Translations under genes and position numbers: made by a program
The notes under the pieces: model-generated
Told to the model about the DNA's origin: nothing
Database searches by the model: none
Seen by the model: the letters and a program-made list of their open reading frames with translations, nothing else
Shown: positions 1-64,000 of the stretch, in pieces
Layout of the letters: the number at the start of each line of letters is the position of its first letter
Numbering within the stretch: the stretch's first letter is position 1
From: Amphiscolops sp. MND2022
Taxonomy: Eukaryota
Direction: 5' to 3'
Assembly: GCA_964187785.1 (NCBI GenBank)
Contig: OZ076409.1
Coordinates: 58,902,001 to 58,966,000 of the forward strand
DNA: 64,000 nucleotides

Positions 1-659
1 AACGAAATTGTCATTAAACTTCTTTAAAAAGTTTCCTGGCGACAAAATTAGGCTCTTTTCTGTCCCCATCCCCCCACTAAAAGTTTTATGGGAAATTAGT
101 GAAAATATTATAACAAATAGATTTGAATACAAACCAGAAAGCTTCAGTTTTAAACTTATTCTCAAGGTGATAGTTAAGGATTCTGATACAAACTTTGTTC
201 ACACTTTTTCCTTAGAAACAGAGAAGAACCCAATATTATTTTCGAACAATTTTACTAGTTTACTAACCATCTAATTGAATGTTTACAAACAATTCAAATG
301 ACTCAGAATATTCACAAAATAAACTTCCAAGAGCTCAGAATGAGATTTCATCTTTCGATATCAATAACTGAGAGAGATTGTTGAAATTTTGTCGAAACTG
401 AATGGCGTAAACTTTGTGAAGAGGGCTACTACGACCGGGAAAACCGAAGGATTGAGTATATTCCGATACTTAAAGACAATAAAAACACCTAAATATTGTT
501 ACCCGAACGGACCTCGCAACAGGGGTGTAAAATATTGTACTGGTTATTGGATTGCAGCTCACAATAACTTATTTTTATTGCGTGCGCACAAAAACCAATA
601 ATTGTTTCAATAACTTGACTTATTTAAAGCAAACATAAATTATTGATCAACATCAAAAC

Positions 660-1508
660 TTATTGCTTATCATCGACATCAGAAACTAGTTTTGAGTCCC
701 AGAACTCCTGGTTGAATTTCAGGAAAATTTGCGCTTCCACGTTAACAGGAGTCGTTTTCTTTGATAATCGGTAAAAACGGACGACACTAAATAGTTGCTC
801 AGGCGGGATGGATGATGTCTTAATCCATTGAAGACCAGACGACTGGATTTCTGTAGTCGCACTTTTCCCCAATTTTTGTTGCGACAATGAATTTTTGTAG
901 ACAGAACTCGGTGAAACAATAGTAGATGCTAGAGCAAAAAGCTTTTGCAAGAGCACTTCCTCTTGAGCGGATAATGCGACACCTCGAATATCTTTAGCAA
1001 TGGTTTTTTCGAAATCAGGATACCTTGATATTGAGTTTTCGGACAACCCAAGATAGTTGTTAAGTTGAAGATGAATTGCCAGAAGAGCGTCAAAGAGTGT
1101 TCTTGCTTGAGACAGATTTGTTGAATCACTTCCGGTACGTCCTGAAAACCTTTTTTGTGCGTTTTTTCAGTCGAAAAAAATAGGTAATTTCGTTGAAGTT
1201 CTTGGCGAGATCTTGCAAGATCGTACATATTCTTGGTGCTCTTCGGAAGATTCTTTACAAGCATTCCAGGAAACTGTAAGTTTCTTGGCAAGAGTTTCAA
1301 GATGTGTTACACTTGGTAGAGTTTTGGAAATCGATTCGAAATCCTTGAGTTTATATAGAAGTTTTTCAACTTGATCATCTTCGGCAGGCAAAAGCAATAA
1401 ATGTAGCATATCATGGTCACTGATAAAAAATTCTTTCAGCCGAAAATATCGCGTTAGCATACTGAATGTTGAACTCCAGCGTGTATCATTTTGATTCACA
1501 TGCCACAA
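660..1508 (-). pseudogene. hAT transposase C-terminal remnant, frameshifted and interrupted by a MITE end
   Basis: NDTRWSSTFSML (TRW motif); EQLFS...RKRLL..NVEAQIFLKFNQEFWD resembles the hAT dimerisation domain. Confidence 0.8.
1145..1316. mobile_element. Truncated right end of the MITE family seen whole at 57157-58003
   Basis: Matches ~57835-58003, including the terminus CAAGAGTTTCAAGATGT(G/T)TTACACT. Confidence 0.75.
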
Positions 1509-2433
1509 AGAAGTTTTTGTTTCTGCGTTTACCGTGAGGAAACAGTTTACTTGCTACTGGCGCCATTGCCCTACTTGCAGGTAGTGTAATGTAAACGTGG
1601 ATGTGACGCAAGGCAAAAAGAATGCGAATGAAATTTGTGAGTAAGTGTTTGTATGTTGTCGCATATGCAGATTAGCAGGTAGCCTTACATGTACGCTTGT
1701 ACATGTAAGTGTACGCGAGTGCGTTGTATCGATCTGCGCTGTGTGCGCGGTGGTTCATACGTTAAGGTCCTAAGTTGGCATAATACAGTGTATGACGCTG
1801 AAAATTTAATAAACGTCATTCAAAATTTCCACTGCTCGTTAACAGCTTGTTTTTGTTTGGTTAATTAAATAAAATAGACAATCAACTTTTCACAGAAAGC
1901 TATTCAAGATTATAGCAAGAATGAAAAGGCTGCTTCGCATAGCAGCGCTACAACTTTAAATCTTAATTACACGCTGCATACAAGCAATGTCTGCGGAGGG
2001 ATTATTAAAAATCGAAGTCAATTTTGAATTGTTGATTGTCTATTTAGAAAATTCAATCTTTCACCTGATTGGTTCCTAAATATTGATTGTCGTTTATTAA
2101 ATTTTCATCGTCATAAACTGTATTATTGAGTCATTGAAAACAATTATTGTTGCAATCAAAGGAATCATTGCTATTGAATTTTGGCCTAAAATAATTATTT
2201 TTGTTGTATTTATTGAAAATTAGTTATCAATAAATTGTTTATTTTACACCTCTGCCTCGCGAAGACATGCTCCGTTGTATTCACCTCAACAATGGCCAAA
2301 GTCGGCGCTCCGCTTAAGGCTAAAATGCAAATCTTTTAAATATGCTTTTATAGGTTTATTGACATTAGAGCGAAAATTTTCATTATTCTCGCAACACCAA
2401 AACCTAAACAAAGTGACATTTGTGACTCGCAAA

Positions 2434-2941
2434 CAGGGATGCCAAAGAACTTATCTTACATGCAATAATCTTTAAACATTTCTATCCGATTATCTATTGC
2501 ATGACACTATGAAATAAAGATTATGTATTTTTTGGATAGAGCAATACAGATTACCTATTTTAACATTGAGATAATTTTGATGCAACTGTCATGAAAAGTT
2601 TGGGAATTTGCAATGGGCACCTCCAACATCTAACAGGGCCGAAAGACTTTTTAGTCGAGCGAAAATGATGTTCCGAATGAGAGAAACAGAACAGCACCAA
2701 TGCACTTGGAAGAAAACTGCTTTTTACTCTTGAATAAGGAACTATGGGACGATCATACTGTGAATAGTATTGTTGGATCGAAATAAAACTTTGATCAGAT
2801 TATTTTTTGACTCTACAAAAGTATCTGAGATTATTATTTTTGGAATCATAAAATAAGATTATTTATGTGATATGAAGATCAAGATAAGATTATTTATTGC
2901 ATGATTACGATGGATATTCGATAATTATTTTGGCATCCCTG
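2434..2941 (+). mobile_element. Non-autonomous hAT element (508 bp) retaining a dimerisation-domain fragment
   Basis: 13-bp TIR CAGGGATGCCAAA/TTTGGCATCCCTG; perfect 8-bp TSD CTCGCAAA (2426-2433, 2942-2949); from 2614 it encodes WAPPTSNRAERLFSRAKMM, then after a frameshift ERNRTAPMHLEE..LLLNKELWD. Confidence 0.9.
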
Positions 2942-5258
2942 CTCGCAAAACGCTTTCCTTTGAAAGGAAACGTCAGAAAATCTAACATTATTGGGAAACG
3001 TTTATAAGAAAATTGTTTGGTCATCATTCTATCTCTGCAAGCATGGAATATTTCTGGTCCAGCGCAGGTTTTGAATCCACTTTCACTTGCTTCCCAGCCA
3101 TTCACGCTAACTACTACGCTAAGGAATAGCTGTGAGTCCCATATGAGGTGGTTCTAAAAATTGACAGTTTAGTGTGAGGCTAGAGAAAAACTAGTTGTTG
3201 TAATAGTCACATCTCGTTTCAAAAAAACCAGGTAAAATACATTCTAAAAACCCACAACTTCATGCGAAATCAGTTTGTACATCACATTACAACATAAATT
3301 ACAATCCCTGAAACATTGGAGACGTTAGGACGAGGGTCCTCAAAGAATTCATGCTATTTGTTTAAAAAAACTTTTTCTCCATTCTTTACTGAAGAAAATC
3401 GAGTATGTATGAACAATGAGTTACTGGCAATTTTCTCGACATGACGTGAGAAAAAACTTTTCAGCTCTGCCTAGACCTTTTCTTAACCATATTCTTACCA
3501 TATTTTGTCTTTTATTCTGTCCATTCTGTCCCATAGTCCAAAAACAGTTCGGCGGTACCATTGAGCATGACATCGAACTTTTGGTCATTTTCGAACACGG
3601 TCTCAGAATCTACATCGAAAGCAGCCTGTAGTTCAGTACCTATTTTTACAGTTGATGGTTTTCCATCCTTCATTGAAAATCATTCCCTGATCATGGAAAG
3701 ATATCAATGATTCTTGGATAATCATACATGAAAAGCCTTAGATTAAACCTCACTTTTTGATTTGTTTTACATAGAATCAGATGCTCGAAAAGCTTTCATT
3801 TGATCGGGTATTCGCAATGCTCTTATAAACACCACTATAAAAGAAAGTTTTTCTTAAAGTGGTGATCCGAAACTAGAATGTCAGTGTCTAAAAATGAAGG
3901 GTAAGGTATTTTGTGTCAAACTTTATTCGATGAAACATTATGATTTTGACTCAATAGCTTTTCCCAAAAAATTTTCGAAAAAGCTTGTTGCTCAATTCCA
4001 ATGCTATGACACACAGCTCGATAAGATAATGTTACTTTGCCATGATCTTATTGTTGAAGAACTTCGATTGGTCACAAAAATGAAATAATTTCATGATCTG
4101 TTCTGAATATTTTTTCAATTGAGAATCTATTCTCCCTGATTACTTTATACATGAGGTCAGTGTTGAAGAAATCTCTTCAATTAACATCAACGTGGGTTAC
4201 TTGGGCAAAAGAAACTTGCCCCCCTTCCCCAAAAAAAACGCCTGCCAAAGTTTTCTGATAAAAAATATATCGAGGGTTATACTCAAATCAGAGAACTGAC
4301 ATTTTAGTTTCAAATATTAATGTGAAATGAAACACCTGAAGCTTGCTACAGAATCTAGGTCATAGTCATTTTGGAAGTCTAGAGATGAAAATTTTTCATA
4401 GTACATCACTCTTAGAAGACGGAAATCTCCGTGAATCATCACTGTAAAAATAAAACATAAAATTTAGTGAAGTAGAATCACATATCGAATTTACCATCGG
4501 ATCAAATTTCAGCGAGAGTGTTGAATGATCTCTGTTCATAAAAATGCAACAACGCTTTTATGGTACTGGAATTTTTAACCGATTAAAGCTATATGTTATT
4601 GAAAACAAAGACATCCCCAATCCTAAGCAACATGCGGTTCCTCGCATATTCATGCATCAAACCATATGGTTTCATACAAAAACCTCATGCCGTTTCCATG
4701 CATGGAATTGTATGGATTCATGGCATAATTTATACATTTGCGTACTGGGTAACTGGAATAGAAACTGACAATTTGTACCGATGATCACAAAACAAAAAAC
4801 TTGCATCCGAAAAGCTCGGATGTTCAACTAAATTCAACTTTGACTATTCAGAAAACTTTCAACAAATAGAAATTGAGCTTACATCATGTTTTTAGTAACT
4901 TCATTATTGGAAATGTAAATAATACTGCCATAATCAATACGGCTAGATACACTGTGAAGATACCAGGATGAATAAGCATGCAGTTTTAACTGAAAAACTC
5001 AGGTGAAAAAGGTTTACCATGAAAAAAATCTGAGTTACATGAGAAATCCCAAACAAGGAAGCAAACTTTCCTTACACACTCTGTCAGTTGCACTAATTGT
5101 ACAGAATGCGACGCCTACAAAAATTTGTTGCAACGAAATCAAATGAAAAATATAACAAAACGTGTCCAAAAAAGATATAAAACATACCATTACGTAGAGA
5201 AAGGTCTTGGTTAACAATTACGTCGGATAACCTCTTTTTGCAACAACTAGCTATAATC

Positions 5259-5395
5259 GTCGCGGAATTTCGTGACGAAATTTCTGACGACGATATTTTT
5301 GACAACGATATTTCTGCATTTGCTAATATGACGAAGTTTCCTACGATGAAAAAATTCTGACGATGAAATTTCTGGCGACGAAATTTTCGCCTCCC
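5259..5395. repeat. Degenerate ~15-bp-period repeat (GACGAAATTT core), probably a MITE subterminal array
   Basis: Repeated GACGAAATTT/GACGATATTT/GATGAAATTT units. Confidence 0.55.
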
Positions 5396-7599
5396 GTGTA
5401 AAGATTGCAGTTTTGAGGTACAAAGTGACAAAGTTTTACTCCCGCTGGTTCCACAGTGCATAATCAGGCTGAATAATACGAAGTCTCTTTTTTGAACACT
5501 AAATAACAAGCAAAACGCAAACTTTAAAATAGCTATTATCTCTAGAAAAGTGATTTTAGTGAACTTCACTAAAATCATTTTTCTAGAGATAATAGCTAGA
5601 AGCGGCCTGATAGTTTTTTTGTATAGATGACCGGTCTTTCCGAAGACCGCTAATATCTTTAGTGAAACGCGAACATACCATGCCGCTCGTATTATGTGCT
5701 TGATGAAACATTTGAAATTGAGCCGTACGTACGAGCTTAAATTGATTGCACTATATTTTTGTTCTGGAAAATAGCTCAATAAAGACGGGATAATCTTTTT
5801 TGTCGATGGGAGTAGCTTTCGACTACGTTATCATAACTATAATCAGAATAATTGAGAGAGGTTCATATAACTCCATTCCATGCAACCTATGTTTCCATAC
5901 TTTTCCATGCAAAAAAAATTGCTAGTTGGTGGTTTACTTAACTGCAAATGGTTTCAATGAGATAATAACATTCACTTTTGCTCTTTTGCCCCATTTTTGA
6001 CGATCTATTTTGACACCATCAGCTCATTTTTTAGCACTATTTGATTATGTAAAATTCATGTTTTGCAACAAAACATGATTTGGCGTGCTTTTTGCTTTCA
6101 CAAGTAAAATTAAATAAAATCAAGCAGAAAAATGTAGCAAAATTTCAATGAATGTCAATCGTAAAATGTGAACGTTTATGTAGATGAAAAAAATATATAT
6201 CATCAGCTAATGTGCTCTGATGTACAAAATGTACTATATTAAAAGTGAAGCAGTAAAGTTACATTGTATTTTTAGGTTTTGAACTCAGTTGACATGAAGA
6301 TTTGAGGACTTTCGATGTAGTCACAATTTGTCTCCGGCGGGTTCGGCAAAACCAATTAGCCATAATTTTCAGTTTTTAATTGCTTTTAACTGCCATCTGA
6401 AAGATGAGACGTATGGACCACTAACCGTAATTTACCATGTTTAAAATTAGGGATTTACAAGTTTCTCTAAGAACCCTCTTAGAACAAAAAAACGTCAAAT
6501 GTTTTAGATGTCTAATTTATCATTTAATGAAACTTGCGTCATATGGTATAAAGAAACAAGGCAGCTTTATTGAAAACTAGAGGGAAGTTTGAAATTAGAC
6601 CTGACGGGGTACTTCAACTCCAATCTAGCTTGAAATTGGCATGCATAAACTAGAATGAAAACTGGGAAACTTAAAAATTGAAAAATGGAGGAGAAAATTT
6701 TTAAAAGCAATAAAACGAACTCAAGTTCAGCGCATGATGACATACCTTCAACGTTTTACGGGCCCCGAGACATTGTCATCGCATACCTTGTAACATTCCA
6801 TAAGTGAAAGTTCTTAGTTTCAATGTGTATTTGTATTAAACTTTTTCCTCATAGTTTCCGCCAGAAACTAAAGTTTGAACAATACCACCGCAACTGCACC
6901 AAGTGCTTTGGAAGCAAGGGTACATTAGTTTGAACCTCACTCAGGACCACACTTTTGTTATCATTTAATATTGACATCTACCTATAGCGTTTTCTGAAAT
7001 GAGTACACAACAAATACATAACAAGAAATTGCGCTAAATCTGATCTTTTGGTGTTGGAATATCGGCTCAATCTTTCGAAGTTTTGCAAACACAGGAATGA
7101 TTTGTGATATAAATACTTCATTTTCTTTGTTTTCCGAGACTATTTAACCTTTCGTTTTCCAGGAGCTCAAAATCTAACAAATAACAAACAGTGATGGCGA
7201 TATTATGTGCGCCTTACATGCATTGTAACCATAGATTGTTTCCGATGCAGCATCTGATCAACATTTTAGGTAACTCCAAACCGGTTAATTTGATGCTCAA
7301 AGATGACATGCACTTTATCAAAAATACAGATAATAATAAATATTTATTTATTTATCATGATTTCAGTACAAAAATATTCATTCTATATACATATATACAA
7401 TATTTAAATCCTGTCAATTCAAAAATACACACTGAGGGTACATGAAAAACATCAGCATATACAAAATAAACATGGGAAACTCAGACTTTGTCTAGAAATA
7501 ACCGAAAACAGACTTTTCCACATGTAACTGTCAGAATCTTAATTTTCCCCATTTGAAATGGCTCATTCTTCCACTTCGCTTGAGTAGGAAATAAAAAAG

Positions 7600-9090
7600 A
7601 TTCTGGAGAATCTGAAACCAAAACAAAGCACTGGTCATGCTGAGATCAGCATTGAAATTCTTAAATGCTGTTCGCCTATCATTGGAAAATATTTAACAAC
7701 TTGATTCAACAATTGTATAAAGGAGCGATTATTTTCGGAGAAAATGCAAATTGCTAAAATAATCCCATTCTTTCAAAATGGTGACAAAAATCAAACTGAA
7801 AATTATCCACCTATTAGCATTCTGACCGCATTGAGAAAACTTTCCAAAATAAGCTCTTCAAAAGAAAGTCAACGTTTGTTACCAAACACAAACATATGAG
7901 CCCTAAACAACTTGGTTTCGGAAAAAGTTGCAACTGCACAAATGCAATCACTGAAATAACTGAATATATAAGAAAAAAATTACAAAACGAAATCTATGTA
8001 ATATTTCTTCATTGATTTGAAAAAAGCATTTGACACTATAGATCATGAACTACTTTTGGCAAAACTGGAACTGCATGGATTCCGTGGACCCATTTTGCAT
8101 CTTATCCAAAACTATCTACAGAATCGCAATCAGTCTCTGTTTCATCAAGATAAAAACACTTCATTATCAACAGTAACAACCGGAGTGCCGCAGGGATCTT
8201 TTCTAGGCCCTTTTCTTTTCTTACTATGCATCAATGACTTACCGGACTGTATTCCAGAAAGTTCATGTGCACTGTTTGCTGACAATACCTCCCTGTACAA
8301 CTTCGGACATAAAGCAAAAGACAAAATTTGCAACAATGTTAAGATAGCAACAAGCTGGTCCAAAGACAATAAATTGATTATTAACAACGACAAATGTGAA
8401 TCATTAAGCTTTGGAACTAATGAATTTTTCCCATTTGAGGCGTTCGGCGCAGAAATTCGTTCGCAGTCTCATTGCAAGTACTTTCGGTTTATCTGGATGT
8501 TAAACTCACTTTCAAAGAAACACATAGAGCACGTAACAAAAAAACTGATTAATTTTTGTGGAATTGTACATAGGATCCTTGACCGTTTCTCGCAAAAAAG
8601 TCTTATCCCATTTTATTACGCTTTTGCTATCAACTATGGATCTCCCTTGAAAACGAACCTTGAGCCTATCGGTGAAGCAAAGAAGTTCCCGGGCTATTTT
8701 CTACAGACGACAATGGGACACCCTACAAGATACTTACACAAAACATAATATTTTTGAATGACTACGAAATGTTCATTGTCTAAGTGGTGAAACAGGTTGT
8801 CAAACAGTGTCACCTAGGGTATACCTTGATACAAGTTTAGCCGGTCATGACTACAACACTAGAAGAAAACAAAAAGGTCTCCTACTTTCTACATATAACA
8901 AAATGTTTCTAAAACAGCCACGTTTAACAAATGTACTCAGAAAAGCCTACCCTACCATGGCTGAGTTTACTCAATTTAATTCCTCCGGAACTGAGGAACC
9001 TTCCTGCGGAGCAAGTCAATAAAATTGTAAGAAACATACATTAAGTCTACATAATCGATAACAAGGAACTATTCGAACTCTTTTTCTAAT
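7600..9090 (+). mobile_element. 5'-truncated, decayed non-LTR retrotransposon (LINE, CR1/L2-like) RT region
   Basis: DLKKAFDTIDH, TGVPQGSFLGPFLFLL, LFADNT (degenerate YADD) in ORF 8017-8748; stops and frameshifts on both sides; boundaries approximate. Confidence 0.85.
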
Positions 9091-12000
9091 TCCACAAACC
9101 TGAAATTTCATTGAAAAAGAAAAAGCGATCTTTGTTGTTCACAGCAAATTGGTTCTCATGGGAAAAGCTCGACGAGCTGAAAAGCTCTTCTTTAGGCTTT
9201 TTCTGAAAATTAACTATTACATCTGGCTTATTTGGCTTATAGTGAAACTTGTGGAACCTCTATTCTTGAAACTGGCATGCATAAACTAGGATGAAAACTG
9301 AAAATTGAAAAAAGAAGGAGAAAACTTTTTAAAAGCAAAAAAAACGACCATCTTGGATCACGGAAGATGGCGTTTTTTCATTATTTAATTCTAGGGACCG
9401 AACGTTTTTGGTGGTCCTTGATTCATAAGGTAACGTTATTATGATGTTTTTGTCTCGAATTGTGTGTTTTCTTGATCTTCTCTTGGTAATTCTGTGTATT
9501 TTCAACTCGTTTTCTTGAGGACCTAAGAATAAAGACTCAGAAATTAAGACCTAGAGTTCCTCGAAGCCATTTTAGTGTGAAATAAACATTGTATTTGACG
9601 GCATATTTGTCGCCGATACTGACTGGAAGGTACTATGAAGAACTTCTCTAAAAAATCCGAAAAGATTACTTCTTGTGCAATTTGTTTTATGTTCTTCGTG
9701 TCCTTTTATCTTCACAAAACTGACTCAATAGGTTTTCCCGGCGGTATTAGCGTTCTTCGTTTGGTTTGCCTTACACATATGATTACAAATTTCTATTCTG
9801 CCAAAAACTTACAAATTTTAATCAGCGAAAAAGAAGTTTTCTAAAATTACCTCTTGAAGCTTTCATACGCTGTAAAAATGCCTTTTGTGAAATTTTCCCC
9901 CACCCAATTTTCATGATAAGACACTGTGTCATAAACGTTCATTTCTAGTTTTAACATCGAAGAAAGAGATTTTCAAACAAGTGTTTTCCCTGGATTTCCC
10001 TGCGGATAACTTTGAAATCGCGGGAATTTTATTGTAGCGTTTGTTTCAATAATCACTCTTGCATCTTAAAATTAGATCTCGAACAAAGGACAACTATACT
10101 GAGCAATTTTTGTGATCTTCTCTGCTACGTCTCATTTTGCTGTCGAATCTCTTTGTCACAGAATTTGCTAAAACTCGAATTGATTTGTGATTTCGAACAG
10201 TATGGCAAAATTGTTATCAACCGTCTTGAAACCAATCTGAAATGTTTAGATGTTGCTTGCTAATTTTCTAGAAACTTGCTTACTGAAATATGAAATACCT
10301 ATCAAAAGCTTATGCTTGAATTTTTGCCATCTAATATTAATGGCGGACAACTCACATTGGACCTTTCGGATGAGCTTTGGGTTTTAAAATATGCAACCAG
10401 AAATTCGCAAGGTTAACCGCCAAACTGCTAGTATTCTATGATTGGTAGTTAATACTTGAAACGAAAGGATGCGCTTAATCGACTTTGAGTGACAAAATTG
10501 ATAAATCTTTTCTAAATGAGTTGACGCTACTGGCACGTTTGCAAAAATTTTTTTCTGACAAAATCACATTCAATGTTGTCTTTTGAAAACAGTTTGCTGT
10601 TCAAAAAATTGTCCCATCAAAAAATTATTCTCAATTTTTAAACCGCATAAATTTTTGCATGCCCTACAAACCTTTCTTAACATCCATTCATTAAAATTTA
10701 TGTTCCTTGTCCAAAAGTCAAATAGAGGATTTTTATGTTGCCTCGGGCAATAATTTTATGAAAAGTAATTTTCTTCCTTATGTACTAATTGCACAAAAAA
10801 GAACAAGAAATTTGAATAATCACAAAAAAATTTCAAAAAATTGGTAGAAGAATTATGTTTATGGTAAAATTGTTTGCTTTTCGAAAGAACTCATTGTAAA
10901 ATAGATACGAGATCTTAAGAAGAGAACCGAGTTGGACAATTGTTCCTTAAGGAATGAACTGAAAGAGATTCGGTTCGAATTGAAATTAAGACCATTCTAG
11001 TTACCTTGGGGCCAAGAATACTAGCTCCTAAAATATAATATTCAATTATATTAAACGACTTGGTTTTCTCAAGAATTCCAGAACAATTTCAGAAAATAAC
11101 CTTGGAAAACTTCACAATCTATAGATGAATCTTCTCAGTTCGCTCAGCACAGAAACCACAACCAGTTGATTCCAAATAACATCAATTTTTGGATAAAGGG
11201 GTTTGAAAAACCAACAAGACGCCGCTGAGCTCTGGTTTCAATTTTCGCTACAAATTATTATAATTTATGGCATGAAACTTGAGCACACGAAAAGCTCGAA
11301 ACTTGATGATAAAATTTCAGCAGTTCAAAACTTTATACTACTTTTGGATAAATTCAAAATCTTTTTCTTGAAAAAAGTGTAAAATACTTCATGACCAAAA
11401 CTTGCAGAGGCGAACTTTTTTTAAAACTCTTTAAAAAAAGTGTGCTATGCACCTGTTTTTGTTTTCTTGTTTTTTTACTTAAGCCGTGTCTAAATTTTGA
11501 CTATGGCAAATTTAGCAAAAATGTAGCGAAAAAGGATGGGAAAGGTGTTTTCACTCATGAAAAATGGGCAGAAAACAACAAGAAACAATTCTCGACAAGT
11601 TTTCCGGTAAAAACATTTCTTGTAAGAACTTAGATCATGCATTTGTCAAAATATTGCCATTTTTTGTAACTCCTCGTTCAAGTTCCATATTATTCCATAC
11701 GTCACACTATATATAGTTTACCATTTAATAAATCTACGCTCTGTTCGTTCAATCTGTTCGTTTTTAAACTAATTGTGCCTTGATACCGTTCAACTTCACT
11801 CCCTATGGTAGATTCCCAAAAAACATAAAAGCAGATAACATGAAAACGAATTTAGTTTTATTCAAGTTTCCTCAACAAAAACGAATCTAGTTGGCCAAAG
11901 TTCTTCATTTTCTATGTTCGAAAAAGTCGCTATAGCGTATTTTTGATCGGAAAATAGAAACGTCCCCTGCATCTAGTGCCCTTGAGTCGAGAGCGAAGCG

Positions 12001-12569
12001 ACGTGGCATTACTTACCACTTCAGCGGCTCGTTTTGACAAAGGCTGAAGTGTAGACCTCGGAACGAGGAAGGTTGTGTCATACAACCAGGTTTGCTTTGA
12101 AAACGATAAATTTATGATAAATGAAACTCATTTTATTTTTATGCTACTTGCTCTTATACTGATTAGTACGTGAATCTCCTTATGATCAATTTTCGAAACT
12201 TCGAACTATGGCGTTTTTTCAACTAACTCAAAGTACTAGAGGATAAACTTTTGATTTCTAGTTAAATTGCACAGTTTCTGAAACTTTTTGCTGAAGTGTT
12301 TCATCATTCGTTTCAAAACTTTCCTTGAAATTTCTTGTGGTAGAGCCGGTGTATAAGTATCTACTTTCATAGTGTGCAAAACCATCGTGAGAATAGAGTT
12401 GATTTTGTATTTAGAAATAACATGCCAAATTACGTCGAAGTGGCGTTCTCAGCTAAACTGCTATAACCTCAACTTTATGCAAAGAACACAGTCTCGCACG
12501 ACACCTTCACTTCTTTTCAACTAAAATTCTTTCTCTGAGCTGTTCTCCGATTACATGGCGCTGCGAGCT

Positions 12570-15500
12570 GATGATATTTCTAATTCACCACTTCTTTGGC
12601 TTAGTTACTTCTGGAGGACGCTGCGAAACCCTGGATACGAATGGAAACTATGGATACAGCTTTTCTAAGTGGCAGTATTGGCTAGAAACTCACTTTCCAA
12701 GTGTGAGCTGTTACACGAAGCAGATCCACAAAATTCCAGAGAAGCATCACTGATGGGTTTAGCTGACAGTTATTCCAGCTAAAAGAAAATTTGCAAGTTT
12801 GCTATACATTTCAATCGGGAAGACAGGCGAAAATGCTAACTGAGGAATTTCCAAACACCGACATCCTGACATTTACAAGATATGGTACAAAAGTGCGCCG
12901 AGTGCTTTTAAACAAGACAAAAACGAACATCAGAACGTCACACATTCTTGTCCCGAAAACAAAAAGCTTTCGAATCGCTAAATCATTTTTGGAACGTCTT
13001 TAAGGGACTGGAAACACGCTCCGAATTTGAAAACCAAACAAAAGCCCTAGTTTACGAGATTGTCGTATTGAACTTGGCGAACAAACAGGTTCAAGGAGTG
13101 CTATTTATAGAGCTTAAAGAAAATCCCGCTCAAGGCCTCAAATTTGCTATAGCTTCTAAGACGGTTTAAAAAAGCAAAAGACATCTGAGTTTATCAGCCA
13201 AGAACCAAAGATAAAAGAAGAATCAGTGTGCTCGATAAGTGGAAGTAGTAATACTTCACGAGGATGCTGGAGTTGTAATGACGGAAGCTTCACCATGGAA
13301 CACCTGAAAAGGTGCAACTGAACAGATGCCATGTGCAACTATTGTTCAATAAAAGGCCTTTTGGAGAGTGTCTGTAACCCGAAAAAGAAAGACACAAATC
13401 AAAAGTTTGCCAAACCCAGAGTAAGTGACAATCGCAAACAGTTGGTTGACCAGCAAGAATTGGACGAAGATGGCGTAGATTACATGGTGTTAAAAGTTGA
13501 AGGAACGAACGAAAAGGGTAGAACCATTCTTCATGGAAAGTCTCAAAAATTAAAACGGGTTCAAAACAATGATCGACACGGGCTCGCCAGACACAATAAC
13601 TGCTTTTGACGAAATGAAGAAGACAATTAAACGAGATAACTTGCAGGTGCGTGAAATGATCAAAGGAGAACGATATGTGGCCATCAAAGCAGCATTGCAA
13701 AGAAAGCTGCTTCAGCTACTGGGATAAGTGTTTTTCAATCTTCAAGCGAATATCAGTTACATGAAGAAAACAAAGATTCTAAATGCCAGAAATGGGACGA
13801 AATTGATAATTGGAAGGGAATGTTTATCGGGAAGAGAATGTTTATCGACCCTACGATACAAATTAATGCCATAATTAGAAGGTGAATTAGATGTGCATTC
13901 AATAGAACAAAAGCAAAAGCATGAACTAAATGAAGAATCTAAACAAGTTGTGAATCAGGTTCCAAGTTTTTCGAAAAGACGAGGAAAAGTAAAAAAAATC
14001 AAGTACAAATAAATTTGAAATCGAACGCAAAATAACGCAGCAAAAAAGAGGAGAGTCCCTGTTCAACTACAAAAAGCGGTGGTTGGAGAAATCAAAAAGC
14101 TATTAAAAGATATTCATATTGAAAAAAATTAACGAAATAAAAGACGACGTATTCATTCAGCCAGCAGTAATCGCAGTAAAGAAAGATCGCTTAGTGAAAG
14201 TAGCATTATAAGTAAGAGCGCTTAACCAAGCAATAGACAAGGACAAAAACCAAAAGGCCAATTAAAAAGTTTCACTGGATACAATGGCAGAAAAGTTAGA
14301 CTTCGAAGAAGAAGCGTGGTTCTCATCGGTAGATATGACCTAGGCGTAATGCCAGTTGCCCTTATATCTACTAACAGCGAAGCATTGCAATTTTCAAATA
14401 ATTAGAGGAGAATCCATCGGTACCTTCAAATTTGTCACGCGTTTTTACGGTCTGTCGTTTCTGTCGACGCAATTTCAAAAAGATGATAGATACTTTTTTA
14501 GCAAAATCTAGAGAAGTGTTCAGTTTTATAGACGATATTTTAAATGCAATGAAGAGAGCCAGGAAAGACATAATTATATAAAGTGCGGTTAATTATGAAA
14601 ACATTGTACAACGCCGAATTACAACTAAATGCGGGAAATTTCAAAATTAGTGGTGGTTGGGCTTCAAAATGACAAGTCTGGAAATTTTGCCAAAAAATAC
14701 TAAAGTTCAAGGAATATTTCAAAAATAGCGACAAACTAGTCTAAAGAAACTAAGATCACTTTGGGGCCAATTCAATAAATTCATTCGAGATCTTGCTTCA
14801 ATTCGCTTTCAATTTAGTTCCAATTTAAAGAAAAACTCCACTTGAAAATGGGCTGTTGATCATGAAAAGGCATTCAACAGGGTAAACCAAGAAGTAAAGA
14901 AAGTAGCGGAGTTGACCAAACTTGGTGTTTGATAATCGCTAGATTATCCCTTCCATTTAAAAAGGAATAAACAGCTGAAAATTATCTGTGATGCGAGTAA
15001 ACAAGGTCTAGGCGCATTCCTACAACAGTGCGAGGAAAACCATTCGATTTTCCCGTTGTAAATAGGCCAGGGAGTGCGTTACAAATGGCAGACTCTTTGT
15101 CAAGACACCCGTCAGAATATGGAAGAAACGTAACAAAAGCGGAGGAATTATTCACCGATTGGTTCACCATAAGCGTAGTAAATGAGATTCCGTGGAGGAA
15201 GAAGTTTGATTCGTTCTTCCTTGGCTTAAGCGGCTGACTTTACATGGATCAGCGCCTTGTTTTTCCAAAGACCTGTACATTTTAGACACGCAGGATTCTA
15301 AAAGACGCAGCGGTTGTCTGATGGTCAAGAATACATAGAGAAAGTGTAGATAAAGCATTGTGCGATATTGTGCTGAGTGCCGCCAAACAGGTAAGAACCT
15401 AAAATTCATGAAGTCGCAAAATGTGGTTGAAATATTACCGGAAGCAAATAAACCAAATGAAGAAATATCAATGGATTTTGCAGGTCCATTTCAAAACGCC

Positions 15501-16630
15501 AATATGAAAAAACATTATTTATTAGTATCGCTAGATAATCACTCTGGGCGGCCGGAAGCTTTATTATTGCCTAATCTTACATCAGAAGATGTTCCTGATT
15601 TTCTAGCAGACTGTATATCGAAGACGATAATACCAAAAAAAACTCGAAGAGATGCCAGCACAGTGTTCAAAAGCAAAAAATATAAACAATTGGTACGAAA
15701 AAGTTCATCGATCATATAGTATGCACAGTAAGAGACCACCGGGGAAATGGAAACGTAGACCAAATGATTCGAACAATCAATCAAAAGACTAAGAAGAAAT
15801 AAAATGATACTAGTCGAAAAAAAAGTATTTCGGACAGATTTTTCGAACTGTGATCTGATAAAGGGCCTGACGGAAAATCAGCATTTGAAAAACAAATAGG
15901 AAGAGAAGCAAATACACCCAAATTGCGAATAATCAAAAAATCGAAAAATGCATTTTTGAGAAAGACCCCGGAATTTTGCCAGAGGACTTCAATGACGAAG
16001 CGTTCTCAATTATCTTGGTTCGCGTAAGCAAGAGGTTATCTTCAAGAAGTTGAGGGAAAATTTGTCGTCCAAACTAGCCATACGATCACAGTTTTGCCAA
16101 AGGGCGGAAAAGCAAGTAAAACAATTTATTCGAAACAGGATGTGGCAATAAGTTAGGATAGGCCATGTACGAGGAAAGTAGCAACTGAGGAAACACACAA
16201 AAAAAAGAAAAGATCAGCTGAGACAAGATGCGAAAAACAAAAAGAAACGTTTGCTTATTGATCACGACACGGGCCAACAAACAGCAAATCAATAGCAACG
16301 AATGGGAAATAGAAACAGATGGATGCCGAAGACCAAAACAGTGCAGAAGCCGGGCCTAGTGAGATAGAAACTCAACAAAACGAGGCTACAGAGGATATTG
16401 GCAATCACAGTATCAAAAAAAAACATTATGTTTCCAAAAGAAGAAATAAAGCGGGAAAGGAATATACCACACGCCTCGGCAAAAATCTCTCGGAAGCCAG
16501 ATAGCTGGGGCCACAACACAATGGTGGTCAAAATAGAAGCAGAATCAAATGGCCAAGAAGAACCCAGTCTAGCGAGTGTCATTGAGATACCAAATCCAAA
16601 CCTGCTACAGGAAAAAGAGTCGGCTTTTTA
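12570..16630 (+). mobile_element. Highly decayed Ty3/Gypsy internal region (family different from elements A/B)
   Basis: Knuckle remnant CNYC..KG...SVC (13331); RT remnants VDMT*A and FIDDIL (~14330-14540); RNase H IICDASKQGLGA (~14980); integrase ISMDFAGPF (15465). Ends approximate. Confidence 0.75.
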
Positions 16631-17509
16631 AATAAAAAAATTTAAATCTGTAGAAATTCTTTTAGCATAATCATCTAGGAAAAGAAAAACAAGAAGAAAA
16701 AGAATTATCTGACCAAGACGCAGAAAGGAGCTTCCCAGCTCTATGGTATGCACCAGTTGAGTTTTGAGAAGACGATAAGAATGTATCAACGCATGTGAAA
16801 TACTCTAAAACCATGTGCGAATTTTGTTCAAGACTTGTTTATGTTGTTTTCGAACTTGCGCTCAGAATATTATCATCTGAACTGACGGCACTTTGAGATC
16901 CTGACGACCAAAAATTGAATGACGTCTTTTCTTTGAACTCTCAGCGCTTTCAATATTCCCATCGGAGTCGAAATACGACCACAGTCTTACCATAACAATA
17001 TACCAGCAAACTCAAGTCATTGGTTCAATGAACCTCTCTGTTACTTTGAGAATAAATACCATGCAAAGTTATTATATTATCTGATACTTTCAATGATTTT
17101 TCCGTTTGGTAATTCGGAATATTTGTAATCAATAGTGAAACAGTTTCGCAATCGATTCAGCAGTGACAAAGTTAAAATGGAAATTCATTAAAGTTTAATC
17201 TTTGTTCCTTTATCCTCTTGAGGTCAGAGGACTTTGCCATTCGTATTATGATACCAATGCAGCGCCTTGACCTCTTAGTAAACAAATCTTCGTTTCCAGA
17301 GGAGAAAATAAATACCTCTTTACTAGACTGTCAAAACAAATAATTTCATCATATTCTTTTCCATCGTATTCGCATCTTATCACAGAGCCCTAATGGATTT
17401 TCAGCTAATCCGGTAATGATGAAACTATTGTTCTTGATGTTACATCTAAATACGCCCCCTGTGCGATACCATTAAAGTGAAACACTACCCTACGACGAGA
17501 GAGAAAGAG

Positions 17510-17511
<2 letters not shown>

Positions 17512-17549
<38 letters not shown>
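17512..17549. repeat. (GA)n microsatellite
   Basis: Pure AG dinucleotide run. Confidence 0.95.
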
Positions 17550-17552
<3 letters not shown>

Positions 17553-18051
17553 CAAATATGTCCAATTGGAAGCGAAATTAAGAGTGAATATTTCAATTTT
17601 AATTTCATTTCCAATTGGACATATTCTCTCTCTCTCTCAAATTTTTCCACAGTTTATTTAGCTCAAATCATCAGTTTTTCGTCAAATTGAATTGAATTGA
17701 TTGATTAGATTCCTTTAGACTAGTGAATTCAAAATTGAATTCACTTGTCAAATGAAATTTAACCTAGTAGCATATTTATCTATCACTAAGACACTGAGAA
17801 GAAAAATACCAGGACGCAGAGAAGAGCCTCTAAGATCATTGGAGTGCAGCCCTCAAATTTCAAGAAGGCTGACAGAGTGAGAACTTCTGTGAAGATTGGG
17901 CTTGTGTAACGTCCAGCAAAAAGTACATAATAGAGCTGGGACAATGCCAAGGCTGCTTGGACAGGAGACCTTAGTCTATCTACAAGACATCAACTTTTCT
18001 CCTAAAAACAAACGGTCTCCTAGGGAACATTTCTAACGTCAAGGTGACTTC

Positions 18052-18789
18052 TGATGTAACGGGAACCTCTGGTACAGCAATTTTGCAACTTGGACATGTT
18101 CAGAAATTTTGTCAGAAATTCTAATTTGATGTGTGACTTGGCACTGAGCATGTGATAGCCCTTTTCGCTGTTTTCGCCATTTCCGAGGCAAAACGAGGAC
18201 CGAGCAAGACCGAGCTAGAACACAGAGAACGAAAAAGCTTGAGGGCTTATAAAACTCTAAAAAAGAGACTCTTTTTCAGGTGCTAACCCTGGTTTTCATT
18301 GATTTTAGCATTATGCTACCTTCAGTAGCGGAAACCAGCAAAATGAGTCTTGTAGCTTAATTATCCTTGTTTGGTGCTTGGAGTCCCTGCGCCCCAGCTT
18401 GTAGCTGTGTGGTTTGAAATATTCGTGCCTGTTTTGATGTATTTTCACTGGTTTTGGCTAGCTGGAGCGCGCGCTAGTTTTGACAGTTTTAGACCTTTTT
18501 CCCCTTTTTAGAACTTATTACCCATGTCACCCTGGAATTTACCTTATTCTTGGCATTGTTTTTATGTGCTAGTTAAACGGTGGTCATTGGAGAGTCAGGA
18601 AGATGCCCGTTACTATTAGCAATCAAAGACTAGGACTGGTTGGACAGTATTCGTCGAAGCACCCACGGCCTCGGGACGTATTTCACCCTGTGGCGATGGG
18701 CGCCTGGCCCGAGCGGTTTACCCATTTCTGCAGGTTCCTCCACCTCTGTTAACGTGTTAAGCGACCGACAACAGCTTGCCGTTACATCA
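18052..18789 (+). mobile_element. Putative LTR of an unrelated retroelement
   Basis: TG...CA ends with an 11-bp inverted repeat TGATGTAACGG/CCGTTACATCA and an internal TATAAAA (~18248); no TSD found. Confidence 0.4.
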
Positions 18790-19301
18790 TTTTAGAGCTC
18801 CGAATCGACGTCCTAGCACATTCAAAGTCCAGACACGTACCACAAACACGCAAAAACGGTTTCTAGCCTTCCTATGACTTCCCACACACCTCCGAGGTTC
18901 AAAAATGTTAATTAGATGGAATGTATTTTTTTGGGTAAAGGCGATGACAATAATAGATCAAGCAGATTATATATCTCCAATTACCTGGAAATTAGTACAA
19001 ATACACTGACACACACCAAGACATCTGAATACAGTCACAACGAGTTTTTGAGGCAGTCCATGCAAAAATTGCATTATTCTTCTGATTAATTTCCACATTC
19101 TGAGGGCAGTTCTTTTGGTGCTGCTACGAAGCTGGACTCTTTCCAGCACGCACAGGCTCCAAACGGGGTTGTTGTGTGTTTTTCGGGGTGTGTCTAGCTG
19201 TTTGTTTTGTGTTCTGTGTGCGTGTCTTTTGTATTCTGTTTGTGTTTGTGTGTTCTTGATATGTCTTCCAGACTGACTTTGAGTACCTGCTAAGTTGGCC
19301 A

Positions 19302-19959
19302 TTTTTAGTCGGTGCTTTTCAAGAAAAGTGCCCGACTCTTATAGTGGGTAGTTTTTTCAGACCCGTAACGTTTTTTTTGCTCATTTGTTTAATTTGAACT
19401 ATGGATGTCCAAAACATACTCGAAATGCCAGAGCCTCGTCCAAAAAAAACCGACGTCCAGAACCTCGAAAACATACTAAACTCTCTTCTATGGATCTCTT
19501 GGTGTTTTTAACATAGATGCGTTTGGCACTCTGAGACGTTTCGAGAATATTTTGATTGCACCAAAATGTTTTCGTTCATTTTTTTCGACATTTTGCAACA
19601 GAATCGATGTCTTACGTTTTTCGGCACTGTGACACTGTTCAAAATTCAAAATTCTCATTTTCATTTTTCCCCGAAATTTTTTCACTGTTTCAAAAGGGTA
19701 CTTCCAATTGTTTCTGATATTTTGCAACGGGAAGGAAGGTGAAAAATCCAAATGGTGCCAGGAGCCCTTGGATTCTGCGAAAGTGTTTCGAAACTTCTTT
19801 GTGAGTTTTTCATAAAAAATGGCCAAGCACTAAAGGCATCCTTTGAGTGTTTCGAAACTTTATCGTTAGTTTTTTATAAAAAACGTCCTGAGATTATTGT
19901 AAAAAGTTTCGCATTTGAGCTTCAGGCATAGTGCCGACTTAACACGTTTCCGTCTTGTT
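19302..19959 (+). mobile_element. Helentron-associated non-autonomous element (HINE/DINE-1-like), copy 1
   Basis: T-run + AGTCGGTGC...CCGACT at the 5' end; 3' GTGCCGACT + small stem-loop + CTTGTT; no TSD. Confidence 0.7.
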
Positions 19960-20029
19960 CTTTTGTGCGATACTTAGAAACTTTGGTAAATTTTTGACAG
20001 GTGCTCTGTCACTAGACACGTGGACGTTA

Positions 20030-20757
20030 CCCTGGTTGAAAAAAAATGCGTTCCTTGCAAGGATCTTGCAAGATTTTCTTTCAAGGTCTTGCAAGATAAT
20101 GCATTTTTCTGCAAGACATCTTGCAAGAATCTTGCAAGAAAAAACAATTCCTTGCAAGATTCTTCCAAGGAGAAAAATTTCGTGGAGGGTTCTCGACAAT
20201 TTTTTTTAAATTCATTGTTTTTGACTTCAAGTTGACTACTGCATCGTGACTATTAGATTCTGTCACAGAACGAGGTTTACTTACTAGAGGATTCAACCAC
20301 CAAAAAGATGCAAACTCTAGAAAATATCTCTAAAAGTGTGATCTTAGTGAAGTTATTTGAAAAGTAGTAGTACATTTCAGTGACGCAACATTTAAAATAC
20401 AGTGTCAGAGTATTCTGAAAATTTTTTCCAACTAATTGTGTTATGTATCTGTTATTGATTTGAAATTAGACTGTGCATAATATTTCGATTGAAATTATTT
20501 TTCAATTTGTTAAATTACCCTTCTGAAATAATAGTTATTAACGTTTTTGACATTATTCTCAAATCATGACTACGTTAACATAATTTCTCAGTATGAAGTA
20601 CATTGAACTCAAGAATCTTGCAAGGAAAACATTTCCTTGCAAGATCTTTCAAGGAAAAAATTTCCTTGCAAGATCTTTCAAGGAAAACATTTCCTTGCAA
20701 GATCTTTGAAGGAAAAAATTTCCTTGCAAGATCTTTCAAGGAAAACATTTCCTTGCA
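20030..20757. mobile_element. CMC/EnSpm-like MITE remnant with CTTGCAAG subterminal repeats
   Basis: Starts CCCTGG; many CTTGCAAG palindromes; 29-bp tandem unit (~4.7 copies) at 20621-20757; second end not found. Confidence 0.5.
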
Positions 20758-21152
20758 CATCGACTGCAGTACCAGCTAACATTACATAGAAGAAAAAGGC
20801 TGTGGCTTCAGATGTAGATAACAATACTTGAAAGAATGATGATCTCAAGAACTTTTTTTTTTCAAAACGACAAAACGGTATACTCTATATAATATTGAAA
20901 CTGAATACACTTGGTTAAAGTATACTGCAATCCAAAAGTTTTAGTAACAAATCAGAACAAAGTTAAAAGTTGTTTCACTGTACCGAACATTATTTTTTGC
21001 CGAAAAACTGTCCAAATATTTTGAATAATTATTTTTAGACTTTATAATATAATTTTTCAACAGAAAAGTCAAATCAAGATCCTGTCGATCATAGCAATTT
21101 TACTACAGTAGTAATCGAAAAATGAAGTAACTCATGATAATTCTGGTCCATG

Positions 21153-22052
21153 TGTCGCAGGCTAACGACTAGAACGGTACACAATGTTCTACAACAGCAG
21201 TGGGACAGGACGTGTCCCGGGAACGCTTCCTACCTTTTAGAACTTTTACTATGTTAGCGGGAAATCATTAATTTTTGAGTTAATACAAATTGTTATGATT
21301 TAACGTTTTGTTGAGTTAAATAATCAGATAAGTCTTTCAACATTGCTGATTGAATTGCACAAGTTATGAACTTGTGATACGTTGTGTTCGAACTTGACGA
21401 CGTAAAGTAAACGAGTTCAAGTGCGCTAAAGTACTTTCTCAGCGTCGTTGTTTGAAACTAGGCAGTTAACAAATCAAGGCCAACCATTTTTTGTGCTATT
21501 ATTATACTTTGGTTTAATAGCCGGATTAGGCCATTTGACTGAACTATGCTGCTATTATATTAAAGTCAGGCAATAGGCAAATAAACACCAAATAGTGCTA
21601 GTGTACCAATAATCCCCTTCTTTTCGCTTATGTTAAATGTAGAAGTGCTTATTTGTACCCCAAAATACCCCAAAATATTTGCTGTTGACATATAAATTGA
21701 TTGATGCGTATTAACATGAAAGACTGAGTACCTGTCCAAGACCCAGTTCAGGTCATGAGACGCATGCATTTTTAATATCGGATAGTCCCATTAGCATTGA
21801 TGATAGTTTGTTTACACGAAATTTGTAAGGTAATACTCTCACATGACCACTGAAATAAGCGTGTAGGCACGTCCATTGTTAGAATGTTTAGGATGATGCC
21901 GTAAAAAAGGCCTCCGACACTTTGATGTAAATTAGTAACTTTAGTCAGGTGCCGTTTAAGAATTTTTAGTGACGGCGGTACTAAAAGTATGTTGAATTTG
22001 TGCTCTTGAAATCTACAAAATGTGAGTGTCATGCCGATGGGGGTATAGATAC
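21153..22052 (+). mobile_element. Solo LTR (relative of elements A/B), 5' part
   Basis: Begins TGTCGCAGG like the A and B LTRs; preceded by CCATG (21148-21152); encodes ...VPGTLPTF*, like the ORF3 C-terminus. Confidence 0.85.
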
Positions 22053-23753
22053 TGTCGCAGGCTGCCGCCTGCGATGGCAACATCTATACAATTGACCATA
22101 CGAGGCCAATTGCCCTACCTGGGACACCTCCATTATAAAACTAAAACTTTCAAACATTTAGTATTATTTTGAATATGTAATGTTGATTGATAAATTGTTT
22201 TATTATTTAAAATACATTTGACAGCAAGCTATACTGACAGGCAGAAAGGAAACGTGTTCAAATGTTTGCCTGTCCAGTATAGCTAGCTAAGCCGTCCATG
22301 GTCAATTGGCCAATCGGAGTGCAGTTTATAACAGCCATCTTAATACTCACTACGTAACTGCGCTAGTAGCTATTTAGAATGGACCAATACGGCCAATTAA
22401 CTTTGCCGGCCTTAATGTACTTTGATGCTATACTTGAATGATATTCAGTAACTACAAATAGGACGAAAGCGGCTATGCGACATAGCCGTCCCTATTCACT
22501 GTATTAATTGTCTTGGTGCTATACAGTAAATAAGGCCTATCACGGCCGGTTGACACGATGAACACGCAAGTGCTGTATACTGACCACATGAGATTGGTGT
22601 CACAATTGATTAGTGATGAAAAGACACAAGTAGCCCTCCCCCATGCAATAACAAAACGCATATATTGTTGACATGTAGTGTTGTTTTCGTATTATACTGG
22701 AATCAAATTAGAAAGCCCCAACGGTTACAGGCCGTATAGGGCTTACATGTATGTGCTCAAGCGTAATCTTGTTTTGTGAAACTGAAAGGGAACTGGAAGT
22801 CCCCTTACAGTTACTTACCATATGTATTTTACATGAATTATGTTTACATGTAAAAGTGTTGATATATATTACGTTACACATGAGTGTTATTACCTACTCA
22901 TCATATGGCCTAAACAGGCGCTTTGATCTAACCGCTCACATAGGCCTACGATGATGTCATGTTACTATTTATAGTGCTGACGTATCTATTTTTAGTTCGC
23001 GTGCTATTTTTAGTATCATGACCATGATAATTTTGCCTGTCATGTCCTCTGGGGTATATATACCCTAGTCGGCCTGACAAAGGTTAATTATAGTTTTGCA
23101 GTTATCTGATACATCACGCTCATTTTGGTTAACCTGAAAATAGAAACACTTGTCCACAGGAACAATTCAAATATTTTCTCCTGGAATAACATTTTCAATG
23201 CCTTCTACTAGGAGACAAAAAGCAAAGGCTAGAAAGTCAAGAGAACTAGATATGTTGTCCGATTATGGAAACATGGACATAATGCTAGGCGATGGAAATT
23301 CCAACTCTATAGAAAGAGCGTTGAACAGCCTCATTAACGCCCCAGATAGGCAGCAAGACTTTCAATCTTTTTCAAATCAAAAAAACTCATCTCAGGAAAA
23401 TGAGATTAGAGACATTGATAATAGAAATGAACCTATTGGGGAAAATAGACTATTAGAGTCAATCAATACTTTGTCAGGAGAAATGAATGCTAGAATGTCA
23501 AGGGAAATGGAGAGTATGATGGACTTCATGCAAACTCAGATTAGTAGGGCGATAAACTCTGCCATTAGTGAAAGGATAATACCTGAGATACAAAACATGA
23601 TGAGAAGTTCAACTTTGGTTCAACAAGGCATTGAGCCCAGTTCGTCTCTAAATGAGGATGAGATCGGAAGTATGTGGAAAAATACAAAACCTACAAAGAA
23701 GGACTCTAGGTCCGCTTGTGATTTGAGAGATCATACGGACAGTATTCCTTACA
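22053..23753 (+). repeat. 5' LTR of element A (1701 bp)
   Basis: Direct repeat of 36672-38365 with about 30 differences counted by eye (~98% identity). Confidence 0.97.
23052..23065 (+). promoter_or_regulatory. Probable LTR TATA box within a perfect palindrome GGGTATATATACCC
   Basis: ~135 bp upstream of the gag ATG; the solo LTR has GGGTATAGATACC at the equivalent position. Confidence 0.55.
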
Positions 23754-23767
23754 TGGTGACAGGAGCT
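23754..23767 (+). promoter_or_regulatory. Primer-binding site TGGTGACAGGAGCT (tRNA-Leu-like, inferred)
   Basis: TGG directly after the LTR's CA; identical in element B (53376-53389, -); one mismatch from the TGGTGTCAGGAG tRNA-Leu-type PBS. Confidence 0.8.
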
Positions 23768-24878
23768 AACGAACTCCAACATCCGATTCCTGAATTCCTC
23801 ACAGGACGAATTCACTCTCAGCCCAACCTCCTAAGACAAGAATCCACTCATGATACAACCATGGATACAACCAATAGCAGAGACTGTTCCGGCAGAACAG
23901 CCACAAGACCCTATCAATAGACTAGCAGATGTCCTGGTAAACCTCCAAAACAAACCCCACTCGATGACAATTCGACCAGTCACGACGAACCTCATGACAT
24001 TTGACGGCAAAACAGAGAAATTCGATTCGTTTGAAGATTTGTTTCATACAATGATAAAGATGCAGCCCGCTATGACTGAACAAATGAAAATAAACCATTT
24101 TCATTCCCTGCTCAGAAAAGGAGCACTGCAAACTTTCCGAAATATAAACCCCATAAACCGTCAAACATTAGAGGACGTATTGGTCATGTTCCGCAGAAAG
24201 TACGTCAAACCTGAGTCCCAGGCCACAGCTAAACATAAGTGGCATGGGCTCATCTTTGATCCCAACACGATGAAATAACCAATTTTCTCAAAGAACTCAA
24301 CCAGGGTGCCGAGAAAGCCTTCGGGGAAAACGCCAAGAGCATGACCGATAGCCTCTTATACGCCAAATTACCCCCGAACTCAAGAGATCAGTGAATATGG
24401 CCCGACTGGAAAACGGGACCTACGAGGAGATTGTGGCACATCTGGAAAGAGAACTCGAATTAAACGCATTAGAAGAATCTGACGACCTACCCATTGCTAC
24501 AATGGCTTCGTCGTCCAACAAATCCCGAAATTTACTATCCTATGGCATTGACACCAACAAAAATAACCAATGCTCATACTGCAAGGCTGAGGACCACTTC
24601 TGGAAAAATTGTCCAAAACTGAAAAAGAAGAAAGAATCAGAGGCCAAAGATGGCAAGAAGCCTCAACGCCAAACTTAACCAGAATGCCCCACCTACAGCA
24701 AAACCAATCATCCAGCAGAGAAATGTTGGTGTGGCGCTGGTGCCCATCTTCGTCCAAAAAGAAATAGACAAGACTCCTCCAAAGATACAGAGCCCTCTGA
24801 AGACGAAGGCACTCGCACCAAGAACGAAAAATCCATAACGTCCTCATCAGGCCAATCGAATTCCAAACAGCCTGAATC

Positions 24879-24885
24879 AAAAAAC
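24879..24885 (+). promoter_or_regulatory. -1 ribosomal frameshift slippery site A_AAA_AAC
   Basis: In the gag frame just before TAA; the -1 frame opens into LILPRLQ (pol start). Element B has G_AAA_AAC-TGA at 51708-51702. Confidence 0.75.
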
Positions 24886-27584
24886 TAATTTTGCCACGAC
24901 TCCAAATCTCTGATCAAATGTCGATAGGACAATATGTCGTATCAGACCCAGCTAATATCGCCTACAAGCAGTCACAAAAGGACATTACAGGGACCCCATC
25001 GACTGTCTGTCAGCAGCAGATGTGGAAGCCTGTACTCAAACTCAATACATTATTCACAGTGACCACCCATATCTATATCGACGTAATAACCTCACTAAAG
25101 ACTCAGAAACCCAATTCCGACCCTTACAAATTGTCGAAGGATACAACCCCCAATACTATGACCCTGAGTACGGCAAAGACCCGTACTGGGATGATGATAT
25201 ATACGATAAACACAATTTACAATTCCGGAATGATGACTACCCGCCAACGGACGATGAGGATGACCCCGACATTGTAGACAATATACTGTCCCGGGCACTT
25301 ATTGAACCGTGGCAACCAAATTTTGATGCAATCAAAGATCAGCCACATGCAGAAGAGACACAGGCCACACCTGGCCTTCTCGACGAGACAGCCTTCATAC
25401 ATGTCCTTGTAACTAAAGAAGGAGAACCAGCGTATAAACCCTTATCCACAAACGTCGGACTCAAATACAAAAAACGGATGCTATATTTCCCGATGCACTT
25501 TGGGAAACTAACCATAGACGGCCTCATAGACACTGGAGCTCACTCCAGCGCAATACCGGAAGCAGACCTCAGGAAAATACGCCTATTGGCGCCCCAATCC
25601 ATAGTCAAAGAGGGACCTGCCCCGACGTTTCAAATTATGGTCGCAAACGGACAATTGGAAACCCCAAAGAGTACTGTTGAACTCAAGTTCGAAGTCGGAG
25701 ATATTGAATTCCATGAAATATTTATAGTAATGGAAAAACTGACTGGCCCTATCATAGGACTAATGTTCCTCCAGAGGAATCATCAGTACTGGACAAGGCA
25801 TTCTCATTTTCCCATATTTCTCGATGCAACTCAAAACGGCTGACCATAAATACTCCAACGTACTGGAACCAATACTTAACCCAGACGATATCACAATACC
25901 ACCCAATGACCGTACTTTGGTAGAGATCAAATCCCAAATATACAATGAAAACACGGTCACAGGAGTGTTGCAACCCAGTGATCTCCTCCATGAAAAAGGC
26001 GACATCACATTCTGTGCCGCAATAGTCACATTGACTAGTTGAAACGTCAACGTTCATATCAACAATTTCACAGACCAACCGTACAAGCTTAAAAAGGGAC
26101 TACACATAGCAAACTTTTCCGTACTAACACCGGAACAGATGAAACACGTCAAACCAATTGACCCGGTGTCCACATGGCATCTCCTCAATGAAAACGAAGA
26201 GGATGCGATCTACTATGTCAGTAGTCTACTCAAGGCTAACAGGAACAATGACCAATATGAGCAGTACTGGTTTCCAACGCCAGAAAACCCAGGGGACGAA
26301 GATTCCCATACTCCCATCCAACGACGACTCTTCAAGAATTACGAAACCTCCAAGAAGCTGAACAATTGAACCCTCAGAATGTTGATGAGTCACGCCGCAA
26401 TTTCCTTGGCATTTTCGACTGGAAAGACTCCATGCTGCAGCAACATGGAATCAAAAAGATCGAATCGCTTCTAGTCGAATACCATGACATATTCGCACGA
26501 CACAGATTTGACATTGGACTTAATGAAGAATTCACAGTCAAGCTGACCCCTAAGGACGATTCGCCTGCTTACAGCCAAAGTCTTCCAACTCCAGTCAATT
26601 TAAAAGAGGACATACTCGTCGAAATGGCCCTCTTACACAAATATGGCATAATAACTACACTGCCATTTTCGAAATACGCCAGCCCCATATTTGCACAGAA
26701 AAAACCGAATGGGAAGCTAAGCCTACTAGTCGACCTGAGGAAAATTAATAACTTCATTTCGGATGACTATATAAACAACAATCATCCGGTTAGCACCCTA
26801 ACGGACGCTGCACAACATATGGCAGGAAAGAAACTGTTCTGTAAACTTGACTGTTCACAGGCATACCACTGTCTCCCAATGGCGGACCAAAGGTCCGTTG
26901 AGATGCTTGCGTTCAATTTTGCAAGCCGCACCTTTGCGTACAGATGACTTGCTCAGGGCCTTAGCAGGGCATTATCAGCCTTTTCAAGTTTTATGAGGGA
27001 ATACCTTGATAAAGTTATCAAAGCTGATCAATATGTCGACGACATTGGCATAGCCGCCAACGACGCGGACCATCTCATCAAAAATTTGAAAGCAACCTTT
27101 GAGTGTATTAGACATGCGGGCCTTAAACTAACAATGCACAAATGTCACTTCGGGGCAACGGAAATCGACTTCTTGGGAAGAACAAATACTCCGGAGGGAG
27201 TCAAACCACAAAAGGAGCGAATAACAAACTCCTTAGAAAAAACCAAATTCCCCAAATCTAAAAAGGCTCTGCAAAGATATCTTGGTTTCCTCAATTATTA
27301 CAGGAACTATATCCCAAGATTATCTGAAAAATTAGCTCCCTTCTTCGAACTTCTCAAAAAAGACGAAAAAGTCCTGGTGACTACAGAACTAATACAACAG
27401 TTCAATGAAATCAACCGAGACCTCGACAAATGTAGCCAATTGGCCCTGAAGCAACCTTTGCCAAACAAGCAACTGGTCCTGATGACAGACGCTAGTTTCA
27501 CAGCGGCCGGCTACGCCATACTTACCGAGGACGACCCAAACCAGAAATATTCATCTGTCAAAAAATCATACGCTCCTCAAAAAC

Positions 27585-29667
27585 ATTTGAAAATGGCCTC
27601 AGGGGAATATCGCCGTCAATGGCACAAATATTTGCCACTAGCAGTGCTCAATTATAACACAACTTATCATTCCAGCATTGGTTGCGAACCGAGCAAGGTC
27701 TTTCACGGAAGAATTCCCTACAATGTTCTTGATCATAAACTTGGAAATAATCCTAATAAGGATTTCCTCCCGACGACGGACTTTGCTGAAGAATTACAAC
27801 AGAGAACGAAAGTTCTCATTGACAAAACGAAGCATAACATTAGCATAACATTAGCCAAAATTCAGAACGAAGTCTATTCTGAAGAACTACTCCAGCAAGA
27901 TATCCGATACAAACACTATCTTAACAACTTGGACCGAATAGTCCTTAAAGACGAAATAGTCACACGACAATATTATGATGAAACTGGACGAGTCAAGTAT
28001 CACCAGGTTCTCTTACCAAAACACCTTTTGACAGAATTGTTACAGACCTTACACGGAACGGCGCACAAACACCCTGGCATATCGAAAATGTTACAAGAAA
28101 TCCGACAGAAATACTACTACCCCGGTATAGCAAAACATGTTAAAAAATGGGTAGAAGGATGTGTAACTTGCGCAAAAGATAAACGGGTTCCAAACAACAC
28201 GATAACACCTGAATTGCTTAACTTGCCAAAATGGGACCTTGGACCAGAGGACGCAATGCAAATCGATTTACTCCCAAACTTGCCAACAAGCGGAGGTTAT
28301 CAAACAGTGATGACAGCAATAGATGTCTTTTCAAGATATCTGTTTGCCTACCCGCTAGTTGAGGCAACAGCCTCTAACACGGCAAAGGTCTTAATAGACG
28401 TCATGACAAAGCATTCATATTTACCAACTACGATCATCACCGACAAAGGAACCGCTTTTACATCAAAAATTATTGCAGAGATAACGCAAGTAATGGAAAT
28501 AACCCTAAAAAGTGCGACGACTAAACGCCCACAAACAATTGGCAAACTCGAGAGAACTCACGCCTCATTGAAGACAAATTTGAAAATGGCCTCAGGGGAA
28601 TATCGCCGTCAATGGCACAAATATTTGCCACTAGCAGTGCTCAATTATAACACAACTTATCATTCCAGCATTGGTTGCGAACCGAGCAAGGTCTTTCACG
28701 GAAGAATTCCCTACAATGTTCTTGATCATAAACTTGGAAATAATCCTAATAAGGATTTCCTCCCGACGACGGACTTTGCTGAAGAATTACAACAGAGAAC
28801 GAAAGTTCTCATTGACAAAACGAAGCATAACATTAGCATAACATTAGCCAAAATTCAGAACGAAGACTATTCTGAAGAACTACTCCAGCAAGATATCCGA
28901 TACAAACACTATCTTAACAACTTGGACCGAATAGTCCTTAAAGACGAAATAGTCACACGACAATATTATGATGAAACTGGACGAGTCAAGTATCACCAGG
29001 TTCTCTTACCAAAACACCTTTTGACAGAATTGTTACAGGCCTTACACGGAACGGCGCACAAACACCCTGGCATATCGAAAATGTTACAAGAAATCCGACA
29101 GAAATACTACTACCCCGGTATAGCAAAACATGTTAAAAAATGGGTAGAAGGATGTGTAACTTGCGCAAAAGATAAACGGGTTCCAAACAACACGATAACA
29201 CCTGAATTGCTTAACTTGCCAAAATGGGACCTTGGACCAGAGGACGCAATGCAAATCGATTTACTCCCAAACTTGCCAACAAGCGGAGGTTATCAAACAG
29301 TGATGACAGCAATAGATGTCTTTTCAAGATATCTGTTTGCCTACCCGCTAGTTGAGGCAACAGCCTCTAACACGGCAAAGGTCCTTATAGACGTCATGAC
29401 AAAGCATTCATATTTACCAACTACGATCATCACCGACAAAGGAACCGCTTTTACATCAAAAATTATTGCAGAGATAACGCAAGTAATGGAAATAACCCTA
29501 AAAAGTGCGACGACTAAACACCCACAAACAATTGGCAAACTCGAGAGAACTCACGCCTCATTGAAGACAAATTTGAAAATGGCCTCAGGGGAATATCGCC
29601 GTCAATGGCACAAATATTTGCCACTAGCAGTGCTCAATTATAACACAACTTATCATTCCAGCATTGG
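27585..29667 (+). repeat. 993-bp tandem duplication (2.1 copies) of integrase sequence
   Basis: ATTTGAAAATGGCC recurs at 27585, 28578 and 29571; 4 substitutions seen between the two full copies. Confidence 0.95.
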
Positions 29668-30815
29668 AGTCCAGCATTGGAGTCCAGCATTGGAGTTATT
29701 GCAGTCATACCTGAAATATAAGGAGTACTACGACCGGAAAGCCAAAGCAGCTCCTCTCAGTGAACAAGAAATTTGTTTTATCCTACAGCCTAAAGCGGAT
29801 AATCAAGGATCAAAAATACCATTTAGAGAATACCGCTGGATCGGTCCTTATCGAATTGAAAAGGTATTACCTAACGACAATTATATTGTCCGCCGGTTAA
29901 ATACGAATAAAACGCAGATATTACACCGAATCCGCCTGAAAAAATTTGTTCCAAACACGCCTTTAGAGGACAAATATGCCAAAGAGAAATTGCAACCAGA
30001 TGATGAAATAATCATACCGCAAGATGATTTATACACCATCTCATGGGAAGCAGATTTTGACTACCATGTCTTCGAGCCGAGACGAGACGATAATACGGAT
30101 GAAGAATTACAAACACCAGACAGCGATGCTGGTGTCACGACTAGTGACTACGTCATTTATGACAACGCTGATGACAACGCGGTAAGGCCGGGGAAGGCCA
30201 CCAGCCGAGACGGCACAATTACACGAGACGCAAATGACGTCACCGGATTGAATGAACGAACCAAAATGAATGAAAATGAAGCGGGACCGAGTACGGCTGC
30301 TAGCCGAGACGCACCTATAGTGCATGACGAACATGACGTTAACGAGAATGCTGCGCGAGATGAACAAAGCAGCGAGACAGGAAGGCCGAGAACGGCCACT
30401 AGCCGAAATAATCACAATGGTGGCAATACACCTCCTACTTCAGAAAAGAACGTGAATGACGTCACAAATGAATTAGAAGGCGAGGAAAGCTCTCTTAGTG
30501 AGGGGGATGATATTACCGTGCCCGGAATATCGAATGGAAAAACAAATGAAAAAACTGATGAAAACTTTAGCCCTAGAGGGGGGAAATATAATCTTCGACC
30601 TAACCCCAACCCCAACTATACTGATGAATACAGATACTAGCCAGAAATGTTAAATTGTGTCCCCATTTATTTTACTGCCCGAGAAGGCATGTTTTTTCAT
30701 TGGGACCTTTCTGACTTCCTTTAAAACAGACTAACTGCATGAACATACAAACAGAAAAATACAAAACAAATATACAAATTGAAAGTCTAAGATAACAAAT
30801 GTACTCTATGTACAT

Positions 30816-33800
30816 TTAGTCTTTAGATGAGCCTTGACGCAGCTCCTTCACCGTCTTGGAAAACTCGCTAGGAGGAATATCGCCGAAATAAGCCAATTCC
30901 TGGGCCTTACCAGCAGCCCAATTGATCTTGCGCACAGCAGAGCTGGTAACAGAGGACGAACGAGACGTACTAGCAGCCACAGCAGTTGAAATTCCTTTCA
31001 GATTTTGTAAGCCGTAGTTAAAGTTTTTAGGAACTTGGCTCGACCATAAACGTCCACATGAGACCAAGGATCTCCGGCAAACTGGTATGAATTAAACTGA
31101 CCAGACAATTCTTTGTATGCAGCCAAAGCGGACTCAGTAGTGCAAACGGCTATCGCATCAGGGCAGTTGGCCAGATAAGACTGTGCAGGTAAAATCACAG
31201 CGGAAAGACGACAATGCGAACTAGATGTATCTACATCCTGGAGCTTGACAGCTGGAAGGTCATGATGGTCCTCAGTGATGCAGAGACAACAGAGCCTGAA
31301 TAAATGAAAGAGCCTTGAACGACTCTGGAAAGCGGCCATGGGCACGAGGAAGTCCAGCATATCTGGAATTGTGCCAGGGGAGTTCTTCATAGACGAGTAA
31401 GTACTGCGTAGGTAGTCCACAAACTCGAAATATTCATCTCGACACTCGCTCTTGGAAGCTTCGCCTACCCAGCCTCGAACTCGGAAACTATTGTACAGGG
31501 AATCGAAACAGAAAGTAACCTGATTGAGCGGCAAAGAGAGCAATACGTGAGGGTCGAAACAACCCATCCCATGCACAATGTTAGTGGTGAAATGCACGTT
31601 GCGCAACAGAGACCTCAATAAGGACACGATGTAACCTCGGGCCTCAATTCCAAAATTCTCCCTCTCCTTGGCAACGAGGGCATCTAGACTTGGTTGGCCC
31701 GGCTTCTTATCATCTTGATGTCGTTTCATTTTGGCTCGACAAGCTTGGTCCAAGTCGGTCTCCAATTTCAACCGGCTCAGGAAGTCTCGGCTGGATAACT
31801 GTTTCAAGTCATCGGGAAACAATTGTAGGAGCTCAGTCCATTCGGCATCATTGGGAGTACACTTCGGGAGAATCGCCCTGTGACACAAGCGACGAATAAA
31901 GCGGCAGTACTGTCCGTAGACAAACAAAGTTGCATCTCGTCGTCCTGCCAGGCTGCGTTCAAAGCACTTAGTTTCTAAACAAATACAGACTCAAAAGCGT
32001 GAAAACGAGGCACCATACCAAAAGCGTGCTAGACATGACCTAGAGGCCGAGTTCGATAGTTGGAAACGGATGGAAAGTAGAACTAGACAAACATAGGAAA
32101 AAAACTAACAATCTCGAACCAAACAGGAGAAGAACTCAAGCTTGACGGTGAAGAAGTCGTCTTGGATTATCACCCATTCTAGACTCTGTATCTGAAAAGG
32201 GAAATTATACTTCCAAAGGAGTAAGACGCAAGTTATACTGGCCTAAGACAATACTGGGAGATTGAGACCATCCTAACACCGAAGCGGAATGAGAGATTAA
32301 AGACATACAAACCTTGTTCTTGACACCTTGCAAGACTTGTGTTGGGGCCGTCTTCGTCATGAAGTCAAGGATGTCCTTCCAGTGTTTGATGAGTTCAATG
32401 CACAGAGCTGGAATTTTCCTCAACTGAATGTCGCATGCAGCCGAAGCCTACAAAATGGGGACGAAATAACTTGGAAAGACCCGAATTACGTTTACCACAA
32501 AAGGAAAATTCAACTACAAAACTGCCGACGAGGAAATAAAAAACCAAAACAGTGGATTAAAAATAGATAAAAACCTTGCAAAGCTCCAGACACTGAAGGG
32601 CCCATGGCTGGCTCTGGCACCCACGCAGGAAGACAACCAGATACTTGAGTTGGGTGAACATGTCGATTCGGCCGAAGACATGCTTAGTCTGAAGTACATT
32701 TGGCTGCATGAGTTCCGGCAGAGAGATCACTTCAAATCGGAATGGATATTGAAAATACGTGCGAGATGGCAGACAAATAACAATCTGGATAAGTCTCCCC
32801 TTGGTGGTGACGATAAAGTTAAACTCTTGCCAGTAAGTCATTCTTCCAGAACCGGATCGATAGGCAACGGTAAACGCCCTGTGTGGTAAATTCAAGCCAC
32901 TGGAGACGACATGTCCTGAGATGTCGGAAAGGCCGCGCATGAAGATGTGGTGGAAGATATTCTGAAAAAGAGAATATAGGCTCAGTCGAAGTAATCCCAC
33001 AACAAATTGCCATCAGGATTCTAGGAAAAGAAATACTTACGGTAAGTGTGGCGGACCCCCAGTCGAAAGAAGAAAACAGGGCTTGATGGTTGGTGAATTG
33101 CCCGACTTTTGTCCAGAGACTTTGGAGTAGTGAGAAACTTCCGTCCCTGGGAATGAAGGTGCCAATCAGGGAAATTAGAGTGCTAGTCCTCAAGTCATCA
33201 TGGTTAGTGATACCCCCAATGCTGGCCATATAATCTTCAAAAAACGGATACCGATCTCCTGCTTCGATCAGAGGGACATCCATGAATAACGGTTTCTCTT
33301 TCTCTAATTCGACGGGAGTAAGGACCCAGCCGTCTTTGCCTCTGACTTGGTGAGTCACATTGCCGGTGATTTCGTCGGTTTCCTGCAAGTGCACATACCT
33401 CCACTTCTGGTCCTTCCTCAAATGGCCCTCTGTCCTGTAGTGTCGCAAAATCTCCCTGGCGCCCTTGGAATATATTGACACGTTCGTTTTGCCCAGCATA
33501 CAATAAAATTTGAATTTGTTGTGTACGGGATCGATCGAGTACACTGGATGCCTTTAAAGTAAGCGTCTTCCATGACTTTTCCGGGCTTACTGAGCAGTTT
33601 CCTTCTTTTCCGCGGAGGACTGGGAGTAGCTACATCGGATTCTCGTGGCCGTCTAAGGACGGATAATGGCTGGTGGTCAGTGCTGCTGTACCCACTTCCG
33701 GAAGTGGGTGTCGTGACCTCAGCGCGAGACGTGCTGGGAGTGAGCCTAAAAGGCGTTTCAGGAAGTTTTGTTTTAGGACCAGTCTCACTTACACCATCTG

Positions 33801-34740
33801 TTCCAGATATGGATCCCACCTGATACGGGTCCTCGTCAGTGTTGAACGCCCCGTTCGTATAGCCATCACTGGTAATTCCTCCGAAGCTGCTTTCGTCACC
33901 TGAACTGATGGAAGGTCGACGCGCAGGCGTAGGGCAACGCCGGGGCATACTTTTCTTCTTGTCTTGTGAAGTCCCACTCGTGGCATGTAACAAGAGGGAC
34001 TTCATCATGTGATAAGAAGATATCACAGATTCATCGGCAACTGTGCGAAGGATAGCGTGGACCTGATCTTCATTGAAGGCAATGGTCGTATGACCGGCTG
34101 GCAATTGGACGGGGGTGGCTGCTGTGAAATACTTCCTAATGACCGATCTTCCTTTGACTGATAGTTGCCTATCGGAATTGGCAACCCTAACGCGATATTG
34201 CTCCTGCTCTGTGTCGCTGTGGCCAGACTCGGCCCGGAATTCTCCCTCGAACTCGGGGAAAGCAGAAGGATCCCACGCCATGGAGGACGTAACGGGAGGA
34301 AATGCATCTACACCAGAGCTATCTAAAAGTTCTTCAGCATCGCTAGTATCTCCATAAAGGGGAGCAGCTCCGGATTGCGAAGTCGACTCGGGCTCGATGG
34401 CAGGTCCAGTTTTCTCCTCGCTCACGTCCTGACTCACGACGATTGGGTCAGAGACAGAAACTTTCAAAATTTCAGAGAAGATTGTCGACGTAATTGTGGC
34501 GGGCATAGGTACCGGTATGTCACTGATCTCAGATGCACGTGTTGGGAATTCCATACATGTGGCGATTCTTTCAATAAAAGCAGAGACGCTCTCCTCTGTG
34601 GACGGACTAGAAAAGGACGTTTGGGACAAAGGCCGGACAGGGTCAACTTGTGCCGCGTTACCTTGCTGCTCTACTTCAATAGATCCGTTTCCATCACCAC
34701 TGGGAACAGTGGATTTTGGCATTTCCTTCTCAGAAGACAT
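30816..34740 (-). pseudogene. Antisense spliced accessory gene of element A: hAT-transposase-derived protein with a BED-like finger (~1150 aa; lesions in this copy)
   Basis: Exons 34740-33041, 32961-32575, 32447-32313, 32191-32110 and 31974-30816, joined by GT-AG introns; homologous along its length to 44835-48728 in element B. Confidence 0.8.
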
Positions 34741-35920
34741 ATCTAAACAGAAGGATATAAAGTTTTGCGGACAACTTCCTGAATATGAGTCCATGAATAA
34801 CCGCTATTAAAACCTTCCGGAAGTGAAAAGAAAAAATTCCAAATTCTAAACTTGTTTAGTGAAAATGGACAGGAAGTCAACGAACGAGAGGAAGAGCCTT
34901 GATCAAGCTTATTTCCGTTCAAAAATTAAAAAGACCAAATAGCTTACCTGCGGATGATGGACGTGTAAGGACTGAAGGCAGTTGCTCACAAATGCAAGGG
35001 TACGTGTTGCACCTGTACGCTCGGAACAGCAACAGAGGACCAGTAAGGCCGGATGAATTGCAGGAGTGAAAACTTGGAAGATGGATTGGAGAAGATTCCA
35101 AGAAGGAAAGTGACGGTAGTGGCGTCGGGACAGAAGCGTAAATAGTGACGGAAAGAAAATAAATTGTTCGCTGATGAACTGATTTAAAATGATGAAGACT
35201 AGAAGACTGACTAAAGACCAAGTAAACAATGGATAAATACGAATATGGAAATGTAAAAATTATTGAATTGGAAGAAGATGAAAGTGATTGCAAGAGCAAA
35301 GTTGGAGTTCGTGGCAAACTGGATTTGATGTCATATGTTTTTACAATTATGAGGATTATTTTTTGGATGGAACCTGCCAGAGATATCCACGTTATTCTTA
35401 TTTCGAAACATGTATTTCCATTATTTCATTATTTATTTATTTTGGTTATTTTATAATTTCCTTATTTGGATTATTATTATTAATTCCGCCATTTTGAAAT
35501 GAAGGCTGTAAAGGCGATTCATATTGGCTATCGCGGCGACGCGCCGCGTGCGGCCTTAAAACTTGATTACCCACTCTTGAAATTCTCAAGTGGATATCAA
35601 CAGCAGATAAACACTCAACGGCGTCATTGATGGCTCTTTGCCGCATCAGGCAAACGACTGAAGTGATGATGTAAACAAGGTGGTTTATTGGAAACATCAA
35701 AGGATGTTTAGGAGAATTTATCAATGAAACGATCACCGGGAGAGATGAAACCCCGGGAAAAATCATGAGACTTGAAAATATTTCAGACGAAGTCAGCAAG
35801 GAGAAGTTATCATTCTCTCTTCTGAAGCTTTCAATAACAGTTGGTTAGCGGAACTTGAAAATTCCAAAACTCATTCCAATTCTTATAAAAATTGCTAAGA
35901 AATTCATAAAAGCAAGATTC

Positions 35921-36757
35921 ATGGCCGCCTGATACCCTGAAGACTTCCGAGGCGCGGCGCCCGGCGGTGTAGACATAATCTGCCTATCCAGTGACGAAGA
36001 GGAGGAAATGGGTGACCAGAGCATGAATTCAGTGCTAGACCTCCAATTGTCATCGGATGACGGAGAGATGGATGACGAAATCATGATGATGGCCCATAGT
36101 GTCGAGATGCAACTATCATCGCCTATCCCAATACCTGGTCCTTCAACAGCTCTGCGAATTAGAGATGAAGCCCCCCAATATAACTTGCCAAGATACGGGA
36201 CCTCTGGGACGAGCTTTGCAGCAAGGCCTACTCTCGACCAATCCTTCTTCTCACTAGGAAAAGGAAATGGCCCGATACGGCGAGATGACCGAGTCCGCAG
36301 CAATCACCCTATCAAGCTGTGTAGGGAAATCATTCCCATGGTGGATATTCCTATGTCGCCCCCACCTGAAGAGAGAGGACCAATTTACGATTCCTATTCG
36401 GTGGACGGTCAGAGTAAAATCTCCCAACAGTCTTTGGACACAGTTGCAAACCACTTCCAAGGAATAGAAATTGAGACGAACAGCCCAATGGGGAATTACT
36501 CAGACTGTGTGATATGTGGAAAATCTACCTTACAAATTCAGAGCGAAGCAGTCACGGATTATTTGCGCAAGACGGCCATTTTGGGAGAATCGGCAGATCA
36601 ACTAGAAGCGCGCAAAAGAGCCTTTATGGAAGGAATGCAGGTGGGCACTTTCCTATTACTACCAGGGGGAGTGTCGCAGGCTGCCGCCTGCGATGGCAAC
36701 ATCTATACAATTGACCATACGAGGCCAATTGCTCTACCTGGGACACTTCCATTATAA
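35921..36757 (+). CDS. Accessory ORF3 of element A (acidic SIM-like N-terminus, CxxC), ending inside the 3' LTR
   Basis: Open from 36008 to 36757; a homologous in-frame ATG at 35921 is followed by a premature TGA at 35930; homologue in element B (43631-42900, -). Confidence 0.75.
36664..36671 (+). promoter_or_regulatory. Polypurine tract AGGGGGAG
   Basis: Immediately precedes the TG of the 3' LTR; element B has the related CCAGGGGTAT. Confidence 0.75.
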
Positions 36758-38365
36758 AACTAAAACTTTCAAACATTTAGTATTATTTTGAATATGTAAA
36801 GTTGATTGATGAATTGTTTTATTATTTAAAATACATTTGACAGCAAGCTATACTGACAGGCAGAAAGGAAACGTGTTCAAATGTTTGCCTGTCCAGTATA
36901 GCTAGCTAAGCCGTCCATGGTCAATTGGCCAATCAGAGTGCAGTTTATAACAGCCATCTTATTACTCATTACGTAACTGCGCTAGTAGCTATTTAGAATG
37001 GACCAATACGGCCAATTAACTTTGCCGGCCTTAATGTACTTTGATGCTATACTTGAATGATATTCAGTAACTACAAATAGGACGAAAGCGGCTATGCGAC
37101 ATAGCCGTCCCTATTCACTGTATTAATTGTCTAGGTGCTATACAGTAAATAAGGCCTATCACGGCCGGTTGACACGATGAACACTCAAGTGCTGTTTACT
37201 GACCACATGAGATTGGTGTCACAATTGATTAGTGATGAAAAGACACAAGTAGCCCTCCCCCATCCAATAACAAAACGCATATATTGTTGACATGTAGTGG
37301 TGTTTTTCGTATTATACTGGGATCAAATTAGAAAGCCCCAACGGTTACAGGCCGTATAGGGCTTACATGTATGTGCTCAAGCGTAATGTTGTTTTGTGAA
37401 ACTGAAAGGGAACTGGAAGTCCCCTTACAGTTACTTACCATATGTATTTTACATGAATTATGTTTACATGTAAAAGTGTTGATATATATAACGTTACACA
37501 TGAGTGTTATTACCTACTCGTCATATGGCCTAAACAGGCGCTTTGATCTAACCGCTCACATAGGCCTACGATGATGTCATGTTACTATTTATAGTGCTGA
37601 CGTATCTATTGTTAGTTCGCGTGCTGTTTTTAGTATCATGACCATGATAATTTTGCCTGTCATGTCCTCTGGGGTATATATACCCTAGTCGGCCTGACAA
37701 AGGTTAATCATAGTTTTGCAGTTATCTGATACATCACGCTCATTTTGGTTAACCTGAAAATAGAAACACTTGTCCACAGGAACAATTCAAATATTTTCTC
37801 CTGGAATAACATTTTCAATGCCTTCTACTATGAGACAAAAAGCAAAGGCTAGAAAGTCAAGAGAGCTAGATATGTTGTCCGATTATGGAAACATGGACAT
37901 AATGCTAGGCGATGGAAATTCCAACTCTATAGAAAGAGAGTTGAACAGCCTCATTAACGCCCCAGATAGGCAGCAAGACTTTCAATCTTTTTCAAAACTC
38001 ATCTCAGGAAAATGAGATTAGAGACATTGATAATAGAAATGAACCTATTGGGGAAAATAGACTATTAGAGTCAATCAATATTTTGTCAGGAGAAATGAAT
38101 GCTAGAATGTCAAGGGAAATGGAGAGTATGATGGACTTCATGCAAACTCAGATTAGTAGGGCGATAAACTCTGCCATTAGTGAAAGGATAATACCTGAGA
38201 TACAAAACATGATGGGAAGTTCAACTTTGGTTCAACAAGGCATTGGGCCCAGTTCGTCTCTAAATGAGGATGAGATCGGAAATATGTGGAAAAATACAAA
38301 ACTTACAAAGAAGGACTCTAGGTCCGCTTGTGATTTGAGAGATCATACGGACACTATTCCTTACA
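36672..38365 (+). repeat. 3' LTR of element A (1694 bp)
   Basis: Direct repeat of 22053-23753; ends TTACA, followed by the TSD GATAC. Confidence 0.97.
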
Positions 38366-38370
38366 GATAC

Positions 38371-39054
38371 CTTCAACTCTCTGAGGCTGACTCAATTTAT
38401 CCGAACTATATTAGCGTTCAAACCTCATTCAGTACAAGTTTCCCGATTAGAATTCAAACGTTTCCAAATCGGCTTCGAATGCCTACTACAAGGAAGCAGA
38501 AAAGCAAGGCGAGAAAATCTGAAGAAGCAGAAATGCTGTCCGACTTAGAGAATATTGACATAAGGCTTGGTAGGAACCACATTCAAAGACAGGATAATGA
38601 ATTCGGAAATTTGGCCAGACGGCCTGAAAGTCCTACTTATGATGTTTTAGTATATCATAATAACAATTCTCACTCTAACTCAGGTGAGAATGAAATCAGG
38701 AGACTTACCGGAAATGGTCATAATTCAGGAGAAATTGATTCTAGTGGTGAGATCAATAGACTGTCAGGAGAACTAAACCGAAGAATCACTCAAAGATGAA
38801 TGGACTAATCAACAGTGTTAGTTTGCAAATTCAGAAGGCTATAAGTGAGGCCTTTAATGAGCAAGTGTTGCCACCAATTCAAGCCTCTCTTAGGTCTGGT
38901 TCCGGAAAAATGCCCCAAAAGGGATGGAACGTTGGGATCGAGAGACCGGAATATAGAACCGGAGGATTTTTCAACCGCAAGGTCAGAAGTAGTTCACGGG
39001 ATGAGTTTCCCCGAAATCCAGTTTTTGATGACGACGAGGAGGAATCTCATTACA
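38371..39054 (+). mobile_element. Solo LTR, 3' part (carries a gag N-terminus homologue from ATG 38479)
   Basis: MPTTRKQKSKARKSEEAEMLSD; ends TTACA followed by CCATG (39055-39059), which matches 21148-21152. Confidence 0.85.
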
Positions 39055-39147
39055 CCATGTTAATTCTATGCATGGGCAGCCCAACCTGGCTTTTTCTACA
39101 TTTAATCCCTGAACACCTAAAAGTGGGGAAAACCTTAGCAAATGTAT

Positions 39148-39693
39148 AACAAGACGGGAACGTCCCAAGTCGGCGCCATATCTTAGGCTCAAAAATATTC
39201 AAGGAACAACTATTGGAAACATTTGGAAAAATTATTTTTTTCAAAAAAAATTTGAAATTTTTTTTTCGAAAAAAAGTATTTTTTTAGAAAGTCGCACAAT
39301 GCCGAAAAACTCAAAAAGAGGCCATTCAGGCTCATTAAACGTTTTTACAAACCGAAAACTTCAAAAAAAAATGCAATTGATAGATTCCGAAAATTTTCGA
39401 AAAAAAAGTCGCATAGTGCCGAAAAAAACGAAAAAAATCAAACGAAACGAAACAAAGCTTTGGTCTCGCATCTACTTTTGGAAGCATAAAAAATTTGTGG
39501 TTTAGTGCGAGAATCGAACCCACGATCCCCTGCTTCTCAGAAAATTAGTTGAACAAATGTGAACAAATGTGAACAAAGATTGTAAGAAAAGTGGACCACT
39601 CAGAGTGAGATTGTCAACTGAAAAAAACAAAAAAAAACTACTCACTGTAAGAGTCGGGCTTTTTTCCTTAAGGGAAAAGGCGCCGACTAAAAA
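39148..39693 (-). mobile_element. HINE/DINE-1-like element, copy 2
   Basis: AACAAGACGGGAACGTC...AGTCGGCGC at the left end; AGTCGG...GCGCCGACTAAAAA at the right end. Confidence 0.75.
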
Positions 39694-40922
39694 TATAACA
39701 GTAATACATACAATCCGTGTCAAACATTCTCTTGTAAACCAGTGGAATGTTTGGTTTTTACCGTAGCTCCACAAGCAAACTAAAATTCAATTTCAGGGTT
39801 TAATTGCGCTTTATATGAGCTTTTCACTTTAGGAACTTTTTTGAGTGTTTTTCTACTTTGTGTCAAATTTTTATTTTTATGGTCTTGCAAACTTTTTTCG
39901 AGAAACTGCAATTCCATGTATGAACCATGCGTGGACCATGCCTGATCATGCAAGCATGGAGTTCACATGAAAAAAACGCTGAATTCCTCAATTAAAAAAG
40001 ACATCAATTAGTTTCCTTCAAAAAGGTAATGTAATTGTTAATAAACAAATTCATCCATCAATTAAAGTCAATTATAAAATTGATTAAAGCGGTAATCTCC
40101 ATTATTATGCATGGAATTAGAGAGGACATCAACACGGGAAATAATTCCGGCAAAAAATAAGAAAGCGATTCCAGAGATTAAATTAGTTTTGCATATGCTG
40201 GTAAAATCTCGCGGGATGAAGTATCCCAGCATCATTAAAATTACTAAAATTTGATAGAAAAGTTTTCTCATTATGAAAACGACCATTCTCATATCACAGA
40301 CTAATTCACTCACGGTGTTTCTTACATTGGTAAAATTACCATCATTGGTAAAAAAGTAAAATTATACGTTTGGATGCCATGAGGTTAATTCTAACTGAAC
40401 TCGGTTAATTCATGAACGATTCTGTCTGAAATCACACTGCTTGAGAGTTGAAACGATAAGGTTTGTCAATAGGTTTCTTATCAGTTTGTAATGAGTTTCT
40501 CGAAGACTTCGCGCTGCAATGAATAAAGGTAGAGGTTTCAGCAAGGTAGACCGATATTTTCCTGTCCGCGGCCCTCGAATGTTTCGGTTTCTCGACCCTA
40601 TGGCTTTGATGAACTCAAGAATATGCAGGCTTTGGAAAAATCAGCTGGAAAAGACTTGCTGATGTCGCTGCCAGTATGTTTTTTAAGCGCTTGGTTTAAG
40701 TTTTCTCGTTTAAAAAGTTGATGAACCAATATCAGAAAACAATTCAAAACTGATAATGGCATTCTTTTGAAATATGTAAAACGAAAATGTGAAACACAAA
40801 AAAAACATTGAACTGGATTTGACCAAGTTTTCTGAGTTTTTCGATACACCTAAAAACGAGTGTTAAAATTATTTTAGCTTATATGAATGAGTTCTAAACA
40901 AGCGCCTCACTTTCTGGAAAAA

Positions 40923-41315
40923 TTACAGCCCTAGCAAACATTTCGAATAAATGGAGACTTTGGGTGGTCTCCCACAACTAACGGAGGGTGTCACGTGTCC
41001 GTCTTTCTTGAATTTTGATTTAATATCACCCACTGTTGATCTGGGAATGCCCGTAATTCTCGAAAATTTCACCTGCGAATAATTTTGGTTGTGCAACCGG
41101 ACAACCATTTCCCGGGCAAAAATGGGCTTACCCATAATTTTACCAACTCTAACAAGAACTTTTTGTCAAATGTATGCTAAACAAGAAGATATTCTACGCG
41201 AGTCAATGTTTTATGTCAATAAATGGTGAACGCAATTACCAAAAGTCAACAAAAACCGGCCCAAAACAAAACGCGCATGAAAAATTAAGCTGCCGAATCA
41301 TTTTGACCATGACTG
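40923..41315 (-). mobile_element. Tc1/mariner 5' fragment
   Basis: TA|CAGTCATGGTCAAAA terminus at 41315; ORF 41135-40923 has an HTH-like SQ...RITGIPRSTVGDI and a GRPPK motif. Confidence 0.8.
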
Positions 41316-41792
41316 TATTTTGAGCTTCTGTTTTTGAGAGATGAAGCAGAAGTCGTCAAGTTCACGAGTAAATTTTTGCTCGCCTTTTTTGAACCGCATA
41401 TTTTCTTTTCAACCCGTTTGTGGTACTTTGGTCGCATTCCGCTTGTCTGATAGAATGCTCCTTCAAAACGAAAACCTTCTCAGAATAGTTTAGTAATTTT
41501 TCAAGTTTCACTAATTGCAGACCTTTTATAGTTGATTGGAATGAATAATAGAATTGGGTAAAAAGGTTTTAGAATTTTTTTGCTCAGAAAGGATTGAAAA
41601 ACGCTTTCATGTAAAGTGTTTTGAATAATTTCAATCAAAAATCCTGACATTTTGGAAAAAAATTGTTCAAGAACGTTTTAGTCTTTCAGGGCTAAATTCA
41701 TGCTAATTATGTCTTTTTGTTGGAAAGCGCTAATATGAAAGAAATATTTAAAGAAACCCTTGGCGGATAGTTTTCAGGCCCAACTGCGAAAG

Positions 41793-42905
41793 TGTAAGGC
41801 CTACTATCTCTAGTGACTCTTAGATCACAAGCAGACCGTGAGACCTTCTTTGTAGTTTTAGTTTTGAACCCATTGTGCCTCTCAGTATTCTCCTGACTAT
41901 TGAGGGACGAACCGGCTTCAGTGTCCCGATTTCCTGAGGATGACCTTGAGCTGACTATATTTTGAATCTCTGGGATTACTCTATCAGCTATTGCAGTGCT
42001 AATCGCCCTTTTTAGTTGGATGTGCATCATGGACATTATTGAGTCCATCTCCTGAGAGAGTCTCATATTAAACTCACTATTAAAAGTTTCCATGGTCTCC
42101 TGAAATCTATCTTGCCCGGGAATTATGTTTTCGCGGACATAGTGTTCAGAACCATTTTCATGGAAATCCTTCTCCCTAGGACGTGAGTTAGATTCATTGT
42201 CACAATGACCTTCTGAATTTCCAATTACATTTGAAAAATCACGCTCAAATGTGTTGATATTGTCATTTCCAAGAATAACGTCCTTATTTTCAAAATCGGA
42301 CATCATGTCCATTTCCCTTGACTTTCTAGCTCTCGCTTTCTGGCGTAAGAGACTGTTGCAAAAGGTAAGAATTTAGTTATTCTGTAGGCTTGCAAATCAG
42401 GATTTTCGTTAACAAGTAACATTTATTATGGTTAACAAACAATTTTCCGTAAGTAGTAACAAAATAAGATTGTCTCCGGGACTACGTGTCCCAGCTATAT
42501 ATGTATATGATTCTGCATGACTAGAGGAGCAGGTCATGATGCTTTGTTTAACTCTTAGTTATTCTAAAAATAGATATTAGGACTGCGTGTCCTTGCTCTA
42601 GTCCGGTGACGCAATTCTAATTAGAGAAACTGCACTACGTAATATTCTATTTTTAGCAACAGGGCAGCAGCAAATTACCGCGTAGCTTTGAAGGTCTTTC
42701 GGCTTGAGTATGCGACATCATCAGTTAATATACAACTAGCTTTATTAATATTTCACTGCATGAAATACATGTGGAGAGAAATAACAATTTGCCATTGAGG
42801 CTATATTATAAATAATTCAAAGCAACGTGTCAATTCCTTAAAGGACATAAATTTTTCATGGTCTGAGTAACTTGAGGGGGAAAGGGACTATGGGGGCCTG
42901 CGACA
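41793..42905 (-). repeat. 3' LTR of element B (internal deletion near its 5' end)
   Basis: Direct repeat of ~53390-54377. Confidence 0.9.
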
Positions 42906-43631
42906 ATACCCCTGGTATAAGTAGAAACGTCCCCACCGACATCCCGTCTAGGAAAGGTCAGGAAATCTCTAGCTCAGTCAGTGTTTCTCCAAGGACTGTT
43001 GTCTTACTCAAGTAGTTGTTTACAGCGTCTGACTGGATTTGTGACACTGATTTTCGGCAAACCACACAGTCTGAGTAGTTCACAAACATTGAGTCCTATG
43101 ACACAGCAATATCTCTGAGGTGATTGGAGCTGGAACCCACTGTGACTGTCTCGTCGGAATTTGAACAGCTAGGCGCGTTCGCCCTGTAATCTGGGCCTCT
43201 GTCAGCAGCGGGAGGAGACAATGGGGTGTCCAGTTGAGGCACTAGATTACGGCAAACGCTAATGGGGTGATTGTTCCTCACCCTGTCGTCGCCAGCTAAC
43301 GGGCCGTTTCCATTTCCAAGGTTGAAATACCTTTGGCGAAATGTGGGGAACGGCGGTCGGCTTGGCCTCGGTGTCGGGCACCTCTTTTGCGAGTCAGTGG
43401 ACCCAGCGGCTGGTATCGGTATAAAGTCGGCCAACTGCTTTCCACGCATCTCCCGATTAGTTGTATTTCCTCCGTTTCTTCGTCCGATGAAGAGACCAGA
43501 GCGTCCACTGAGCCAGAACTGATGCAGTCAATGTGGTCAGGTTCGTCGCTGGACAGATATTTAATGGCCGGTTTCCTTTGGGACTGGGCCGCACCAATAA
43601 AATCCATGGAGAAAGTTTCTTGCAAAGCCAT
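42900..43631 (-). pseudogene. ORF3 of element B
   Basis: MALQETFSMDFIGAA, YLSSDE, LGNGNGPLAGDDRVRNNHPI, SDCVVCRKS..IQSDAV..YL, GMSVGTFLLIPG; frameshifted. Confidence 0.8.
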
Positions 43632-44834
43632 GGTGTATCTCTTTTTGAATATCTTTCTCGCAATTTTGAAGGGAAGTTCGAATATTTCCAAGTTTTTTGA
43701 GTTTATAAGAAGCAGCTGATTAGCATAGTTGAAATCAGAAGAATGGTGATTTCTTTCTCTGTCGACCCGCGGGATTTTTATCCTACTTCGGATTTCCTTT
43801 CCCGGGTTTTCTGCTTCGTTTTCTGAATGATTTATCAAAACCAAATTTTTCCCCGGCAACATTCTATCAACTAGCCGTTTAGGCCACTTTGAATTTACCG
43901 ACAGCGGCATTGTTGACTCTCATAACTTCTACTAACACTCTTAGTTCTGGAGCATTGCGATAATTGTTTATTAACACTCACTTTCCACTTGAGAGTTTCA
44001 AGTGGATGTAGATATGGCTGAAGGTAGCCAATGAATTTGTAGGGAAATATCTTTATTCAGAAAATGGCGATCCAAGGCCGTAAATCCATATAAGGAATTA
44101 AATAAAATGGCCTTGGAAAATAAAATAAAATAATAATGGTGAAATGCTAAAATAATAGTGGTTTAATAGAATGGTTGCATAAAGTAACCAAGTTTTCGAA
44201 ATAAGTAAAATACTGTAGAAAACACTGGCAGACTCTATCCACATATCATTGTAAACCCCAAAACATTGTAACTTTGACATCAAACTGTATAGGCACGTAT
44301 ATTGTCACCTTGCTGATTCACCTTTCAATTCCTTCACATTTAATTCTTTCCAGTTTGTTCCTTTCTTCGTATTATCCATTATTTAACCGTCATTTGTATT
44401 TAGTCTTTAGTCTTTGAGTTACTCTTTGTAATTTATTTGTATTTATTCGAAGTCTTTATTTTTATAATCTTCCTTCGGACTCCCTGTCCAGTCGTCACAA
44501 CACCTGGATATCCTGGACCCTCCAGGATTGTTGACATCCCGGTCTCACTCATTCTCAACCCTTTGAATTGGGCTGTTACCAGATTGTTCAGCAGTATTGC
44601 CCCGCTTTGTAGTTCTAAGCAGACACCAACATTGTCTTTCGAGTAAGTTGTTTCCCTTTTAAGTTGAACTGAACTAGTCTTTATCAGGGCTCTATTCATG
44701 TTCGTGCACTTCCTGTCCAATAGCACAAGTTTTCACAAGTGTTCAATTTTATCTATTTCCGGAAGATTTTCAAATGCGGTAAATGGATTCTAATTCAGGA
44801 AGGTTTCCGCTTGAATTTTCGTCTTTCTATTTAG

Positions 44835-47800
44835 ACAAGTCGTCTGAATACCGAGCATCAGAGGAAACAACTGGACACGCTGATGATGTCTTTGAAGAGG
44901 AGACAAAGGAGGCTCAACAGCATACATAATGATCCAGAGAAGGCCGCTGAGCCAGAAGTTTTGTCCACCACTCAGCAAGAGGCCATACCAACCCCAAGTC
45001 CTTCCACTGATGGGAGCATATCGGGTTATATAGGGAAAACTCTCAAAGTTTTGGCTGATCCAGAAGTTGATCCCAAAGTGTCATTCTTGCCTCCTACCCC
45101 CACTGCGCTAGAAGCGAAACAGGAAGAGAGAACTCTAAAGGAATCGTAGTCCGTTAGATTGCCTCGCAGTTCAGAGGGTCCTCAAAGTGACTTTGAAGAA
45201 GCAGCACCATAGAACATGCAAGTTGAACTACTCAGCGAATCCGGACACTCTGTCCAAAAGGTGGACTTTTTCCAAACTGACACTTGTGAAGTGGAAAAGC
45301 TGTTTGACAGTTCTGGCGCCGAGGTGTTTAATGACAGGCAAACCCTCATTCCACTTGACCTAGGGACCACCACAACTTCGGAAATTACTTGCAATGATGA
45401 TCCCAGATCCTCAGGAGGCGTACCTCCAGTTACTTTACCCAAAGCTTTAAATTCCGATCGACCACTATCTGCCCCTGGACGTACACTCCTCAAGGAGTTT
45501 TCCACTGAAACGTCGCCAACCATCCTTCCCATCGGTTATTCCACAGTCGCCTTCAATGAGCGGCAGATCCACACTGTCGTACAAGTCATCTCTGACGAGT
45601 TAGTTACTACCTCTATGCACGTAATGAAGACCATGTTAGATGAAGCCATGAGAGTTGGAGCGCGCTCCTAACAGAACAAACTATGGCAAGGCCGAAAGAA
45701 AGTTCAATGCTTTCACGGTCAATCCGATAGTTCTGTAGGCAATGGAGATCAAAGTGAAGCACCGCAGGAGGCTACACAAGTGAAGCACTTAGTCCAATGA
45801 CGATTTTGTATCTTTGGAGCCAGGGAGAACCACAAGGCCAAAATTTGGAGACCCTTGCGGTTGTAGAATCCCTAGCACTTCCGCCGGAACACAACCAGGC
45901 AGCCTTCTGTTGCAGTTGTCCCGAGTCCCGGATATAGTGTGGGTGATTATGAACAACTTGCCATCCTCCGGTCACCAGCTACTCCACAATCGCCGATCCC
46001 CAGTCCACCTTGACGACTCCCAGGACGTGCAGGCAAAGTCATGAAGGAGGCTTATTTCAAAGGCATTTAAAGGACGGGGACCTTTATATCTGGCCCTTTG
46101 GACCCGGAGCACAACAAACACAAGTTTTATTGTCAAATTTACAAGACGAATGTTTCCATGTACATTGCTCGACAAAATGTCAGGCACTTCCAAGCTGAGT
46201 CTCATTTCCGCAAGGATCAACGCTGGAGGTATGAACACCTCAAGAAAAAAGACAAGGCGACTGATCTGGTCACAAATGAAGTCAGAGGAAAGAACGGGCA
46301 GATATTAACACCGTTAGAACTTGAGAGAGAGAAACTTTACTTTGAATCGGCTCCTTTAGTCGAGACTGGCTGTGATTATCCGTTTTTTGACGACTACATG
46401 GCAGGACCAGGAACCTTCGTCAATTCTAATGAAGCTCGACTATGTGTCCGAATTTCGCAGGTGGGACATTTCACTACCAGTTGTGGAGATTGAAACCTGT
46501 TGCAGACCTTGTGGTCTCAGATCGGAATATTCACCAATCATCAAACTTTATTTCCCCGTTCGATTGGGGAGGAGCCACGCTAATGGTAAGTAACTTTGTA
46601 CTACCTAACTTGGTGCCTTCGGTGTCTCCTAAACAAGTGTGTAGTCTCCATTTTCTCTGTTTCGTTTCCGACTGTTATCTTTCATCCTATATTCCTTTGC
46701 GGCCTAGCAGACATTGCCGATCAAGTCAGCACCACCGCATGCTATTCTTTGGAGATTGAAACGAAGGGAAGTTACAGTAATCTCTCTGTCCGATTCTGGA
46801 AAGCAGACTTAGTGTGCGTTATGAAGCTCCTCCGTTACGGGACTTCTGACCCCACAATGGGTGCATTGGTCGCCATTTCCCGGTTGTTGTCCGTGCTGCC
46901 CAGATCGTGAGCTTATCGGGGTGTCCTTCTGAACTTGTGCCAGTCCTGGAACGATCATCCCTTTTCACCAAGGGTATCCAATACCCTCTCCGATTTGATG
47001 CCTTCTCGCACGACAGATTGATGCATCAGCGTTGGGGTAGCGTCTTCGGTGCAATCAACTTCCATTCTCAGTTGAAATTCCTCGTAAACTTCCTGATGGG
47101 TGTCGTGGCCAGACGTGGGCTCCGCTGATGCCAGAGTTTGTTAAGGTGAGATTTCTTAACCTTCAGTCAACCTGTCTTCTCGTACTGGCTCTCACCCTGG
47201 CTCTCTGTTGGTTCTCACAAGCCACACACTCGAGGTCGTTGCTACACCCGCAGTACGTTCCGAGCTTCTGGCCAATTGGACAAGTATTCAAGAGTACCTC
47301 ACCAAGATAGCCCCTCCTCAGATCAATCAAGGAATGAAAGGCAGGCCACAGAGTCTGGAATGGGACATAATCCACGATGAGTTCTTCGTCCGCAAGCTGG
47401 AATTCTTTGGGCGCATCGTCCGAGACTGTAAGTATGGAAATTTTTTCGAGTGAGGGTTTCCTGTCCATCATGTATATGACGTCATATAGGGATGAAGGGT
47501 TGTTTATTAACTTTAGCAGTCTTGCTATTCACACAGACACACCAACCCGGTCCATTGAGTTGTGACTTATGTTCACTGTTTAGACATCAAGAGCTTCGAG
47601 ATCAGTTTGGCCCAACGTAAAGATGCAGGCATCTACACTTACCGAGAACTGCATCAGTTCGCCCGGAAATTGAGTTCTCGCAGTCTCCTCCCCAAACATG
47701 TGCCCGAAGCAACAAGCTGGAAGTCCTAGGAGAGTTACAAGGACAGGTATTAGGGCAATTATCGAGCAGAGACATTCTGCACCGACTGAAAATGAAGCAG

Positions 47801-48728
47801 ATTTAACAGGGGCTTGTCAGACCCGCGTCTAGAAAAAAAAACAACGGGAAGAAGGGACCTCAAGTCTAATTTGGTGCAGCTGTGGAGGATGTCCGAGAGG
47901 AATTTGCATCCAAGGCCAGAGGTTACATCGTTTTTGTTAGAGGCTCTTCTCGCGGACATTAGTTTCAATGTCGACATCGTCCGGGGCATGAGTTCCTTTG
48001 ATCCTTATGTCCTCCACAATCTTCATTTAGAGCAAGCCACATTCTGTTTTTCTGCGCTCTAAGAGTCTTTCAGCCTTCGAGGCTGGTTAGTCAATTTGCC
48101 CAAAACTGAAGCCCGAGATGAAAATATCGAATTTCTGGATGATTTCAGAAAGGCACACTCCAACATGCAAAACAGTCTGGGGGTGTTTACTGACATGGTC
48201 CGGTTTTTAGTTGCAATGCCTGAATTGAGGATGCGGGAGCATTTATTCTACATCTTGCGGTTGAGTTGTCTTTGTTTGACCGGCAGCTCACCAGAACTTC
48301 CTTCAGTCAAGTTCTAAAAAGTAGATTGCGGTGATCCGCGAAGCCGACTTTTCGATGTAACATTGCCCTCACAGTCCGACCTCGTCAGTGTACCTGATGC
48401 CGTTTCCATATGCACTAGCGAAGCTTGCTTGGGAACATATAGAGACCTCGAATCTAATTTTAGTAGTGGAAACGTGACCGGAGACCCTTGGGCACATGTT
48501 GACAGTTTTGGGAAGGCCGACTTTCAAAAGGTTTTGACTTCGGTCTGCAGGACATTGGATACAAAGGGAGGCAAGGATGTTCACCCTGGCAATTGTTCAA
48601 CCCCTAGCGTTACCGGAAAGCAGAAGCAGTCCCCAGTCAAAGGCAAGAAAGTTACTTTTGGATCAAGTGCAACTCCTGGAGTCGAGAAGTCTGTCCGGTG
48701 GTCTACCCCAGGATCATCCAAACTTTAA
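44835..48728 (+). pseudogene. Antisense hAT-derived accessory gene of element B
   Basis: LPIGYSTVAFNERQIH, DPEHNKHKFYCQIYKTNVS, FDWGGATL, GDPWAHVD and GSSKL* all match element A; donors at 46586, 47146 and 47428. Confidence 0.8.
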
Positions 48729-49017
48729 ATGTACATAAGATGCATTTACATCATAACTCTGTACCATAGTTTGTCTATTTGCCTTGTTTATTATCTTCAT
48801 CTAGTGACTGTTTTATAGTTAGCCATAGTGTCCAAATGTTGTAAATTTTCATTATATAACGGTTGTGATCCAGCTGTGGCTTTTTATTAATTGCCACCCA
48901 GTCTGTTTGTCGTTATATAAATTTATATCGAAAAATTGAAGTCAGAAGAGTCCCAAGTAAAGATACATGTCCTTTGAGGACAGATAGCCAAAAAGGGACT
49001 TGCAATTAAATTTTCTG

Positions 49018-51708
49018 ACTAATAACAGTATTCATCAGTATAGTTGGGGGTGGTGTTAGGTCGAAGATTGTGTTTCCCTCCTCTAGGACACGGATTTTCC
49101 ACAGAATTTTCATTTTACGATATTCCGGGCACGGTAATATCTGTGCCCCTTTTCAAAACGTTCTCATTATCGCCTAATTCATTAGTGACGTCATTTTCAT
49201 TTTCAGTCTCAATAAGCGGTTCGTTCAGTGGGGACGTCGCGTCACAGCTGCTGGCCGGATTTCATTCTCGCCGACGTTCATCCGCTCGCTGCAGTCTTCA
49301 TTCTCGTTTACGCTGCCGCGCTCGTTTTCGATGACGTAATGGTCCACACCACCTTTCGCGGCGTCGCTCAGTAGGCTTGTGCCCAAATCGGTCCAATCTT
49401 CTTTTCTCTTTTCATTAAACTCGCAGTCGATTTCTACTTCCCCTGAATTAATGTACAGGTCGTCTTGCGGTATTACTTTCTCTTCACCGGGCTGTAGTTT
49501 TTCGCCAGGGTAATTGTCTTGTAAGAGCGTATTAGGTACAAATTTTTTCAGTCTAATCCGGTGTATTATTTGCGTTTTATTGGTATTCACCCGACGCACA
49601 AAATAATTGTCCTTTGACAAGTTTTTTTGAATGACAAAAGGGCCAATCCATCGATAGTCTCTGAATGGAATTTTCGATGCTTGACTGTCAGCTTTAAGTT
49701 GTAGGATGAAACAAGAATCCTTTTCTTTAAGAGGAGCAGCTTTGGCCTTCCGGTCATAATAGTCCTTATTTTTCAAGTACGATTGCATGATGTTTTTCTT
49801 CGTTTGATCAATGAGGGTTTGTGTTCTCTTTTGTACTTCTTCCGTAAATTCTGTAGTTGGCAAAAAGTTTTTATTAGGGTTATTTCCTAAATTGTAGTGG
49901 AGGACATTGTGGGGAATGCCTCCATGAATTAGTTTGCTTGGCTCTAATCCAATACTTGAGTGGTATGTAGTAATATACTTAGGTACAGCCAGTGACAGGT
50001 ATTTGTGCCATTGGCGTCGATATTCCCCTGAGGCCATTTTCAAAACTGTTTTGAGAGAGGCATGCGTCCTTTCCTATTTGCCAATTGTTTGCGGGTGTTT
50101 TGTAGTAGCGCATTTGAGTGTTATACCCAAGATTTGTGTAATTTCTGCTACAATCGTTGAAGTAAATGCGGACCCTTTTTCTGTGATGAGGGTTGTTGGC
50201 AAGTACGAGTGTTTTGTCATGATATCAATTAACACCTTGGCTACGTTTGAAACTGTTGCCTCAATTAGCGGGTAGGCGAACTAGTATCTTCATCAATCGC
50301 CGTCATCACTGTCTGGTACCCGACACTGGTAGGTAAATTTGGCAATATATAAATCAGCATGGCATCCTGTGAACCAAGGTCCCATTCCGGCAAGTTAGGC
50401 AATTCTGGCGTGATTGCGTTGTTTGGGCCACGATTATCCTTGGCACATAGTTCGCATCCTTTTACCCCTTTTTCGACATGTTTTGCAATCCCTGAGTAGT
50501 AGTTGTTTGGCGAATTTCCTGCAGCATTTTTGATATGCCAAGATGTTTGTGTGCCGTGCCATGTTGAGCAAGTAATAATTCTTTCAACAAGTGTTTGTGA
50601 AGTAATATCTAATGATTTTTGACTTGACCAGTTTCATCATAATTTTGCCTCGTGATTACTTTGTCCTTGAGGACTATACGATCTGAGTTGTTCAAGTAGT
50701 GCTTGTACCGTATGTCCTATTGGAGATTTTCTTCAGAATATTCTTCATTCCGTATTTTCACTTCAAGTTGGAGCAGTATTTGGTCTCTAGCTTGCTCCAT
50801 CAGTATCTGATTGGTCCGTCGTAACCTTTGGGTGAAATTAATGGTTTCTTCTTTTCCTCTTTAAAGAGTTGGAAGAATGGTACCGGTTTTTAAGATACTC
50901 TTGGAATATAATTTCTATAGTAATTGAGAAAACCAAGATAACGTTGCAAGGCCTTCTTGGACTTTGGAAATTTTGTCTTTTCCAAGAAGTTAATGATTCT
51001 TTCCTTTTGAGGCTTGACACCTTCGGGGGTGATGGCTCGTCCCAAAAAATCAATTTCGGTTGCGCCAAAAAAGCACTTGTGCATTTTTAGTTTCAATCTA
51101 GTTTCTCTGGTGCATTCAAAGTCGACCTGAAGTTTTTAATGAGTTGGTTGGTGTCATTGGCTGCAATGCCGATGTCGTCGACATACTGGGCGCATTGATC
51201 CGCCTTAATCTGCTCTTGGTATTCCTCTATGTTTTCTTAATGATTTGCTTCTGAATTCGTCCGCCACAGTTATATGAGGGCCCAGGACAAATTGGTATCG
51301 AGAATCTCAGGGTCTTCATCATCGTCCGTTTGGGTATAATCGTCAGGTCGAATTTGCAAAGTTGCTTTATTATATAAATCATCGTCCCAATACGGGTCCA
51401 TTCCGTACTCGGGGTCAATGTACTGAGGGTTATAAACTTCGATCATTTGCAAGGGTCGGAATTGAGACGCAAAGTCTTTGGTATAATCCATGTCATAGTA
51501 TCGGTCTGGGCGATCGTTATGTACTACTTTATAAGTTTTGATATAGGCTTTTTCCATCTGTTGCTGCCAGACAACCGACGGGGTGCCATTGGTGTCCTTA
51601 ATATATTGGCGAAAGTTAATCGTTGGGAGGGGGGGTCTGATATGACATATTATCGAACCGACATAACATATAGTCATGTATTTGGAGTTGTGGCGAAGTC
51701 AGTTTTTC
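49018..51708 (-). pseudogene. pol: pol of element B with large deletions (protease/RT N-half and RNase H lost)
   Basis: ADQCAQYVDDIG, MHKCFFGATEIDFLG, integrase KMASGEYRRQWHKYL, WIGPF. Confidence 0.9.
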
Positions 51709-53847
51709 GACTCAGGCTTTTTAGACGCATTACGACGCCAAACAGGGAACTTTTGACTGCAACAGATCTGTTGCAGTGTGGTGTGGATTCTTCACATCGA
51801 TTACATTACGTCGGTTTTCAAGAAATGAGGAAAGTGGAGTGAAACAATTTTCTGGATTCTTGCACTAATACCTGCGTAACCTGCGAAGAATCGCCGAAAC
51901 TAAATTTTCACTGTTTTCCTGAATTCTTGAAATTTTGTGGGTTTTTCGTTTTAGCAATCATTAGCAAATTTTAGTTTGCGGGGATTCTTCACTAAATAGG
52001 TCACTTATTTGAGTTACTAAATTTTTGTGGATTCTTCGTTTCGTATGAATTAACAGATATACCATCAACAAACTTTGTGGATTCTTCCTTTTGTATATGA
52101 ACAGTTTTGTTGAATATGTTGAAATGGTTTACACAATAAAAATCCCCAGTTTGCCGAATTCTAAAAACTTTCTATTAATTGTAATGAAACAAATGATTTT
52201 GTAACAACTCCAGGAGCGTTTAAGTAGAATGTTTAAAATAGAGAAAACGCTGTTTGGCGTCGTAATGCGAGGATTGGCCTAAGGGTGAAGTTTCGTTTGT
52301 TATTCGACTTCTTGGATTTTCCTTCGTCATTTGAGTCTTCGTTGGCTTTTTCATCATGTCGGGTCCCCTTGGGACGTAGATGGGCTCCAGCGCCTTGCCA
52401 ACATCTTTCCGTTGGATGATTTTTTTGCCACAGGTTTCGCATGGTGGGTATGTTTGGCGTTGGGGTTTTTTGCCATTTTTGTCCTCCATTTTTGTTTCTT
52501 CTTCAATTTCGAACAATTTTTTGTGAAAATGGCCAGTTACCTTGTAGTAGGTGCATTGAGCTTCCTTGTTGGTGTCAATACCTGTTGACAGCAAGTTGCG
52601 GCTACTTGTAGACGCCAAGGCCATTGCAGCAATTGGTAGGTCGTCTGATTCCTCAAATGAATTAAGTTCAAGCTCTCGTTCACGATGAGCTACAATCTCT
52701 TCTCATGTCCCATTCCCCAAACGGGCCATGTTGACAGATCGTTGCAGCATTGGTGGTAATTTGGCGTACAGCAAGCTGTCAATTATGCTTTTTGCATTTT
52801 CACCAAAAGCTTTCTCGGCGCCTCAGTTAGTTCAATTCTAATAAGAAGTCAGGCAGCTTCATGGTGTTATGGTCGAAAATGAGCCAATGCCGTTTATGTT
52901 TTGCCGTAGCTTAAGATTCCGGGTTTACGTATTTGCGTCGGAATATGACCAGCACGTCCCCAAGTGTTTGACGGTTGATGGTGTTTATGTTCCTGAATGT
53001 CTGTAGTGCCCCTTTTCGCAGAAAGGACTGAAAATGGTTAATTGTCATTTACTCGGTCATCACAGGTTGCATTTTGATCATCGTATGGAACAAAACCTCA
53101 AAGAGCTCAAATTTTTCGCTCTCGCCGTCAAATGTCTTGGGGGTGGTTGTAACTGTTCTAATCGTTATTGACTGTGGTTTCTTCTGGAGATTGAATAGAA
53201 TATCAGCCAATCTGTTTAATGGGTTCTGTGGTAATTTGTGGCACTTCAGGCTCTGGGGCTGGCAGAGTCGGGTCGTGTCCAGAGAGACATTACGGGACGA
53301 TTCCTGTCTTTCAAGATTCGGGTGTGAGTGGATTCGTCCAGTCAGGAATTCAAGAGTTTGCCGTTGGGTGTCAAAAGCTCCTGTCACCATGTAAGGACTA
53401 CTATCTCTAGTGACTCTTAGATCACAAGCAGACCGTGAGACCTTCTTTGTAGATTTAGTTTTGAACCCATTGTGCCTCTCAGTGTTCTCCTGACCATTAG
53501 GTGACGAACCGGCTTCAGTGTCCCGATTTCCTGAGGATGACATTGAGCTGACTATTATTTGAATCTCTGGGATTACTGGGATTACTCTTTCAGCTATTGC
53601 TGTGCTAATCGCCCTATTTAGTGGACATTATGGACATTATTGAGTCCATCTCCTGAGAGAGTCTCATTTTAAACTCACTTTTAGGACGTGAGTTAGACTA
53701 ATTGTCACAATGACCTTCTAAATTCCCAATTACATTTGAAAAATCACGCTCAATTGTGTTGATATTGTCATTTCCAAGAATAACGTCCATCTTTTCAAAA
53801 TCCCTTGACTTTCTAGCTCTCGCTTTCTGTCTTCTAGTGGAAGGCAT
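51699..53847 (-). pseudogene. gag: gag of element B (starts in the LTR; interrupted by a MITE)
   Basis: MPSTRRQKARARKSR at 53847; PYMVTGA across the PBS; TFDGESEKFELFE; CETCGK knuckle; PESKN*. Confidence 0.88.
51728..52267. mobile_element. CMC/CACTA-like MITE (540 bp)
   Basis: 18-bp TIR CATTACGACGCCAAACAG; 2-bp TSD CG; removing it restores gag GQSSSKKPESKN; internal GGATTCTT repeats. Confidence 0.8.
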
Positions 53848-55548
53848 AAGAGACTGTTGCAAGTGGTAAGAATTGAGTTATTCTGTTGGCTTGCAAATCA
53901 GGATTTTCGTTAACAAGTAACATTTAATATGGTTAACAAACAATTTTCCGTAAGTAGTAACAAAATAAGATTGTCTCCGGGACTACGTGTCCCAGCTATA
54001 TATGTATATGATTCTGCATGACTAGAGGAGCAGGTCATGATGCTTTGTTTAACTCTTAGTTATTCTAAAAATAGATATTAGGACTGCGTGTCCTTGCTCT
54101 AGTCCGGTGACGCAATTCTAATTAGAGAAACTGCACTACGTAATATTCTATTTTTAGCAACAGGGCAGCAACAAATGACCGCGTAGCTTTGAAGGTCTTT
54201 CGGCTAAGGTATGCGACATCATCAGTTAATATACATGTAGCTTAATCATATTTCACTGCATGAAATACACGTGGAGAGAATTGACAATATGCCATTGAGA
54301 CGGTAATACATATAGTCCATAGCAACGGGTGAATTCCTGAAATGAAATAAACATTTCATGGTCTGAGTAACTTGAGGAAGGAAGTGGACGGTGAAGCCAA
54401 TTTTGTGTGAAACCGGTACATGCCTGCAACGACTACATATATCATGAACAACGATTTGCAACAGGCCATAAGGGCCATTTTTAGTCGGGGAATTTTAGTA
54501 GAAAATGTGCCCGACTATTACAGTGGGTAGTTTTTTTTACAATCACGAAAGGTCCACTTTTTTGTTCATTTGTTCAACAACCTCAAACTTCAACAACTTC
54601 AAACCTCAACAACTCCAACCTCAGAAGCGCGTCCAAAACGAAAAGAAAAAACAAAACAGACGTCCACAACCTCGAAAACACACCTTAGCCCCACTTTTTT
54701 TCAGCACTTTTTTTGAAGTTTTTTAGATTGCACCAGAGGGTCCCCCCTTCATTTGTTTCGATATTTTGCAACACAATGGATGTCAAAAAATCGCAAAGGG
54801 TCCCCCCTTTTACATTTTTCGGCACTGTGACACTGTTCAAAAATCTCATTAAAAAATTTTTTGGGAAATTTTTTCATGTCTCCAAAGGGTCCCGCCTTCA
54901 ATTTTTTCAATTTTTTTGCAACCAGCTGGAGTTTCACAAAGCCCGAAGGGTCCCCCTTTTAAACTTTGAGCCTTAGATATGGCGCCGACTTTGGCCGTTC
55001 TCGGCTTGTTATCTATTGGCACAACACTTTCATATTACTAGTTTCATTTGGACCAGCGGTCCCATAGCCGTAATGCATCGCTCTCATTAATTGAATGGCC
55101 GAGTACGCCCTTTATGTAAATGCACTATTAGCACAGTAAGTGAGAGATGCTTGATGCTCATTGGTTAATATCCACTGGGACTCGCTCTCCAAGACGACAG
55201 GCAAATAAACATTTGAACTCGTTTCCTTTGCCTGTACGCCTTGGTGTCCAATTACAAATAATGCTTTGTACATTTACATCTGAAATCATAATAAAGTAAT
55301 TGCATGTTCCAACAGTATAAATGGACTAAACTACATGTAGTTTATTTCGTTATAGCTCCGAATATTAATCCTAAACTAACAGCAACAGTAAAGGAATTAT
55401 AGGATGAAAAATGAGTTTGTTAGTTTTATTTTGTCTTTTGGACAGCGTGTCCACCTCCTTCAATCAAGGGGTATCGTTCCAGGGAAAGTGTTGTAATGAT
55501 TGTACGCGATTGAATACCAGTTGCCATCGCAGGCGGCCGCCTGCGACA
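53390..55548 (-). repeat. 5' LTR of element B (contains a HINE insertion)
   Basis: Starts TGTCGCAGGCGGCCGCCTGCGATGGCAAC; ends TTACA before the PBS. Confidence 0.88.
54478..55010 (+). mobile_element. HINE/DINE-1-like element, copy 3, inside the element B LTR
   Basis: TTTTTAGTCGG...CCCGACT; 3' GGCGCCGACT + GCCGTTCTCGGC stem-loop + TTGTT. Confidence 0.78.
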
Positions 55549-56096
55549 GTAAGTGAATTGCGAGATTCATATTAGCTGTTTGTTCACTAGAGTTGGAGGA
55601 TTTCCTGATGAGAGCATCAATTTGTACACCACTTCAATAAAAACCCAATAATAGTTAAATCTTCGTTACTTAAACACAACGCTGAAAATGGCGCTTCACA
55701 GTGAAAGGTGCTTCACTTGATTGATTTCATCATGTTGATTGATTTTGCAAAAAAGCGCAAAATTTTACGGCATTCGAAAGTACAACAAGCGCATTTTGAT
55801 GCAATTTCAATTTAAGTTATATTGAGACAGGCATAGACGCAATTTTTCACAAAATTCTAAACATTATACCGCGGTCACAATCTTGGGGAGAAAAAAGCTA
55901 TAAACCCATTTTGTCAAATTTCTTATAAAAAGTCAAACTGTTTTTCCGAAACTTCAAAAGCTGTGCTGAACATGAACTTGTCGATGGCCAAGCATGATCA
56001 TCGTTCGAATTTAGGACACTTTTTGCGACTCAATTTTTGACATTTAGATAGTGTTGATTACGTTACAAGAAACTTCACCCGAAGCAAGTAAGCCGG

Positions 56097-56514
56097 TTTT
56101 TTAGTCGGCGCTTTTATTAATAAAAAGGACCCGACTATTACAGTCACTCGTTTTTTCTTTTTTTTTCTTTAAAACAGACTCGAAGCGACGAACGTTAACG
56201 ATCAACTAAAGGAAACTAAACGAATACACGGGAAACTCATCTAAGTTATTCCAAAGGGTCCCCTTGGTTTTTTTACTTTTCAAAAGTAACCTACAAAACC
56301 GGACGGAACTAAAGGATCCCCACTTTCGATTTTTTTTCGGCACTGTGCGACTTTTTACCGAACTTTTTAAAAATCTCTAAAGGATCCCCACTTTCGATTT
56401 TTTTTTCGGCACTGTGCGACTTTTTACCGAACTTTTTAAAAATCTCTAAAGGATCCCCCCTTCGATTTTTTTGAGCCTTAGATATAGCGCGAGTTGAGAC
56501 GTTCCCGTCTTGTT
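56097..56514 (+). mobile_element. HINE/DINE-1-like element, copy 4, with an internal ~68-bp tandem duplication
   Basis: TTTTTTAGTCGGCGC...CCCGACT; 3' GACGTTCCCGTC + TTGTT; duplication at ~56310-56470. Confidence 0.75.
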
Positions 56515-57156
56515 CACTGCTAGTTTCTTCTCCGAACAGGAAGTATAATATAAACGTTACTACAGTTTTGAGCAGTTCTCAATTGTTGCTGCCTTCACTT
56601 TTTTCACTGCGTCGTATCTGAATGGTAAATAGACAGTGGAAAGCATATAAAACATTAACGGACGGCATCTAAATGTAAAAATCGCAAGAATTCAAATAAG
56701 GCAGATTTTACTTCTAAACTTGCGGTCGTTTTTCTTTTCTTGAAATTTATATTTATATACATATATGGCTATTCAGGCATATTAACATGAGGACACTAAT
56801 TTTGATAAATCACAGATTAGAAATTGCAAAGTGGAGTTCGTTTATTGGATTTCTCTTTCACGATCATGCTGCAAGGCACTCCGTGATATTTTGTATTTTG
56901 CATATTGTTGCATAACAACAAAACCATTTGTAATCAATGACACCTTCGTAAAATCAAATTCGTGAATATAAAAATTTCCGTATCAAAGAAAAGAATGGTT
57001 TCCAATAATAACCATAAATTTTATGAAAACCACCTATAAAACTTCGATCTTGTTTTGTTGGGATGGAATTTAAAACTATATGGTACATGGTTTCTCCAAT
57101 TTGATGAAAATTACTTGGTTAAAACCATTCAAGCTACTAACAATAACGTGACAACA

Positions 57157-58003
57157 CCCCGTGTAAAACATCTTGAAACTCTTGCCAAGATCTTGGATTT
57201 CCCCGCAAATTCCCGTTACCTCTTGAAACCCTTGATAAGATCTTGAAATATCTTGGACAGTTAAAAAATCTAAAAATTCTTGACAAGAGTCTTTCCATGA
57301 TTCTTGTCAAGAAATCCGGGAGATGAAAACTGCATTTAGCAAGTCTGTGATCAATTATGCATTTCACCAAATACCAACCAGGAGCGTTCGTATGGAACGA
57401 TATTTGTTTATTTAAAACAATCCAGCGGAAATATAAAAAAATATCAAATATGAAATCAGGGAAACTTTCCAGAAGTGTTTTGGAGCCAAATTGTTAAAAC
57501 AGGTTGATAACGTTGTAAAAATACAAAAAGTTTGGTACCAATTGACATTTCGTCATTTTTAGACGTGGAACTGTAGTATACTAATATAGTACACTAATTG
57601 CAGTTCACCAATTCTCTATTTTAGTGATGCTGAAGAGCATGACTTAACCAAAATGAATCAAAGTTGAGGCCCTTTTCATGCGTTTCATTCATAATCATCC
57701 ATTAATCTCTAGCCTTTTCCCGCTTATTCTTGTGTTTTCCCGGATTTCGTGGCAAGACTTTTGGCACTTCTTGGATTTTCTTGAAATTCTTGACAAGATT
57801 CTTGGTTTTTTCCGTGAGGTTTTTTGTACTAAAACTATTTTTTGCGCGTTTTTTCAGTCGATTTTTATTGAAGTTCTTGGCAAGATCTTGCAAGATCGTA
57901 CATATTCTTGGCGCTCTTGGTAAGAATTTTGTCAAGATTCTTACCAAGGCTTTCAGGAAATTGTAAGATTCTTGTCAAGAGTTTCAAGATGTTTTACACT
58001 GGG
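57157..58003. mobile_element. CMC/EnSpm-like MITE (847 bp)
   Basis: ~28-bp TIR CCC(C/A)GTGTAAAACATCTTGAAACTCTTG; many TCTTG/CAAGA subterminal repeats; TSD unclear. Confidence 0.75.
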
Positions 58004-59808
58004 CCATTCGTTTCGTTTCATATTTGCGGAAAATATCTTTTAAATTTCCTGCACAAAAGAAAAACTGAGTTTTTTAGAAACGTTGAACTTTTCCCCGCCC
58101 AGCATTTTATTTATGATTCATCAACAAATCAGAGGTTCTTAACACCGAGAATCAATTCCATTTTTGGATAGTTTTGCAAATTGAAAATTTTCTAGACATT
58201 AAAAAATCGACTTTAGTAAAATCGACCTGAAACTATTAGTTTCGAAGTTTTTGTGATAGAATGCTTCTTTAGTTTTACCTAGAAAAATGAGATTTTTCAT
58301 TACTTTGGGAAGAAAAAATCTCATTTTTCTAGGTAAAACTTTTTAAATACTAGGTAAAAAATTTTTAGAGGGATACTGGTCAGCTATATATTTCAAAATA
58401 GCGGCTAAAATGGTAAAGTTAATTTTTTGGAGTAAGGAAAATTTTTCACAACTTATGCAATCGTACCTTTTTTCTCTCCCGACCTTTCATTGAAAATTTT
58501 CTCAGAAACTTCATACGATTTTCATTGAAATTTGCACAACAATCCAACACTCATAGGTGATCAATTGCATCAAAATCGTAAGACTGGGATCTGAAAAACA
58601 GGCCCAAATTTTGTCCGAAAATGACCAAAAACGATTTTCTCAAAAAGTCTGCATACGACTCGAACGAATTTTTTTAATGATTCTACACCAAATTAGGTTC
58701 CTGTGTGCGCTATAGCATCAAGATCGCATGGCCGGGATCTAAGAAACACAGCTAAAATTGGCCAAATCTTCATAAAGTAGGTAACTTGGTTTTCAATATT
58801 TTATCAGTTTCCGACTTTTACCGCACATGTGTGTCTGGTGAACTTATTGCATTCAGGAAAATGCACCTTCTCTTTCCAAAAAAACGCATTTTGAGTTTTA
58901 TAAAAATAAACGAAGATACCAGTATAGCACTGGCATTGTCTTTGGCCCGAATTGTCTGTACCCTGGTTAGAACCGCTCGAATTTTTAACAAGTTTTTGTA
59001 GGTTACCACGCTAATTTTCTATGATTTTATAAAATTTTCGAAGAACGTCCATGCAAACTTCACCGATTCGATTTAATTTTATCAAGCTTGCTATAAGATG
59101 CATCCTAAATTTGACGACAATTCTGCGCCGCAAAGTTTTACAGGTTTCATAGGGACACCATTCTAATTTTGAAAGCAGTTGAGACCATCATCAATTATAC
59201 AGCGTTTTCAGTGCAAATAAACTTCAGTCACAATATAATTATAATGTGACTGAAGTTTATTTGCATTAGGATTCAAAGTAGCGTAACATTTAGCGTGCTA
59301 TTCGACTAACAGTGATTACATCCGGTACTTGAGCAACTATCGCGTGAAAACAAAGTGATCGCGACGGTAAAGATATGGAAATGTTTTCAGTTTCAATTCA
59401 AATAGTGGAGGCTTCATTGTAATCCCGCAAAATCTTTCCATGCAGGTTCCCGGTTTTTTCCATGTTTTGTAAAAAATTAGCCTGCATGTTTCCATGCAGC
59501 ATGTAAACAGTTCAAGCAATCTCGACTAGGGTTAGTTCTATATATTGAATCGCACAAAATTGTATTAATCATACAGACCTGAGCATTGTATTTCAACTTC
59601 AAAAGTCCTGTGAAAAATTTCCAAACTTTTTAAAAGCATTTTGTTGAAAAGAGCTTTCGCATTTTTCCACAAAACGTATTTTGAGTCTGACATTTGCTGA
59701 CTGAGTGTGAAACCAGTTTTGATTTATTTTGGCTGACAAGGCACCGGGATAGTTTAGCAATGACATTATCTTATAGCCCGAACGTAGCCCAAACGAAATT
59801 GTAAAAAC

Positions 59809-62248
59809 ATTGGACAGTTATTGTTTTGACTTGTCTCTTTCTACTTTAGGAAGCTGCTTTTTTTTCTATACAACAGTAAGATGAACAACTAATTGTCTCA
59901 TTAATAAGCTCTAAACGTGCAATGAAGGTCTTGCTCAATGCCCAAAAATAGTGAGTTCAGTGGAATGCACCAACACAAGTCTAAAGCTATAACCATTATC
60001 CGATGACACTCAAAATTCGTTTTCTGAATGAGCCTCATTCAGAGATAAATTCTGAGAATTACCTTAAATTTATTTTCTGGAAAGCCTGTTACATTGGTAA
60101 TTGTTTCGTTGTTAAACTCCGAAAGTTTTTGAACTCACTTGTGTCATACGGTTCATCTGATCTAAAATACTTTTACCGTATTTCGGCCATAGACAGCCTG
60201 TCTACATTTGCAAATAAGAACTGTTGATATAAAACTGAGTATATAATTTTGAGTTTTGTCTGCCATACGTTTTAGTTACAAAGTCTAACGTAAAGTTCTA
60301 GAACGTATCTTATTTTGAGAATACAAAATGGCGCAATCAGCAAATTTTTAAAACAAAGACACGGCAAATTTTTATTACAACTCAAACAATGACAGAAAGA
60401 AACATAATACCGAGCGACGGCAACGGATGGAAATCCGGCATTTAAACCGGAACAATGTCTGGAAAGACTCTGGGCAGTTCTGCAAACGATAACGCAAGAT
60501 CGACATTGCGCCATTGCTGAAGGAAGAAGATGTTACAGATTACAGTTGAACTAGATAACGGCGAGCTTTGCAGGATTTTATATGAGAAGTGGGACCCGAT
60601 GCACTATACCAAACAACCAGAGCCGAATACAAAACGGAACCTGATAGCATTTAAGTTAAAGACTTTATACGGTTGTTTATCGAGTACTGCCTACCAAAAC
60701 GTAACACCTACCACAACCGATGAGACTTCTTTTGTGTCAAACAAGCCGAAAAGAAACACCGGAAGAATTTTGGAGACAGTTATTCGGAATTGAAAAAGAA
60801 TGCAACTTCAACAAAGCATCAGTTGAAGAATTACTGATATCAAACTATCAGACAGCAATCACCAATAAAAAATTGCCGGACAAAATAATGAAAGAAAAAT
60901 TCTTGGAACTGAAGAAACCATCGAAAGAATTAAACGGAACACATAGGAAACGAAAAGTGAAAAGAACAGAATACCGGAAGCGCTAATTACGATGAAGAAA
61001 CGACAAACAATAAAAGACAAATCGATACGAAGAAAGGAGAAACTCGGAGCGAGACCGAAGGGCAGATGTAACGGAAATAACTGAAATACCGGAAACGGAC
61101 AAGGCAGATTCTGCAACACTACAAACTGGAGCCACATACTCGAATGTCCCGCATTAGAGTCAAATTGTAACAAATGCGGGGTAGGAAATTGGACAGTTTT
61201 TGTTTTGACTTGTCTCTTTCTACTTTAGAAAACTGCTTTTTTTCTATACAACAGTAAGATGAACAACTAATTGTCTCATTAATAAGCTCTAAACGTGCAA
61301 TGAAGGTTTTGCTCAATGCCCAAAAATAGTGAGGTCAGTGGAATGCACCAACACAAGGCTAAAGCTATAACCATTATCCGATGACACTCAAAATTCGTTT
61401 TCTGAATGAGAATTACCCTAAATTTATTTTCTAGAAAGCCTGTTACATTGCTAATTGTTTCGTCGTTGAACACCGAAAGTTTTTTTACTCACTTGTGTCA
61501 TACGGTTCATTTGATCAAAATTACCTTTACCGTATTGCGGCCATAGACAGCCTGTCTACATTTGCAAACAAGAACTAGTGATATAAAACTGAGTATAAAA
61601 TTTTGAGTTTTGCCAAGCTATGCAAGAAGATTTTATATGGGAAGTGGCACCCGATACACTCTACCAAATAACCAGAGCCGAATACAAAACGGAACCTGAT
61701 AGCAAAAAAGTTAAAGACTTTATACGGTTGTTTATCGAGTACTGTGTACTGAAACGTAACACCTACCACAACCGATGAGACATCTTTTGTGCCAAACAAG
61801 CCGAAAAGAAACACCGGAAGAAATTTGGAGACAGTTATTTGGAATTGAAAAAGAATGCAACTTCAAAATAGCATCAGTTGAAGAATTACTGATATCAAAG
61901 TCTAAGACAGCAATCACCAATAAAGAAATGCCGGACAAAATAATGAAAGGAAAATTCTTTGAACTGAAGAAACCATCGAATTAGTTAAACGGAACATATA
62001 CGGAACGAAACGAAAAGTGAAAAGAACAGAATACCGGAAGCGCTAATTACGATGAAGAAACGACAAACAATAAAAGACAAATCGATACGAAGAAAGGAGA
62101 AACTCGGAGCGAAACTGAAGGGCAGATGTAACGGAAATAACTGGAATACCGGAAACGGACAAGGCAGAATCTTTAACGCAACAAACTGGAGCCACATACT
62201 CGAATGTCCCGCATTAGAGTCAAATTGTAACGAATGCGGGGTAGGAAA
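59809..62248. repeat. Tandem duplication (59809-61187 and 61188-62248; second copy has a ~310-bp deletion)
   Basis: ATTGGACAGTT...TTGTTTTGACTTGTCTC recurs at 59809 and 61188; ORFs 60859-61173 and 61985-62275 are near-identical. Confidence 0.9.
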
Positions 62249-64000
62249 GGTCACTATGCGAGAGCATGCAGCCAAAGAATTAACAAGAACGGAACGGTGA
62301 GAAAGCTTACTGAAGCTGAAGAAACGAATGAATGGAACGAATCAATGAGTGAGTCAGATGAGAGTACAAACCATTTAGAAGAGATAAAGACAATCGAAGA
62401 CAGATGAGAACAATACACAGCAGTGGTACGAATAAACGGGATAACAAGAAAGAATTAATATTGGATACTGGATCACCAGTAACAATTATGCCACCAGACA
62501 AGCGAATAATGGAAAAAATCAAAATTCGGAAAATAACAAACCAATATCGAAACGTTAACAAGAATGAAGAGACGTTTCGGGAGTAAATACCGGTAAACAT
62601 TTAATATGAAAACAACAGGCAAAAGATGGAAATACTGATTCGAACGGATATAAAACCACTACTCGGAATGGACTGGATGAGAAAAATCAAACTGACAATT
62701 GGAAGAGTACAATTGGTCGAAAACAACCAATCAGGAAACGAGAAAGTATTTAGAATGTTTCCGGACTTGTTTGAGAACAACCGAACTATAAAAGAAGCAG
62801 AAACAAACAGAAAACACAATCCGGGACAGCTATACAGCAAAACAGAAAACCAGAACGAAATCACTACACTTGCAAGATGTGGGGAGATATTTAGAAAAAC
62901 TAATCAAAGCAGGACTTTTACAGAAAAGAAATAACGTGGATGAAGACTGTTTCATATCGCCTGTTGTAATTACAGTGCAGAACGATAATTCGCACTAGAT
63001 TCCTGGAAACTGGACGATAGCTGTAAAAACAGAAGATCACAGACCACAAACATGGAGGAACTAGTGAATGAGGTATCGATGGAAATTACAAGAGACCTAA
63101 TAGTACAACTATTTACTTCAAAAATCGATTTGGATTATGCATACAGACAAATGAAGGTGTCCGGAGAAACGACTGCCAACCACGTGTATTCGCAATCATC
63201 GTAGCAGCGGACATTACCGATTCAAAAAAAGTTTCACGGACTTCCCGATTTACCGAGAGTTTTTCAAGAAAAAATCGACTGACATTGGAATACAGTACAC
63301 CGGCCTGGTTAGACGACATGATAATAGTGACACGTGGAAGCCAACAAGATCATGATCAAAAACTATTGGACGTACTGTCTAAACTTGAAATACCCGGATA
63401 CAGAATTGAATTCAATTTGAAGCTCAAACAGAGAAAGTGGCTGGGCCACGAAATCGAAAGACCAAACACAGAATCAAACCGAATGAAGAAAAAGTCAAAA
63501 CGATAGCGAAATTGAAATCACCGAACAACTCAAAAGAACTAAAGTTCTTTTTAGGTGCTATCCAACACTTAGAAAAATTCTTTCTGAAAGTATTGGAGAT
63601 GACAGGCAGACTCAGAAAAATATTGAAAATGAACGAACATTGGGAGTGGGGAGATGATCAAAAAAAAGATTTTAACCGAATCAAACGGATGCTAACCGCA
63701 AAATTTTGCTTAGTCCACTATGCAGAAGATAGAGAAAATATGGATGATTACAACAGACGCAATCAAAACACACTCGGAACTACATTTTGTCAGTAACAAG
63801 ACAACAGGGAAAGTAAACCGATCGCATTCGGTAGCAGATACTAAAACGATACCGAAAAGAAATATTTTATCTGTGGATTGGAATTTTGGCGCTAATTTGG
63901 AGCTTTTAAAAAGTTTAGTTTCTACCTTCACGGAATGAATGTACTGTTAGATACAGATCATCAAACATTAGAACCGCTAACAAAACGAAGATGAAGTAGC
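60380..64000 (+). mobile_element. Decayed Ty3/Gypsy gag-pol running off the window
   Basis: CPA..SNCNECG knuckle; LILDTGSPVTIMP (protease); SKIDLDYAY and AWLDDMII (RT); ITTDA (RNase H). Confidence 0.85.

Follow-up and report, generated by a model that had tools for sequence, protein, structure and literature searches.

What is a gene resembling a hAT transposase doing on the antisense strand of a Gypsy-type retrotransposon, between pol and the 3' LTR? The question is raised by a window of 64,000 nucleotides from Amphiscolops sp. MND2022 (GCA_964187785.1, contig OZ076409.1, positions 58,902,001–58,966,000 of the forward strand), which contains two decayed copies of one abundant, recently active Gypsy-type lineage (Table 1). 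The layout of this lineage is LTR (with the gag start)–PBS–gag–(-1 slip)–pol, followed by an antisense gene of five exons, a spacer and a sense gene, ORF3, which reaches into the 3' LTR; the region from pol to the 3' LTR is ~6 kb long. An earlier note on this DNA had proposed this gene order, the coding overlap of both LTR ends and a stable, selected accessory region. The order is found in element 1 and again, on the minus strand, in element 2, with gag starting in the 5' LTR and ORF3 ending in the 3' LTR. It is also constant in copies whose accessory proteins are as low as 23–27% identical, and the median dN/dS of both accessory genes, a check set beforehand, is ~0.04–0.12, far from 1. The layout and the selection are almost certainly real.

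Table 1. Features of the two elements, in window coordinates
Feature	Position	Strand	Remarks
Element 1 5' LTR	22053–23753	+	1.7 kb; last 556 nt encode the Gag N-terminus
gag	23198–24888	+	Broken in element 1
PBS	23754–23765	+	12 nt, coding in the gag frame
Slippery heptamer A AAA AAC	24879–24885	+	gag stop directly after (to 24888)
pol	24879–30640	+	PR, dUTPase-like, RT, RNase H, integrase; broken in element 1
Antisense gene	34794 to 30816	-	Five exons, four GT-AG introns
Exon A	33041–34794	-	Long low-complexity N-terminus, basic NLS-like motif, finger; putative start codon
Exon B	32575–32961	-	RNase H-like fold; ~100 nt shorter in element 1 than in relatives
Exon B2	32313–32447	-	Between exons B and B3
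Exon B3	32110–32191	-	GT-AG boundaries
Exon C (last)	30816–31974	-	Helical region
Spacer	34795–35890		~1.1 kb; presumed divergent promoter region
ORF3	35891/35921–36757	+	~290 codons; runs through the PPT and 86 nt into the 3' LTR
Polypurine tract (PPT)	36664–36671	+	Read from sequence; also coding in ORF3
Element 1 3' LTR	36672–38365	+	97.8% identical to the 5' LTR
Element 2	~41793–54380	-	Diverged, more decayed relative, same order
Element 2 antisense gene	~44783–48722	+	Naturally without intron 3

Element 1 displays the hallmarks of an LTR element: TG...CA ends, a 5-bp target duplication (GATAC), a PBS and a PPT. Frame breaks and stops are present in its gag, pol and both accessory genes, and its pol has lost most of RNase H and carries a 993-bp tandem duplication at 27585–29667. 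Element 2 is missing much of the PR–RT region, and its 5' LTR is truncated by another repeat. The accessory genes of the two elements show 36–44% amino-acid identity.

The gag ATG is found 544–649 nt upstream of the PBS in 32 of 33 5' halves, and in 27 of these 33 the gag frame is open through the PBS, as it is in element 1. The LTR-encoded part of gag has a median dN/dS of 0.099. Since both LTR ends are protein-coding, every 3' LTR has a gag start that reads into flanking DNA. In the copia-type element Ty1, gag likewise begins inside the 5' LTR and the PBS is part of the coding sequence, but the LTR of Ty1 contributes only about 40 nt of gag, and the present lineage is of the Gypsy type. The PBS is complementary to the 3' end of a host tRNA-Leu(CAG), which was called by ARAGORN at one of the four loci scanned. 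In relatives, Gag is ~560–600 codons long and contains a capsid-like DUF1759 region (a match below the Pfam cut-off) and zinc knuckles. The heptamer A AAA AAC was found in 24 of 33 5' halves with a filter of at least 300 open codons upstream (the nine others were not returned), and pol, which opens in the -1 frame, would be reached by a -1 frameshift. Folding of the 70 nt downstream gave no strong or conserved hairpin (-2 to -11 kcal/mol).

The pol product of relatives matches the Pfam families RVT_1, RT_RNaseH, RT_RNaseH_2, Integrase_H2C2 and rve, in the Gypsy-type order PR–RT–RNase H–integrase; element 1 pol additionally matches Integrase_p58_C below the cut-off. Three of four relatives' pols contain a dUTPase-like domain (Pfam E-values of 3e-5 to 1.5e-3). 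The RT is under strong constraint (median dN/dS 0.016, 73/406 pairs), and a search for its homologues returned close relatives only. In a sequence search of the PDB, Ty3 RT is among the best matches of pol (E 4e-28), together with what we take to be a foamy-type PR–RT (E 3e-31) and a caulimovirus-type polyprotein (E 4e-26). The element had been called virus-like and its accessory genes non-env. The latter agrees with an env search in which none of the Env families came out above E 0.1. In hydropathy, the maxima are 0.65–1.87 and mostly below 1.6, the segment concerned is flanked by conserved polar motifs, and the signal peptide and membrane anchor that mark errantiviral env were not found. The term virus-like thus fits the compact, overlapping layout, but not the content, as neither env nor a clear membrane segment was found.

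In the antisense gene, exact GT..AG dinucleotides are present at the predicted sites of introns 1–4 in 44, 47, 42 and 48 of 57 sequences, respectively, and introns 2, 3 and 4 are exactly absent, in frame, in one (copy L083), seven and two of the 57. The gene is very probably spliced from the antisense strand, and the element as a whole is predicted to be transcribed in both directions. Splicing from the antisense strand would, as we strongly infer, be the reason why the introns are not lost when the element is copied via its sense genomic RNA. The end of the gene adjoins the pol stop in a convergent arrangement, and 11 of 21 copies have an AATAAA-type signal no more than 65 nt away. In only 6 of 15 copies, a candidate non-coding exon is seen further upstream, its donor lying ~155 nt ahead of the antisense ATG.

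The antisense gene is under purifying selection across the lineage. Its dN/dS (Nei–Gojobori medians of unsaturated pairs only, as for all values given here) is 0.043 in the finger (9/496 pairs), 0.061 in exon B (17/435), 0.076 in exon C (20/465) and 0.107 in the N-terminal part of exon A (9/325), and exon C read out of frame gives 1.07. The same accessory proteins are present in an independent protein collection; scans of JGI metagenomes and IMG/VR with the finger alignment found no relative.

The proposed hAT ancestry of this gene is backed by two fold searches and by no sequence test. In Foldseek, the model of the finger and exon B (pLDDT 54, including 28 intron-derived residues) ranks Hermes 1–3, with a best E-value of 1.8e-3. 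In VIA, its residues 205–324 superimpose onto Hermes 142–266 (Z 7.2, rmsd 3.3, 115 residues, the longest alignment among 50 rows), and residues 1–276 of the exon C model (pLDDT 83) onto Hermes 363–609 (Z 5.0, rmsd 5.1, 165 residues, again the longest). The two matching pieces are collinear with Hermes. The scores are modest, with Z below 8 and no Foldseek match at E<=0.001, including for exon C, and by Z other RNase H-like folds equal Hermes for the exon B model in VIA. No sequence search names either accessory protein: Pfam reports no hAT family (PF05699, PF14291, zf-BED) in the antisense protein, the PDB sequence search gave nothing for either, the ESM Atlas holds no usable match for exon C or ORF3, and hhalign against a shallow alignment of eight host hAT transposases was not significant. 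A PF14291 search of the genome found no match, and neither did its control. From the fold models, the antisense gene in all likelihood descends from a hAT transposase, and the hAT domain order strongly appears to be retained: a BED-like finger (C-x2-C...H-x5-H), an RNase H-like core and a helical insertion/C-terminal part.

Several features set the protein apart from Hermes and other hAT transposases. When catalytic residues are mapped by motif position rather than residue-level superposition, no Asp is found at the two core positions in 19 of 19 rows: the first site is E/T/A/V, the second S/T/F and the last mostly hydrophobic, and the CxxH of host hATs is absent. The RNase H-like core retains a Gly-Cys and an invariant Glu, which stands two residues before the first mapped site. 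Catalysis has likely been lost. No inverted repeat is common to the three regions scanned, so that hAT-type TIRs appear to be missing as well. Furthermore, the protein has ~400 extra N-terminal residues. ZBED-type genes are domesticated hAT transposases; here the gene is carried and kept by a retrotransposon, not by the host.

ORF3 encodes a small acidic protein with invariant Cys/His, for which Pfam and PDB sequence searches gave no relevant match. In element 1 it has one early stop, and its last 28 codons lie inside the 3' LTR. The first ATG, at 35921, is preceded by an ATT at 35891. This ATT is present in 38 of 43 sequences, with A at -3 in 41 and G at +4 in 42; 41 of 43 have no upstream in-frame ATG and all 43 lack an AG acceptor. 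The synonymous share is 0.40 in frame and 0.04–0.06 in five control frames. ORF3 probably starts at this AUU. Its dN/dS is 0.115 (22/378 pairs), and an acidic SIM-like (SUMO-binding-like) motif, a short pattern of our own definition, is present in 12 of 15 proteins and missing in three. The adjacent spacer contains a GGAAG(T/C) cluster near the antisense start (34814–34877), a recombination breakpoint zone and three 9-mers that are common to 12 of 15 spacers, compared with at most five in 50 shuffles. The BED finger of Hermes binds AAGT, according to the available text of PMC10368747.

At least 150 ORF3 matches were obtained from 4,876 candidates. ORF3 is present in 55 of 55 fetched accessory halves; 52 of them also have the finger together with exons B and C, and three lack the antisense gene. 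These counts are not independent, and all fetched copies were picked via part of the accessory region and none via pol. Among the matches listed, at least ~19 of 131 integrase matches adjoin an exon C match, as judged by eye. All 15 copies picked by the antisense gene alone lie inside LTR elements. Paired LTRs, found in 18 of 20 and 15 of 15 copies, are 96.3–100% identical, and by this measure the lineage is recently mobile.

Pairwise identities indicate that the hAT-like gene moves as a cassette, being exchanged among backbones that are nearly identical. In five pairs, the backbone is mostly 90–99% identical and the cassette mostly 45–74%, and converse pairs also exist; RT identity above 95% is combined with exon C identity below 65% in 90 of 378 pairs. 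Exon C identity above 90% is combined with ORF3 identity below 70% in five pairs. The two accessory genes therefore recombine apart, contrary to the single linked module proposed in the earlier note, relative to which cassette swapping, the AUU start and SIM-like motif of ORF3 and the dUTPase-like domain of pol are new.

The closest precedent is found in the antisense ORFs of plant Retand/Grande elements. According to the available text of PMC7264820 and PMC11963269, Tat/Retand elements (Retand, Grande gene23, RIRE2, Wallabi) have a pol-to-3' LTR region of 3–6.5 kb with conserved antisense ORFs, TRP28 ('transposase 28'), predicted to bind DNA, is carried by 97% of Retand clusters, and Grande gene23, which is nuclear, is driven by a promoter of its own. 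The long region and the conserved antisense ORF are shared with the present lineage. However, TRP28 is a small domain confined to plants, with an unclear origin, whereas here a whole hAT-type domain series is found, and Pfam gives no TRP28 (PF04195) match in the accessory proteins. The word 'intron' is absent from the main text of PMC11963269, compared with five exons here, and the present lineage adds a second conserved sense gene and coding at both LTR ends. Bdelloid rotifer LTR elements and planarian Burro are described in the available text of PMC5408684 and PMC6431247 as Gypsy-like; they carry a dUTPase-like domain, which in Burro lies between PR and RT, and additional ORFs or domains other than env. 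The extras named there are env, GDSL, DEDDy, MATH, BIR and similar, unlike the hAT-like gene and ORF3; 'transposase' and 'intron' are absent from the main text of PMC5408684 and 'antisense' from the available text of PMC6431247. In the available text of PMC6719617 and PMC5418596, VANC of VANDAL and the Gypsy-encoded plant mobile domain are element-encoded nuclear accessory proteins tied to silencing control. VANC, as described there, belongs to DNA transposons and is family-specific, whereas the present cassettes cross families; the likeness is one of (proposed) role. Searches of the openly available literature yielded no description of this layout; a Repbase entry may exist.

We propose that an ancestor of this Gypsy lineage acquired a hAT DNA transposon, placed head-to-head downstream of pol, and retained the transposase gene for its own use as an accessory gene. 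The hAT-like protein would, with strong indications, have gained its long low-complexity N-terminus with the NLS-like motif. The resulting ~1,200-residue protein may be a nuclear DNA-binding regulator that keeps copies transcribed or protects them against silencing by the host, in the manner of VANC in VANDAL. Tight recognition of an LTR sequence specific to one family is disfavoured, as cassettes move freely between LTR types. ORF3 would be made from an internal spacer promoter with a weak AUU start, and its SIM-like motif could engage SUMO-marked silencing machinery. Template switching in reverse transcription would shuffle the hAT-like cassette among backbones, and many divergent versions would coexist because of it, as expected in host–element conflict. 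A domesticated, inactive transposase serving as the element's own regulator, with a pro-element role in chromatin or transcription, is a tentative reading with a little less than an even chance. The fuller version, a domesticated, inactive, DNA-binding counter-silencing factor that is spliced from the antisense strand and maintained as a set of deeply divergent interchangeable alleles, paired with an AUU-initiated SUMO-binding protein, is possible though doubtful.

An inactive transposase could instead aid integration by binding cDNA ends or chromatin and bringing the pre-integration complex into the nucleus or towards favoured sites. hAT transposases bind ends as oligomers, the finger and the NLS-like motif are the best conserved parts of the protein, and Pfam reports no chromodomain on the C-terminus of element 1 pol. 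The same role has been discussed for plant antisense ORFs (PMC7264820). It is unlikely here, as the gene is freely exchanged among backbones whose LTR ends differ and, being presumably transcribed apart from gag–pol, has no evident route into particles. A repressive action of the protein, or of its antisense RNA, on the element or on competing families, with cassette types as immunity groups, is quite unlikely. Inactive transposase derivatives often act as repressors, and the convergent antisense end at the pol stop and the coexistence of many divergent cassette types would suit such self-restraint; RNA-only action, however, leaves dN/dS below 0.1 unexplained, and gene-carrying lineages are very abundant.

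Two divergent genes with high allelic diversity might also form a selfish passenger pair (poison and antidote, or drive), or the retained Glu and Gly-Cys might belong to a still-active nuclease, in either case spreading without aiding replication. We give this a slim chance: recombination separates ORF3 from the hAT-like gene, which would not be tolerated in a matched pair, three copies have no terminal inverted repeats in common, and the gene-selected copies all lie inside LTR elements. A neutral remnant left by a nested hAT insertion, or an artefact of assembly, would fit the broken state of both window copies, the three halves without the gene and the partly duplicated pol of the window. 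Such an origin has next to no probability: it is already refuted by dN/dS, and the conservation of splice sites, the loss of introns in frame and the proteins of the independent collection speak against it too.

Transposase domestication is known as an activity of hosts. Here, a retrotransposon appears to have domesticated a transposase, one class of mobile element taming another. The origin of plant antisense accessory genes has been called unknown (PMC7264820), and descent from hAT would give an origin for one antisense accessory gene. The lineage also shows a route by which introns may persist inside an LTR element. Its young copies number in the hundreds, and cassette swaps and deletions have arisen naturally among them. 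Counter-silencing encoded by elements is rarely documented, according to the available text of PMC6719617; if the proposed role is true, this would be an anti-silencing system encoded by an element in a eukaryote with introns, beyond the cases in plants.

The window comes from a eukaryotic assembly of 1.07 Gb, where it spans G000:C1:58902001-58966000, and both copies of the Gypsy-type lineage in it are decayed. In element 1, which is flanked by a GATAC target duplication, each of the four genes is interrupted by stops and broken reading frames, and pol has lost most of RNase H and contains a tandem duplication; element 2 has suffered a large PR–RT loss. Selection is therefore not demonstrable from the window alone, and copies from the same genome were compared. 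Given the adjacent gag-like remnant (see table), element 1 may have inserted into the LTR of an older relative. Near-perfect internal tandem duplications also occur in the copies L048/L028 (2.2 kb) and L070 (a repeated LTR–gag block) and, like that in element 1, suggest template-switch products or assembly artefacts.

Features of the lineage and neighbouring repeats in the window
Feature	Coordinates	Strand	Remarks
Element 1 LTRs	22053-23753 and 36672-38365	+	1.7 kb each, 97.8% identical
Element 2	about 41793-54380	-	accessory proteins in common with element 1, 36-44% identity
11-nt motif 3' of slippery site	24889-24900		nearly invariant in the families scored; strong hairpin absent
Near-perfect tandem duplication	27585-29667		993 bp, element 1 pol
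Degenerate sequence resembling gag N-terminus	38370-38800		immediately 3' of element 1 3' LTR
Third related LTR	55466-55548	-	begins here, apparently truncated; beyond the repeat cutting off the element 2 5' LTR
Separate reverse-transcriptase fragment	8002-8748		Pfam RVT_1, E 2.5e-20; outside the lineage's elements
Palindromic tandem repeat of 29 bp; members of a small dispersed repeat family	20586-20788, 19299-19728, 54380-56470

A genome search with ORF3 gave at least 150 scored matches among 4,876 candidates, with open frames mostly of about 295–315 codons. The 55 accessory halves compared (the pol-to-3' LTR side of a copy) were selected by the spacer (20), ORF3 (20), exons A/B (6) or exon C (9), and none by pol. 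In this set, selected through the accessory region, ORF3 is found in 55/55, and exons B and C together with the finger are present in 18/20, 19/20, 6/6 and 9/9 copies of these four groups. For 35 copies the 5' halves were also taken; the atypical L056 and L058 were excluded from subsequent counts. LTR pairs are found in 18/20 and 15/15 copies (96.3–100% identity), many with 5-bp duplications.

The antisense gene, whose exons sum to about 1,200 residues, has introns of 64 to 190 nt. Exact GT..AG dinucleotides stand at the predicted sites of introns 1–4 in 44, 47, 42 and 48 of 57 sequences, the remainder being mismatched, odd or unscored. Precise in-frame absence of an intron is seen for intron 2 (one copy), intron 3 (seven) and intron 4 (two), with element 2 among them, and the database proteins P0128, P0139, P0187 and P0263 span the same junctions. 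The splice sites that the earlier note had called conserved are indeed so, and there is strong comparative evidence for a spliced gene of five exons. In L061, L063, L069 and L071, intron 1 is 84 nt long and stop-free, preserving the frame if retained. Median dN/dS values for the gene are 0.043–0.107, far from ~1, for 9–20 usable pairs of 325–496; synonymous-saturated pairs, the majority, were dropped, and those remaining are not independent. These ratios, with the presence of the region across copies selected through it, bear out the stable, selected accessory region proposed in the earlier note. An exon C profile matches 656 clusters (E ≤ 0.001) in a 50%-identity protein library. The best match of one of these, P0187, among this genome's scored candidates is at most 31%, so the gene is probably present in other species too.

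Pfam and profile comparison with eight host hAT transposases gave no significant match to this gene. The host genome is rich in ordinary hAT transposases, with at least 150 PF05699 matches. Some of these keep intact motifs and long open frames; those fetched (L091–L102) show no sequence resemblance to the antisense gene. In the predicted structures, the finger and exon B model (pLDDT 54) has a β-β-β-α-β-α core, and Foldseek places the hAT transposase Hermes at ranks 1–3 (best E 1.8e-3). In VIA, model residues 205–324 align with Hermes 142–266 (Z 7.2, rmsd 3.3, 115 residues); unrelated RNase H-like folds tie Hermes by Z, and the Hermes alignment is the longest among the matches listed. For the exon C model (pLDDT 83), Foldseek returned nothing at E ≤ 0.001; in a wider structure search Hermes ranked 6 (Z 5.0, rmsd 5.1, 165 residues; model 1–276 versus Hermes 363–609), and none of the other 49 matches listed aligns over more than 92 residues, most of them over a single helical hairpin. 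Because two separate pieces match Hermes collinearly, as predicted beforehand, the models make it very probable that the gene is hAT-derived. The catalytic acidic residues and CxxH of hAT are not retained, by motif-position comparison with host hAT transposases, and no terminal inverted repeats are shared by the three accessory regions scanned.

In relatives, the pol domain order is PR, dUTPase-like, RT, RNase H and integrase (Pfam). The gag ATG lies 544–649 nt upstream of the PBS in 32/33 copies, with the frame open through the PBS in 27/33, and the LTR-encoded part of Gag (median dN/dS 0.099, 92 of 435 pairs usable) is, judging from codon comparison, under purifying selection. The PBS is complementary to host tRNA-Leu(CAG). 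Right after the LTR of L056 (locus 5359–6911) the match extends over about 20 nt versus 12 elsewhere, as would be expected if reverse transcriptase had copied the primer tRNA, which supports tRNA-Leu priming. A tRNA-Leu-type 3' motif also occurs in a large tandem array (G000:C8:35.59–35.65 Mb; unit about 296 bp; 760 matches genome-wide). In 24/33 copies gag ends in A AAA AAC and a stop, with pol in the -1 frame; the 11-nt motif that follows may stimulate frameshifting or reflect a constraint on the coding sequence. In L053 (4422–9272, element orientation) gag and pol are fused in a single frame. Integrase-bearing frames of about 1,737 and 1,797 codons recur and mark further young families.

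No named homologue of ORF3 was found in Pfam, PDB sequences or the ESM Atlas, and all relatives among the at least 120 matches listed are unnamed. ORF3 carries invariant Cys/His residues and, in 12/15 proteins, an acidic SIM-like motif, scored with a pattern made for this analysis on the SIM consensus. Env features were sought and none found, in agreement with its initial description as a non-env gene. A 10-codon basic, protein-like stretch precedes its first ATG, with a synonymous share of 0.40 versus 0.04–0.06 in control frames (11 copies). The putative start, in a strong start context, is ATT in 38/43 copies (12/55 did not match the pattern); upstream of it there is no ATG in 41/43, and no splice acceptor was found. 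On these patterns we lean slightly towards initiation at AUU.

Among 28 copies, RT has a median identity of 94%, against 47% in exon C and 46% in ORF3. Five copy pairs have backbones mostly 90–99% identical and cassettes mostly 45–74% identical, and converse pairs also occur; the breakpoints lie just 3' of the pol stop and in mid-spacer. A GGAAG(T/C) cluster upstream of the hAT-like gene belongs to the exchanged region. The swap pairs and breakpoint positions thus indicate that the gene moves with this cluster as a cassette and that ORF3 goes with the LTR. Of the single accessory module envisaged originally, selection on the region stands, but the union of the two genes in one unit does not.

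The antisense orientation would permit intron retention through retrotransposition, since the genomic RNA, by established retroelement biology, should be the other strand. A nuclear, finger-bearing, inactive transposase could serve the element's transcription or shield the element from silencing; such a pro-element role, the simplest reading of a selected inactive transposase in a selfish element, is plausible, and we advance it tentatively. That the protein is instead an integration helper is unlikely, and that it acts in self-restraint is less likely again. A selfish passenger pair of hAT-like gene and ORF3, the two partners that cassette exchange separates, is improbable, and a neutral relic, set beside the dN/dS values, is scarcely credible.

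Like this lineage, plant Tat/Retand elements are known to carry antisense ORFs in the stretch from pol to the 3' LTR (PMC7264820; PMC11963269). Rotifer and planarian elements (PMC5408684; PMC6431247) share extra ORFs and a dUTPase with this lineage and its dUTPase-like domain, and PMC2774666 gives Tat and fungal chromoviruses as Gypsy carriers of extra genes; PMC13524379 adds nothing further. Literature searches at the level of listings and abstracts turned up no LTR element in which a spliced gene of hAT origin is combined with cassette exchange and with a second gene overlapping the LTR. The lineage is real and under selection, a variant of the known antisense-ORF Gypsy elements, and it offers a specific, testable origin for an antisense accessory gene, namely a hAT transposase.

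Follow-up and report, generated by a model that had tools for sequence, protein, structure and literature searches.

The 64-kb window (the whole stretch of DNA that was analysed) contains a 16.3-kb LTR retrotransposon, element A (22053-38365, + strand), at the 3' end of which lies the gene considered here, ORF3 (35921..36757, +). The element is bounded by a 5' LTR of 1701 bp (22053..23753, +) and a 3' LTR of 1694 bp (36672..38365, +), which run from TG to CA and are 97.8% identical. Together with a target-site duplication (GATAC), a PBS-like sequence that starts with TGG, TGGTGACAGGAGC, directly 3' of the 5' LTR, and a polypurine tract, AGGGGGAG, consisting of an 8-nt purine run (36664..36671, +), these are the features of an LTR retrotransposon. 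The gag-pol region (23198..30640, +) is frameshifted and encodes DUF1759/zinc knuckle, aspartyl protease, reverse transcriptase, RNase H and integrase domains, and the order of the Pfam matches in pol, PR-RT-RNase H-IN, is that of Ty3/gypsy elements, to which we assign element A. A 993-bp tandem repeat (27585-29667, 99.5% identical) duplicates the integrase region in frame beside a shortened RNase H and is either a genuine rearrangement or an assembly artefact. The gag frame begins approximately 555 nt inside the LTR and continues in frame through the PBS (23198-23753 and 37818-38365 in A, +; 53390-53850 in element B, -), and the 3' LTR of A holds, besides a TATA-like site, the first ~185 codons of gag. 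With gag starting in the LTR and the last 27 codons of ORF3 lying at the opposite end of it, coding sequence occupies both LTR ends, and a gag N-terminal piece is found in every solo LTR.

Element A is inserted inside a solo LTR, C (21153..39054, +; target-site duplication CCATG), which belongs to a more distant subfamily. The gag N-terminal piece of this solo LTR (38480-39054) is in the same frame as that of A's 3' LTR, and a chimeric open frame of 284 codons (37945-38799) joins the two. Element B (41793..55548, -; target-site duplication CTTAC/CTTTC) represents a related subfamily; its 5' LTR (55548-53390) carries an ORF3 tail, and only the first 10 nt of its 3' LTR are left, the remainder having been deleted. 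A further repeat is inserted in B's 5' LTR (54380-55020), with relatives at about 19300-19730, 39140-39190 and 56100-56510. Elsewhere in the window there are a separate reverse transcriptase fragment (8002-8748, +; RVT_1, E 2.5e-20) and interleaved direct repeats (59809-62248) with spacings of approximately 1.06 and 1.36 kb.

ORF3 is a real gene, yet both of its copies in the window are broken. Copy A is interrupted at codon 4 by an in-frame TGA (35930-35932), after which the frame is open for 274 aa (35933-36757), and in copy B (42896..43631, -) there are a frameshift and two stops, and the tail has gone with the deletion of the 3' LTR. Both defects were overlooked in the original prediction, which treated 35921-36757 as a single open reading frame. 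With the TGA at codon 4 and the next in-frame ATG at 36008, directly past the first of two motifs resembling SUMO-interacting motifs (SIMs), the only possible product of copy A would be without that first SIM. The two motifs quoted from A were found, at 35969..36007 (VDIICLSSDEEEE, +) and 36032..36067 (VLDLQLSSDDGE, +), and the blocks LG.GNGP...NHPI..CR, P.SPP, SDCV.C.KS and GM.VGTFLL.PG are present in both A and B. The end of ORF3 also lies where it had been placed, as the frame of A crosses the purine run, which forms part of a P-G-G-V, and continues for 27 sense codons and a stop within the 3' LTR (from 36672). Two statements about the tail hold only in part: the B tail given as SQAAACDGN...PGTIPL exists but sits in B's 5' LTR (at 55548) rather than at its ORF3 copy, and VPGTLP is present in the decayed tail of the solo LTR (21153) but out of frame with SQA, whose own frame stops at the sixth codon.

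The interval between pol and ORF3 holds an antisense gene, in several pieces (30783..34803, -; counterpart in B at 44783-48761, +), which is conserved between A and B under purifying selection (omega 0.21) and has a C2H2-like motif. Its C-terminal piece is presumably reminiscent of hAT-type transposase ends. No Pfam family was found for this gene, and one of its pieces (P0401) retrieved no PDB match and, though this is weak evidence, no longer relatives; comparing the ORF3 profile to the antisense N-terminal ORF gave no homology. The two genes diverge from a shared 1.1-kb spacer, in which an inverted repeat upstream of ORF3 (35576..35594, +, in A; 44002-43984, -, in B) is identical at 18 of 19 nt between the two elements and occurs nowhere else in the window. 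A and B also share ATAAACA and CCCGGGAAA words. The inverted repeat and the shared words are candidate promoter elements, and the arrangement suggests that the antisense gene and ORF3 may share one promoter.

Searches with ORF3 retrieved many relatives: 79 clusters at 90% identity by protein search, 114 hits by profile, and 278 clusters when grouped at 50% identity (E<=0.001). Clusters contain up to 163 members, many of them listed at full length, and many relatives are intact and 260-285 aa long, with near-constant length down to ~30% identity; their shared tail suggests that they too overlap an LTR. No examined relative, whether from ENA or, in one instance, from JGI/IMG, carries a name, such that the description of ORF3 as an orphan is correct with respect to named families but not with respect to its hundreds of unnamed relatives. 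Divergent relatives P0217, P0224, P0229, P0057 and P0058, one of which is the JGI/IMG member, are on short contigs (0.7-3.8 kb), and most others are on long contigs. The family may be present in more than one host.

Across 126 codons compared between the ORF3 copies of A and B, the differences number 58, 36 and 79 at codon positions 1, 2 and 3. Omega is 0.12 in the middle block, 0.15 in the block containing the cysteines and helices and ~0.16 overall, values that are rough given a dS near saturation (pS 0.70-0.79) and a single pair in which both copies are broken. The five other frames of the same region gave 0.38-2.05, and the ORF3 values are comparable to those of pol (0.06-0.13) and the antisense gene. 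Neutral evolution, named in the original prediction as an outcome that would tell against it, is not what this codon-position bias and omega indicate. These comparisons mark ORF3 as an accessory gene that selection has conserved in a family of Ty3/gypsy retrotransposons.

At the C-terminal end, however, conservation is partly imposed by DNA signals, a point that had been overlooked. In 115 of 116 rows of the alignment a V or L precedes SQ, which would be expected if the codon at that position has to end in the TG that starts the LTR. Purine-only codons could specify the two residues upstream of it in 92 of 117 and 105 of 116 rows, in line with an overlap with the polypurine tract. SQAAACD is encoded on an inverted repeat in both A and B (z -1.9 and -2.4). 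This hairpin-forming repeat lies at the very start of the LTR (36672-36697, 22053-22078 and, on the minus strand, 55548-55523) and is absent in solo LTR C. As the polypurine tract, the LTR-start TG and the hairpin partly dictate PGGVSQAAACD, its conservation is weak evidence for protein function. In contrast, A and B encode the terminal PGT(L/I)PL with synonymous differences, suggesting that selection acts on the protein even within the LTR.

The N-terminal part of ORF3 is where the SIM-type motifs occur. In the SIM consensus, a [VIL][VIL]x[VIL] core lies in a disordered region and has acidic residues or phosphosites next to it (PMC9371903, in the part of the paper available to us), and the first motif of copy A corresponds to it in sequence, with the core IICL followed by two serines and an acidic run (IICL-SSDEEEE). 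The second motif, VLDLQLSSD, is less conserved and varies more across the family, and the IKYLSSD of B, which had been offered as SIM-like, fails the forward pattern. A loose forward pattern was found within the first 70 aa of 41 of the 45 near-full-length representatives (a redundant set, left from 116 hits after 71 fragments or filtered sequences were removed) compared to 5.0% of shuffles. Among 30 non-redundant members (<70% identity) reduced from 164 full-length-like proteins, a strict [VIL][VIL]x[VIL] core with serine and acidic residues was present in forward orientation in 15 and in either orientation in 19 (18 without one match that lies in a predicted helix), compared to 7.1% of shuffles. 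Neither strict orientation was found in the other 11, some of which keep xYLSSD alone. Across the remaining ORFs of A that were scanned, nine in number and 3,301 aa in total, there was no forward match and one reverse match.

The distribution of the motif was also followed on a tree of 32 rows built from the C-terminal part of the protein, with the N-terminus left out. The forward SIM is present in 17 of the 32 rows, on deep branches, and is missing from a well-supported clade of six rows (100/99), four of which have a reversed SDIEV[IL] motif; this looks like compensation, although it is a single event. Lack of conservation of the motifs in the family was a further outcome that would have spoken against the original prediction, and SIM-type motifs are instead far commoner than in shuffled sequences. 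In the structural models, residues 1-50 have pLDDT values of 40-49, which a shallow alignment may also have lowered, and no secondary structure, such that the motifs presumably lie in a disordered region, as is typical of SIMs (PMC9371903, same part). From these sequence patterns we consider it probable that ORF3 binds SUMO through its N-terminal motifs, while a motif that combines hydrophobic and acidic residues could equally be an acidic activation motif.

The full-length AlphaFold model is mostly unstructured (mean pLDDT 48.5), and disorder is predicted throughout, except for a small domain in which CxxCG is followed by a two-helix hairpin (36506..36643, +; pLDDT 79-97 with 117 rows). Four cysteines are conserved (68 of 75, 106 of 112, 110 of 116 and 108 of 114 rows), the fourth lying within the LTR hairpin, where its conservation is possibly partly DNA-driven, along with one histidine (78 of 104). 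This set of residues would suit a single zinc site, though not a RING: four conserved cysteines and one or two histidines are spread over ~130 residues, and the Pfam hits of 117 members include no RING. A candidate proline-directed phospho-motif, [DE][ST]PxSP (36344..36361, +), is present in 58 of 82 rows, with copy A deviating at the first S/T. In 20 of 21 members the protein has a net charge between -15 and -35, and the N-terminal 70 aa have one of approximately -7 to -20, likewise in 20 of 21. No classical nuclear localization signal was found (only RKR/RRR within a helix), and no DNA-binding domain is evident. The statement that ORF3 is not Env is borne out, as copy A has no TM-like stretch (best 19-residue hydropathy 1.11), 19 of 21 members stay below 1.6 over 19 residues, and the models contain no long hydrophobic helix; as far as composition goes, the N-termini are acidic and lack the hydrophobic core of a signal peptide.

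Database searches did not connect ORF3 to any described family. Pfam holds no ORF3 family, with scattered sub-threshold hits only among 28 and 117 members; PHROGs gave matches for 0 of 30 members and NCBIfam for 1 of 30, a stray. ESM Atlas yielded no usable match for the whole protein or its C-terminal part, and Foldseek with the C-terminal model gave no match at E<=0.001 in the PDB or viral libraries. The best fold score of that model, VIA Z 5.3, is to generic helical hairpins, from which novelty of the fold does not follow. Related loci were absent from the viral and metagenome contigs searched. An 11-kb contig (L001), filed as a giant-virus MAG, carries a SUMO-like gene (239-511, +), which is either a viral gene or eukaryotic contamination.

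The genes nef of HIV, bel of foamy viruses and sag of MMTV each occupy the region between pol and the 3' LTR, cross the polypurine tract and end in U3. ORF3 has the same layout, and, with this placement taken as general background, the earlier description of it as a selected, non-Env 3' accessory gene positioned like nef or bel stands. It differs in that its element is a Ty3/gypsy retrotransposon without env, in its tandem SIM-type motifs and in having no sequence or fold match to those proteins; for Nef and Bel1 (Tas), matches were lacking in Pfam, PDB sequences and viral folds, searches that a remote kinship might escape. The CERV protein of the C. elegans element Cer1 is, according to the available portion of PMC10309623, likewise an accessory protein other than Env from a Ty3/gypsy element of an animal, and it has a Cys cluster and an SP phospho-site. 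CERV is a 517-aa protein spliced from an exon region shared with gag, with three folded domains and a role in RNA export (same portion of PMC10309623), whereas ORF3 is ~275 aa, acidic, predicted to be mostly disordered, located at the 3' end and equipped with SIM motifs. In plants, Grande, RIRE2 and Retand carry conserved extra sense or antisense ORFs between pol and the 3' LTR, as here, and the additional ORF of Grande has its own promoter (PMC7264820, accessible part); the proteins are different, and in the present element there is a divergent gene pair whose sense member enters the LTR. The giant planarian gypsy element Burro also has extra coding capacity, thought to meddle with ubiquitin-type systems of the host, but its extra domains are recognisable and mostly within a polyprotein of ~5,000 aa (PMC6431247, in part), while ORF3 stands as a small gene by itself and belongs to no known family. 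At the level of sequence, ORF3 is thus placed like known accessory genes without detectable kinship to any of them. Overall, the earlier observation is confirmed in part and its interpretation supported in part.

The reading that we prefer, while holding it tentatively, is that the ORF3 protein acts in the nucleus as an adaptor that binds SUMO and protects the element against SUMO-dependent silencing. ORF3 would be expressed from a separate transcript, starting near the conserved upstream inverted repeat or produced by splicing, and the protein would be nuclear. Phosphorylation of the Ser-Ser-acidic run would strengthen SUMO binding, as in PML and Daxx, whose phospho-SIMs have the same core, serines and acidic residues in a disordered setting (PMC9371903, available part), a likeness at the level of the motif only. 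The CxxC and distal cysteines would bind zinc, with the domain providing self-association or contact with a second partner; the Cys domain and the antisense protein are both candidates for bringing ORF3 to the element. At the element's chromatin it would compete with SIM-bearing silencing effectors for SUMOylated scaffolds, and the LTR would remain active. In piRNA silencing, SIM-bearing effectors are recruited by SUMO scaffolds (PMC8490990, available part), and HSV-1 ICP0 provides a viral precedent for SIM-like sequences directed against SUMO-based restriction (PMC7303953, available part). Given these scaffolds and this precedent, interference at that step would be the simplest benefit to a high-copy element. 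Like ORF3, ICP0 and cellular STUbLs combine several SIM-like sequences with a Cys-containing domain (PMC7303953, same part); without a RING, ORF3 cannot be such a ubiquitin ligase by itself and would work as a decoy or adaptor. If ORF3 does bind SUMO, we lean slightly toward the anti-silencing direction. Against the SUMO and anti-silencing reading we count the 11 of 30 members without a strict SIM, the lack of a classical nuclear localization signal and of an evident DNA-binding domain, and the strong net acidity. SUMO-SIM contacts also more often draw in repressors, which counts against an anti-silencing role specifically.

The same SIM evidence applies if the motifs instead serve a nuclear step of replication, tethering the cDNA/integrase complex to SUMO-rich chromatin or repair sites while [DE][ST]PxSP would act in cell-cycle phospho-docking. 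In 37 of the 58 rows that have this motif, position -3 is hydrophobic, in agreement with the loose pattern of TOPBP1 BRCT2, [FILMV]-x-x-[ST]-P (PMC6175577, part of text), but that pattern is very permissive, the remaining 21 rows fail it, and nothing links ORF3 to the particle or to integrase; we consider this explanation unlikely, though the strongest of the others. Somewhat less probable in our judgement is a trans-activator resembling Tas/Bel1, in which the acidic-hydrophobic N-terminus would be an activation domain rather than a SUMO binder and the Cys domain would be directed at the LTR or at an internal promoter, either by itself or via the antisense protein. The 3' position and the acidic N-terminal 70 aa are in keeping with it, and the conserved inverted repeat upstream could serve as a response element, whereas activation domains need less specificity than is implied by the precise SIM spacing with Ser-Ser and by the reversed motif of the clade that lacks the forward one, and the Cys domain is not basic. 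An element protein that recruits SUMOylated co-repressors through its SIMs, curbing copy number or restricting cell type, would agree with the building of silencing complexes by SUMO-SIM contacts (PMC8490990, as above); retention of the gene in high-copy, full-length subfamilies is easier to understand for a gene that aids spread, and self-limitation of this kind seems quite improbable.

CERV offers another model, a Rev-like factor that exports or processes unspliced genomic RNA, since CERV is a nuclear, phospho-regulated accessory protein that has a candidate zinc finger of the C4 type (PMC10309623, available portion) and ORF3 has four conserved cysteines and an SP motif. Nevertheless, ORF3 is strongly acidic, has no Arg-rich stretch, is about half CERV's length and is not joined to gag; CERV-type H, M and G domains were not encountered, with one small helical domain predicted against CERV's three, and the word SUMO does not occur in the available portion of PMC10309623. 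An RNA-export role is accordingly one that we regard as improbable. A degenerate histone H2B mimic in the C-terminal domain was raised by a 76-row profile, which matched H2B (8qz0_H, E 0.099) across the C-terminal half of the protein, LLLPG included. The match was gone with a more diverse profile of 117 rows, LLPGG overlaps the polypurine tract, a helix break is predicted where the H2B helix is continuous, and H2B is not among the 50 fold matches listed; the candidate was dropped and is very unlikely. Least probable by far is a non-coding or neutral frame held open by DNA signals. Both window copies are broken and the residues at the border of polypurine tract and LTR are dictated by DNA, but the codon-position bias and low omega of the A/B comparison, the intact, constant-length ORFs of divergent relatives and the synonymous changes in PGT(L/I)PL already largely refute it.

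A SIM-bearing retrotransposon accessory protein was not found in the literature as covered by titles and abstracts. The portions of the acoel literature that were available, including PMC9911081, describe LTR content but not the ORF3 gene, and neither "anti-silencing" nor "VANC" occurs in the accessible part of PMC13269885. The family of A and B may already be present in published repeat libraries or databases. We regard it as possible, though on balance doubtful, that this is an antagonist of SUMO silencing encoded by an animal LTR retrotransposon family itself. Such a protein would join a phospho-SIM decoy to a new helical domain that binds zinc; it would have persisted through a deep radiation, acting alongside a partner gene on the opposite strand under a shared bidirectional promoter, and would have helped the family to a very high copy number.

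SUMO-SIM contacts are a core step of piRNA-guided transposon silencing (PMC8490990) and a layer attacked by viruses (PMC7303953), according to the available parts of both sources. Should the SUMO reading prove false, ORF3 would still define a new family of accessory proteins, with a small domain that matched nothing in the searches. If instead ORF3 binds SUMO and lifts silencing, it would represent a direct, testable transposon counter-defence in a host that is probably an animal, and hundreds of natural variants would be at hand, among them a clade in which the orientation of the SIM has apparently been swapped.
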